Assembly: GCA_009103225.1 (NCBI GenBank)
Contig: RHPI01001567.1
Location: forward strand, 4,864 to 68,863
Length of the DNA stretch: 64,000 nucleotides
DNA from: Chlorokybus atmophyticus
Taxonomy: Eukaryota; Plantae; Mesostigma and Chlorokybus algae
Direction of reading: 5' to 3'
The position numbers and the translations under genes are program-made. Below the pieces are notes generated by a model. That model was not told the origin of the DNA. It made no database searches and was given only the letters and a program-made list of their open reading frames with translations. This document shows, one piece after another, positions 1-64,000 of this stretch (position 1 is the stretch's first letter; each line of letters begins with the position of its first letter).

Positions 1-2816
1 TGGTGCTGAGGGTCTACACCCATCCTCCATCTCGCTTCGTCCAGAGCAAGGCGCAGATTGTCGCTGTTGTCCGGGTTGTAAGAAGAGGCAGGTACATCAC
101 TTTGCTAGGTCCAGCATCCAACACTGGCTGTGTATGCAGCCACGACTCCTTAAGGGTGCCGGCAGAGTATGGGTGTTCTGGGTTGAACACACGCTTCATA
201 ATGGTGTTGTGCATGGTTGTTTGAAACTGCAGCACTGCACCCTTCTCCTCCCACGACAGGCTGACGATGCCGTGCACCGCAGGTGGCGCGACATGGTCAG
301 TACGTGCATCAGGCGCTCTCACATATGTTCGAGGCACAGGTGCTGGAATGCCGGCTTCAGCTAAAGTGCGGTGGCGGGTTACCTGCGTGACCCAGCACCA
401 ACACAGTTAGACACCACATTACTTGCAATGCCACGACCAATGTAGTCATGCATTACATAGTGCACGTACCGGGACATCCTGCTGCATGGGCGCGCATGCG
501 TCTAAGTCCTTGGGCACAGGTATGATGGCCATGGTCGTTGTGCAATGCAGATCCGTGGTGGCTTTGCCTTCATACGGACCCATAAAGTGGCTCTTCATGT
601 CCCAATTGTCCATAGTCAGCACCACAAACTCCCCTTGATCCATGTTGACTAGAGCTGGCCTGCTAATCGTGGCTCGAGCCCTTGCGTTAATGTGTCTGTC
701 GAGAGTTCCACGGCTAGTACACGAGCACACTCTGTTAAACATCTGCAACAGGACGTCACTGCTGGAGTAGGCGTCCAATGCCTCTGCTAAGGCAACATGA
801 ATCTTCAAGTACGCTTTGGGGTTCCTTGCATACAATGCCATCGCAAAGATGAAGTCAGTCTTGAGTACCTTGCGCGCCTTGTAAGCCGGTGTTGCCACAA
901 GGTCCACGGCCAACAAGTCGATGTCTTCGCTACAGGTGAGTGCCCGAAACAGTGCCACCAGCTCCTCACTTGCTTCTCCCATATCTCCTTGTGCCTCCAT
1001 GAATCTCAGGTCTGGGCATGTCACGGCGTTGATAGCTACACGACGTTGCGCTTCAGCGTCCATCAGTTTGCTGATGTAGCGCAGGGTCTCGGAGCACAAA
1101 GGCGAGGTGTTCGCCTTATCGGCCATGGCAGACGCCCTCAGCACTTGCTGCAATGGGTCTATCCATGCTGGAATCACCACCCTACCATCCACACGGTTGC
1201 ATGCCACCTGGAGTGTCACAGCTTCCTTGAAACACTTGATTGCCGCATTGTACAGCTGGCGCACATCTCTGACTCCATGCTGTTTGCAGATCACGTTGAG
1301 GTTGACCACACAGTTGGGAGACATCAACTGCTTGGCTATCGCCACCGACGCTTTGTCACAGGTCGAGACCCTGCGCTGGCTGCCACTCTTCTGAGGTGAT
1401 CCTCGTGCTGCCCCCGTTGCGCTTGTTGCTCTGCCGAGTTGCTGCTGGTTGTGTGCTTGCGCAATGCTTCAGCCTGCTGCTCAAGATGATGCGCCTGTTG
1501 TGCAAGGCACTCTTCCAGCTCCTCGATATCAGATTCCAGGCAGCTGCACCGCTGCCCCCACTCCAAAAGTTCAGTGTCCTTCCACCTGTGCTGCTCATCC
1601 AGATCGTTGCACTGCTGCGTCAACTGCGCGTTGGCTGACAATTCGGCGTCTAGCAGTCGCATTGAGACCTCCCTCGCCCTTGTGCGGGTGGCCAACTCGT
1701 CCTCCAAGGCACACTTCCTGCTCTCCAGATCAGTGCAGGTCTGCCATAGCACATTTGCCCTCCGCCAGTTCCACCTCCACCCCTTGCGCATGCACTTGCA
1801 GTTGACGCGTTGCCTCGTGTGACTGCAGCAGCAGTTGTCTCTTAGCCTCCAGCTCCGTAACTGCTGTACGAAGGTCCTGCTGCGCTGTTAATAGCAACTG
1901 ACCAAAGTCTTCACGCTGCACGCGGAGTCTTTCTCCACCAGCGGCCACCCCCCTGGAAAGAGCTACCAGCGCCTGCTCTCTCGCCACTGACGCACGCTGC
2001 ATGTCTGCCGTATGCCTCACCAGCAACTCACTTGTGGCCGCATCAGATGACTGCACTCGTGACTCTAATGCGCTGACTCTCTCTTGACTGATATTGAGCA
2101 GCTGCCGCTGCTCATCGACCAGCTCGCCAAGTTGCTCTGCTCCGCTCTCAGCCTCCCTCAACAGGGCGGTAACCCTATCTACCTATGACTGTGCGTGCGC
2201 TGTGGCGTCTTGAGTTTCTAGCAGGCTATCCCAGAGATCTGCTTGGTGTTCAGCGCTGTCGCCTTCAGTGGTGCGCAGGCGCGCCTTTAAAGCTTCAGCA
2301 CGTGCTCGCAATTGCTGCGCTTCCTCAGCTACTACCATATACTGCACGTCCACCACGGTACGCAGGCGCTGCGCTTCAGAGGCACGAGCATCGCACCTCT
2401 CCCACAAGGACTCCAGCTCCAACACACGCTCTTGCAATGCCGAAACGCTGCGCCTCTCTGACACCAAACTCCCTTGCAGGCTGCAACATGCGTGGGTCAA
2501 TTTCTCCACCTGTTGGCGCATCGTGACAATGCTCCCCTCAGCCGCATCTATGCCGATCGGCACAGCCTTGCGCTGTGCATGCAGATCCCGGGAACGAGCC
2601 TCCAGTCGCTGAATATGACCTGCTCGCTTATCACGCTCCTCAGGCCTCGCTGCAAACAACACCCTCAGCTCCTCCTCGGTTGTGTCAGCCCGACCACACT
2701 GTTGACTGACCGACGCCACCGCCAGCAGCAGCTGCTCTTGCAGCTCAGCAACCAGTGCCATTTGCGTCGCTAAGTCAGCTTGAATCTTGCACAAAGAACA
2801 TTGGTCTTTGCATTCC
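1..2816 (-). pseudogene. Degenerate large transposase-like gene (coiled coil followed by Academ/DUF6589-like catalytic region); continues off the left edge
   Basis: ORFs 2183..3013, 1730..2161, 1336..1791, 446..1345 and 14..337 join via one in-frame TAG (2183-2185) and frameshifts. The core has FNRVCSCTS, VLTMDNWD..LHCTTTMAI and KVMYLPLL(D)NPDNSD. From recall, this motif order resembles Academ/DUF6589-type DDE transposases. Confidence 0.5.
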
Positions 2817-3185
2817 TGTGCATGAGCATATGTAGCATAGCTTATGGTATAGTACAGTACACCCCAGCACATGCACAGTACACTCAAGCACACGCACAGC
2901 ACAACACAATACTGGACAGTACACTCAGGATTCCCGCACATCTGAGTACCCAATGCTGTTTCGAACTTATGCACACTGGCAACCAACCTGAGACAATGCA
3001 GCTTTGCACACACCTCCGCACGACCTACGTCCTAGATTACGCCCTACAGCACACAGGACACACCTCATTAGATAATGCGTACATGCATCAAGCAGTCCTG
3101 CAATGGCCACCCTGTTGCATTGCCAATGATCTCTCGATTAAGCCAAAGTCAGCATGCAAACGGGCTACTCTGACTCTGTTCGCTC

Positions 3186-4205
3186 TTACATAACCGCATG
3201 AACTATCCAAAGTTGAGGGACGCACCCCCCACCGATGCAGATGGGTAAGTCTTCCTGGCTGTCCCCATCGTACCCGCCGGCGTTCTCAAGTCGGACGCGA
3301 CATGTTGATGTTGGGCTGTCGAGGTGGCTGCAGCCCAACATTGGAAGTGCGTCTCGTCGGCCGCAACATGTTGCCGTCATGGTCTACATAGCACTGGTTC
3401 TGCTGATAAAAGACAGGGGCCTGGCGTACATGCGTCTGACCACACGCCAACGCAGTTAGGCACGCACAACTACTCCTTTGACTCTACCAGCAATTACCAT
3501 GCGTTGGGTCAAGAGTCAAGTTTAAATCACCAACTATGAGCCAAATCCCTGACCTGTGGGCCTCGAGCAGCATGCATTTGGGCGGCAGAGTCGGCCATCA
3601 CCGACTGCGATAGCTGGCTGGGATGCAATGGCAGGAGCGCAGGAGGGCTCAGTAGCGCAGCCGCCGACACAGAGACCTCCAACTTGGCAGGATGCAGTCC
3701 CTGACCACCACATCACGCTATCAGCGTTTATTCAATGGCCAGTCACTTATGCACACAGCCCCACAACGTCTGAACCATACATTGACGCATGGATGCTACC
3801 AATCAGACTGCTCACCGGCAGCATACGGAGACCCTCCGGCGCCACCTCCCAGCACCTGCCGCTGGTGACAGCCAGAGTGTACACTCTGGCTGCACCCAGC
3901 ACCTCCTCAATCTTGAGGTCACGGCGCAATATCTCGATTTGGGCCTTTTTATTCTCACGCGCAGACTTCGCTGACTTCTTCTTCCCCTCGGCCCTTTCGC
4001 CTTCCACCCTTTCACCAGGCTCCTTGCGCTTGCGAGCAGTCCCCCCTGGAGGCGACGAGGTATGCTCTTGCTCCCGCTCATCACCTCCACCCACTGCATC
4101 ACCATCGCCCCTTTGCCTGTGCAGGTCGTCATGCTGAGTGCCATCAGGTGACACACAACCACCCACTTCTGGGCGGTTGGACCAAATACTAGGCGTTGTG
4201 GACAT
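3186..4205 (-). other. Possible upstream exons of the gene to the left (Lys/Glu-rich segment and small Cys/His-rich segment)
   Basis: Same-strand ORFs 3747..4205 and 3186..3380 have protein-like composition; splicing was not resolved. Confidence 0.25.
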
Positions 4206-5349
4206 GTCTCTAGACCCACAACCCAGAACCCGCCGCCGCCACCGCCGCCTCCGCCACCGCCCCCATGAACAACACTCAATTCAACATGGAGAGCAACTGA
4301 AACGTTTCAAACGATTTGAATCTGGCGCTTAGTTCACAACGGTCCCCGTGGACACTAACCGACTCATCGCGACATAGTATGCTAACCGAGCGCGGCGAAA
4401 CGCGGAATGTCACCGCACGTCGCACTCCCAAAGTGCCAGCGGCACGGAATGTCAGCGCAGACCGACCCCGAAGAGCTCCGACACGCAATGCGACCGGCCG
4501 CGTCGCAGCAATATGGTATAACGAGCGCAGAACCGGCACATCCCAGCGGACAAGACAAGCCACAGCCACCGCGACCCAGCTCGACAAACGCTGACACACA
4601 GCGAGTTGCTGGGGAACGTGCAGGCCCATTTTGCTTATTGAGAACCCTTCGGGCGATCCATCTGTGCAAGGTCCACCAATTTCATTTAGCAGGGGAAAAT
4701 CCCGGTCTGAGGGTACGGACCATTCATGGTCTAAAGACGTCAGGCGGTGTGCATGCTGCCGGCTGATCTCGCCATCCAGCTGGTCGTGTGTGGCCTCAGC
4801 TTCATGGGCAGGCTGTGGGTTGTCAACATCGTGCTGCACATCAGCCGCCTGCTCCGGCAAGGGTAGGAAATTCTGTTGGCTGCGACGGCGGTGCCTACAA
4901 CTGGTTTCTCTTATCAGCTGGTTGCAAGTTGATTCCCAGCTTAGTATTAATGTCCTTGGCAAACTTAACATCTGTCTTGCTTGCCGTTGATATTGCGCCA
5001 GCATTCTGCCACCAAGTACACCGCTAAGAGGCCGCCGCCAACAGGAGCGCCCCCCCCTGCTCCCTCCGCCGGTGCCACCTCATTGAGCGATAAAACCCTA
5101 CTGCACAGACCACGATATTCTGAGCCCATGCACGCAAGTTGACAATCGCACCATGCAAGCTGCTCGACTTTATGGAGTAACTGCACACCGCTCGATATGC
5201 TTGGATCAACGGTTACAAGAGGCTGCCATGAAGACTACAATCGGCGCCTCACCTCGAAGCTGAACATAACCCATTGTACTAGCCGATTGTTCGCCATGTC
5301 ATAGTTCAGATTATTCTTAGCTTACCCTTGATAGTCGCACCATGCATGG

Positions 5350-6120
5350 AGCTGAGCGTGCACCAGCGATTGTCCTAATCACTGTACTACAGACCAACTT
5401 AGAACCTTGCATGGTCCGTACTCTCCCCGACCTTTGGACCAGGAAAAGCTTGGTTAAGTCAAGGACCATATATGGTCCGCAATCATACAACAATGAAGAC
5501 CAACATCTGCTTGCTTAGATTAAGGACCATGAATCGTCCGTACTTTTCCAGACCTTCGGACCAAGAAGCGCTTGGTTAAGTCAAAGATCATGTATGGACC
5601 GCAATTATACGACAATGTGGACCAATAGCTGCTTGATTGGATTAAGGACCGTGAATGGTCCGCGATTTGTTAGCATTTGGACCAGTAAGAGCTTCAAAGG
5701 TGGTAGACCGTGTATGGTGCATGCTGCTTGTCCAAAATGACCGATAAGCTGAGCGTGCACCAGCAACGGTCCGCTCAATCAGTGTGCTTCGGACCAGTCA
5801 CATCGATTTCATTTATCGCAATATATATTGTCCGGCATTGTTGTGGTCCAGACCACGCATGGTCTGTACACCCATTGATAGTCGGACCGGCAATATGCCT
5901 GGTCTGGCTGCAGACCATGTATGGTCCGATCTTTCGCGGCCTGTAGCACCGATAATATGTCTGGTCCAGCCACGCACATCTGGTGCGTGACTGCGCACCA
6001 GGATTTGAGACCCCGAACGGACCATGCACGGTCTGTCCCCCGCGAACCAGGCAGTCCTGGCCCGCGGGGTACGGACCGTGCATGGTCATGGGGGTCCGTG
6101 AAAGGACCATACCTGGTACT
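5350..6120. repeat. Degenerate ~122-bp tandem array rich in GGACC/GGTCC half-sites; likely transposon subterminal repeats
   Basis: ttggttaagtcaa at 5450 and 5572, and gattaaggacc at ~5518 and ~5640 (period 122). An 18-bp direct repeat agctgagcgtgcaccagc sits at 5350 and 5747. CACTG begins at 5380, upstream of the CACTA transposase. Confidence 0.7.
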
Positions 6121-6391
6121 TGACCGTCAATCCATGTAATGAGTAGTAATTTGGCTGATTGACCTTACTTGCTTCTCTGCAATGGTCACGCGGTCTTCAA
6201 TGCATGCCACCTGCTATCGCTGCTGTGAATGCCTTCACCAGTAATATGTTTTGTATATGCTAAGAGACTGTCAACAAGCTGCGTGCACTAGCTGCCTTGC
6301 TGTGTATTGCTGTTTGTTGATGGTGCCAGTGCATATGGTCTAACTGCGGAACTTCAGTAGGCCTCCCGCAAATTAACAGCCAACCGTCCAT

Positions 6392-7958
6392 GTGGACGGT
6401 ATCACTACCAATGGAATGGCAGCCAGATTTCACCCAAGGCAACAGTCAGGTGGACAACCGAATGTCGTTGTTGCCAGCGCCAACATTGCCGCGACAGCTC
6501 CACTGCAATTCCATAGACAGCCGACTGTCAACATGGCTGGCACCGGCAGTGCGAGAAAAACTCCACTCAACGTCAGTCTGATCCACAGCGGACTGTCAGT
6601 ATGGCTGGCACCGGCGGCGCTGCCCCCTCTCAGCAACCATGGCAACAACCAGACCTGCAAGAGCTTATTAACATGCTTACTGACGGCTTGCATGCACTGA
6701 CAAGTGATGAAGAGGATGTTGAAGAACCCGAGCAGCAAGAAATCTCTTAGAAGATTTGCTCTTGCCTGAGGTGCCATGGCAAGGTGTGCACTAATCATGT
6801 TGCTCATGCTCACTCAATATAGTGTGCACGGTTGTTGGACATGCACTGAGGCTGTCCATGCAACTATCATGTCCGCCCACTGCTATGCGCACAACGTTGT
6901 GAACCATACTTCGGTCGACATCCCATTTCTTTTTGCAGTTGATTGACTTGGAGACTGCCATGGCCCACATGCGACTAGACACGGCGGTGCAAGAAAGTAT
7001 GCACCCACCGCCAATGCCTTCAGCACAATGCGCTACCCCTCAGCCAGGCATTTCTTGCCAACAACAAACCTCAAAGACACCTACGTAAAAGATGCTGGAT
7101 AAGTTTATGGCACTGCTGACAGACTAAGAGGACTCTCATGCCCAGCAATCACTGATGTGTGTGAAATATGGTAGATGTTTTTCGGCGCTGAGGAAACAAT
7201 CAATCAGCTTGCCAAGCATTTTGCTTATGACCACAGTCAGCTGCGAAATGACCTCCTCCACGCCTTGCTCGGCCAGCGCAACCCCTCCCAGTCGGCTTAC
7301 ATCACGGCAGTCAGTGCATTGCCGACTTCCATCGGAATGGCAGAGACACAAAAATACACAGCATGCACGCGATGTAATTATCTCTTTTCAGATGCTTACC
7401 CATCCGCAGTCAATGACAGAGAGGACATCTACGAGGCAGATGACAATCGCCACAAGCGTGTGAAGCGCTTGTGGAAACAGCCGTGCGGAGGCCAATGCGG
7501 GTGCACGCGCAAGGAGTGCATTAACTTTCTGTACACACCCATTGGTCCAAGGCTCGGTCCGTGGCTGCAAGTACCTTCCATCGCATATGACAACCTTGCT
7601 GCTTGGCGAGGCAAAAACACCTGGCTCGACGTGCCAGCTAACCAGCCCTCAGTGCCTCAATGGGAAGATTGGCATGGCAGCAAGTGGAGAGAGCTGTCTT
7701 CTTTCTAGGGCTGCACAAAGACTGCACAAAGACCATTCCTCTGCTAAACAAATGCGATTGTGGACACTACAATTATAATATTGACATGTCCCAGCACAGG
7801 GAAGGTTATCAGAAATGGCATTGCGAATGCTCTTATGACAATGAAGAGGCTGCGCAGCAGTGTACTGCGGACCCGCGCAACGTTGCGCTTATGCTGCACA
7901 GTGATGGTTTCAGCTGCGCATCCACTACAAAACGGAGCAGCCTTGTCATCAACGTTGT
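6392..7958 (+). pseudogene. CACTA/EnSpm-type transposase, 5' part (interrupted by LTR retrotransposon)
   Basis: FLYTPIGPRL..W..DWHGSKW, then DPRNVALMLHSDGF, matching the Transposase_21-type PRNVxLxLxxDGF motif. A stop at 7706-7708 and frameshifts upstream disable it. Confidence 0.85.
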
Positions 7959-8643
7959 TGTAACGATGCTCGTGCTCACATACACAGCACACAAGTCATA
8001 CAACACATGTGTGCACACTGAGCACAGTCTTCACACCGGAACCTTGCCTTCCCTCGCGCATACGCATGCGTTAAGCGCGCACACGCACACGAACACTACT
8101 ACTTCTCACACCAAGCAAGAACGCAGCAGTGTGCCTTGAATCATGCCTCTCTCAATCATACACCAGTATACTCACAGCAGAGAGCAGAAAGCAAAGCAAA
8201 GTTGGTTGTATTATACAGGGTTTTCCTATTTATACCAGCACCAAAACTAAGCAGGTTTATAACCAGGCATTTTGTTACCAAATTTAAAGGACTGTATAAG
8301 TGCAGGCTGCTGCCCCTCGCGTTGGGTACCTTTCAGGCGGCAGCTGACTGTGCACTCCGCGTCGTAAGGTACTGCACAGCAGGTAGCTGACTGCGAAGTC
8401 CACGTCACCTAGCACAGTCTAGTCAGGTGTGACGTCACATGCCGCAGCAGTCACGTCGCTATTGGCTCGGCGGCAAGCACGTTGCAGGTTGGCAGCTGCT
8501 GGCGAAGGCGAAGTCGCGCGCTGCAGTAGAGCCGGCGCCAGAAGGGCCCAATAAAGCCTTACAAAACCCTTTATTAAGCCAGAACAGGGTAAAACACATA
8601 TTATACATGCACTAAAATATGGAAAAGGGTCCAGGCTGTTACA
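7959..8643 (-). repeat. 3' LTR (685 bp)
   Basis: Aligns by eye to 13466..14142 with about 20 substitutions and two indels (5 and 3 bp). Minus-strand TATAAATAG at 8226-8234. Confidence 0.97.
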
Positions 8644-8656
8644 CCCCTTCCACCCT
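8644..8656 (-). promoter_or_regulatory. Polypurine tract
   Basis: AGGGTGGAAGGGG on the minus strand, abutting the 3' LTR. Confidence 0.85.
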
Positions 8657-8699
8657 GGGGAAGTTTCGCCCTTGAAGCAGACGCGTGCCTCCCTTGGCC

Positions 8700-11400
8700 T
8701 TGTACTCCTGCAAAATCTGTTCGGCGTTGGTGAAACTCTCCTCGGGTTCGTACGTTGCCTCGTGCATGGGATAGCCGCGCCACTCTACCAAATACTTGCG
8801 CACACCTCCCACTCAGCTTGGCCCTCACGAACCAAAACCGGAGGCGGGCGAGGTGGCGGCTCCCCCTTGTAAGCTTTAAGGAGCGAGACATGAAACACGG
8901 GGTGCACGTGCATGGTATCGGGCAGCTCTAGCTTGTACGCTACCTCTGAGATGACCTTAATTACATTGAAAGGCCCCAACCATCGCTCAATCAGCTTGCG
9001 CACACCTGTGACCAGCTGCACATGCTTCATAGAGAGCATCACACGATCACCCTCCGAAAAGATAACATGCTTGCGATGCGCATCGGCGTTGCTTTTGCCT
9101 GTTTTGTGCCATAATTAGAGCCTCACGAGCTGCCTTGGTAATGTCTGCACACCTCACTAGAAAGCCATCCACGGCCTCCACGTTGGAGCTTTGCATGCTA
9201 GGCACCCACGCCGTCAATGGCGTCAAAGGATGTTGCCCGTAGTTCATGAGGAAAGGTGTCACGCCCGTGCTTGCACTTTTGTTGTTGTTGATGGTGAACT
9301 CGGTCAGCTCCAGCATGTCTCCCCAATTATCTTTACGGCTGTTCACATAGCACCGTAACATGCCCTCGATTACGCGGTTGGCGCGCTCAGTTTGGCCGTC
9401 CATTTCGGGGTGGTACGCGGTGCTGAACTTCAAGCTCGTGCTTGGAGCTGAGTGGAGAGCTGTCCAAAAGTTGCCAGTAAACCGCGGGTCTCTGTCACTT
9501 ACAATACTCCTTGGAAGGCTATGAGACCGCACCTTATGATGGATGAACAACTTGGCAGCCTCAGGAGCCGTGCAAGTCTCCGTACATGGCGCCAATCGCA
9601 CCATTTTGCTGGTCTTGTCCACAAACACCAAGATAGCATCATTCCCTTCGCGTGTTCGTGGCAGCCCCGTAATGAAGTCGAGAGTAACTCGCTCCCACTT
9701 CGTCAAAGGTATCGGCAATGGTTGGAGCAGCCCGCTGGTGCGTTGATTGCTCGCCTTCACCCTTTGACAAGTGTCGCACAATGCCACATAGTCTTTAACA
9801 TCACGATGCATCTCCGACCAGAAAAATCTCTGTTTCAACAAGGCCAACGTCCATACCAGCCCTTGATGACCAGCCATTGGCACGTCATGCGCTTCTCGCA
9901 TCAATGCTACGCGCATATGCGCAATGTTGGGTATGTACATGCGATCGGCATGCCATAGCAGCCCCTCCTTCAATGCCCAGAGGCCACTATGCTCAGACCC
10001 ATTCTCCAGCGCCTTGATAGTCTTGTCACCTACCGCGTCCTCGTGCAACAAGGCTCGGATCTGATCCAACCACGCGGGCTGCACTTGCACCACCGTTTCG
10101 AGCGCATTGAGTTGGCGACTCAACGCGTCCGCCACCTTTTTTGAAGAGCCGAGCTTGTACTTCACTTCAAAGTCAAGAAGTTGGAAGAACTCAAGCCAAC
10201 GAGCTTGCCGACGCGAGAGATGAGGCTGGGTTTGAAGGTACCTCAATGGCGAGTGGTCCGTTTCAAGTTTAAAGCGCTTGCCTTCAAGGAAACAACGCCA
10301 TTGCCGTAGTGCTGGCACCTGCGCCAACAATTCCTTCTCATGAACGGGGTAATTGAGCTCAGATCCGCTCATCTTGCTGAAATAGGCCACCGATTGCAAG
10401 CCGTTGCCGTAATCTTGCTGCAAAACTGCCTCAATGGCCTTGTCGGACGCATCGCACGCCACCACGAAGGGCAATTGCATGTTGGGATGCAGCAGCACGG
10501 GAGCCGTTGTTAGGGCCGCTTTCAAGTCAAAAAATGCCTTTGTTGCAACCTCCAACCAGCTCCAAGACACCCCCTTTCTTAGCAACGCCGTCAATGGTGC
10601 CACCAAGTGCGAGAAGCCCTTCGCAAACTTGCGATAGTAGCCGGCAAGCCCTAGGAACGACATGATTCCCTTCACGTCCTTCGGAGTAGCCCAATTGCGC
10701 ATCGCGGCAATTTTGTTCGGGTCCGCCTTAATTCCTTGCTTGGATGCAATGTGGCCAAGGTACTTTACCTCCTCAAGCAAGAAGCGGCACTTGTTGAGCT
10801 GAGCAAACAACTTGTGTAGACGTAAACGCTGCATCACCTTGCGTAGCAACACTATGTGCTCCCTCTTGCTCTTCGTATACACAAGGATGTCGTCGAGGTA
10901 CACTAGCACACCCTTGCCGATCAGATCAACAAAGACTCGTTCATCAAGGTTTGAAAGGTTGCCGGAGCGTTTGTCATGCCAAAGGACATCACCAACCACT
11001 GGTAGTGGCCGTAGCGAGTGTTGAAAGCCGTTTTCTCAACGTCTTCAGGTGCAACACGGATCTGGTGGTAGCCACCAGCTAGGTCCAAGCTTGAAAAGAA
11101 CTCGGCACCCTCAAGCTGCTCCAACAACTCATCAATGCGTGGCAAAGGGAACACACATTCTTCTTGGTGATGTTGTTGAGTGGCCGATAGTCGATGCACA
11201 TACGCAAGGCTCCGCTCTTCTTATGTACAAATAGGTTAGGTGCACGGTAAGGAGACTTGCTGTGCCAGATGTACCCACGTTGTAGAAGGTCCTTGACCTG
11301 GTTCCTCGCCTCTTCGAGCTCAGCCGGAGATAATTTGTACACCGGTCTATACGGCGGCTTGTGCACGCCCTCTATCAGTCTCCACACGGTGATCAACACT
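8700..11400 (-). pseudogene. pol: pol: reverse transcriptase, RNase H, integrase and chromodomain
   Basis: [31 protein letters not shown], integrase H..H/C..C and LDFITGLP..SDRDPRF..GQTERAN, GPF..YKLELP..HPVFHVSLL, then RKYLVEWRGYP..ATYEPE. Frameshifts near 11160, 10950, 9050 and 8800. Confidence 0.95.
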
Positions 11401-12315
11401 TCGCGTGGGTGGTAGAACAGCTGGTAGCCCATCCACCATGACGTCTTTGAACTCCTTAAGCAACTTCTGCACCTCGGGGTCCTCCGAACTCTCCGAAACA
11501 GTGCTGACCAGCTCCAAGTCCGACTTGGGAGGTGTCTCACGCACCATGCACAGCCATGCATCCTTCACATCGTTCTCGGACCAGATCTGCTCCATCTCGT
11601 TCTTAAAAACTCGTGACACCAGCTCCGGAACCTCTCCCCTTGAGCTAGAAGCATGTTGTGATGCAGCTTGCTGGCGCGCCTTTGTGTCGTGCGCGTCACG
11701 CGTATGCAGCACATTGCTAGCAGCCTCGACGCAGCTGACACGCTCTTGAACCACACACTTGCCTTGCATTGAAGCATTGAAGCACACTGAAACCTCACCA
11801 CCGGCTTCCGGGGCATCGAGCACGCGCTTCCTCCAATCAACGGCGGTATTATGTGTCCAAAGCCAAGGCAGCCCCAAAATGCCATCAAAGCCATTGTTCG
11901 GCTCGATGCAGCAAAAGCGTAGGCGATCCTTCATCATCCCCACGTGCATGTTAAGCTCTTTGCTTTGCTTAGAAGCTCCTCCTACTGGCGCATAGCCGTC
12001 CGCTAGAGCCACCGAGCCAGCATTTACCCATAACAGCCACTTGTGCCGACGCGCAACCTCACGACTCATAAAGTTGCTGTTCGCGCCGCAATCCACTAGC
12101 ATCTTACACTCCATCCAAGGCCCATTGCCCTCCCGGATCAGAGCCATGATTCCAAACAGCTGCTTCGCCTTGTCGGGCACACGAACCATACCGCTTTGCG
12201 TTGCCGTTGCGCACATGCCGCCAACCGTCAACAATGCTTCCACGCCGCCAACCGTCAACAATGCTTCCACGCCAGCCGCTGGACCTTCAACATCATAGTA
12301 AGGCTGCATCACCAC
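11347..12315 (-). pseudogene. Aspartic protease region of the retrotransposon
   Basis: MLVDCGANSNFMS active-site-like motif and DGILGLPWL flap motif. Confidence 0.85.
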
Positions 12316-12512
12316 CCCAGCAGAAGCCTCTTCAGCTACTGAGGTTAGCCGTTTCCCGGCTGTAACATACCCTCCTCCACCATATTCACGCGTCCACCGC
12401 CGCGAGCGTTGCGGGCATGTGCAGCAGACTTTGCTTTGAAGATGGGGCAGCTAGAGCACACATGATCAGCGGAAGAGCACTCCCAACACTTCCGAACTGC
12501 CTTGGAATCTTC

Positions 12513-13385
12513 TCAACCCCTTGTCCCCTTCTTGGAGACATGGAGAGCACCCAACTCCATTAAAATTGGCCCCGAGCCAGCCCCATGAGCTGCTACAGCT
12601 CCCGAACCAGCCCCAACAAATGCGTACGAGCGATACAAACCTCCACGAGACTGATTGAAGTGTCCACGATCAGCGTATTTGGCAGTCCCCTTGAAGTACA
12701 ACACGTCCGTACGCTCGGCAATGCGAATGGCCTCCGCGAGAGTCTTCGCGTCACGAAGCTCAACTTCCTTGCGACAAAGAGTCTTCAACCCGCGCGTGTA
12801 GCGGTCTAGCTGCTCCTCAGTTAAGTTGGGTACGGAGAGCACAAGACGCTGAAATGCAGAGGTATAGGCCATCACGGACTGCGATTGCACAAGCGTAGAG
12901 AGCTGGTCGCGTGCCGTCTTCACACTCTCCACTGGTACGAATTGTTTCTTCACCACAGCAGCCAACTCAGCCACGGTAGTGAAAGGAACCTCAAGACCAG
13001 CTTCCACACGAGCACAACGATGATGCCATCACACAAGTGCAGCTCCCTGAAAGAAAGTAGCAGCCACATCGACATGGAGATGTATGGGGACCTCGGTGAG
13101 CTTCAACCATGTCGAAACAGCAAAGACCCACTCCTCGACACAGTCACCGTCCCTTTTACCCTTGAATGACTTTGGTTTTGGTAGCTTCACATGACGAGAG
13201 GCTGATGGAGCAACCACAGGAGCTGTAACGGACACGGACGCGCGAGCTTGCGCCATGGCTTGTTGAAATTGTGCCGCTTGAGCTTGGGCAGATGCTTGGA
13301 CACAGTGCAGCACCTTATGAACAACCACCAGCACTTGCTGAAACTCCGCAACACGTGCATCATCCATGGTAGCGTCCATAAACAA
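12513..13385 (-). pseudogene. gag: gag (Retrotrans_gag-like), split across two ORFs
   Basis: KLPKPKSFKGKRDG..VEEW, FQGAAL, L.Q..SV.AY..AF..L, EQLDRYTRGLK. Confidence 0.9.
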
Positions 13386-13450
13386 AAAATTACCTCACAC
13401 ACCAAAGACATAGTCAATATCCCCTTAAACAAGAAAGCCAACCGCTCAAA

Positions 13451-13464
13451 GGGCTCCGATACCA
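13451..13464 (-). promoter_or_regulatory. Primer-binding site, initiator tRNA-Met type
   Basis: TGGTATCGGAGCCC one base after the 5' LTR; one mismatch from the canonical TGGTATCAGAGC. Confidence 0.85.
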
Positions 13465-13465
13465 C

Positions 13466-14142
13466 TGTAACAATGCTCGTGCTCACATACACAGCACACA
13501 AGTCATACAACACATGTGTGCACACTGAGCACAGTCTTCACACTGGAACCTTGCCTTCCCTCGCGCATACGCATGCGTTGAGCGCGCACACGCACACGAA
13601 CACTACTACTTCTCACACCAAGCAAGAACGCAGCAGTGTGCCTTGGATCACGCCTCTCTTAAGCATACACCAGTATACTCACAGCAGAGAGCAGAAAGCA
13701 AAGTTGGTTGTATTACACAGGGTTTTCCTATTTATACCAGCACCAAAACTAAGCAGATTAATAACCAGGCATTTTGTTACCAAATCTAAAGGACTGTATA
13801 AGTGCAGGCTGCTGCCCCTCGCGTTGGGTACCTTTCATGCGGCAGCTGACTGTGCACTCCGCGTCGTAAGGTACTGCACAGCAGGTAGATGACTGCGAAG
13901 TCCGCGTCACCTAGCACAGTCTAGTTCGGTGTGACGTCACATGCCGCAGCAGTCACGTCGCTATTGGCTCGGCGGCAAGCACGTCGCAGGTTGGCAGCTG
14001 CTGGCGAAGGCGAAGTCGCGCGCTGCAGTAGAGCCAACGCCAGAAGGGCCCAATAAAGCCTTACAAAACCCTTTATTAAGCCAGAAAAGGGTAAAACACA
14101 TATACATGCACTAAAATATGGAAAAGGGTCCAGGCTGTTACA
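13466..14142 (-). repeat. 5' LTR (677 bp)
   Basis: Second LTR copy, with the PBS adjacent. Confidence 0.97.
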
Positions 14143-16345
14143 GTTGTTGTGCTCAACGGAGGTAAGCGCGTCAGCTCACGGGCTTCTTCCATCATGCCCA
14201 TGGTATTTGTCCCAATTGACGAGCTATTTGACACTGACAAGGACTGTTTAAACCCGTTCATGAAGCCCATGCTGAATGAGTTGGAGGATTTGTACGCCAT
14301 GGGCTTCCCTACGCACTACGGTTTTGACTCCAGCCAAGTGGACATCAAGCTCCCACATCGATTGTCCAGTACGCTTGATACATCTGTTCACAAGACTTCG
14401 TGGGCAATGCTGTGTCATGAATGTGACTGTCGACATCGACTGTTAATTAAAAAAAGCATTGTAATGAATCTAGCAGAGTAAGTACATTCCGTTGAGGGCT
14501 GTCAAGGACGACTGTCACTATTATGCACTTCATGGGTTGCCACCTTGTATAGCATCCATTAAGAGCATATAGATTGTCGACAGCGACTGTCAACAGCGAC
14601 TATCTTTGTGCATTTGTCCACTGTACGCGACATTCCATGTTAAAAGGTCGCGATTGTTTCATGCGCGTAGCTTCACACGCGTTGCCCACAAAGCAATGCG
14701 TCCTGATGCAACGGGTTTTGCAGGTGAAAAGGCTTTCCTCGGAGCCATTGTCATGAACATAGCCGGTGACAATCCTGCTCAAAGCGAGATGGGGCAATTC
14801 AGGAATGGCGGCTTACGCGGTTGCATTGGCTTGTTGCCTGCCTGGCAACTCATATCCGGTACTCTACTGTCACCAAAAAAGTCACTTGAGATTCTAGCAC
14901 TGGCAACGATGTTGTTGAAGAAACTCGAAACAACGGAACCGAATTTCACTACGCTAGCAGCCGCTACCACAGTTGCCATCCATTTGCCAAAAGAACTGCA
15001 GAAGCCACTTACCAGCTGGCCTATAAAGTTGAAAGCACAGAAGATCCCAATCGCAAGAAAGAAAAAGCCAAGAAGTATGGCGACAACGGGCTGTCGCCTT
15101 TGTGGAGGCTTTGGCGGATGTACAACTTTGACTCATGCTAGGACATGGTCTTTGATACCATGCACACGCTAGCCGAAGAACTGGCCAAGAGCTTGACAGC
15201 CTGCACTCCAATGGATGGTGGGGACGAGCAGGTCAGCAAGGCTGAGATTGACAGTCGGCTAACTGTGATGAGAAACGCACGGCCAAAGGAGTTGAGGCAT
15301 AGTAATCGCTGGCCACATGGCCCCACCAGTGGCCTTGGAGGGTGGAAGGCGCAGGAGCACCAGCTCTATGTGCAGTTTGCTGCGCCTTATGTGTTCCACA
15401 AGCTGCTGAGCGAAGAAAGGAAAGACCTTGTCATGTGCCTCCACATCATATTTCGCTTGTTTTTTGACATCTCGCGCTGCTTGGGTTGGGATCCCGGCCG
15501 TCTAGAGCTCGCTGATGCATTGCTCAGGTACTGGAAGGTGAACAGTGAGATCTGCTTTGGCACTAACAAGAAGATCATGGAGCACATTGCGGGAACTTGC
15601 CACCTGCTCAACAACATCCGTCAACATGGCCACCACGATATGTTCTGGTGCTACGCCTTTGAGCGCTATGTGAAGCTGTATGTCAACACCCCATCAAACA
15701 GCAAAGACTACGAGATCAGTTTCATGAAGCGATCTGTCAGGAGATGGTTTTTGCGACTCTTTGGCGTCATGCGTGATGATCAGAGGTCAAGCCTGCTGCT
15801 CCACCAAAGAGTCGTCAATGCCCTGTTTGCAATCTGTAAAACGAAATTCAGCGGGTCCACCAGATATGAGGTGGCTACAATCAGACACGCAGAGGAGATA
15901 TGGGCTTTTGTGGAAGCATATCCCATATGAGCACACTCCCAGCACATTAAAGAGAAAGGCATATTGATTGGACGAGGCAGCAGTATGTAGGGAACGACGC
16001 CTTGTTCAAACGCATCTGCACACAAGAGAACATTGCCATCCACACCAAGTGTGGATGCTGACGAAAAGACCAAGGCTGTTCCCCTACGTGCTGGCTTACA
16101 ACTTCAGCAACCCAGAGCTGCGATTGCTAGCAGCTGATATACCTCTCCATGTATGGCCTGAAACCGTGGATGTGCTGCTTATGAGACATAAGGATGAGAA
16201 GAAGTCGGTCTTTGACTTCCGCGTGCTAACTGACCCACCAGCACCTGTATCTACTGATCCTCCGCTATGGATCGTTGTTGTTCGACAGCCCCAAGTTGAC
16301 AATGAAGGCAACATGTTGGTCAACTACCTAAAGCCTGCTCCTTGA
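14143..16345 (+). pseudogene. CACTA/EnSpm-type transposase, 3' part
   Basis: Continues in frame after removing the LTR element: LNPFMKPMLNELEDLY..G, IAGDNPAQ..G...GC, FDTMH, WKAQE, HLL..I..HG....WCYAFER (DUF4218-like). Probable intron ending at the ttttgcag near 14720. Confidence 0.85.
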
Positions 16346-17913
16346 CGAGCGAGTGCCCGCCAAGGCCAGCCGCTGTGGGTGGTCAACAAGGACTGTCGCA
16401 ACCAAAAGGTGTCACCCATTGTGGTCAAGAGGAGGTGAAGCTGAACTGGCAGCAAGTTGATCACAACAGATGGCAAGAGCAGCCAACAATTGAGGTGGTG
16501 CGCATGTTCTATGACAGATATGCCATGTACTACAAGGCAGGAGAGGTGGCAAAGCTGTTGCTCTGCCATATGCTGCTGCTGCTGCTGCATTGCTGAATGT
16601 GCACGTCATTAATGTGCACTACAGATCGACGAGCAAGTACACAGGTCTTTACAAGTGACCCTTCTTTTCAGCATACAATCTCAAAACTTGATTCACTGTT
16701 AATCCACGCTCAATGCGCCTGTCATCAAACTTTTTTGCTGCTTCCACCCCCCATTCCTCCCATGAGGGACTCCTGTGCATGGCTTGGATCTCGGCAGCCT
16801 TTACCTTGATCGCATCCCAAAATGACTTACGTTTACCGTACGTACGGTGCGTGTCTTGGAGCTTCTGCGCCATGCGGTACATGGGCCACCATCTCGTAAA
16901 CAACTCGCTAGGCATAATAGTTTTTGCGCGTCCAGTTGCATAACAGGTGGAGTTGCAGCATCCCCGTTAGTATACTCTTCCCAAGCCTGCGGAATCAGTA
17001 GTATTATGTAAGCAGCACCTGTCTTTGGTCATATAGCCACCCACACTTGTACACATCACCGTGACCACTTGTTTTGCCGTGTGGATTGTGCTGGAATGGT
17101 GAAGCTTGTAGCGATCATTTTGCTCGGTTGCTAATGCTTCGGTAGCCTCAACACGCTGTGCTCGGTCATGCTGATCTGCTGCGAATGGTGGATGCCGTTG
17201 CTGTTGCTGTTGTTGCTGTTGATGTTGCTGCTGCGCGTTGCCATGCCCACTCATGCCTGCATGGTGCGGATGTTTTCACAATGCATTGCAACACACAACA
17301 TCAATTCGAGTTTAACATACTGCTATACCTGCGCTGAATGCTTCAGCAAAGCGGTTGACTTGTGTGAGCAGAAACGCGAGTAACCTTGCGATGACCTCAG
17401 CAGCAACATCCGCTGCCATTGGCACCCGGAGAGACGGTTTTTGCATACGAGCAAGCACGACTGCAGAAAGTGCTCGCTTGGCAGCACCATTTTCGCGCAG
17501 ATCACGCAGCAAGGAGCCCAGCTGCAACCCACATTACAACTCAGTGCATAGTTGATGACATACAATCAATGTGCGGTGCTTATGTGTGGTGTTACGTGCA
17601 TGACTGTAACTACCCACGCTTACCAATGGAGGTAAATAAGTCATGCGCGCTTCTGTGTGCTCACTCTCAGCGTTTTCGCAAACTCTTGCAATTGCCGCTA
17701 ATAGGCACGAAACACAACGCTGTTGAAGTACATAATGCTTGCAGATGTCGTGGTCGGGGGATTCAGTTTGCCACAAGATGGCCACATCCTGCGCGAGCAC
17801 ACGGCGCAACCACTGAAGCAGCTTGAGAAAGTTTTCCGCAGCTATGTCTTCCAAGCCGCGCTTGACTGCTGCCGAGTCGCGGTTGCGCTGTGCAACAGCA
17901 TGTTAGGGGGGGN

Positions 17914-18248
<335 letters not shown>

Positions 18249-18699
18249 TGCACATGCTTCGATAGCTCACACCGGCAAGTTGATGCGCTGTACTGACTTG
18301 CTTGATAAATTGCAGATGCTCGTCGACCCAAGGCTAAATTTGCGCACCCAGCGCGTGTGGTGGCTCCTGCTTGTCAGCATAGCACTATGTCAGCTGTTAC
18401 TCATAGGCAACTTGTTCAACAACAGGTGATTAACTTACCAACATTGCGCGCTTCACGTAATAGCCTCTCGGGTTGGCAGCCTCATAGCCCGCTGCTGCCA
18501 GTAGAACTTCAATTGGCAGGTTGCCAAGGTACGAGTGGGCAATGACATCTTTGGCTTGGTGGGTCATCCGCGATATAGCATATGTGCTGACACCGGCGTT
18601 GTCCGTACTTTGCATCCCATTGATGCAGCCTGCGGAGTTGGATAAGTAGGTCAGATGCGCGGACAAGCCCGCAAGCGCATACGCGCACGCAGGCGGACT

Positions 18700-19690
18700 A
18701 GTGAATGCATCACACAAGCATGGCACGCATGCAGACCAGCAAGCACAATCTAGCACGCACACGGACACGCAAACTAGCACGCAGATGCACAAGTGCACAT
18801 GTGCGGACCAGCACGCGCTCAAATGCAAACCAGCGCGCATGCAAACAGGCACCAGCACGCATGCGCACAAATGCATAGACAGTGAGCAAGACACGCATAA
18901 AACAGCCCACACGGACAAGCTACGCAAGGACTAGAACACATGCACAACATCATGCGCATATGTGGACTATTGTATACACGCACGCATGCACACACACGCG
19001 GACCAGCTTCCATAGACAAGAACACATGCAAGGGCACGCTCGCACGGACCAGCTCGCACAGACAAGCACACATGCGGACGTGCACGCGCGCATACTTCGA
19101 CCATCATACACACGCATGCAAACATATGCGCGGACAAGCACGCACGGACCAGCTCGCATAGGCAACAACACATGCGAGGGCATGCTGGCATGGACCATCT
19201 GGCTTGGACAAGCACACATGCGGACGTGCACGCGCGCAAACCTCGACCATCATACACACGCATGCGCATTTATGCACGGACAAGCACGCACCGACCAGCT
19301 CGCATAGACAAGAACACATGCGAGGGCACGCTCGCATGGACCATCTGGCTTGGACAAGCACACATGCGGACGTGCACGCGCGCATACTTCGACCATCATA
19401 CACACGCATGCACACATATGCGCGGACCAGCACGCACGGACCAGCTCGCAGAGACAAGCACAGATGCACGGACCAGCACGCATAGACAAGAACGCGTGCG
19501 GACCAGTACGCGCACCTCCGCAAACCATCATACACATGCACGCATGCGGACCATTGGACACACACGCACACAAACATGCACGGGCCGGCACGCACGTGTA
19601 CCCCATGATGACAAGCACGCAGCCATGCACATGCACGCACAGATCATGAGCTACACACACATACGCATGCACGAACCAGCTTGCATGGAC
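18700..19690. repeat. ~146-bp minisatellite with degenerate flanking subunits, inside a Crypton intron
   Basis: gcggacgtgcacgcg at 19074, 19220 and 19366. Confidence 0.85.
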
Positions 19691-22480
19691 ATGCACGCAC
19701 GCACGTACAGACTCAAATGCTCAACTAACCCGCGTGGCACTACTTCTTGCTTGGGATGTCATTCGCTCAAAACACTGCAGCGATATGGGCGTACTGCGTT
19801 GTGCATGAGATGGGTGTCGTTAGGCGCTTGTCGCCCACTAAGCCGTGTGATAAAAACCTTCTATACCATCCGACTCGGATTGTGAAGTCGGGTGGCGGCT
19901 CTTTGCGTATCTCCAACTGGTCAAAGAACATGAGGGCGGTCGCTCCAACAGCGCACCTGTTGTATCACATTGCATCACACAATGCAATACATGTACCATC
20001 AATGTGGAGGGAGTGACAATTATTATATTAGTAATACATAAACTTACCTCCACATCCTTGTGGCGCAAGGTCCCAATGTAGGTTGTGTTGCCGTGCGGGT
20101 TGGTTTTGCCTGCATGCGACACGACAAGCAGAACAGGTGCACCTTCAACTTCATTCCCAACTTCCTCGATGGTTAATGCAGCCAAGTCAGCAAGGCCTGC
20201 ACCACAAATGTGATTGATGCGATCACAATGCTAATGCATAACACCACTGCCAGCATAGCATCTGTACGCACAGGTGGCATACAACATTGGCCCAAGGTTG
20301 ACGCACCCGCCATGCGCGTGTCATTGGACCTACGCATAGCCTGACGCTGCCAGAGATAGTCATGCCGCACTTGCGTGTCAGCACGTGTGTCTCTTTCAAA
20401 CAACCATTGTGACACACGCCTATGTTGGTCTTTGGTCACACGGATAGCCATTGTCCCGTCCTGTCTATCAATGCAATCGTCTGCATTCCTGGCGAGCACA
20501 CACTTGTCTTATCAAGGCATTTGATGAAGTGCATGATGCTGCACTTGGTTGAGGATTTGTTGTCGCTTACTTGGTTCGCTGCTGCCGCCTTTACCATTCG
20601 CATATCTTCGCCACAATAGGAAGCTTGTACAAAGAAGGTGTCTGCGGCAAATCAGCTGTGCTTGATTACAAACCAAATATAGGAGCATTGAACCTCGCGT
20701 TGGTGGGCACTTATCGTGCCTTTGCCTTGCTGCATATACTCTTGACGCATTACGGCCGACACCGCTTTCATGGTATTGTTTAACGGATACCAAGTTAATG
20801 TGTTTTTGTTGCGCAAGAGAAACGCGGTAACCCGCCTCACCGTCACTTCGTACGGCTCAAACGCAGTGTAGTCCCAACCATTGCTATGCTCAGCCAGGAC
20901 TCGACAAAAAGCCAAGACTCGACAAAAAGCCTTATAGCGGTTGTAGCCGCTGGCATATTGGTTAAGTGTCGAAGTGCGAGATAATCCTTGAAAGAGCTGT
21001 GTGACATGAGTTGTCATTACACACCAATCGGTTACTACGCACATTGCTACATGCAGGCGAGAGTACCCATTCATGCATCCCCTAGTCCTACGTACCTTAG
21101 CCATTTCCTGCAATTCTTGTTGTGTGACATTCGGCTCTCCTCTCTCGTCCGCGACTGGCTCTTGAGACCAACCTGCTTCTGCAAATACCCTCTCTTGCTC
21201 CGTATCATAAAGTTCAAAGGGTGGCTGATCACCGCTTGCTCCAACACCGTTATCTCCTGCGCTCCAACAAGTAGGTGATCCCATGTAGATGTGCAGATTT
21301 CTGTTGTCCATCTGCTTGTTGCAGAAGTGTGCGCGACCATCCATTCACCTGCCCTAGGCCTTTGACGGTTTTGTGGCATTCTCAGCTGTTCAGCCATTCT
21401 GGCTGAACAGCTGAGTCACCCTTTCACCCATGCTGGTTGGTTGCTTGCTTGCACACCGTGGTGGTTGTTGCCATTGACTGCGCGTTTATGCAAGGAGTTT
21501 CATCGGGGAGAGAATATTGCAATCAGCACCTGTATGTGGATGTGTACAACATGAGTGAACACTGCTCAGCGAGTTCCGGTTGAAGTTTTTGCAAGGATGA
21601 GTGCACCACCCTTTGTGCAACTTGTGCAGCCCAACAACCATCAGAGGCATGCATACCGCACCGCAAGCAATGCATGCAGTAATTTCTAGAGCAGAACAAG
21701 CGCAAAGCGGCCACAAATTGCCACAACCAATCACTCTGTGCTTGGGTTTGCACATGCTACTAGGGCTCTATGCATGACTCTGTTTGAAATGGGTCCGGGA
21801 TGCGTGCCACTAGTGAAGTGCGCTATGCATGTGTCAGTACAAGAAATTGCACGCTGCAGGTCGTAAACCTGTTGCACGGCGCACTTCTCACTTGCAGCTG
21901 GTGTAGAGTGTCAGATGCAGGCGCCACGGTTTTAAACTGTTGCGTTCTCTCTCATGCATTCTTGTCCATGAGCAAAGACTCAACCTGTTGTTTATTGATG
22001 ATCTATCACTGTGCGCTGCTGTGCAAGGCAGTCAGCAATGCAGTTGAGAGTAATCAACTTGGGGTTTACAGTAGCAAGTACAGGAGACGAAGCAGTCAGT
22101 GACACACACCTCCTGTTCAGCATTGCAAAGCTTACATCGGTTCTGGTCAAGTGCAGCCTGTTGTCAAGGACAATGCATATCGTTCGCACGCAAATGAATG
22201 CACAGCCTCATACACACGCATGCGTGCACGTAGCACACTGTTCCTAGCTATTTGCAAGCAATACCCTACACAACAAGCAAACATGCAAACATGAAGGACA
22301 TGTACACAGTGTGCCAGACTTATAGCGCATATGTGTGGCGACAACGGCCACCAAGTAGGATGCAAACAGTATGTCACTTACCCTAAGCAATGCATACCCC
22401 ATCATACCGATGCATGCCCCAACCCTAACCAGCAACGCCTGTTTACCGCAAGTTGTCCACGCCCTGCAACCAGACAGCCG

Positions 22481-22496
22481 CCTTTATAGCCCGCCC
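22481..22496 (-). promoter_or_regulatory. Candidate TATA plus GC box upstream of the Crypton gene
   Basis: Minus strand GGGCGGGCTATAAAGG, followed about 100 bp later by a GTAAGT donor-like site (possible 5' UTR intron). Confidence 0.3.
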
Positions 22497-25356
22497 AACG
22501 CGGCCACACCGCCGCCCTGTCTCACCATACCGCCAATCACATCAGAGCCCCCGGCCCTCCCAGTCACCGAGCACAGCACGTACTCAATGAACCCGCGGTT
22601 TACTGACTCCACATGGCTTGGCAAGCACGGTGAGCGCTATCGAACTGACGGATCAGGGGCGCGTCGGCTGGCCGCCGGACGGCTCGGCCATTTGTCGCGC
22701 GTCACGCCGCTCGTTACGTCAACCCAGCGTCGATTACGTCACCGGCTCGAGGCCTCTAAACGGGGCACGCTTAAAGTGGCGGGGGCCGCGAGGTGACCCC
22801 CTCGTAGCGCGCGGCACGACCCCGAGCCGTCCCCCCCGCCCTGAGGTGATAAACGGGTAGGGTTCCGACGGATAGGCTGAGCAACGCGCGGACGCGTGCG
22901 ATTCATGAATAAGATGTGAGCTTGAGGCCAAGCTCATTAATAAAAGGGGGAGAATGGGCACGAAGTGGGTGCAAAAATGTACTATTAATAAGCCAACAAG
23001 ACTTAAGGACTCGAATTATAAACCTACTTAGGTTTTTATGGTTGAGTTCGTGAGGCCCCATATGACAGTCAGGTCAGGAGCCATCCATGCATCATTCTTC
23101 TTGAACCCCATCATCACTCCTCCAACACTGCAAGCCAATTGGCAATGAAGACGGAAGTTGGAGTCTGTTGATAAGGTGCAAGAAGAAGCAAGTCAATCTC
23201 CCTGTAGAGCATTCAGTGCTCTATGTTACAACTCTCCCCTATCGTTTCTTCAAGTGAGCCGCTTGCAAAGGCTAGCAGCAGGTTTCCCCAGCATCACATC
23301 TGAGTTGGGCAGATGAGGTAAAGCAGCAGCATGCAAAATCACTAAAACTGCAAGCCAGCACCATCTCGTCATCTGCAATTCTTACCTGCATAGAAGCAGC
23401 AGGCATTGATGTTGATAGTAAGCCCATACAAATAGTGTACATGGTTCCCTGCGTCATAAGCCAGTTGCTTACACTATGTTGTATTAGGGTTATTATGGCA
23501 GAAACCGGCAATACTGTAGAATCTTGTGATGTTTATGGTTTAAGCTATAGAGACCCTCCCAGATTGGGCGCGGCTTTGCATTGAACCCAATGCATTACGT
23601 ACATATATGCTAAAATGACGCATTTATTACAGTATTAAATCCACTATCTCACATTACACTACCATATATACAATGTAAACTATATATTCAAGAATATATA
23701 TACACTAATATATACACTAATATACATATTCAATTGTATCATATCATATACATTTGTATTGTTCCCTTCAAAGGGAACAGTACAGGGGGGGACTCTATCG
23801 TGCAAATACAGTTCCCATCGTGTTTTAACAAGGGGGAGCTGTACAAAAGGGGGACTTTATGGGGTAAATACGGTAGGCCAAACTTTAAACATGCATGATA
23901 AACGAGTTACCCCTCTAATTGCTGTCGATAACTATATAAAACATGGGTACAAAATGGTTAGACATTGCCTACGCCATCAGCAATGTACAACTTGTTCAAG
24001 ACTTTTGAAATCGCCTCTTACCTTTACGTTTTGCTCATATTGCCTTCGCTGTATATCGCACTTAATTAGCATTGACGACGAGCAACTCTGGAAGTCAATT
24101 ACCGAATAGGAAGGAGGAAAGCTTCGTGCTCAGATTTTCCAAGCAAAGGTAGCAAGCCTTTCATAGACGCCTCATTTCTTGCAGATCAAGGACTGGAAGA
24201 ATGCACAGATGATGGGGAGGATGATTAGGAACATAACAGACGTTGCAGTTTCCCATCCTCCCCACCTCAAGTTAACCATTGGGGGTAGTAGTCGATCCTC
24301 CGGCTTGGTAGTGAAACGGTTTCTGAACTTGGCTTAAACTAGAAGAGCAGAAAACAAGAGACAAACATGACAAAGCAACTTCATCAACATGGTCTCCCCT
24401 CTTCTCCCCCTTCAAGCCAACATCAACAGCGCTAGTGCGCCTTCATCTCCTCGTAATTGCCTTGAGATGTTTAGCTATAGCACGGTGATAGAGCGTTCCA
24501 CGCCTCCCCACAACTCGGATCACCCTCTGAGCTCGAAACAGCGTGGGAGCGGCTTCGCTGATAGGTGAGGATAACCCTAGTGTTCGGGTGACTGCTCTCT
24601 CATCTTCCTTCCGACTCTATCGAAATGCATAGTTTGAGGTTGAACGCTTATCTAGCGCCTCTTCTATTCTGTGTGATACTTTACAACAACAGGACATGCT
24701 GCAAGACTGTTGGTTGGACGCTTAGCCGAACAAGGAATCTCCTCACGGCTAAACAAAACAGAGAGAGAAGAAACATTGTGGCTTCATCTACCCAAAAAGT
24801 TTACGGTGAACGAAGAGCTAAAAGTGTTCACAAAACCCTGAGCACGCTCTAAACCTTCGAAAAGCACGCAATTGAAAAGAAAAGAAGAAAAGAAAAGATT
24901 AAAAGAGAAAAGATTAAAAGAAGATGTATACCCTATAATCTTATAATAACATTAATTTTAGATGCGTGCTTTTGGGACTTCTAGAGCGTGCTTACTTTTT
25001 TTAGACATTAAGCTTGCACAACATCATCATCAAAGCTACATGCTTGAGGGCGTCCTCAATCTACATGCTTACTTCGTCGGTAAAGCAAGCTTGGCACAAC
25101 CTTGAAAGCCATAAGACGTAACAAAGTACGCGACTTTTGGGCAAAATAACACGCAATAGTACGCGAACAACAAGCAGTTATTCATATTTCGTTGAAAGTA
25201 CGTGAAATTGTATGTTATTGGGCTGCAGTAGGTCATTTTTGTCAATGACCGCGGATAGCGCAGCAAACGGCCTTTGGTGACGTGCCGCGCGCGCGACCTG
25301 TCACGCGGCGGGTAGGTCGCGGCGACCCGCCTCACCTATTGGCACTGCAAGTAGTA

Positions 25357-28300
25357 GGGTAAGTATGCCTAACTTGGGGCTGTTTGGCGGTCATAAGGTT
25401 ATGGCTTCCGCGGTGTTGTTTTTTTGGCGGCCATGTATATGTATGATGTGTAGATAAAGTTTTTCCCTACACAGCCATATTTTTAAGGGTTTTTTTGGCC
25501 TAGTATAACGTTAGTTGCAGTAGGCCAAAGTTGGGGTGTGAGAGCTGTCAGTCCCAAAAGTCGCGGGCCCTAACTTGGGGACTCGATACAGCCTGCCAAA
25601 GGCTGTCAGCAGACTGCAGCCTGTGCTGAAGGCTGTTCAAGGCAACCTTGCAGCCATTTCGGCATGGCTGCGGCCAGTGGGAGCAGGCTGGGGGGGGGCA
25701 GGCGGACACGCAGGTGATAGCCTTGACATGCAGGCTATTTGGGCTGCAGGCAATGCTTGCCGCCAAGCGACGAGCATTGCCTTTATTGCAAGGTTGCAAG
25801 CAAGGCGGCGAGGTGGGCGGCATGCACAAGGTAGGCAGCATGCATGGGGGACAGGGGTGCATGTGTGTGTATGGTTGTATGTACAGGGTCAGAGCATTGC
25901 TAGCTACCACTAATGCTAGGTGTAGCTACTGCTGGGGTGGTCTTGCGCTTCTGGCGCCAGCGTGCGCCAGCCTCCTTGGCGAGGTGGTTGGTGGTTGGTG
26001 CGGCCGTTGAAGTGACGCTCAGCGACATCCCACAGGGGATCGCCCAGTTGGTTATGGCATAGCATAGGGTTCCACTCATAGCGGAATAAGATCTTAAGGG
26101 CTTCTTTGGCTGTCTGCTCTCTCACATGCCTCTGCTGCCGTGCATCTTGTGCTGCTGCCTGTGCCTCTGCTCTCTCCTCCTTCTCTAGTTCTTGCTGCCG
26201 CTTGGCTGCTGCCTGTGCCTCTGCCTTCTCTTGCCGCTTCTTCTCTTTCTCTTGTTCTTGCTGCTGCTTGGCTGCTGCTGCTGTCTCTTGTGCCTCTGCT
26301 TTTTCTTGTTGCTTCTTCTCCTTCTCCCGCTGTGCTATCATCTTCTTCAGCTGTGCTCTCCTCTTCTTCTCTGCTTGTGCTGCTGCCTTGGCTACTGTAT
26401 CCTCAACTGCTTGGACCTTTTTCAGTGCTGCAGCTTCTTTGCGAGCCTTGGTTGCTGCCACCTTGGCAGCCTTGGCCTCAGCCTTCCTCTGCAGCTCATC
26501 GATCACCTCATCAGCAGTCAACAGGTGAGCAATCTTGATGCTCTTGGCCCTCTTTGCTGGCTGCCCATCTGTGCAGTCTTCTTTGCCATTGTCTTCCTCT
26601 ACTGCCTGCTCATCTCTGACCTCGATTGCCTCCAGCAGGGCAGATAGTCCAGGTGCCGGTGGGGCTGCTTCAACAGTGTGGAAGTACTTGTCGCAGCAGT
26701 GCTTGTCAAGGGGCCACAACCCACAGGCTCTGAACCCTGAGATGATGTTTTGGGGGGACAACGCAATCAGGTAAGGGTTTACCAGCATCTTCAAGAAATG
26801 CTTGCGCTTGAGTGCCTGGTTGTGCTGTCCGTCCTCCCTCTTACGGTACTCCTTCTTGTAGGCTTCTTTAAGTGGGTGGAAACAGCTGACATCCAACACT
26901 TGTAGCCTATGTGTGGTGTGTGGTGGTAGTATGAGGATGTGGAGTCCCTGGTCGAGTGCAAAGCGGATCATCTTTGGGTTGTACCTTGAAACATGCCCGT
27001 TCGTGACTAACAGCGCAGGGTTCTCAGGGCTGACTCCTCCTGGCAGCCATGACACCAGCTTCTCAATCCAGAGCTCAAAGATGTCAGTAGTCATCCATGC
27101 GTTGGCTTGAGCAAAATAGCGGGCCCCGGGGACCTTGAAGGCCTTGACATCAGCGCTGACTCTCTCTCCCTTCATAATCACGAGGGGTGGTGCAGCAAGC
27201 CCAGCTCCAGTAACTGCGCACATCAAGGTGATGTGCTCTCTGCTGCCGCTAGTTGAACATTGTGCATACTTGTTGCCACTGCACAGGCAGACAAGTGAGT
27301 CAGCATGTGCATGAACATGTGCATGCACATCAATCTTAAAGACAATGCATGAATCTCAAAGACAACACTAACAACTCTTACCGTTCGCAGATGATGCGGA
27401 TGTTCCCTGCAGCACTGTCAGGCTCGATGCCAACCTCGTCTGCTGACAGGATCCTCTCTGGCCCAACACCCAGCTTGTGCACAGTCTCAGCCAGCAGATC
27501 AAAGTATTGGTACACAATGTCTGGTGTGAAGGCAACCCTCCGGGACCTGTCTAGAGGCTCAGCCCTTCTACTGACAAGGTTGTGCCTCTTTCGTAGCCCA
27601 TCGAACCACTTCTGCCCAGGTATGCCATTGTTGAACAGCTTTGCGCGCGGGTCTCCCACGAGCCGCTTGCCTGCTTCAACACAAACCTCCCCCCAGGTAA
27701 CACCTCTCCCCCATTTGTTTCGCAGCTTCACCCACTCTGCCAAGTCCTTCTCTTCTTCATCAGTCAACACAGTCGGAGCCCCTGGTGCTCTGCATTGCAT
27801 ACACACTTTGCTCAGCCCCCCACCGACGCAGTGACCAACCCTGACTGCAACACTGAATGCACTGACACGCAGGACTTGCTAACTCACTTGTACACAGGCA
27901 GGTCCTGTTGCTGGGCAACGAATCTGCGCATGGTTGAGTCAGGGATGTCCAGCTCCTTCACTGCGTCACTCACAAGCATGCAGCCTTGGTTGATCGCAAT
28001 GACAGCCCTGCTGATGTCCTCCATCCTCCCCTCATTTGTGCTGTAGTTGCGCTTGCGTTTGTTGGCCTTGGGAGTCTGGGCCTTCACTCTCTTGCCCTGC
28101 CAGCAGCATGTTAGCTTGGGTGGTCTGAGTGGCATATGCCACCGTGATGACAAGCATGCCAAAGCGTGCAAACTACCCACCCGGGCTCAGCTGCGTGGCA
28201 TAGCAGTAGGTGTAGTTGCGTAGTTGTGGTAGTCTTGCCTTGAGCTTTGGGACCTCCTTGCAATGCACAGTCCTCCTTCACACTACTGCCGTGTGCTAAC

Positions 28301-28896
28301 TCAGTGCATGCCCACACTTGCATGCACACGCTCACCACCAACTAGTGCGGTGACGACGTAGCGCGATTTTAAGACTGCAACCACCAACAACACTAGGAAA
28401 CACACTCCTAAAATCGTGAATGCGCCTACAAAGTACAGTAATACCAACAAGGTAGCTTCCCTATCAGTTTCAAGCCCAACAACAGCCTCTACACAAAGTT
28501 GGTTTTTGGGGGTGTCGCCAACGTAACCCCTAAAAATGTGCACATTGCAACTTTTCCATCTCCGTAGCAAATGGGCTGAAACTTGGCTAATGAGACCAAT
28601 ACAATCCACTAGAAAAAAACCGCAACCCATTTGCTATTCACATGCTAAAGATATCACTCCATGAAATTACAAAGTGCATAATCCATACTTTGCCACCAAA
28701 ATTCCCTACTGTTGAACTTTATCACTCCCGCTATACTAGGCCGTTTGTAAAACTGTTTGAATCCACGCGTAGCTAACGGCCTGAGGCATCACCTCACATT
28801 ATTTGGCCGTCAAATACCCACTTGTCCGCCAGTTATGGCACAAAAACGGCCAATTCACCAAGATATGGCGCGTTCCCAAGTTAGGCGGTTTTACCC
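25357..28896 (-). mobile_element. pogo-like (Tc1/mariner superfamily) DNA transposon, copy A
   Basis: TA-flanked imperfect 22-bp TIRs (GGGTAAGTATGCCTAACTTGGG and GGGTAAAACCGCCTAACTTGGG, 18/22); internal ccctaacttggg copy near 25570. Confidence 0.92.
25916..28096 (-). pseudogene. DDE_1 transposase of copy A (psq-like HTH, CENP-B-like HTH, DDD core)
   Basis: Exons 28096-27887, 27790-27382 and ~27280-25916. Motifs SADEVG, LLVTNGH (second catalytic D replaced by N), LPPHTTH.LQVLD. Confidence 0.85.
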
Positions 28897-31800
28897 TAAA
28901 GCATCTTTGAAAAGTGTTATGATGATATGTAATAACATGTCATGCGAAAGCATTACTATTGATGATGGCTTTGATCATATCATACCATTGGTGGGATTAA
29001 ACACTGCATGATGCAATATAATGTACAATGAGTTGCCCATCACTTGTTAGCACACATATCGCATCACAAACACTATTAATATTTATCAATAGTACGCATG
29101 AACAAGATATAAAATACGTACTGGCCGACGTACTGTGAAAAAGTACGAAGAAACACGCGTACTTTGCATACCACGTACTAGTACGCTTACACTTTATGAC
29201 TTCAATGCAACATGGCTACGGTAATTTTGGTGAGTAGCCTCAGTGCAAACGCACGCAACAGGCAGCAAAGGAGGTGTTGCAAGTCTATACCCACAAATGG
29301 TCTGCTGCACTGGAAGACAGTGGCACTGCTAACTCTGCAAGATATTGTTGAATTACACTCGACTGTAGTGAGCGCTCTTTAATTATGGATATAAAAAGAG
29401 CCCTCACTACGAATTCATTTACGCTCCCAATCACCCCTCGAAGCAAAATGGATCTTTTAACACTATGATGGCTATTGTACTATGATTAGTACTTGTACTG
29501 AAAAAGTATCAAACATCGGACTTTTTCGGCCACCATGTTGCAAACGGTGTAGAAATATCTATAGTCGTGCCTATATATGATTGGAAGCAAAATTGGAAGG
29601 CCTACACCAGAAAATTAACGTTGAAATTTATGGGTTAATAGTTTGGCAATGTTAGATGCTTTAAAGGCACCAAAATTGCAACATTACATGACCCAAGGTA
29701 ATGATGAAAGTATAGATGCTATATCAGGCATATCATGAGGACGAATCTTGCAATAACAGCAATACATGCTAGCAAACACATGTTATATTCACTTGCGCAC
29801 ACATTATCAAGTTTTAAAGATTATTCAAGTGACAACACTATACCACATTGCGCAGCCGCAGGCTGCATACTTATCAGCATCTTTGAAATCTTTTCCTTAA
29901 ATTCATACGTTATAAAGAATGCCTTCTCTGGAGGGTATAATTAAATTTTTGAAGGTCTACATGTGTTGCAGCATGTTACCTAAGTTACAAAAAAATAGTA
30001 CTGAATACAGTGCGGTTACCGGCAAGCCTAATGTTAACACATCAGCGTCCTCCCTACCAAAGGCAGATTTGTGTACTTGGTAGGTGACTGAAATGTGGTA
30101 TGTGTCATGCCATTTCTCCTCGTATGCCGGTACTCATTGAGCATGCCTACATTCAGGCCTCCAGTCCGGCCTATCATGAAAACGCGTGCGTCACTCACAA
30201 GTAGCCTGCTTGTTGGCTAGTCATGGCTTAAGATTAGCTCATGACCCCAGCCTACATAGGTACCGCGGGTAGCTGAGTAATTGCAGGTTTAATTATAAGT
30301 CATGAGCTATATTGAGGTGGGGATTTAAAAAGGATAGCCCTGGACATAATCGTTAGCTTATCTTCGGAGCAGTCATGATTTAACTTGTATAATTAGTCAC
30401 AGTGTTCACTGGATCAGCTCGTGACGCCGTGAGAAAGCTTGTGAAGCGACTTGACCTGCGAACACGCCATCCCAGTTATCAACAATTCACTCAACATGTG
30501 AGAGCCTGTGCATGCTCTTGTGCACTACGCTTGTTATTGATATGAGCTTGGTGTAATTAAATATGGTGTGAATGTTGATGTCAGTCAGGGCATAGCATTC
30601 ACGGGTTGCGTGCTTTTTAACCTTACTTAACAATGTAACACACTTTCCACTCATGCAAAGAACTGTGTAAACAGCACTACCTATGGTAGTGGCTTATTTA
30701 CTCACAGTGTCACCCTCTTTCCTTAAGTGAGGGTGGTTGCGTTCTCACATCAGAAATTACACTGATTGACGTCAAAGGATCATGAATGGTCTGTACCTCG
30801 GGACGAAGATTTTCCCTTCCTAAATGTAATTGGTGGACCACATATGGTTGGACTATCAATGACAGTTGGACCATGCATGGTGTAAAGTACACGTGAACGG
30901 TCCACCTATAGGGTTCAGGTCATTCCCTCCTCTCGTTGTTGGTGAACACGTCGGACATTGGATTCGCTTAATGGCAAGCACTTCCAGAAGAAAAACGTTA
31001 CATGCTTTGGCAAGTGGCTTGCAGCTCGTCTTCATTAGACTTGCACTGTGATCTCGAATAACATGATAGCAGCTGAGGAAGTATGGCAGCATTCCAGCCC
31101 CACCTGCACACCGCCCACTACGTGCGACAACTCTTTAATATTGAATTACAAACTTTCGTGTCGTCGTCTTGCGACTATACATATGATACGTATTATTATC
31201 TCCTTCCGATATGATGGAATTATAAGTCAAAGCCCTAAAGGTCCGAACGGTGGCGATGGACCGCACATTATCTTTGTTGTGCAGTAGGGAGTACAGAATC
31301 GAAATTGCGCGTCGACAAAGCCATTGTCCGCTGGTACGCATCAAATACATGTACATGTATAGTTCGGTTAGTGGACCAAGGAACGTTTTACAGTGAGCGC
31401 TAGATATAGTCTAGCTGCTTTGAGTACATATTCGCTAAGCGCATACAAGAGCAAATGGTACCGTTGAAATGCGAAAATGTCTTTAACATAGAAGGCCAAA
31501 CCACGAGCACCAGCTATTTGTCAGTTGTACATTTACGTTGAGTGCATATTCTTCATGGGTTTTACTACGGGCACCGACGCCATGCATTGCAAGGTTTAAT
31601 TGTAATGACGGGCCGAAAAAGGACCATGCATGGTTTTCCTCCCCTCACGCACAGGCCATGCAAGTGCAAAAGTACCCACCGCCCTGTCGACATGCGTTGC
31701 GTTTAGGGTGGATTCACCTAAATGGGGTTTTTCGATAAGCATATAGCTTTTGCTACGTTGCTTTTTCAGCGCTAGTATATATGTGTTTCTTGAAGCAGTG

Positions 31801-32083
31801 GTTTTATTTTGTTCTTGGGAGTGCCGCGCCATCGGCACTGCGACAAGTTGGGTGGTTTTGGGGTTTTGGCAAGAGCGGAGTTGACCCTAGCATACCTCGC
31901 TACTTTTTAAGCTACTTGACAGCTCTCGTAGGGTAGTAGATGGCTGGTTCTTTGTAGTAAAGACCGGTGGTGACCTTATACATTACGATAGTGGCCGTCA
32001 CCAACTTTTTGGGCGGCCCAACTTGGATATAACAACTTTACCGTGTAACGTGGTGCCAATAACCGTGTGTAGGGGCACTAATA

Positions 32084-32458
32084 GGGAAATTCACTTAAAG
32101 TGGATTAACTTTGGGTGTACCCCCGCAAATGATGTGAAACTTGGAAACTTACTTCAACATCAGTAGATAATAACGCTCAACCCCGCCCAAGTTGGTGGAG
32201 TATTTCAAATATTACTATCACACTAAGCGTTGTGAGTATTAGGGTTACAAATGATAAAGATTGGCATACGTTTAATAATATGGTAATAGCGCAGTACATG
32301 GGTGTTGAAGCCTGTTTTTTATATGTTGGATAGATTTAAATGAGCTATATCATCCCTATAAATTGCACTGTCATCGGACGTTGCATGCGCCAATTAGCTC
32401 ACCCCATGTACCCATTTCACGCAGTTAGGGTCAACTCCAAAATTATGTGAATTTACCC
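32084..32458. mobile_element. Degenerate non-autonomous (MITE-like) relative of the pogo elements
   Basis: TA|GGGAAATTCAC ... GTGAATTTACCC|TG ends resemble the GGGTAA termini; internal gtgaaacttggaaac resembles subterminal sequence of copies A and B. Confidence 0.4.
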
Positions 32459-34725
32459 TGCCTTCATGATTGGGTTGTGATAGGCATGATTGGCAACTAA
32501 TGGTGCGGCTGTTTGGTCGGGCCTGCCGGCCTGCCGGCATTTGAGGTTCTGCGCATCAAGGCCGTGCTGGGCCATGAGTGGCACCCGCGACTGTCAGACA
32601 GCTACTCGCAACTGCCTCTTGTAGCTGGGCGGCAACTATTAGCCCAAACACTGCTTTGGATCGGCGAGATGTACATCTCGCCCATCAAAAACACATCCCC
32701 ACGTTATGCAATTGCTCACATATATGCGAACAAATGGCAATAATGAGCGTAGTCATGTGACAACAATAAATGAAATGCTGAATGTGGCGGTATATTAGCA
32801 AATATTGCCGCATGTGCATGCAATAGAGACAATATAATGCAAACCATACACGTTAAATTGAAAAACTGTGATCGGATGATTTTTACGCAACCGATAACCG
32901 TTTGATCCTATCCGTTTTCGTATTATACATTTTACATAGCTTTTCGTATTATCGCTAAACACGGTGTAAATAAACGTTCAACAAGCAGAACACAAGAAGT
33001 AACAACTGTGAGTTCTGATGTAAAATCAAGTTTAAAACCGTTCTATTGAATTAGTACCATACACAAAAAGTAGCTAGCGCCGTTACGCTGCAGTGCATCA
33101 ATCGAATGCCTTTCTAAGTCAAGCGGTAACATCGTCAAAACCGCAGTTGCTCAGTACGAGGCACTACCTCATTTAGTGAACAAGCGAAAAGCATCTTTTA
33201 CCGCTTCAGCAACGGCGAACGAGAAACGGCATGTGATGTCGCTCGCATCTTCGGCACAACGCGACAATTTGCCATGGAAACGCGTTTCCCAAACCCCCCA
33301 AAGAATCTTAAACCCATCCTACTAACAGCAACTGCACTATGTCCGTTACAAAGCGACCTATCGTTATCATAAGCGATTTCAATTGGACGGCAAGCAATAC
33401 ATTAGCCGAACTAATTGCACAGTACTCTGCTTTCATGTAATAAAGCATTGATGAGTTGGGAGGCCTTGTGCCACCAGAGTTCAGCTCGGCATTGCCACCA
33501 CTAGGAGGTGGTGGCAATGCCGAGCTGGACATTGGCAGCGCTGCCATCGCCGCTGCTCAATCCTTTATAACCATGATGACCGGCGCATACAGCAACGCAA
33601 ACATCAATGTGCATGTTTTCTTTTATTTACAAGTTTAAGACAGCCGTTCTTTACCTACAATTGTGTTTGCATTGTAAGCACGTGCTTCTTATACATTACT
33701 ATCATGTGTAATCCCCAAAGAGTATGGCAGTTTGCATCAATGCATCAAGCTTAACTAGAAAGACACTTGTCATTTGTGGACTCATTGCAAATGGTTTAAG
33801 TTATGTCAACAACGTCATATAATATTGTGATGCATATGTTAAGATAGCATGGCCAGCAATCAATGTTTGATGGCCTTCCTGTTTGTACATGCTGTATAAC
33901 ATGCGTGTGCGTATGTGTTATCGTATGAACAGCATTATCATGCCCTCAATAACATAGGATTCGGTGGGGAGTTCGATGTGCGCGTATGCTACATATCATG
34001 ATACGCTTTGCGTTAAGGTGCATTACTTTATATGCAACCATTATCACCCCATGCTGATGTGGGGTGCCAACATTATTTGCAAGTGAACCAGCGTGATGAC
34101 ATTAGCCTCCCACAGCCTGCTTTGTTACCGGATGCCTATCTCGAAGTCATATTTGTAAGGCATGTCCTCAGACTGAATGGTTTGTGGGTAGGGTAAATGT
34201 CCCTAACTTGGGGAGATTTTGAGGTTTTAAGGGTGTAGCGGGCGGGGTAGTTGTTATTTGGCGGACATGTATATGTGTTTTGTGTAGCTTAGGTTTTTCC
34301 CTATACAGCCATATTTTTTTGGGATTTTATGACCCATCATAGCGTGAGATACAGCACGCCAAAGTTGGGGTGTGAGGGGCGTCAGTTGAAAAGTCCTCAA
34401 GCCCTAACTTGGGGACTCGAGACAGCTGCCAAAGGGTGTCAGCCTGTGCCAGCCTTTGGTGATGGCTATCACCTTGCACTTCCGCAGCCATTTTGAAGCG
34501 GCTGGGGCCTGCTGTGGCAGGCTAGGGTGGCAGGCGCTTCGCAACCTTGATTGCTGTGATGTGCAGGCCATCCCCTTGCAGGCATTCTTTGCCGCCAAGG
34601 CGTTGGCTTTGGCGGCAAACAATGCTCAGTCTCTGCAAGGTTGCATGCAAGGCGGCACTTGCATGAGGGAGTGGGCGTCCTGCTTGGAGGCGGCATGCAT
34701 GAGGGAGCGGCATGCATAAGGTTCA

Positions 34726-34727
<2 letters not shown>

Positions 34728-34781
<54 letters not shown>
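34728..34781. repeat. (GT)n microsatellite within copy B
   Basis: Seen directly. Confidence 0.95.
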
Positions 34782-34794
<13 letters not shown>

Positions 34795-34843
34795 CAAGGA
34801 ATGAGAGTGAAGCAGCTGTTCCTGTCTACCTAGTCCTAGCTGT

Positions 34844-37049
34844 CTAGGTAAGGGTGCTCAAGTGTCTTGGGCGGTTTGGCCTTGTTCTCCAGCGTGCGCC
34901 CGCCTCCTTGGCCTGTGGGTTGGGGCTAGGATCAACACGCAGGTGGCGCTCGGCGAATGCTTCTGCATAATCCCACAGGGGGTCGCCCAACTGGTTCTCA
35001 CACATTCTTGGGTTCCACTCGTAGCGCATGATAATCTCTGCGGCTTCTCTGGCTGTCCTCTCTCTCTGTTCCAGCTCTGCTCGCCTTGCTTGTTCTTGTG
35101 CTACTTGCTTCTCTGCTGCTTCACGCTTTTCTTCAGCTTGTTCTTCAGCCCTTGCTTGCTTGCGCTGCTCTTTCTCCCTCTCTTTCAGCATCTTCTTGAG
35201 CGCAGATGCCTTCTTTTTGCTGCTGTTTTCTCTGCCCTGGCTGCAGCTTCTTGCTCTGCTTGTGTCTTGCGTTGCTTGGCTGCCTCTTTGCGTGCTTGAA
35301 TTGCTTCAACTTTTGCTGCCTTCTCTGCATCCTGCCTCTCCAGCTCCTCAGCGATCTCTTCAGCAGTCAACAGCTGTGCTGTCGTCACACCCCTCCTTTT
35401 CTTGGCTGGTGCCTCTGTGTTGAGTGTGCTGTCCTCTGGGGCGTTGGGGTTGTTGTTTTCAGTTGCATCTCCTGCCTCTATCGCCTCCAGGAGGCATGAG
35501 AGGCCTGGGGGTGGTGGGGGTGCCTCTGTGTCCGTAAAGTACTTGTCCAATGCATGCTTGTTGAGCGGCCACAATCCACAAGCTCGAAAGCCTGCGATGA
35601 TGTTGGCAGGGGACAGTCCAGTGTAGTAGGGGTTGACGAGCAGCCTGAGGAATTCTTTGCGGTTGAGCTCGAAGTTGTACCTGGTTTCCATCCGCTTCCT
35701 ATACTCCTTCCTGCATGCTTCCTTGAAAGGGTGGAAGCATGAAACGTCCAACACTTGCAGGCGGTGTGTTGTGTGTGGTGGCAAGACGAGGATGTGAAGT
35801 CCCTTGTCTTGTGCATAGCGGATCATGCGGGGGTTGTACCTTGAAACGTGACCATCCACCACTAACAGCGCAGGCTTGGAAGGACTCACCCCTCCAGGAA
35901 ACCACTCCACAACTTTGCGGATCCAGAGCTCAAAGATATCAGTTGTCATCCAAGCGTTCTCCTGCGCGGCGAACCTGGCTCCTGGGACGTCAAAGTCCTT
36001 GGCATCAACAGTAAGCCTCTGTCCTTTGATGATCACAAGAGGAGGTACTGCAAGTCCTGCTCCTGTGACTGCGCGCATCAACGTGATGTGCTCTCTGCTG
36101 CCCGTGGTTGAACATTGTGCCCACTTGGCTCCACTGCATGCAACAGCACAATCAGCATTGCATGCTTGCATATGTATCTAAGTGGATAATGCATGTGTGC
36201 ATACTTATGCGTAAGCAAAGCAACTGTGTACCTTTCGCAGATGATTCTTTGGTTTTGCATGCTAGTGTCTGGCTCTATCCCAACCTCGTCCGCTGATATG
36301 ATACGCTCAGGTCCAACCCCCAGTTTGGTGACAGTCTCGGCCAGAAGCTCAAAGTAGTGGTACACAATGTCCTTGCGCAGGGAGACCCTCCTGGACTTAT
36401 CAAGGGGTTCTGCCTTCCTGCTGGTCAACCCCTTCCTCCTTCTCAAACCAGAAAACCACTTCAGACTAGGTACTCCATTCATGAACAGGCTTGCTCTTTG
36501 ATCACCCACAAGACGCTTGCCTGCCTCGATGCACACCTCCGTTCATGTTACTCCTCTCCCCCACTTATTGCGGAATATCACCCACTCTGCTAAGTCATTC
36601 TCTTCTGCCTCCGTAAAGATGGTGGCAGCACCTGGTCCCCTATTGTGCGTACACTTGTATTACACCCTATTGACTAACACTTCAGCTGGCAGTGCATAAG
36701 AAAGGGGCTTACTTGTAAAGGGAGAGGTCTGATTGAGCCAGGAACCTGCGCATGGTGGTGTCGGGGATGCCAAGATCTTTCACAGCATCACTGACTTGCA
36801 TGCAGCCCTGGTTGATGGAGGAGACAGCCCTCTGAATGTCCTCCATCCGGTCCTGGTATGTGGTGTAGTAACGCTTGCGCTTGTTGGCAGATGGGGTTTT
36901 GGCCTTCACTCGCTTGCCCTGGCCGAGTGCAGCAGAGTGCATCAGCACAAGGATGCAAACGAGGGTGGTCTGAGTGGCAACTGTCACAGTGATGACAAAC
37001 ATGCCAATGCATGTGCAACACCCACCCTTGCAGAGCTGCGAGTCACCAT
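34844..37049 (-). pseudogene. DDE_1 transposase of copy B
   Basis: ATG|gt at 37049, exon 2 from 36918. Intact SADE, VVDGH and QVLD triad, but TGA in place of copy A's Trp (36543-36545) and a 1-nt frameshift in an A run near 35215. Confidence 0.9.
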
Positions 37050-38131
37050 GCCCTAAGTTGTAGAAGTGGTAGAGTAGTTGTAGAAGTGGTAGAGTAGTTG
37101 TAACTTTGCTGCAGTAGCACTCTAATTGTGTAATGCAACTCTGTTTGTCTCTCTCGGACTGCCACACATGCACTTTGCCTTCACACTCTCACTTGCTTGC
37201 CCTCTCCACACCCTCCCCGCTAACCTCACAGAAGCATGACCTCACACCAACTGCAACACACACTCCACCAGTGAGTGATTGTGGGTGTGCAAAGTGCACT
37301 GCAACAACCAACAACACGCCCCACCAAGTTACAGCATCCACAATAGCCATTTCTACAACTTCACTTTTTGATCAATGCGTTGCGCGTTATCCCCAATAAT
37401 AGGGTCATGCTAACGCTCCCATTTTCGCGTGAAACTTCATGAAACTTGGTAAACAAGCTCTTAAAACCTATAAAAACCCAACAAAAAAAACACCATATCA
37501 ACTGGCGTTTATACAAGAGAGTTATGATCAAACAAAATATAGTAAGACAATACCCCGTTTGAATCAGCATAATTATTAAATTTAAAAATTCAAAACTCCC
37601 GCTCTACTTGGCCGTTTGGCAAGGTCTTAGGTTCGTTAGGTAGCTCTCGGCCAGCGCTATCCCGGCCTATATTCTGGCCGGCAAAGACCAACTAGACCGC
37701 CAGTTATGACCAAAAAACGGCCAATCTCCAAGTTAGGGCCCATTCCCAAGTTAGGGACATTTACCCTACCATGGTAGCATGATTTGAGTTTTGGTGATGG
37801 CATTGAGCTGTAGAGCGTGCATGATGTGGAAGCGTAATTGGTCGTCACGTGCGTTACGCGCGTCATTTGTTTTGTTTAGAGGAGCCGCGCTTTGTTTCCG
37901 TGCTGCTTTACCATCAGCGGGCGGCCATGCAAATTGCAGACCCTTCCGCATTCAGTAAATGGTCCGCTTGGGACATGTACGCTTGGTGCAAGCGCCCTCA
38001 GCAGGTTGATGGTAGTACGACACGCATGTCAAGTACAACAAGCACGCCATAGCATACCGCAATTCTACGGGATCTTCTGCGGTGCGCTGACAGGGACACT
38101 CTTCAGCGCCTACCGGTACATGTCATGTAAG

Positions 38132-38138
38132 TATAAAA
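38132..38138 (+). promoter_or_regulatory. Candidate TATA box of the NIDO-domain gene
   Basis: TATAAAA about 250 bp before the ATG, with a possible UTR intron (gtacgt at ~38267) in between. Confidence 0.3.
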
Positions 38139-38385
38139 GCAAGCGCATGCCTGGTGGGTTTGCTTGTTTGTTTGTTTGTTCAAGCTGCAACTGAGAGCGG
38201 CAGGCCAGCCGGTAACACGGTGCACTCCAGGCTCTCGCCTCGTCCGCGGCAGCCAACACCGCCGGTACGTGCGTGAACCGCTCTCTCTGTGTGTATGCAC
38301 GTGTGCATGTCTGTGCGTGTGCGCCTTCTCATGGCATGCGGCAGCAACAAGGCTCACTCACTGACAAGTGACAGCTGACAGAGAG

Positions 38386-41300
38386 ATGGCTCTCGGAGAA
38401 CGGAAACACTCCCAGTCGCTGGCGCTGCTGCTGCTGCTAGCGGTGGTGGTGGTGCTGAGTGGGCACGTGGGCGCCCTCACCGTCGACGACTTGTACCCCT
38501 TCGGCCCTGCCAACGGCGACAAAATCATCAAGGCGTAAGCTTGCCATGCGCAGCAACTTGCAATTGTGTGACTGCATGCCTGCCTTCAGCACCTGTGCGC
38601 TCACCATAACTGACCTGCCATGCCAGATCGCACAGTGATACTCACAACTGGCTTTGACTTCAGGGGCGATGACCTTGCTTCCGATCTGATCCCGCTGCCA
38701 TACGCCGTGCCTGTGTTTGGCGACCCCAACGTGAAAGGAGCATATCTCAATCTGAACGGTGATAATGGTTTCTTGAAGATATATGCTGCCCCCCNNNNNN
38801 NNNNNNNNNNNNNNNNNNNNNNNNNNNNNNNNNNNNNNNNNNNNNNNNNNNNNNNNNNNNNNNNNNNNNNNNNNNNNNNNNNNNNNNNNNNNNNNNNNNN
38901 NNNNNNNNNNNNNNNNNNNNNNNNNNNNNNNNNNNNNNNNNNNNNNNNNNNNNNNNNNNNNNNNNNNNNNNNNNNNNNNNNNNNNNNNNNNNNNNNNNNN
39001 NNNNNNNNNNNNNNNNNNNNNNNNNNNNNNNNNNNNNNNNNNNNNNNNNNNNNNNNNNNNNNNNNNNNNNNNNNNNNNNNNNNNNNNNNNNNNNNNNNNN
39101 NNNNNNNNNNNNNNNNNNNNNNNNNNNNNNNNNNNNNNNNNNNNNNNNNNNNNNNNNNNNNNNNNNNNNNNNNNNCCGCACCCAACTTTCCCCCCACCGC
39201 CACCGCCACCGCCACAGAGCAAGCTCTGCTGCCTGTGCTATAACCTGCAGAATGGCACTCCAGACTTGAGGCGTGCATTCGTTGAGATTGCTCTTTCATG
39301 ACGCCTTGGCTGAGGAGGAAGTTCTTGATTGGGTTGGCTCCATGCTTTGTGTGTTGTTTCAGCTTCCAACGCATTACTGCCTGCAGGCGCCCTGCATATG
39401 CAAGCTGCCAATGAAGATCACCGCCCCGAAAACAATCCGTTCCCCACTACTACGGCATATGGCTACAGCATGGTGGCAGCATTTTGGACCGACCTCTTTG
39501 TTGGTGACGACAGCGAAGTCGATGATGGTTGCAATGGACATGCTTGCACCTTCGTGGCCTACCGCGCCGTTGGCAATGCTGACCTCCTCGCTACCATCAC
39601 CAGTGACATACGTGGCATCTTCCCTCAAGAAGCACTCGCAGCGGGCTTCACGGCCGAGTCGGCGCTCATTGCAACATGGTTCAACGTGAGTGTGAACACG
39701 CACATGAGAGCGCGTCCGTGTGCGTGCTTGCATCTATCTCCAATTGTGTGCGCGCATGCGAGTTTGTGCGCGTCCATATGCGAGTGTGTGGTGTGGTGAT
39801 TGATGCTGAATGCGCGTGCACGCGTCTGCCTGCATGTGTGCGCGCACGCATGCGCGAACGTGTTGTGTGCGTGTTGTGGTGATTGATGCTGCAAGCTTCC
39901 TTGCTTATTGTGCAGGTGTCACAATGCTGCGACGAACGCACGCCTTTCCGCAACACCTTTCAAGCAGTGATAGCCTTCAACACACGCACGGTGTTCGTGG
40001 GCTTGCTCTACCCCACGCTGACCTTCGGGGGCCCCTCAGGTGAGGCAAATTTGCTTGTTAGAGTCGTACAGATGTCCTGGCGGCGCACACATTACGTCAA
40101 ACATGTGACGCTGACAATTGCGTGCTTGTTGCCGCAGTTCAAGCTGGATTCAACCTCGGTGATGGCATACACTCATTTCGGCTGCCCAGCTCTTTCTCCG
40201 GCGCGGCCACCTTCGATACGAATTCCAATGTCGGCCAGGTGAGCAAGCACGCATGCACTCTTTCGGTTGCCAGCTCTGCTCCTCATGTCATCGCGCACAC
40301 GAATGTCATTTGCTTCCTGGCAGGCGGGCAAGTGGTGGTTTGGACTCGACTCCAGCAACCCAACCATCGGCACATTCAACTAGTGAGTGTCACACTGACA
40401 CGCGCATGTAACCATTACATGCCTGTGTCATTGTGACGTGCCGTGACGGCACGAAGTTGGGATAGCTGGACCAACACCAACATGCTCTTGCTAAGAAAGA
40501 CTCTGTGTTTTTCGCAGCCTTGATGCACCGATCCCATCTAAGGCATGTCAGCAAGTGCCGCTGTATGGAGATACGGGCGTGGACGCGTGCGGCAACCAGC
40601 AAGCAATGGATTGGGACCTCAACAATGACGGCGCCTTCGACGACGCGACGGGTACAACCAGACCTGTCATTGACACCCAAATCTTGCGGTTGACCCCTGG
40701 CACATATCCTATCAGCGCCCGGGTCAGATCCGCCCCGCCATGCCCCGGCGCCGCTTCCAACCCGCTGCTCAGCACAGCTCTCATTCTGACCGGGACGACG
40801 CCCACCATCTTCAACATACGCTTAGACCCAGCAAACGGCAATCCTAAACCGATGGTTGGCGAGGCTATTAGCATCACCCTGAACATAGACATCATATTCT
40901 GCAATAACGCCACTACAACCATTGACTGCGGTGCAGACTCCATTGCGGTGCGTGTGCATGCCCCCCCCCNNNNNNNNNNNNNNNNNNNNNNNNNNNNNNN
41001 NNNNNNNNNNNNNNNNNNNNNNNNNNNNNNNNNNNNNNNNNNNNNNNNNNNNNNNNNNNNNNNNNNNNNNNNNNNNNNNNNNNNNNNNNNNNNNNNNNNN
41101 NNNNNNNNNNNNNNNNNNNNNNNNNNNNNNNNNNNNNNNNNNNNNNNNNNNNNNNNNNNNNNNNNNNNNNNNNNNNNNNNNNNNNNNNNNNNNNNNNNNN
41201 NNNNNNNNNNNNNNNNNNNNNNNNNNNNNNNNNNNNNNNNNNNNNNNNNNNNNNNNNNNNNNNNNNNNNNNNNNNNNNNNNNNNNNNNNNNNNNNNNNNN

Positions 41301-41406
41301 NNNNNNNNNNNNNNNNNNNNNNNNNNNNNNNNNNNNNNNNNNNNNNNNNNNNNNNNNNNNNNNNNNNNNNNNNNNNNNNNNNNNNNNNNNNNNNNNNNNN
41401 NNNNNN

Positions 41407-41482
<76 letters not shown>

Positions 41483-42521
41483 TCCCTCTGTCTCCCTCTC
41501 TCGCTCCCTCTCTCGCTCTGGTCATGACAAGCGGTGTTACCTGCGCGCGCGTGCATGCGGGCACATGCCTGAAGCCATGCGTGCGCGCACAACAGTACAA
41601 GTAAAGTGTACATGTGCTTGCCTTTCGGTATGAGTTATCTGAGCGCTCGCCAGCAACACGTGTCATGTGCAGGGAGAGGCAGAAGGCAGCTGTCGGTACA
41701 GCACCCCTGGAGTCAAGAACATCACCGTCACCATCATGCAGCACGGCTTGAGCACCTCCGGCACTACAAGCATTAGTGTTGTGGAGTACAAGCAAGCATG
41801 CAGCCCGTACGTCAAAGATGCCCGCATAGCACGCATTGTCTTGTCAGCTCTGACGCCATGGTTGTTTTGCTACGTGCATTAGAGCGGAGTATCCCCCCAA
41901 TGGAAGAGCCGTTGGGCAGCGGGGCTGTCCCCAAGTTTACTGGGAATCGGGATACTATGCGTGCAACTACCCCGCCCACATCAAGCCCTCCACGCGACTG
42001 TGGGTGGCGTTCGCAAGCAGCGCTGCGGAAGATGCGGCCGTCATCCGACGCTTGTACGGCAACCGCACTATGATACAGGCCCTGCGCAAGTACAACAGCA
42101 AAGACCAGGTTGGCTGAGATGAGAGGTGTTATGGTGTGTTATGGTTGCAACATTTTGTCAATCCAGTGTAACGAGAGGCTGGTTATCTTGCAGGCGAATC
42201 TGTTTGCAAGCGAGGCTGCTGCGGCACTGCTCAACGCCTTAACACTGGCGTACCCGCAGTGCCCTCTCGCTGTTAAGCTCAAATTCCGCCATGCTCTGTA
42301 TCGCGGCGTCTCCTCGACAGAGGGTGAGTCTCTCTCTCTCTCTCCCTCTCCCTCTCCCTCTCGCTCTCTCGCTCCCCCGTGCGTGAGGGAAGTTGACTCA
42401 ACCAAACATCCTTGATGGGTTACTTATCGCTGTGGCACTATGCAGCGCGCACAGTCTACAACACCTTTCTCTACCACAACAACGCTATTCAAGGATGCAC
42501 CCTGCCTTTTTGTCAAGATAA
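38386..42521 (+). CDS. Secreted protein with nidogen-like (NIDO) domain and PKD/Ig-like modules; at least 11 exons, 3' end unresolved
   Basis: Hydrophobic signal peptide, LYPFG..GD, GDD..S..I.LP, YLNLNG, VAAFWTDL, ATWFN, NTFQAVI, QAGFN.GDG, SNVG..G.W.F, then WDLNNDGAFDDATG and YSTPGVKNITVT. Checked GT-AG junctions stay in phase; two introns contain N gaps. Confidence 0.85.
38795..39175. other. Assembly gap (N run)
   Basis: Further gaps at 40970-41406 and 52391-52577; single n at 17913, 45743 and 54151. Confidence 0.99.
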
Positions 42522-43764
42522 GTGAGGTTGATCACCTGCAGCTAAATCCCTTTGCTAAGACATTGCTGATTTTGGTCACTCCAACTTGAATATGTCAAGT
42601 GTCATGGTGAATGGTAGTTGAAGTCATGTTGAGTATCGAACTACAAACGCTGGTGCCCATGTCTTAGAGCGTCGTAGCGCTTGTTAGGGGTATGCAATTA
42701 TAGCAATAAAAGTGCGTTTTTGTACAGTGTACGTAGCGTCATGCAGCATTAATAACGACCATGACAAGGTCACAACTAAACTGCGACAAGTGACATGTAC
42801 TACAAGCAGCAGTAATGTATATATTGCTTTACGGCTATATCATTTCTTTCTTTCTCTTTCTCGTGTTTGGGAATCGCATAACGAACACCTTGTCGTGATG
42901 TGTACAACAATGCAAGGATACAATAGTAACAGTGTTATCATGAGCAGGCGAGGCGAGTATAACAACGGTAAAAACCTTTTTTTGTATACTTCTGTAACAC
43001 TACTGCGTTATCTTCTCAAGCATGTATGAAGACTACTGGCATACTTGCAGCAGCAGTGTGCACGACCTGAGTGTATGACATAGAAGCATCGGGGCGTGTC
43101 GGAGAAATAGAGGGAGAGAGTTGTCGTCCTGCATGCTGCTGCTGTTGCTTTGCTGCCCATTGCCAACCATGCCCATGTGGTCAGGTGAACACAAACCTGC
43201 ATGGTTGCTGTATGACTAACGGGTCAGGCAAAGTTGACGTAGCATAGAGAGTGCTGGCATGGTGGTGAGTCATATGTTGTAAACTAATAACGCGAGGTGG
43301 TGCATGTCACTTGTATGTCTCAGCACACCAGGCATGCCGACATAGCAGCATACCCCTTTTGTATACACATCTGAGCGTATATCTGCTTGGTACAACAGCC
43401 ACCACGTCATGCACAATAACAGAGCTGCAGCAACCTCTGAAAACTATCGTACGTTGCCCAAAAACACGGTGTACGCACAGTCTAGCACACAGGAGAATGG
43501 ACGGTGTAAGTGTTGCATACAACCAACAGCACCGCGAGTTAGGCGTACTTGGTGGTGAGGCATCGCTTGATGGCACCCACCGTCACGTGAAGGTGAGGTT
43601 GATGTGTTGCAAAGCTTGGCACCAATTGAGGAGGGCACAACTGCGCCTTCATGGCGGCGCACTTGTGGCTGTGCACGGCGAGGGCGGCGCGGAAATGTGC
43701 GTGCGGGGGAGCCTGTTGCCAAGTTGATACGGCGAGCGTGCTGACCCTCTGCTTGTTCTCGTAG

Positions 43765-44732
43765 CCTTCAGAGGCGGCAGCGCCGGCGTGTGGAGCTTTA
43801 GGGTCTTCCACCTGGGCTCGATGAAAGACTGTCCGGGCCACCAGCCCGGACAGAGTCATGTGCCCAACAGCGACAGGCCCCATACCTCGCCACTCGCATA
43901 CAATCTGGGGCTGAAGCGTATCGGGCCCGTGCCGGGCATATACATCACCGCATACACGAATGCGAACTTCAAGCGGCGTCTGGTCGCCTTCACGCAGCTG
44001 CTTGAGGACAAACACATCAGGGAGATACGCAAGGGCTGGCTTCTCGATGCTGGTACGCAGCATGGTTAACACTTGGTCATCCTTTTTAGCACCCCATGGC
44101 CCACGCATGCGCACACACGGCCACACAGACAGGTGCCTGCGGCCAAGTTGAAGGAGTACCTGCGAGTTCGTGGCCTGCAGTACAAGGAGGTCAGCGCAGT
44201 GTTCAGCAACTTGCACGTGTTTGAACAATGCACAGCATGGCACGGTGATCTGTTGGTGTGATGGTGTTTGCACAACTGGTACAACTGCGGCGCATGCTTG
44301 GCTGGCAGGAGTTGAACAAAGTAGCCAAGACGATGTCCGTGTCGGACTTGGCGAGATGGAACACTGTCACCAGGTTTGCGTGGCGTCGGAGCAGGGACGA
44401 CTTGGTGGCGTTCTTGGAAGCCAACCCTGGCATGGCTGAGAGCACAAGCTCCTGGAAAGACACGTGAGCGCAGCCCCCCCGGGCTCAGAAGCAACCAAAC
44501 GGTTGCTCAGGCAGGCTCGCACCTGCACGTACACCTGCATACGCATATGTATACCCACAAGTGCAGCTTTTTTCACAGGCACGCCATCTGCTTCAAGCGC
44601 ATGTCAAGTCAACCCACAACTGTTTGTTCCACAGATGGTTTTGGTGCAGCAGCGACTTCGTGCCCATATTTTGTGGCTTATGTTTGCCTGGAAACTGGTT
44701 GAACTTGAACGCTTGGAGCCCAGTAATACCAA
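43765..44732 (+). CDS. Run of small spliced exons of unknown product; possibly the 3' continuation of the NIDO gene
   Basis: Exons ~43765-44052, ~44133-44189, ~44309-44463 and ~44634-44732 have in-phase GT-AG boundaries and no stops. One has a SAP-like V.AAKLKEYLRVRGL stretch. Confidence 0.5.
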
Positions 44733-44835
44733 GTAAGCAACTTGCGCGCATCGCCACATTGCCTTGTGCCATGCCCCACCCCACCCCCCACGCACCCACA
44801 CCTGCACGCGCACGCGCAAGCATACACATACACGC

Positions 44836-45742
<907 letters not shown>

Positions 45743-46285
45743 NACACAAGCAAGAAACTGCCTTCTACACGGGCAAAGTGTATCCTGAGCAAAGATCTGG
45801 TGGCTCAACTCCACTGAAGACAGCGCTGGTGCATCGCGTTGCACAACCTTGCAAAGCAACCCAGTTAATGGACTCAAGAAGGAAACGAACAGTGCCCAAG
45901 CAGCATGCTCTCTGCACTGGCTGGCAACAGTATCACACTAGTGATAACAAATCAGTGAAAATCTGTCGGTGATGATTGTGACAATTGCACTCACATTCGT
46001 GTATTATAGCGGCCCCTATAGGCTACTGCAGCGGTAGAGACGATGTGATGTCCTTGTTGAAATATATGCCACCTGTCTAGTGCCATGACTGTCTCCAAAT
46101 CCTATGCAGCAAACAGAGCTTGCTAACACAAGAACTCAATCCAGCACTTGCAACATGTCATGCACAAACGACCATCCAGGTCCACGAGCATACCATATGG
46201 CAACCGCACTGGCGCTCATTATTCAGCAATCTATTGATGTTCTATGTAACCAACCCGTCCTAAGCTATCGTTGCATAATTACAGT

Positions 46286-48840
46286 TTACGTCTGACACAA
46301 GCGTGCATCTTTGGGGTTCAGCAACCGTACGGTGTCTTCAGTTGTCCTCCAGCCTTGAGTGGTGGCAGCCTTGAGGAAGGCAGGGAACCGCAGGCGCGTG
46401 TCAACATGGCCAGCCACAATGGCGTCCTGCACTTCCGCTGGAAGGTAACCTCTGTGGTGGTGCCAAGAGTGCTGAGATGTGCTTGAAATTGAAGCCGCCG
46501 GCGCAGACGCCGCGTGCATGTGTGTCGCGGAACCCTTGGAGAACTGTGATGTATGCATCCGGCGGAGTTTTTGCAAGTGGTGCAAAGTGGCATGGCCCTG
46601 CGTGCAGCGCAGTGTTGAGTAACTTGCATGAGACCATACAAGACCATACATATGCGGGCATGCATGCGGCCTCTTACGCAATCACAACAACCTAAGTCTA
46701 GCAAGCTCGGCTTGAGTTTAGTCGCAACAACCACCTAACAATGAATACAGAGAGCTGGATGAATACAACTTGCCTGGAATGCTGCGCGCAGTATATCTTC
46801 TGGTGACGCGTTATCTTTCAACACAACAAACACTTTCCTCTTGTCCAGGCGGTATGTTACAAGGTACGACTCGTCCCTGAAGGTCTGCGCTGCCATCTTG
46901 AAGGCCTCCGCTGTTGGGAAGGCTTCGCTCACCCTGGCACCCAACTCCATCGGCCGATGCCGCGCCCACGGGAACACGCACAGAGCCTCGCTCTTATTCG
47001 CATCCTTGGGAGGCATTACTTCCCCTGAGAGACAGTCAATCTCAAACCATGATCATCATCACAATGCCATTCACTGCTGCATTGTTGGTGTCACAAACAA
47101 TGCGTACCATCTTCAAGGTAGCGGTTGGCGACGACTTCAAGGCGCGAGCGGTTGAGTGTGGGTATTTGCACGCTTCTGACCTCGCGATAGGAGCCAAATA
47201 TGTAGCCCGCGGCAAGGGTCCCGTAAGTGGCCCAGAGTGCAGATGAGTGGCGCCGCGACAGGCAGATGCCAATGCCCGTCCCCACCAGATCAGCCAGGTT
47301 GCTCACACTCTCGCCCTTCGCCGTGATGTCACCCAGGTTCTCGCTGCGTGCAAACGCCTTGTATATCGGTGCCCGTGTGGACGACGCTGTCACAGCAGCC
47401 AGATTCTGCAATGCATGATGCGAGTCCTTCAGTTGTGGCTGATTGCTGTTGTTGTGGCAATTTCATATTGCAACAACTCACCAAGAGCTGATTGTGTTTG
47501 CCAGCAGCACAACACTACTACACATTGATGCTGTATGCACACACCCTTCACACCTGCACAATCATGCACAAGTGCACGCACATGCAATGCGCGTTCTGCA
47601 TACAGTGTACCTTGGCTAGGTTTGCACAGCATGCGAGCGGTAGGAAGTATCGCGGGAAGAAGGCTGTGGCGAGCTCGACGGATGCGCCGCCCATCATGAG
47701 GACATTGCCAGCGAAGCGGAACTGCTTGAGCTCGCAGTCAAACTTCTTCCCTTGGCGGGCGAACAGCATCTTGCCGAGACGGCCGGCACCGTCCTTAATG
47801 GCCCAGTTAACAGCCACAGCCGCAGCTGCGGGAGCGTGGCCGCGGTTTGGAGCACCAACAGCAGACAAAAGCGCCCGCGTCGTGAACACGCTCAAAGCCC
47901 CTCCAAATAAATACTGCACAGGAAACGACACACAAACATCAGAGATCGGTCAAGCGCGAACAGTCACATCCTGAAATGCAGCTGGCTGTTTAAGCTGATG
48001 ATCCAACATACTCAGCACTTGATCAAATATCAAAGCAGTATAGTGCACACTGATTTAGTTGCGTTGTGCTACACCACAATTCACTGCTAGAATGCACGGT
48101 ACTGAGCCATGGTTGCTGCTTTTACTGTTGATTTTGACTACTTCACAGTGCACCAGTCTCATTGTCTCATCTGCGTTGTTTTGCACCTGCACAGCCCTCC
48201 ATCGCATGTAGGGCGCAAAGTCCGGTGAGACGGTGGCCGGGTAGCCGTCTGGCAGGATCCATGAGCAGCACCATGCCTTCATCGACTGTACCAGGCGCCG
48301 GGATCTGTCCGTAACCACCTCAACGACCTCAAAATCAGCCTCGCTTCGACTTCGACTTCTACTGCTACTTAGACTCTTACTGCTATTCCTATTTACAAGC
48401 CCTTTTCTATGCCCATGCCCGCCCTTCCGCCTGCCACTCTCCCCCCTGGCGAAGTACATGTGGCACCGCCCATTGCTGATCTCGAAGCAGAGAGGCTGAT
48501 CTTCCTGTGCTTCGTCTCCTCCTCGTCCTTCCCCTGCTCCTGCTACGGCTCCTCTGCCTGCTGACCGTCCGCTGGTCTGGGCCGGCGGACTGCTGTGCAA
48601 TGCATCCAGAGTTTGCTCGTGCAGTGCTGATGTAGATGATGATGCCGCCGTAGGCGCCACGCGAGAGTTGCTGCTGTTCCGGTGCTGCAGCCGAAGCTGG
48701 AGAGGTGAGCAGCCGGGCCTCCATGCCGCTTGTGGCGGCATAGAAGACGAGCCTGAGGAGGAAGAGGAGGCCGACGATGACGAGGAGGAGGCGGACGACG
48801 AGGCAGCCGGCGCCGAGCTCTTGCAATTGGAGAACGCCAT
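46286..48840 (-). CDS. RUS6: ROOT UVB SENSITIVE family (DUF647) protein, RUS6-like, 5 exons, 605 aa
   Basis: Exons 48840-48187, 47913-47611, 47405-47108, 47024-46774 and 46597-46286 total 1818 nt in frame. LPDGYP..V..D..Y..WR, NWAIKDGAGRLGKMLFARQGKKFD, ENLGDITAKGE and FPW..RP..LGAR match recalled plant RUS6. Confidence 0.92.
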
Positions 48841-51800
48841 CTGCGTGCAATGCTTTGAAATCACAACAGCCTCCTTTACCGAGGACTTGACTCACTACCC
48901 TCCTATCTCCGCCCCTGCGCTACGCTTACACCAACCATCCCACCGCCGCCGCCGTTGCCGCCAGATTGCTCCACCTGTACCAGGTTGTTCGTCCCACCTT
49001 TGACATCTCACTTGGCTCCGATATCACTACACTACAAAATGTCGGGTGTGCTCAGATGGTACCTGCTGGACGCGAAGAAGGCGATATCATGCGGTTGATG
49101 GTGGATTTCCGGCATAGTACAGTGTGAGGTGCCACGCTGGAGTGGAAACCGCGCGCGATTTGAACGGAGCGGCGGACGGCGCACTGGCCAATTGGGCGGC
49201 CCATGGTACGCGCCACCACGTCAGCGCCAGCGGTGGACGGGATGATAGAGGAAAAGTGGACGGCAGAGGCTCGCGGACCGCCATGCGAACGTCGCATGAT
49301 GCGGCGTCACGGACCGTGACATGGTCACGGTCACATAACACCTTGCTACAACATACACTTAACCTTACTTGCCTGTACTTGACTCTATACAAGTTAGTTA
49401 TCATTTCGCCCTATGCTGCTCGCAGCAGCCTGGTCGCTCCTATGAAAGAAGAAGTAGACTGCTGTGAAACTAATTAATGAAGTTAATAATCATGCGTTAG
49501 TGTAAGTGGTGTTGCGGCGTTCAACAGCTAGTTAATACGATGACAGCATCTTTAAGTTTATGATTTACAGTGTAATATATAGGGAGCTACTGTACTTCAT
49601 GACACGGTTAGGCTCCAGTGCTATAACACTATGCATAGCTTGATTAGTAAGCTATGTGTTATGCATTTGCTTGTGTGCAACTTGTGTGATTAAAGCACGA
49701 GCGTGAAACTCAAAGCAACCGCTCGCGATGTTTATCTGACCGACCTTTGATACAATAAGAACACCTTATCACACACCGCATTATAAGTTATGCTGCATGG
49801 AACACGCACAACCGAGCACACGCAATAAATGCATACCCTTTCGATTGCATCGCCACCGCACACACGCAATGCACTACACTCGCTCGATACGGATGCAACT
49901 TAAACAGCGTGCACAGCACCGGCCACAAAATATTAATGTGCATTGTGTTAACACGAGGGGCACCTTCAGGGGTCAATGTTGGCGTCCAAAGCTATAGTCA
50001 ACACTTGTCGTGTAACAGTCGAGGCCAATAATCATGTTTTCAGGATCTTTTTCAGCCTTATTTGTCGAACATCATGTTTTCACGACTTTTGGTGAATATT
50101 GGCGAGTTGTGTGCGAGTCTGTCGCAGATATTGACCGGGGCTAAGGACCAGTCTGGAAGCCGCCAGAAAACGGAGGGCCAGTCGAGAAGGGCCCGACCAG
50201 ATTTCAGGAACGGCCTGGCGCCAAATAGTATAAGTTGGTCATACGGGCACCAAATGAAGAGTTCTTTGGTGTGTAGGAAAGGTCTGGGAGGGTATTACAC
50301 GATTGTGCAAGTTTGATTTATTAGCTTCTAATTCCGTCTAGCGCAAGAATCGTTCAGACAGTAGCATGTGCAGACCGGTAGGTATAAAAGAGACAGTTCA
50401 TTATGTGCAATACAACCTTTATCGCCCTGGTTTCTTGTGTGCAAGCTTGTTGGTAGTTAGCAGTGATTGCTAGCGTGTGTCCACTAGTGTGAGCTTGCTT
50501 GTATGACGATGCAAGGCGCTACACAAGTTGGTGTGTAGCTTCGAGCGCATGCGCGTGGGCACGCAAGTGGCGGGGCGCGTGTGTGCGTGGCAGAGGGGGC
50601 AAGGTTCTGGTGTGAATACCGTGTCTTGGTGAGAGGGTTGTTGATTGGATTGTTGATTGCCAACTCACAGGTAGCAAGGCACAAGCACCGTCACAGGTCG
50701 TGCCTTCATGAATTCACTGTTTGTAGCATCTAGATACCTTGCGCAACTTATAGGCGTCGATGAGGGCCCCATCTACAATTAGTGTTACTAATTGGATTCT
50801 GCAACAACGACCGCCGAGGCGCGTGCAACACTTAATATCGACGATGACGAGCAATACAATATCGACCGCAACATGTCATAATGCTATAGTGGATCGCCCA
50901 CATAAATGCCGTCCATGGCAACAACCGTACTGTTTAATAATAAAAAGTTGTCGTATATATACGACACGAGTATATTTGATAAAAGGGGTCAACTTGATCT
51001 TCTTCCCTTTGCGGCTGCGCCACTTTTCTGGTAGCTCGTCCCATGCATACACTGTAAAGCCTCCCAACTTGGAGACCAGCCACTCGAGCTGCGCACACAA
51101 TCGAGCAGGCAACTCATTTGGAATGCGCAATTTGTTTCTTGGTTCAACACAATCATTAAGGATGTTATCAAATCGCAGGTGCCCACACCTGCGATTTGAT
51201 AACATCCTTAATCTGAATGAACTCCCAACGTTGCGGCTCCTTTGAAGCATTGGGGAAGTAGATTCTAATATGATGGTACTTCATGCGTTTCTCTGTAATG
51301 GTATTACACACTTTCGTTGGATGTTCAAGCTGCTTGACAACATGCAAGCAATGGGCTATTGCAGAGACGCACTCATATCACGTGAAGGCTCGGGACTATG
51401 AGCACGCTGAAGCTTTGTGTTGGGTATATATAATTGCACACTGTGCGGTCATTTACATGTAAATTCTCATGGCATGCAGACATTTGTCCCAACTCTTGGC
51501 TACAGCATCCGCTATAGCACAAAGCTGCACTATGTGAGTGAGCGTTACGGTACGCGTACCATACGGCTCACTCACATAGTCTTTTGCTACAATGGAGCAA
51601 ATGGTAGAAGGCCAAGATGTTTGCGTGGGAATGTTAAAATTTATGCCATAACTTAAAATGCGGCGTACATCAATTCAGCTTGTCTTTTGCATATAAACAG
51701 GCGCTCCAGGGCTTTAAACGACTCCAGTTTCACAAGGTCCAAGTCCGAGAAGGTTCTAGATGCGGACTCGGGTTTGGAGACTTATACGAGCTGTCAAATA

Positions 51801-54800
51801 ATTAAGCCATGGTTACATTAGCAGCTGGCGCATGTTCGACATGAGTTATTGCTTATCAAAAAGCTCTTAAACTCTGCTATATAACACAAATTAACGCGCA
51901 GCATTTCATGGAGTGTGCTGGATGCAGTCGCTTTTACATTACACAGATGTGTTCCGCGCGATTACAAAGCCCGTGAACATGTTGGTAATATAAGATCTTC
52001 ATCTTGTTATTGCAGTATGTTAACAATGGTGTTGTCGCGTGCACATATGCGTGTCTATCAGCGCACCTTAAAACATAATAGAAATAGAGCGTTTTTCAGA
52101 TGATGCTTGCCTGCATGTGGCATCTTGCCGCAATGATTGCACCCTCGCCCTCCAGCACCTTCAGTGTCCGCTCTTTTGTTTGGAAGCAAGCGTCACCAAC
52201 GTTCGTAGGCCTGATCACTAGCCAACTGTAACGCAAGACTGCACGCAGGGTGGTCTCGGTGTACACTACCCTAGCTAACAGACGCCCGCTTCGCTGGCAA
52301 AATGGGCCATACGTTTGCTGGACCCTTCTAGGTCACCTTGAGGGTCTTGAGGCATCCCTTTTTCGACCTTTGACGCTACGAGCAAGCCCCNNNNNNNNNN
52401 NNNNNNNNNNNNNNNNNNNNNNNNNNNNNNNNNNNNNNNNNNNNNNNNNNNNNNNNNNNNNNNNNNNNNNNNNNNNNNNNNNNNNNNNNNNNNNNNNNNN
52501 NNNNNNNNNNNNNNNNNNNNNNNNNNNNNNNNNNNNNNNNNNNNNNNNNNNNNNNNNNNNNNNNNNNNNNNNNNNNNCCCCCCCCCCCTGCCTGTCAAGC
52601 ACCTTCCCTTGCAGTGGCACCCGATTGTAGGTGCTTAGCAATACGCCCTGCCCTCCTTTGGGACAAGTCTGTTAGTTTTAACCGTGGACTCTTCACCCAC
52701 CAAAGGACCCTATAGAGTGCAAGCGGCACCAATGATTAAGCGTCTGCGTGGCTTGAAACAAGCCAAAAGGGCACGGTTGCAAGCCCTACGGGGTTGACTG
52801 CTTCGTTGCTGATCAAGCATAGCCTCTTTTACCCAAGATGACATCACCTTGCAAGAGGCCTGTGTGGCTGCAGCAATTGGTCTACAACGCTACAGCAAAT
52901 GGTCAACAGCGTTGACAACGGTCACGTGTGCTCATAGCACGCTGCATTCTCTCATTTACAAGGACTATTAGCAACTATAAAACAAAGTTATAGCATGCCT
53001 TACATGTGCTATGAGGTGATGAAGCGCTTGCGCTAGATTAGGGCATAAAAAGAGAACTGTAAACACATACACATAATACACTCCTGTATGATTTTTAGCG
53101 ACCACGCACATGACCCCATGCAGTGCAAGTCATACCTCTCTCTTGAACATTGCCTTAGCCCCACCTCTTGCAGTAGTACAACCTGAGACTAGACTTGCAG
53201 TTGCCTAAGGAACGTACAAGACATGCACGCAAGCATATTGCCTTTCAACTCTAGCAACACCGCATGTGAGGATGATGTCCCCCATGCAATTGGCCGTTTC
53301 TTCCCCACTCGCAAAACTACCATAGCGAGTTAATTTGCGGACTTGAAACTGAAGTTCTTTATTTTTACACTGCACGCAAGCAAAAGTGTCTTAGAATGGC
53401 GGGGGCCGGATTAAAAGAATAAACAATGTAGAGAAGTAGACTCAACAAGCATATGCAAAAGTACAAGTACATGGTAAGATGGGAGCCCCGTGTGGAGGAG
53501 AACTGACGAGAGGGAGATAAGTCAGTATGAAGTCGTCCGAGAAGGAGTGCCTAACCACTCGAGGAAAGGGGAGCGTCAAAGAAAAAGACCATTGATGGTT
53601 GCGACAATTTAAAGTAAATTTAGACTTTATTATGGCAGTGAGACGCTTATCTATGTCATCGGAGCTCACTATAGAGAGCACCCGCTGCAAACCTTCATAC
53701 GCAACGTGCGTGATGGCAGCGGATGTAACGCGGGGCTTAGCCGACTAGGCCATGGTAGCAAAAGTCGCTACTATGAGAGGTTGTGTATTGCTTATCAATG
53801 CTTCAATGGCCCTTCTTAGCCTATTTCACATTACCCGGCATTCCAGCGGAGATGGATATAACGCACTGTATAGCGGAGTGAGGCACGCAATTAAAGATGG
53901 AGCGGTTGCGTGAGAGTCTATTATGCTAGAGGACGGGGGAAAAGCTTGCTTGAATTGGTGCGCAGTGCAGAGGAAGGGTAGGGAGGGTGAAAGAAGGGCG
54001 CATGAAAAGAGCGGTCAAAGTGATGGCCAGTAAAGAGGCGCCATACAGAGCAAAACTAGTGCCACACGTGTGCATTGTATGTGCACACGTGAGGCCGCTA
54101 CACGTGGCACTATTTTCTTGGTGAAGAAAGGGGGGGGGGGGGGGGGGGGGNTACACATTACACTCTCATCCACAGGTGGAAGTGGAGCAGGCGATCATAT
54201 ATAAAGAGTGCATGATGCAGCCGCCGCCAAAGAACAAAGTGGACAAAACGGTTGTGCGGGGAAGAGTGAACAAACTGTCACACGATGTGCTAGCTATTCT
54301 CCGAGGAGAGCGCATCTGGCCATTTGCGTGAAGCTGAAGAGAGTCAAGGTGGCGGAAGGTGAGCACATGACACCCCCACCACAAGCGGTATTCCCAAAGC
54401 AAGCTGAGCTGCTTCATAGCAGAGCCAACAGCCTGTTCAGTTGATCACTTAGCGAGAGCATGGTGAACATGCCAGTACATGAGGGGGGCCGCACCACCCT
54501 CCACCTTTTGAAGCGCTATGGCGAGGAGGTCGATCCATGCATGCCTATTGACGGGCATTACTGGCATGGTAGAGTGGCCAGCGACTGGCGAAGGAACACA
54601 TGGATGCGCACAAATTGATGACACTTGCAGGAGGCTGCTGCAAAGCCTTTGCGGTGACACTCTGTCCTCCGGAAGGATAGAGTGTCACTATCTGAGCCAT
54701 AAAGGTCGAAGGCAACACCCTTGCACTTTCGCAAGTGACCGCGTCCATTATATAATTGCTTTTATTATAGCGGGTGAAGCAGTCGGCAGGCTTCCCTATT

Positions 54801-55387
54801 AAAAAAGGCGGGGAGACCAACACCAATGTGGAGAAGCAGAAGCCCCTCATTGGGGAGCCTCTCGAGGCAGTTGCGCAGTTGCTGAAGCTGCGCTTGTCAC
54901 AAGCGCAGCTCGGGAGGTACGGTGCCCGAAAGGGAGCAAGTTGCAATGCAGCCAGAAAGGGATGGCGTCAGCATTGTAGAAGGCTTTGTTTGAGGTGCTC
55001 CAAATGTCACGCACTACCTGAAACCCGTAATGGCCCACCTAAGGTGCCAGAAGACCTCAACACCTTGTCGTCAGCCTCAATGTGCGGGTCAAGAAAGATG
55101 TTGACGAGGCATCATGGTGCAAGCTCAGGCTTGCTGCAAGCATATAAAGGTCAGCACATGCAGAAAATAATGCGTATATGGTAGTGTATGGAACATCGTC
55201 GCAATATGTTTTCCCTGCCGACCGACTAATAATAATAATGGCAACGGCCGTGCACCTGAGGACGCTTATCTAAACTGTCGTAGCTCAAGCCACCTGTAAT
55301 CTTGATACAGGGACCTAATAGTAACTTTCGTTACTGTAAGGCCCTTTTTGTTACAATTTAGTCTTTAACAGTTGACTATGCCTAACT

Positions 55388-55652
55388 AACAGGCGCCTGT
55401 TAGTTACCTATTAGGCCTTAACAGGTGACTTTACATAATTAACAGGCACCTGTTAGTCACACACCAGGCCTTAACAAATGACTTTGTGTAATTTACAGGC
55501 AACTGTTAGTTACACATCAGGCCTTATTAGGTGACTACAACTAATCAACGGGCACCTGTAAGTTACAAATCAGTCTTACTTAGGTGAGTCAGCCTATGTG
55601 ACAGGCACCTGCAGGTTACACACCAGTCCAGCGCAGGCGACTAAGCCTAATT
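55388..55652. repeat. Five 53-bp degenerate tandem repeats with palindromic core AACAGGC(A/G)CCTGTT
   Basis: Units start at 55388, 55441, 55494, 55547 and 55600. Confidence 0.9.
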
Positions 55653-56022
55653 CGCAAGCACCAACTAGGTAATTATCGACAAAATAAGGCATTCTTTAAC
55701 AACTGAAGGTGATCAATGCCTGACTGTCGTCATATGTATTTGCATAGCTTGACTACACGCGACTGTCACTGACATCCAGCATTGTTATGTGCCTGTGCTG
55801 TGTACATGTACATGAAATGTGTACAGTGTCTCTCAGTCACTTGCCAAGGCTTGTAGTTCGATTATGTGACTCGAATGCAGTTCTGTTGTATATCATAGGG
55901 ATGCAAGTATTGATGTGCATGAGCATAATGACGATTGACTGAGCTGGTTTAAGATGCACAACACTCAGTCACAAGAGCCTTGTAGCTATGTACACTACCA
56001 GCTAAACGGACTACCAACTGCG

Positions 56023-57560
56023 CTACAGCTCCTCTCCATCATCGCTGGTCTCGTCATTACGGAACAAAGCACCACGCGCTGGGGCCTGTGGAGGAGACGC
56101 CGGAGCTTGCTCTTCCTCCTCAAACGGTTGTGCCAGCCAATCAAATGCCGCTTCTGCCTCAGCGAGCGGGTCACGAGCTGCTGTCTCTTGCGGCCGGCGC
56201 CGATTGGGATCTTTCAGGTATTCGACACAAGATGCAGTGCGGCGTTTCACAAGGGTGAATGGCTGGAGGGCTGCGTACCGTTGCCTCATCTCCCGCTTCA
56301 TTGACATGATCATGGTGTTGATTTCGCTGAGGTACTCTTCATGTGTGTCTATGCTGGCAGCTAGGAGAGGGTCTCCATCCTTGCCCTTTAGGATGCGCTC
56401 CACCTGCGTAGTTTACAGGCATGTCATAGTGGCATCGAAAGCCACTATTTACTGTAACGCGTCTGCAAGCCTGTAGTTTGGGGCTACAGCATTCCTGAAT
56501 TGCTAATGATGGAGTTCAGAGTGCTCACCGTAAGCAACAGGTATGCGAGGTGGTTGACTATTAGCTGCCGGCGACCAGGTGTAGTGACGGCGTAAGACCA
56601 GCATTGCACGATCATTTGCCAGATTATGGGATTGCCCCGTTCATGGATGTATCTCCTCCGCTCCGGGTCCGCAGTGTCGGTCACCTCAAAACTCCGCCAT
56701 GACTTGTCTGCGACAGTCACATGGACAAGGCATTAGTCACGAAATAGATAGTTCAAGTTGAGCCTGCACCAGGCTAGAATAGTGCCTGTGACTTACTTTG
56801 GAGCGCGTTGCGCATCTGGGCTTTTTGGGTCTCGGGGTCCATTAGGGCGTCGATGTGCCTGATTGAATCGGTTACAATAGGCGAGATGAGTACGTGTGTA
56901 TGGAGGCTGAGTAAGAAGGCAGTGTTGCATAGCAGACATGGTGGTGAGGGACCCAACTCACTTGCGCTTGTTGCTGATAAACAGTGTCCACTTGTACTCC
57001 TTCTCAAGGACATGCTTGATCTTGGTGACGTTCTCAGACCGGACCTGCGTAGCTTTCTTCAGGGCGACACTCCAGTGGAAGGGGCACTCTTAGGAGTCCA
57101 GTACACCTCATAGGATATTGGCCGCATCGGCCTCGTCGTCATGGTCGAAGCCAACTACCTGTCACGGGCAGGTTGGTCAGTGTCACGGTGCAGTGCGGTC
57201 ATGAAGCATTCACAACACCTGACACATGACGTTACGAATAGTGTCCTCCTTGGGATAAACGTGGCTCTCTACCCAGTGGCCGTTTATGATTTCAACGACG
57301 GCATCTCGCAAATGCTGTCCACAGAAGAACAATCCGTTACACACATACACACAGTGTCACAGTGTCACACAGTGCTTACCTCGTTGCCAATCTTCCACTT
57401 GCTTGGGGAAGGGTTGCTGACGGCCGAGGTTGCCACGTCACGGCCAAATGCGTTTGGGTTGGGGGTTCCAATCGACCCTCTGCAAGCACAACCACATGAG
57501 TCATGCTGCCAGCCATGAAAGATGCAACCCTCACAGTTGCAAAAGAAGAACAACGAGCAC
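56023..57560 (-). pseudogene. Degenerate multi-exon gene with a Mutator-like D...CxFH motif; possible DDE transposase relic
   Basis: Splicing gives KWKIGNE|HLRDAVVE..NVMCQ|VVGFDHDDEADAANIL*GVLDS*ECPFHWSVALKK, with two in-frame stops (TGA, TAA). The third catalytic residue was not located. Confidence 0.4.
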
Positions 57561-59257
57561 AGTGTATCTAGAACGCATGCAGTGAGTCACTGTGCTAGTC
57601 ATGATAGAAGCAAGTATTCAAGTTAGAAGTTGAGCAAGAAGCAACGTGCACAGTGCATCAAGAATGCATGCTGTCTAGCTTGCCCTTGCGACTGCGGTGT
57701 CAGGTGGAGTTGTTGTGATGTGCTGGGCGTTAGCGCGGGGTCTTGCTGCGATTGGTTGGCGACGGTTGCCTGGTTGAACACTGGGGGCAATGTGGACAAC
57801 TGGCGCCGACCTCCACGACGAGGTGCACTTACGGATGGACCACGAGGCATCTCTCCAACTGATAGTCGGGTGCCGCCTGTTTAGCTGTAAGTGGCGCTGC
57901 CGCCTCCAACGCTGCCGCCGCCGGTTGGCCCGCCCGAATGTATGAGGCGCGAAAACGAAAATGAGGCGGTTTTGAACGTCTAGAGTCCCGCACTAGAGTC
58001 GCACTTGTAGTGCGTCCTTGCTCCTATGGTTGATGGTACGACTTATGCATTCGTGCCATGCATGCTTCGTACAACCATTGTTACCAATGGTTGTGTCGTA
58101 ACATTTATGGTACGACAGAGGCATCTCTCGTCCAACCCCAGCGATTGCCGTACAATGGCTCTGTCGTACCATCCATGGTACGACAGAGCCATTGCTCAAT
58201 CAGCCCAAATGGGAGTTAGCATGCACTCACCCAAACACGCTTCATTGATGGCCGGATGATGGCACGCAGGGGCACCAGGTCGATGACGGGTCGAATGTCA
58301 GGCTTGATGGGCCTGGGTTCGACTAGGAGGCGGAGGACCAGGAGTCGGAGGAGGCGGCGGCGGCGGCGGCGGCGTGGCACATCTTGCGAGAAGTTGTGGT
58401 CGTAAGAGTTCAAGCAGCGAAGCCAGCTACTACCGGTCGCTACGTCATGGATCATGGCAGGCGTCAGCAATAGGGCTGTCCAACATGCATCACCAACATT
58501 GGACAAACCAGCAGGCAAGCCATTAAAGACCATCTTCACACAGAGAGCTGCTTGGTGGCTCGCTTTCTGCAACAGGGAGTGGATCAGGAGCTGCAGTCCT
58601 TGGAGCCCCTTGTCAGAACCATGCGGGACCAATTGCGGCTGTGGGAACAAGCACAAAGGAATGCAGAGGTACGCTCAACAGTCACATGCATTTCCTTGCA
58701 AGAGCAATTTGTTTTTTAGCGCAGTCCATGTGATATATGTAGCGTGGCTGCAGGCCTCCACTATTCACCCATACCCACCCTACAGTCAAGCCGACATGGC
58801 GGAAGCAAGAGCAGATAGACAGAGCTGGGCGGCGGTATGTTGTTGCTAATCTCGCTGTGCATGTTTACTGCAATGTCGGCTCCAATGCATGCCTACCTTT
58901 GCATGCTAGGATGTGCGTGAGCGTGCGAAGTCGCGCGCGCGTGCCGAACGAAGTAGGCTGGGTTTGAGCACAGGAGCGCGTGGCCATTCGTCCGGCATTC
59001 AACCAATAGTGCATCAACCAGCAATGACGCAGTCCATGCAATCATTCGTGCATCAACCAGCAATGCCGCAGGTGACTGTTCGAAGCAACCAACTGATGAC
59101 GATGTGACGCAGTTGACTATTGCAATTGCAGTGTCGCAAGCATGCAGCTAACCCACATGTGATTGGTTGACAGCGCCACAGTGCACTAAGTCCTGTTGGC
59201 GCTCCTATGCAAGCCTGGATTCAATCCCATTAACTGGTCCTTCAATCCCACTTGCTG

Positions 59258-62200
59258 ATGGGCGCGACGGCAATGCAGCATCAGTTTAACATGCATGTTG
59301 GCCTGTTGAATCCCGACATGTCCATTGGGGCAGTGGCGCATGATGTGCCCATGGCTCAAGAGCTCCGTGACGAGTCTGCCATCGAGGGTGGCGGGGAGAG
59401 TGCAGCCAATACCACCTTGTCAGCCCCCATGGCTTCCCCTACTCCATGCAGCCCACGGGCCATTGAGGTAAGTCGCTGTCTTTCATGCTCGTGCCTTGGT
59501 AACAATGCGTCAGGCACTGCATAAGCTTATATTCATCCTTTGCAACATTGTGAGCCATCTTATCCTGGGTCCTGTATACAGCCCCCCTTGCTGCATGCAC
59601 AAGTGGTCTCACCTGCAGCTCCTGCTCCCCTCCCAGCCAGAGCGCAACCACCTTCCGCGGCACCAGTCCTTCGTGCACTGCCATCTCCTCCACGAGCAGC
59701 ACCGGTGATTGCGGGGCAACAATCCTTCTTGCCGCCACCGGCGAGACCACAGCACAATGCAACAACCGATGTGGCTTCTGCACCTACCTTACCCCACCCG
59801 CTGCAAGTTGAAGCCGGCAGTCTGCCCCAAACTCAGGTACTTTATCAGTCACTGTGACTCTTGCCGTCCACAGTTGGACACACCATGTGAGTGCTGTATG
59901 CGCATGCAGCAGGGGTCACCACCTGCCAGCGAGTCATCAGAGGAGCTGGCCGCAACCCGCATACGGCCATCAGTCATGCTAGGTGGCCAGCTCGCCTCAT
60001 GGGACCACTTCAATGCGCCAACGGATGGTAATTGCTTCTACCATTGTGTATTTCGCGCCAGGCCATCCATAGCGCAAAGTGTCCTGGATGATCACAAGTG
60101 CCCCAGCTCGAGCAGATTTTGGGCCATGCTGGACACCATGGACGACGACGGCAGGGGGCACACTCTCCGCAAAATCACCGCCAAGGCTGTCGATGCAGGC
60201 GTGGCGAGCAGAATCCTAGACTTCTGCAGAGCCACTGGTGCCGCGGGAGAGATGGCGCAGTATTACGACAAACTGCCTGCGACCATGTTGGCTGATATCA
60301 ACTGCAACATTGACCTAGCCATGGCCAAGGTGCGACAGATCGTGCGGAGAAAAGATGTGTACGTCGAGCACCTGCAGATGACCATGTTTGCCAACAAGCT
60401 GGGCTTGTTGATTGGCTGCGTGACCGTTCAGCGCGAGCATGGGGAGTGGGTGCCACGGCCCGGCAGCGCAGTTTGGGTTGGAAATAAAGAAGCCCCCAAC
60501 TCAGTCCTGGTGGTGGGCAACACTGCTCCTGATGAGCCAGAAGCACACTTTTGGCTCCTCAAGCCTGCAAGCACCGAACAGTGGTCGTGGCCTATGCATG
60601 AAGTGCCACCGGAGGTAACACACCTGATCGGAGAGTGGCGGAATGGCGTTGCCAATTCCCCGCTACCACCGGCTGTGACCCAGAGTGCTGCGCCAACGCC
60701 TCAGGCCTCGCCTTCGTGTGCTAGGCAAGAAGTAGCCGAGTGTTCTGCACATCCTGCCTCCCCTCAACCACAGCCACATGCTCGCAATCCCAATTCAGCA
60801 CCCTCCCTTCCTGCCGCGGAGACTCACTTGCCACCGCACTCTGACCATCCGGAGGCATCTCCATCAAGAAGCAGCTGTAGCTCGCCCTCTCCCTCTAAGC
60901 TTGCCACATTGATCCCAGCCTGTCTTGTTGGTAAAGAGATTGATCGAGGTGTCCTGAAAGCTGCGCTGAAAGACAAAGGCTTCATGCTCGACCTCATGAA
61001 GCAACATGAGGTCGTGGAGGAACGGGAGGCAACCAACAAGCGCAAGGCTGTGGAGCAAGAAGATAACGCCTTACCTCCTCTGAGTGACAGTGCCACGGAG
61101 AGCGCCTGCCAGGATGTGCAGGGTGACAAAAAAAAAAAGAAGAAGGTTGTTGGAACAAAGGACGCTGACAGGACCAAAAAAGGAAAGGTGAGGCATCGTT
61201 ACAACATTAGAAGAAGCACAGCGCCTTGAAGCCTCACTGGGGCTGACTGTGTGTCCTGAGTAGGCACAGGCGGGTTTACAGCGTCAAGTGGCTGCTCAGC
61301 ATCGTCCAGAGAGACAGCCGGTGCGGCACGAGCTGCCTAAGCTCAAAGCACCGACGCGCAGACGCTTTGGGGGGCTGACTCGTAGTGCAAAGGAGTTGAT
61401 CACCCTACAGTACGCCCAAGACGCGCTGCATCACCGCATGCGGCATGCCTCGAGGTGGGTGACGAAAGTTTGCAATAAGTGGGAGCAAACGCGGAGAATG
61501 CGGTCTAAACAGACCTCTGGGGATTGGCCGTGGTTGGAACCCATACACGATATGGCCATCCGTAGTACGTTGTTGCCCCTCGCCGTCCTCGATATGATGG
61601 TGTTGTTGCTGCCGCAGCACCCCGGCAATGTGCAAGAGCTATCTGCGGAGCAGAACTTCGACCTGCTGCAGCAGATGTACCTGTCGATGTCGACTAATGC
61701 GGGTCGAGATGTGTGCCACTACCTGAGCAAACATACTGGGTGGCAAGTAAAACCATTCGAGCTGTACTTGGCATGCTTTGGCTGGCAGTGGCTGTATGTC
61801 ATACGGCACGTCGAGCTGATTCTGTGGAAGCTCGAAGAAAATGACGATGCGGGGGAGTACACGAGTGACGACAGCCATGTCGAGGGCCTGGATGAACGCA
61901 TGCTGGACGAGACCACCAAGACCAGCAGGTGGTGTATGGCGGCAGATGGGCGTCAGGTGATCGAGCAGGCAGTGGAGCGTTATGCTGCGCCATTCAGATG
62001 GGAGTCGCTACGCCTGCGACGCGATAACAGAGTTTGGTGGCAGAGGCAGCTTGCACACCCGCGTGCACCATGTGTGCTGATTTGTCGCATTGAAGAGCCA
62101 CCCCCCCCAGCGGATGGGGAGACGCCCTGTTGCAAGAAAGCGATGTGCCATGTCTGCATCATAGCACATCAGAAGACTGTGGCAAATAAATCAAAGAATC

Positions 62201-62298
62201 TACAAGCGTGTCCATTCTGCAAGCAACCTCACCCGTTTTGGTCGCCACGCCTGATGCAAGACGCCAACGTGTCGGCGGTGATTTGGCCCCCGCCTTGA
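59258..62298 (+). CDS. Intact 4-exon gene (~918 aa): Pro-rich N-terminus, OTU-like cysteine protease, basic NLS-like run, C-terminal RING-like zinc finger
   Basis: Exons 59258-59467, 59582-59836, 59913-61187 and 61282-62298 are all phase 0 with GT-AG and no stops. DGNCFYHCV (Cys 60033) and EAHFWLL (His 60546); CVLIC..PCC..MCHVC..CPFC. Confidence 0.8.
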
Positions 62299-62781
62299 TG
62301 CCAATTGTGCATGTATTGTAGTTTTGTGTTGGCTTCCTGTGAACCATGTAGGTACATGTATAGTTGCAGCATGGTGCATGGTGCACCAGAGATCTGCTGT
62401 TGTTAGAAGCATTGGCTGTACATGTGTATGATGACTGCCCGGCGCATGAGTCAGTGCATGGCTTGCATACCTCGCTGGTTTAGAGCGTGGTTGACAGCAA
62501 CAAACTCGGACAGCGCTCTGGGTTCCATGGCATGACAGCACAGTATTACTCTACGATCGTGGTAGTATGCGAGTATCCTTGTACTGTAGTACCATTAACA
62601 GATAGAGTACCATTCATGTTGATGTAGTACCATGCATGGTACTGCAATAGCGTATAAGGTACAGTCGTGCTTCACTTGAAGTTTGACCCATTTAGGGTTC
62701 GTAAGCTGGCAACCCTAAATTGATGCCCATACCCTAAAGTCTCGCTCAGTTTGTGGGCAGCCGTGCCGATTCCTATTTTGC

Positions 62782-64000
62782 ATGATGTCGGCGGCAGCAG
62801 TTGAATCACCCTCACCTAGGAGACCATGCTTGGTGTGCCCACAATGCAATGCGTACGTATGTGCCAATGGCCGTAGGCAGCAAATGCGAGCACACTTGAC
62901 CGAATGCCAGCGAGTGCAGACAGTGTGCCACGGTTTTAGTGCTGCTTGCTGGCATCACACCACACACAATGTCGACGTGTTTGGCTGCCGCCTCGGCCAA
63001 GTGCTGTGCAAGGAACCCGAGTTTTTCCATTGCGTGCAGTGCGTGTGCGAATCGTGCTCGCGCTCATGCTTCGAGTGGCGAGGGGAACCCATGCGCTTCT
63101 TCACATGGACAACACCGGGACATGTGGTTAGTGGACAGGTGGTGGATGCTGTGGAGGTAATCCACAAGAGTGGACCGCGACATATCACTGCATGTTATGT
63201 TGGGCGTATGCTTATTTCATGCACGTTGAAGCTGTTGTCGCATTCAGAGCAGTCTTGCACGGTGTGGGCGTGGGCAGTTCCATCCCCTGGCCGCTGTAGA
63301 GGAGGCAGACCATCGACCGTTGGACAGCGCACTGCATCGGCTGCGGAACGCAGTTAAGTTGGGATGCGAGCAGCTGATCGGTGTGAGTGTCATGGTGCAT
63401 TGGCCGCTGGATGGGGAATGGTATGCGGGCGTTGTGGAATCATTCAAGCAAGCGTCAGGTCAGCATCGCTTCGTGGCGTGCGAGATTGAGGACGCATCAT
63501 ATATGCATGGTGCAATGGAAAATGTCTTTGCAGGGCAGCACCGTATAGTATTCGATGACGGTGATCGACCACAAACCATCAACTTCAAAGGGCACAACAT
63601 ATTCGCGTACACATCATTTGACAACGTGGTCCCTGGCCAGCACCACGGCCAGCCTTGACCACATACACGCCATTTGACAACAAGCTGGGACGCACACGCA
63701 GACCAAGGGCACTCGACCTATTCTGCGGCGGTGGCGGTGCCAGTGTCGGTCTATACCACGCAGGCTTTGACGTGACCGGGATGGACATAAGTCCCTCCTC
63801 TGAGTACCCGCTGCCCTTCATACACCGCGATGTATGCACCCTGAGTGCAGGAGAGCTGAGCGAGTACGAGCTCATCTGGGCCAGTCCACCATGCCAGGCC
63901 TATTCAGGTGCTATCCCGGCACCTCAACGGGCGGCACATGGCACATCCTGGAGACACCAGGATATGATACCGCTCGTCCGACGTCTGCTGCTTGCAAGCC
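62782..64000 (+). CDS. Zinc-finger/Cys-rich, Tudor and C5 cytosine DNA methyltransferase fusion gene, truncated by the window end
   Basis: Exons 62782-63156, 63248-63458, 63534-63606 and 63702->64000 splice in frame. Tudor LIGVSVMVHWPLDGEWYAGVV..SGQHRIVFDDGD; MTase motif I LDLFCGGGG, GMDI, and motif IV WASPPCQAYS (Cys 63892-63894). Confidence 0.88.

Follow-up and report, generated by a model that had tools for sequence, protein, structure and literature searches.

A candidate gene joining a Tudor reader to a giant-virus-type C5 cytosine methylase in a transposon-rich eukaryotic genome

Lineage-specific eukaryotic DNMTs that arose through lateral transfer, often from giant viruses, have been described as orphan DNMTs (PMC12344493), and the GEVE DNMTs of Amoebidium are an example of this kind (PMC11244446). 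The orphans generally carry no companion domains, and several of them are silent (PMC12344493). Another group of DNA methylases is fused to readers, namely DNMT3 (PWWP/ADD), CMT (chromodomain), ChloroDNMT (PWWP) and DNMT5b (Tudor, MBD) (PMC9998398, PMC12344493), and a bdelloid N4C methylase is also cited in PMC12344493. As for the reader domain relevant here, the Tudor of Arabidopsis RDM15 is an H3K4me1 reader, in which D643 and D645 bind the mono-methyl-ammonium protons and E647 contacts H3R2 (PMC8184781).

In the present work we analysed a stretch of 64,000 nucleotides (referred to as the window), which appears to end inside a gene that touches on all these systems. We propose that this is the 5' portion of a nuclear gene from a eukaryote rich in transposons, encoding a Tudor reader and a giant-virus-type C5 methylase in one protein, and we consider this proposal evenly balanced between being right and being wrong. 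A Cys-rich piece, the Tudor domain and the methylase lie on the same strand and in this order, with the following features:

62691..62738, no strand assigned: three telomere/telobox-like ACCCTAAA motifs, lying 44-91 nt ahead of the first ATG
62782..63156, plus strand: proposed exon 1, 125 codons, starting ATGATG, Cys/His-rich, belonging to no family
63157..63247, plus strand: proposed intron 1, 91 nt, GTAATC...TTCAG
63248..63458, plus strand: proposed exon 2, a linker and then, from about 63368, the first Tudor half with the cage residues W and Y
63459..63533, plus strand: proposed intron 2, 75 nt, GTCAGC...TTGCAG, in frame and stop-free
63534..63606, plus strand: proposed exon 3, the second Tudor half, where IVFDDGD holds the cage F and two Asp
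63607..63701, plus strand: proposed intron 3, 95 nt, GTACAC...CGCAG
63702..64000, plus strand: proposed exon 4, the N-terminal third of a short C5 cytosine methylase, cut by the window end
63721-63738, plus strand: motif I, FCGGGG, for SAM binding, which aligns to PF00145 and M.HaeIII
63886-63897, plus strand: motif IV, PPCQ, with the catalytic Cys codon at 63892-63894
about 63907-63975, plus strand: the clade signature IP..R...W.H..IP, after motif IV

The stretch from 63703 to 63999 (+) translates into 99 codons free of stops, and although it covers the N-terminal third of the domain alone, it scores above the Pfam cut-off for DNA_methylase (PF00145; E = 2.9e-5, 24.1 bits versus a cut-off of 22), aligning to profile positions 3-77. 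The C5 methylase frame with FCGGGG and PPCQ that an earlier reading of the letters had pointed out is thus confirmed. The NCBIfam dcm model gave 22.2 bits with exon 4, below its full-length cut-off of 100.65, as expected since the query is a fragment: the window stops at 64000, about 10 residues short of the position of ENV (motif VI) in the relatives. Around motif IV, S61, P62 and C64 are invariant in our alignment of methylase relatives (A1). The methylase frame has no ATG ahead of motif I, and therefore no independent start is possible.

A phmmer search against 1.84 billion representatives returned 3244 matches with E ≤ 1e-3, of which 994 reach E ≤ 1e-10 and the best 2.8e-34. The family matches are short phage and bacterial methylases of about 215 aa with 43-58% identity, and the best 150 of the 3244 representatives are mostly 200-260 aa long. 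Using tblastn, 316 phage records were found, mostly from actinophages and Paenibacillus phages (43-47% identity, E ~1e-18), with at least 80% query coverage in 216 of them. The best relatives measure 210-390 aa and come from phages and virus-like contigs. Neither an orthologue nor a close relative was found among the 1.84 billion representatives, in which identity reaches at most 58%, and in the JGI metagenomes, searched for a relative extending the gene past 64000, the best matches had only 64% identity over 44 residues and 57% over about 70. In a search of PDB sequences with exon 4 at E ≤ 1 only M.HaeIII and a prophage enzyme were matched, and DNMT1, 2, 3, 5, CMT and DRM were absent. The modelled structure of one relative (P0009, pLDDT 84) resembles solved C5-MTases, including DNMT1, M.HaeIII and the prophage CP-933R enzyme. 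The phage records and the missing eukaryotic DNMTs among the PDB matches bear out the earlier assignment to a short phage/bacterial orphan C5-MTase type, distinct from DNMT1/CMT, DNMT3/DRM and DNMT2.

Signature and trees both indicate that the nearest relatives form two clades, both confined to giant-virus-like contigs. In one of these, the MBD-type clade (P0005, P0009, P0016 and P0151-P0155), a methyl-CpG-binding domain stands in place of the usual target-recognition domain; the second is the P0116-type clade. The MBD (PF01429) scores above the Pfam cut-off in P0005, P0009 and P0152, and in P0009 it is modelled at residues 205-242 as a beta-sheet plus helix. In the P0116-type clade, too, an insert occupies the target-recognition position; the MBD sits between motif VIII and motifs IX/X. 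A regular expression for IP..R...W.H..IP finds the signature in the window, in 9 of 9 MBD-type sequences, in 19 of 20 members of the P0116 clade and in only one of 354 other fetched family members, and this sole other carrier is P0016, itself MBD-type and on a virus-like contig. The two clades also give the window's best BLAST scores. In an LG+G4 tree of 90 rows the window falls within an 11-row clade that holds all MBD-type rows (support 99/95), whereas under the LG+C20 mixture model with 72 rows the support of the clade falls to 64/84; the strict clade was not rejected by the AU test (p = 0.37), all of these trees of the methylase domain being built on only 96-99 columns.

The contigs carrying these relatives encode a D5 primase-helicase (L086), RNA polymerase Rpb1 together with a second methylase (L089), topoisomerase II (L003 and L090), a ribonucleotide reductase small subunit (L090), YqaJ (L003) and a cap N7-methylase (L088). 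The relative present in L003 and L004 is split by one in-frame TGA; an intron was considered for the split in L003 and rejected, the break being this single codon. Relatives of the Tudor domain or of exon 1 were not found on the viral contigs, with a method that detects only near-identical peptides. Full-text searches of the literature combining giant viruses or Nucleocytoviricota with methyl-CpG-binding or MBD found no description of MBD-type short methylases, and giant-virus short methylases with an MBD at the target-recognition site deserve a description of their own.

Since the nearest relatives are on giant-virus-like contigs, the likely donor is a giant virus, and the methylase module was most likely acquired from one, as far as sequence comparison can tell. 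The sequence-only reading had proposed a horizontally acquired methylase of bacterial/phage type; the foreign type of the enzyme stands, but the phage enzymes are not the nearest, the clades of the giant-virus-like contigs being closer. The window itself contains transposons, a RUS gene with introns, CpG depletion and an excess of TpG/CpA. Pfam analysis of its 60 longest open frames gave only UVB_sens_prot, NIDO and Tc5 HTH and no giant-virus hallmark gene, so that a GEVE or viral island within the window was rejected, and the route of acquisition is one that we infer. Two upstream ORFs were tried as viral genes and also rejected: that at 59709-61229 has a TDGNCFYHC stretch that looks OTU-protease-like by eye, yet no Pfam match and no homologue among 5.8 billion proteins, and that at 61264-62295 has only a RING match with E = 1.1; comparison with the fetched viral loci gave no match for either. 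The window also carries a Ty3/gypsy element, pogo-like elements, TTTAGGG-like motifs and short GT-AG introns, and Rfam finds no RNA family in it.

When exons 2 and 3 are joined at 63458/63534, the predicted Tudor domain matches the RDM15 Tudor (7de9_A, PDB 7DE9) with E = 9.5e-10, 41 bits and 44% identity, in an alignment of 43 residues without gaps that starts at EQLIG and crosses junction 2. The 53BP1 Tudors were also matched among PDB sequences (E ~5e-4 to 8e-3). Matches to the Pfam Tudor models are under threshold, with PTM_DIR17_Tudor at E = 1e-4 and 22.5 bits versus a cut-off of 27.2, and the unspliced sequence gives no Pfam Tudor match. By positional mapping on the published structure (PMC8184781), W616, Y623, Y641, D643 and D645 of RDM15 correspond to W, Y, F, D and D in VHWPLDGEWY...IVFDDGD, and the position of Glu647 is occupied by Pro. 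The Tudor domain with an aromatic set that had been noticed earlier is upheld by this match across junction 2 and by the retained W, Y, F cage. Judged by its sequence, the domain is of the genuine methyl-lysine-reader type and similar to RDM15/PDS5C. For the unspliced Tudor ORF, AlphaFold run on the single sequence gave a model of pLDDT 58.8, which is not interpretable. A tandem Tudor, whose degenerate first copy would span the end of exon 1 and the beginning of exon 2, was rejected, since scores at least as high arise in 1612 of 5000 shuffles, and a PDB search with this degenerate copy gave nothing below E = 0.17.

Of the 125 residues of exon 1, 15 are Cys and 6 are His, some of them spaced as C-x2-C-x2-C-x4-C...H-x3-C, and with a GC of 0.57 and a GC3 of 0.61 the exon resembles other coding sequence in the window. 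At E ≤ 10 it gave no match in the PDB and nothing in Pfam apart from one irrelevant hit at 0.2, so "zinc finger" is here a residue pattern, not a family: of the zinc fingers suggested before, the Cys/His spacing is present, and a match to any curated zinc-finger family or solved structure is not. No relative of exon 1 was found in IMG/VR, where only near-identical peptides are detectable. As no homologue of exon 1 was found, a single predicted intron is what ties it to the other pieces. Upstream of it, the first two telobox-like motifs form an inverted pair, TTTAGGGTT/AACCCTAAA. The ACCCTAAA motif occurs 6 times in the whole window versus 0.87 expected (none of 100 shuffles reaches 6), and three of the six are in this cluster, which is a possible promoter element.

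The three introns that had been proposed all start with GT and end with AG, and splicing them does join the four stop-free exons into one open frame of 319 codons, as claimed, although an in-frame GT-AG path alone is weak evidence for splicing. The Cys-rich region, the Tudor and the methylase would in this way be joined by three short introns into one protein. The junction of intron 1 is placed without homology support; its GC is 0.46, versus 0.57-0.60 in the flanking exons and 0.47 in intergenic DNA. Intron 2 has a GC of 0.49 and, being in frame and stop-free, would if retained add 25 residues in the beta2-beta3 loop of the Tudor. Its junctions have 11 of 14 positions of an in-register repeat in common (p ~0.03, weak), and its interpretation as a tandem copy of exon 3 was rejected, the local alignment being not significant. 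In the case of intron 3 there are in-frame alternatives at 63626-63684 (59 nt) and 63629-63684 (56 nt), and altogether 13 GT/GC-AG solutions link exon 3 to the methylase frame. The same GTACAC donor hexamer begins a control intron of the RUS gene; the two control introns are 205 nt and about 275 nt long, versus 75-95 nt for those proposed here.

Intron 3 is also a reason why a decaying relic is a serious rival to the spliced gene. According to this explanation a virus-derived methylase, maybe once part of a continuous Tudor-methylase ORF, has been disrupted through insertion or duplication and is now silent, the introns, or at least intron 3, being lesions with GT...AG ends by chance; we regard it as possible, with a real but minor share of the probability. 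The composition of intron 3 is exon-like (GC 0.57), and it contains an 18-nt direct repeat (63608-63625 and 63664-63681, 16 of 18 identical, equalled in 1 of 2000 shuffles) flanking a 38-nt insert; deleting exactly one repeat period of 56 nt restores a continuous Tudor-methylase ORF. However, a direct repeat on either side is also a trace of recent intron gain by certain routes, and such a gain fits the same observation. The methylase frame just 5' of the acceptor reads GRTRRP, similar to the G.RRRP of the N-termini of viral relatives, which counts against an old intron 3, since an old intron is not expected to preserve family-like codons. The missing start codon of the methylase frame, the missing orthologue in both searches and the TGA that breaks the relative in L003/L004 also fit decay, and eukaryotic orphan viral DNMTs are often silent, for instance the Pithovirus-like one in A. 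castellanii Neff (PMC12344493). Against decay, none of the four exons contains a stop, and neither the catalytic motifs nor any of the five Tudor residues mapped as ligand contacts (W, Y, F, D, D) have been lost. GC falls in introns 1 and 2, as expected if they are real, and the splice signals are similar to those of the control introns.

Less probable, and in our view unlikely, is that the pieces are separate neighbours: a Cys-rich ORF of 191 aa (62782-63357), a small Tudor protein with its start codon, an ATG, at 63320, and a methylase that is either independent or fragmentary. Exon 1 read through unspliced is indeed that complete ORF, no homology ties it to the rest, and an in-frame GT-AG path easily arises by chance. 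But the methylase could not start on its own ahead of motif I, the unspliced Tudor ORF stops at 63656, just 47 nt from the methylase exon, and the Tudor matches its family only after 63459-63533 is removed. In addition, removal of the 56-nt repeat mends the frame, which speaks for Tudor and methylase having once been a single frame. Finally, a canonical eukaryotic DNMT with a known reader, such as DNMT5b (Tudor), DNMT3 (PWWP) or CMT (chromodomain), is very improbable, for although a Tudor is reported in some microeukaryote DNMT5b (PMC9998398), no such enzyme is among the PDB matches, the best relatives are the short proteins of phages and virus-like contigs, and the clade signature is confined to viral clades.

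Returning to the proposed Tudor-methylase gene, its catalytic module would be a short, giant-virus-derived C5 cytosine methylase of the phage/giant-virus family. The Tudor may dock the enzyme on nucleosomes with a low methyl-lysine state, similar to H3K4me1, and the docked methylase would write 5mC nearby, probably at CpG. Past 64000 we predict motif VI ENV, motif VIII RHRLFE and motif X IPPAY, and an insert at the target-recognition position, which in one sister clade is an MBD. That the gene encodes an expressed and active chromatin-guided de novo cytosine methylase, combining a giant-virus methylase, maybe with an MBD, and an RDM15-type H3K4-reading Tudor, is a more doubtful proposition, which we put forward tentatively; since the Tudor keeps the residues of RDM15 for H3K4me1 specificity, it is nonetheless a concrete, testable hypothesis of where the enzyme would act. 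If true, 5mC deposition would be tied directly to H3K4me1-like chromatin, spreading from existing mCpG would be possible, and the wiring would be independent of DNMT1, DNMT3 and CMT. Foreign DNA methylases have been taken up by eukaryotes repeatedly, and a foreign methylase with host-style introns and a histone reader would be a clear case of wiring into host chromatin, parallel to the bdelloid N4C methylase but with 5mC and another reader.

The pairing of a Tudor with a short giant-virus-type C5 methylase is unusual. None of the precomputed Pfam domains of the 240 methylase relatives listed is a Tudor, and orphan DNMTs in general have no companion domains (PMC12344493), in agreement with the earlier statement that the architecture was not previously known. 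The orphan C5-MTases of actinophages and Paenibacillus phages (~215-230 aa, annotated as DNA methyltransferase) have in common with the window motif I FCG.GG, AGFDV.G.D, YP.F and ASPPCQ, in the same order and with 43-47% identity over all 99 residues, but they are single-domain, intron-less enzymes with no N-terminal reader, and the longer IP..R...W.H..IP linker seen in the window is not found in them. The giant-virus-type short C5-MTases have the signature after motif IV in common with the window and are the best candidates for the donor lineage; their proteins start about 20-30 residues before motif I, with neither Tudor nor Cys-rich region, and their contigs are densely packed, lack introns and carry viral core genes.

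The RDM15/PDS5C Tudor of Arabidopsis is the closest counterpart of the reader, W616 and Y623 being identical in the window, Y641 replaced by F, and D643 and D645 kept, whereas the H3R2-contacting Glu647 is replaced by Pro. In RDM15, a PDS5-like recruiter of RNA-directed DNA methylation, the domain is at the C-terminus, with no methylase fusion. The reader-fused DNMTs follow the same design principle as the window gene, a histone-mark reader tethering a DNA methylase, but their catalytic domains belong to other families, and the bdelloid enzyme, which reportedly bears a chromodomain, is an N4 methylase of bacterial origin. An RDM15-type Tudor with a short phage/giant-virus C5 methylase occurs in none of DNMT3, CMT, ChloroDNMT, DNMT5b and bdelloid N4C. 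With the published orphan DNMTs the window gene has in common its location in a eukaryotic genome, its position outside DNMT1/2/3/5/6 and its viral relatives, and it differs from them in the Tudor immediately upstream, splice-compatible with the methylase, and in the lack of a viral island within the window. The best label for it is a virus-derived orphan DNMT, a kind already described, in which the probable fusion to a reader is the new element.

The final 1.2 kb of the window are organised as the sequence-only reading had described them. On the forward strand, translation of 63703-63999 gives 99 stop-free codons containing C5-methylase motifs I and IV, and removal of three proposed introns yields a single 319-codon open frame that runs past the window end, in which a Cys-rich exon 1 is followed by a Tudor domain (exons 2 and 3) and the N-terminal third of a methylase (exon 4). 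There is no ATG upstream of motif I in the methylase frame, which is thus not an independent gene in its present form.

63157-63247, forward strand: proposed intron 1, GT...AG
63459-63533, forward strand: proposed intron 2, GT...AG
63607-63701, forward strand: proposed intron 3, GT...AG
63721-63738, forward strand: motif I, FCGGGG
63886-63897, forward strand: motif IV, PPCQ

The earlier assignment of the methylase to a short phage/bacterial orphan C5 family was correct, since the 99-residue piece scores above the Pfam DNA_methylase threshold (24.1 bits; threshold 22), matches 316 records when translated phage genomes are searched (43-47% identity, E ~1e-18), and has 3244 matches when 1.84 billion representatives are searched exhaustively with phmmer, mostly proteins of ~200-260 aa among the best 150 of the 3244. 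The phage matches come chiefly from Mycobacterium, Streptomyces, Arthrobacter and Paenibacillus phages and are annotated as DNA methyltransferase. Among the phmmer matches listed, identity to the methylase piece does not exceed 58%, and no close homologue of the window gene was found in that search or in JGI metagenomes. In a PDB sequence search the piece showed a weak likeness to M.HaeIII, and the matches included no eukaryotic DNMTs.

Once intron 2 is taken out, the stretch EQLIG...DDGDRP aligns with the Tudor domain of the Arabidopsis H3K4me1 reader RDM15/PDS5C (PDB chain 7de9_A; E=9.5e-10, 44% identity), and junction 2 is validated because the 43 aligned residues run across it without a gap. 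The 53BP1 Tudors rank next (E ~5e-4 to 8e-3); the Pfam Tudor models match the spliced segment below their thresholds, and no Pfam match was obtained with the 25 intron-2 codons kept in. The RDM15 cage consists of W616, Y623 and Y641, with D643 and D645 holding both free protons of mono-methyl-lysine, and E647 and Q654 contacting H3R2 (PMC8184781). At the cage and aspartate positions the window Tudor carries W, Y, F, D and D in turn, so that it looks, from its residues, like a competent methyl-lysine reader that may favour a low methylation state; E647 is replaced by P, and the H3R2 contact would differ from that of RDM15. The Tudor proposed earlier is borne out by the 7de9_A match and by W, Y and F at the cage positions.

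Whether the proposed introns are real or lesions was judged by composition and against two control introns, inferred from the order of Pfam profiles in a host gene of the window.

47094-48891, reverse strand: RUS/UVB_sens (PF04884) host gene, at least three exons
48186/48192 to 47914, reverse strand: inferred RUS intron, 273-279 nt
47610 to 47406, reverse strand: inferred RUS intron, 205 nt

In introns 1 and 2 the GC content falls to the intergenic level. The control donors are GTGCA and GTACAC, the latter being exactly that of proposed intron 3, and the control acceptors end in GCAG. Counting against the proposal are the lengths of the control introns (205 nt and ~275 nt vs 75-95 nt), the 13 in-frame GT/GC-AG solutions at junction 3, the exon-like GC of intron 3 (0.57), and the residues GRTRRP in the methylase frame just before the proposed acceptor, which are reminiscent of viral N-termini (G.RRRP). 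Within intron 3 there is, in addition, a direct repeat of 18 nt (63608-63625 and 63664-63681, 16 of 18 positions identical; 1 of 2000 shuffles scored as high), which may be the footprint of an insertion or of a recent intron gain. The repeat spacing of 56 nt equals the shift from the Tudor frame to that of the methylase, and deletion of one period restores a continuous ORF from one into the other, from which we read the two as formerly a single frame. The alternative GT-AG solutions 63629-63684 (56 nt) and 63626-63684 (59 nt) retain family-like residues.

A Tudor-methylase fusion is plausible, and the two probably share, or once shared, one reading frame, which would later have been interrupted, the interruption now being either spliced out or fatal to the gene. 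The chances that the gene is at present spliced and intact are about even, and a decaying relic, killed by the interruption of the Tudor-methylase frame, is less likely but a serious rival.

The zinc fingers claimed for exon 1 (62782-63156) stand as a Cys/His pattern (15 Cys and 6 His, including C-x2-C-x2-C-x4-C...H-x3-C) but not as a family, as no match was found to Pfam models, PDB chains or viral contigs. The exon is tied to the remaining ones solely by intron 1 (GC 0.46 vs 0.57-0.60 in the adjoining exons), a junction without homology support; unspliced, it is a free-standing 191-aa ORF, and translation from the ATG at 63320 could yield a Tudor-methylase protein that lacks exon 1. The telomere/telobox-like motif ACCCTAAA occurs six times in the window (0.87 expected), three of them at 62691-62738, within 48 nt and 44-91 nt upstream of the first ATG, two as an inverted pair. 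This cluster is a possible promoter element.

The window is eukaryotic and transposon-rich, and contains assembly gaps.

7959-13994, reverse strand: Ty3/gypsy LTR retrotransposon; protease, RT, RNase H and integrase zinc-binding (H2C2) domains matched
25354-28200, reverse strand: pogo/Tc5-like DDE_1 transposon, first of two diverged copies (71-82% identity, ~8.85 kb apart)
34188-37045, reverse strand: second copy
59709-61229, forward strand: intron-less ORF, 506 codons
61264-62295, forward strand: intron-less ORF, 344 codons

The retrotransposon LTRs (~540 nt) are 97% identical, indicating a fairly recent insertion. A Pfam scan of 60 of the longest open frames found no giant-virus hallmark genes; one of the 60 carries a NIDO domain. 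The two ORFs directly upstream of the candidate gene, on the same strand, belong to no Pfam family, and the first has no homologue among 5.8 billion proteins; its tail is Lys-rich and of low complexity, and the second has at its end a RING-like Cys cluster, whose match reaches no better than E=1.1. Every 4-kb bin is depleted in CpG (o/e 0.55-0.92) with an excess of TpG+CpA (o/e 1.27-1.55), which is compatible with, but not proof of, CpG methylation in the host lineage. Two 80-nt inverted repeat arms (17907-17986 and 41407-41486, 96% complementary, 23.4 kb apart), the second adjoining an assembly gap (last position 41406), may belong to a large element or result from misassembly. A tandem repeat lies at 18993-19487 (period 146 nt, three overlapping 203-nt copies, 87% identity), and the 1.4 kb at 44500-45900 are strongly C/T-rich (C 607, T 555, A 129, G 109), with several frames on both strands open over most of the length.

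An extended linker after motif IV, IP..R...W.H..IP, is common to the window and a small group of relatives. It is found in all nine members of a first clade (MBD-type methylases), in 19 of 20 members of a second (P0116-type), and in one of 354 other fetched family members, which proved to be a first-clade protein. With ~96 columns available for the trees, LG+G4 placed the window inside the linker group (support 99/95), with the related short methylases P0103 and P0116 as sister (99/91); under the C20 mixture model with more rows, support for the group was only 64/84 on these ~96 columns, and the AU test did not reject a strict clade (p=0.37). All clade members with fetchable context lie on dense, intron-less, virus-like contigs, with the following neighbours.

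L086: D5 primase-helicase, PLOD-type glycosyltransferase
L089: RNA polymerase Rpb1, second methylase
L003: topoisomerase II, YqaJ
L090: topoisomerase II, ribonucleotide reductase small subunit, U-box
L088: mRNA cap N7-methylase

In the first clade, a methyl-CpG-binding domain (PF01429) exceeds the Pfam threshold in P0005, P0009 and P0152, and is located between motif VIII (RHRLFE) and motifs IX/X (IPPAY), the position of the target-recognition domain in C5 methylases.

L086:2874-3716: MBD-insert methylase P0155, giant-virus-like contig
L002:2028-3050: MBD-insert methylase P0009, giant-virus-like contig
L090:10001-10843: MBD-insert methylase P0016, giant-virus-like contig
L001:447-1616: MBD-insert methylase P0005, giant-virus-like contig

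The P0009 model (pLDDT 84.2) has a confident Rossmann-type core and a beta-sheet-plus-helix module (residues 205-242) bordered by low-confidence linkers, and in structure it comes closest to DNMT1, M.HaeIII, a prophage methylase and DNMT3. This architecture suggests that mCpG reading is part of target choice in these viral methylases, and full-text searches on giant viruses/Nucleocytoviricota together with MBD yielded no description of an MBD in place of the target-recognition domain. An MBD-type gene otherwise colinear with P0009 is broken by one in-frame TGA, identical in two different metagenome samples (L003:6001-7296 and L004:1064-2359); a nonsense mutation, readthrough and recoding are possible explanations.

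The earlier interpretation, a horizontally acquired phage or bacterial methylase fused to a chromatin reader, is partly supported: the family stands, the fusion is plausible, and the likely donor is refined to giant viruses by the linker motif, the trees and the contig context. The most parsimonious course would be the passage of a phage-type methylase to giant viruses, the gain of the MBD there, and a transfer, whose direction we infer, from a giant virus to this host.

Virus-acquired, lineage-specific "orphan" DNMTs are documented in many eukaryotes, generally without companion domains and in some cases silent (PMC12344493); the Amoebidium GEVE DNMTs are an example (PMC11244446). Methylases fused to readers are already known as well, in DNMT3, CMT, ChloroDNMT and DNMT5b with Tudor or MBD (PMC9998398, PMC12344493). 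In contrast to the published orphan DNMTs, the window methylase has a Tudor upstream, and Tudor is absent from the precomputed Pfam annotation of all 240 listed relatives. The apparent novelty lies in the pairing of a short C5 methylase of giant-virus type with a preceding RDM15-type Tudor, in a gene whose proposed introns are of host style.
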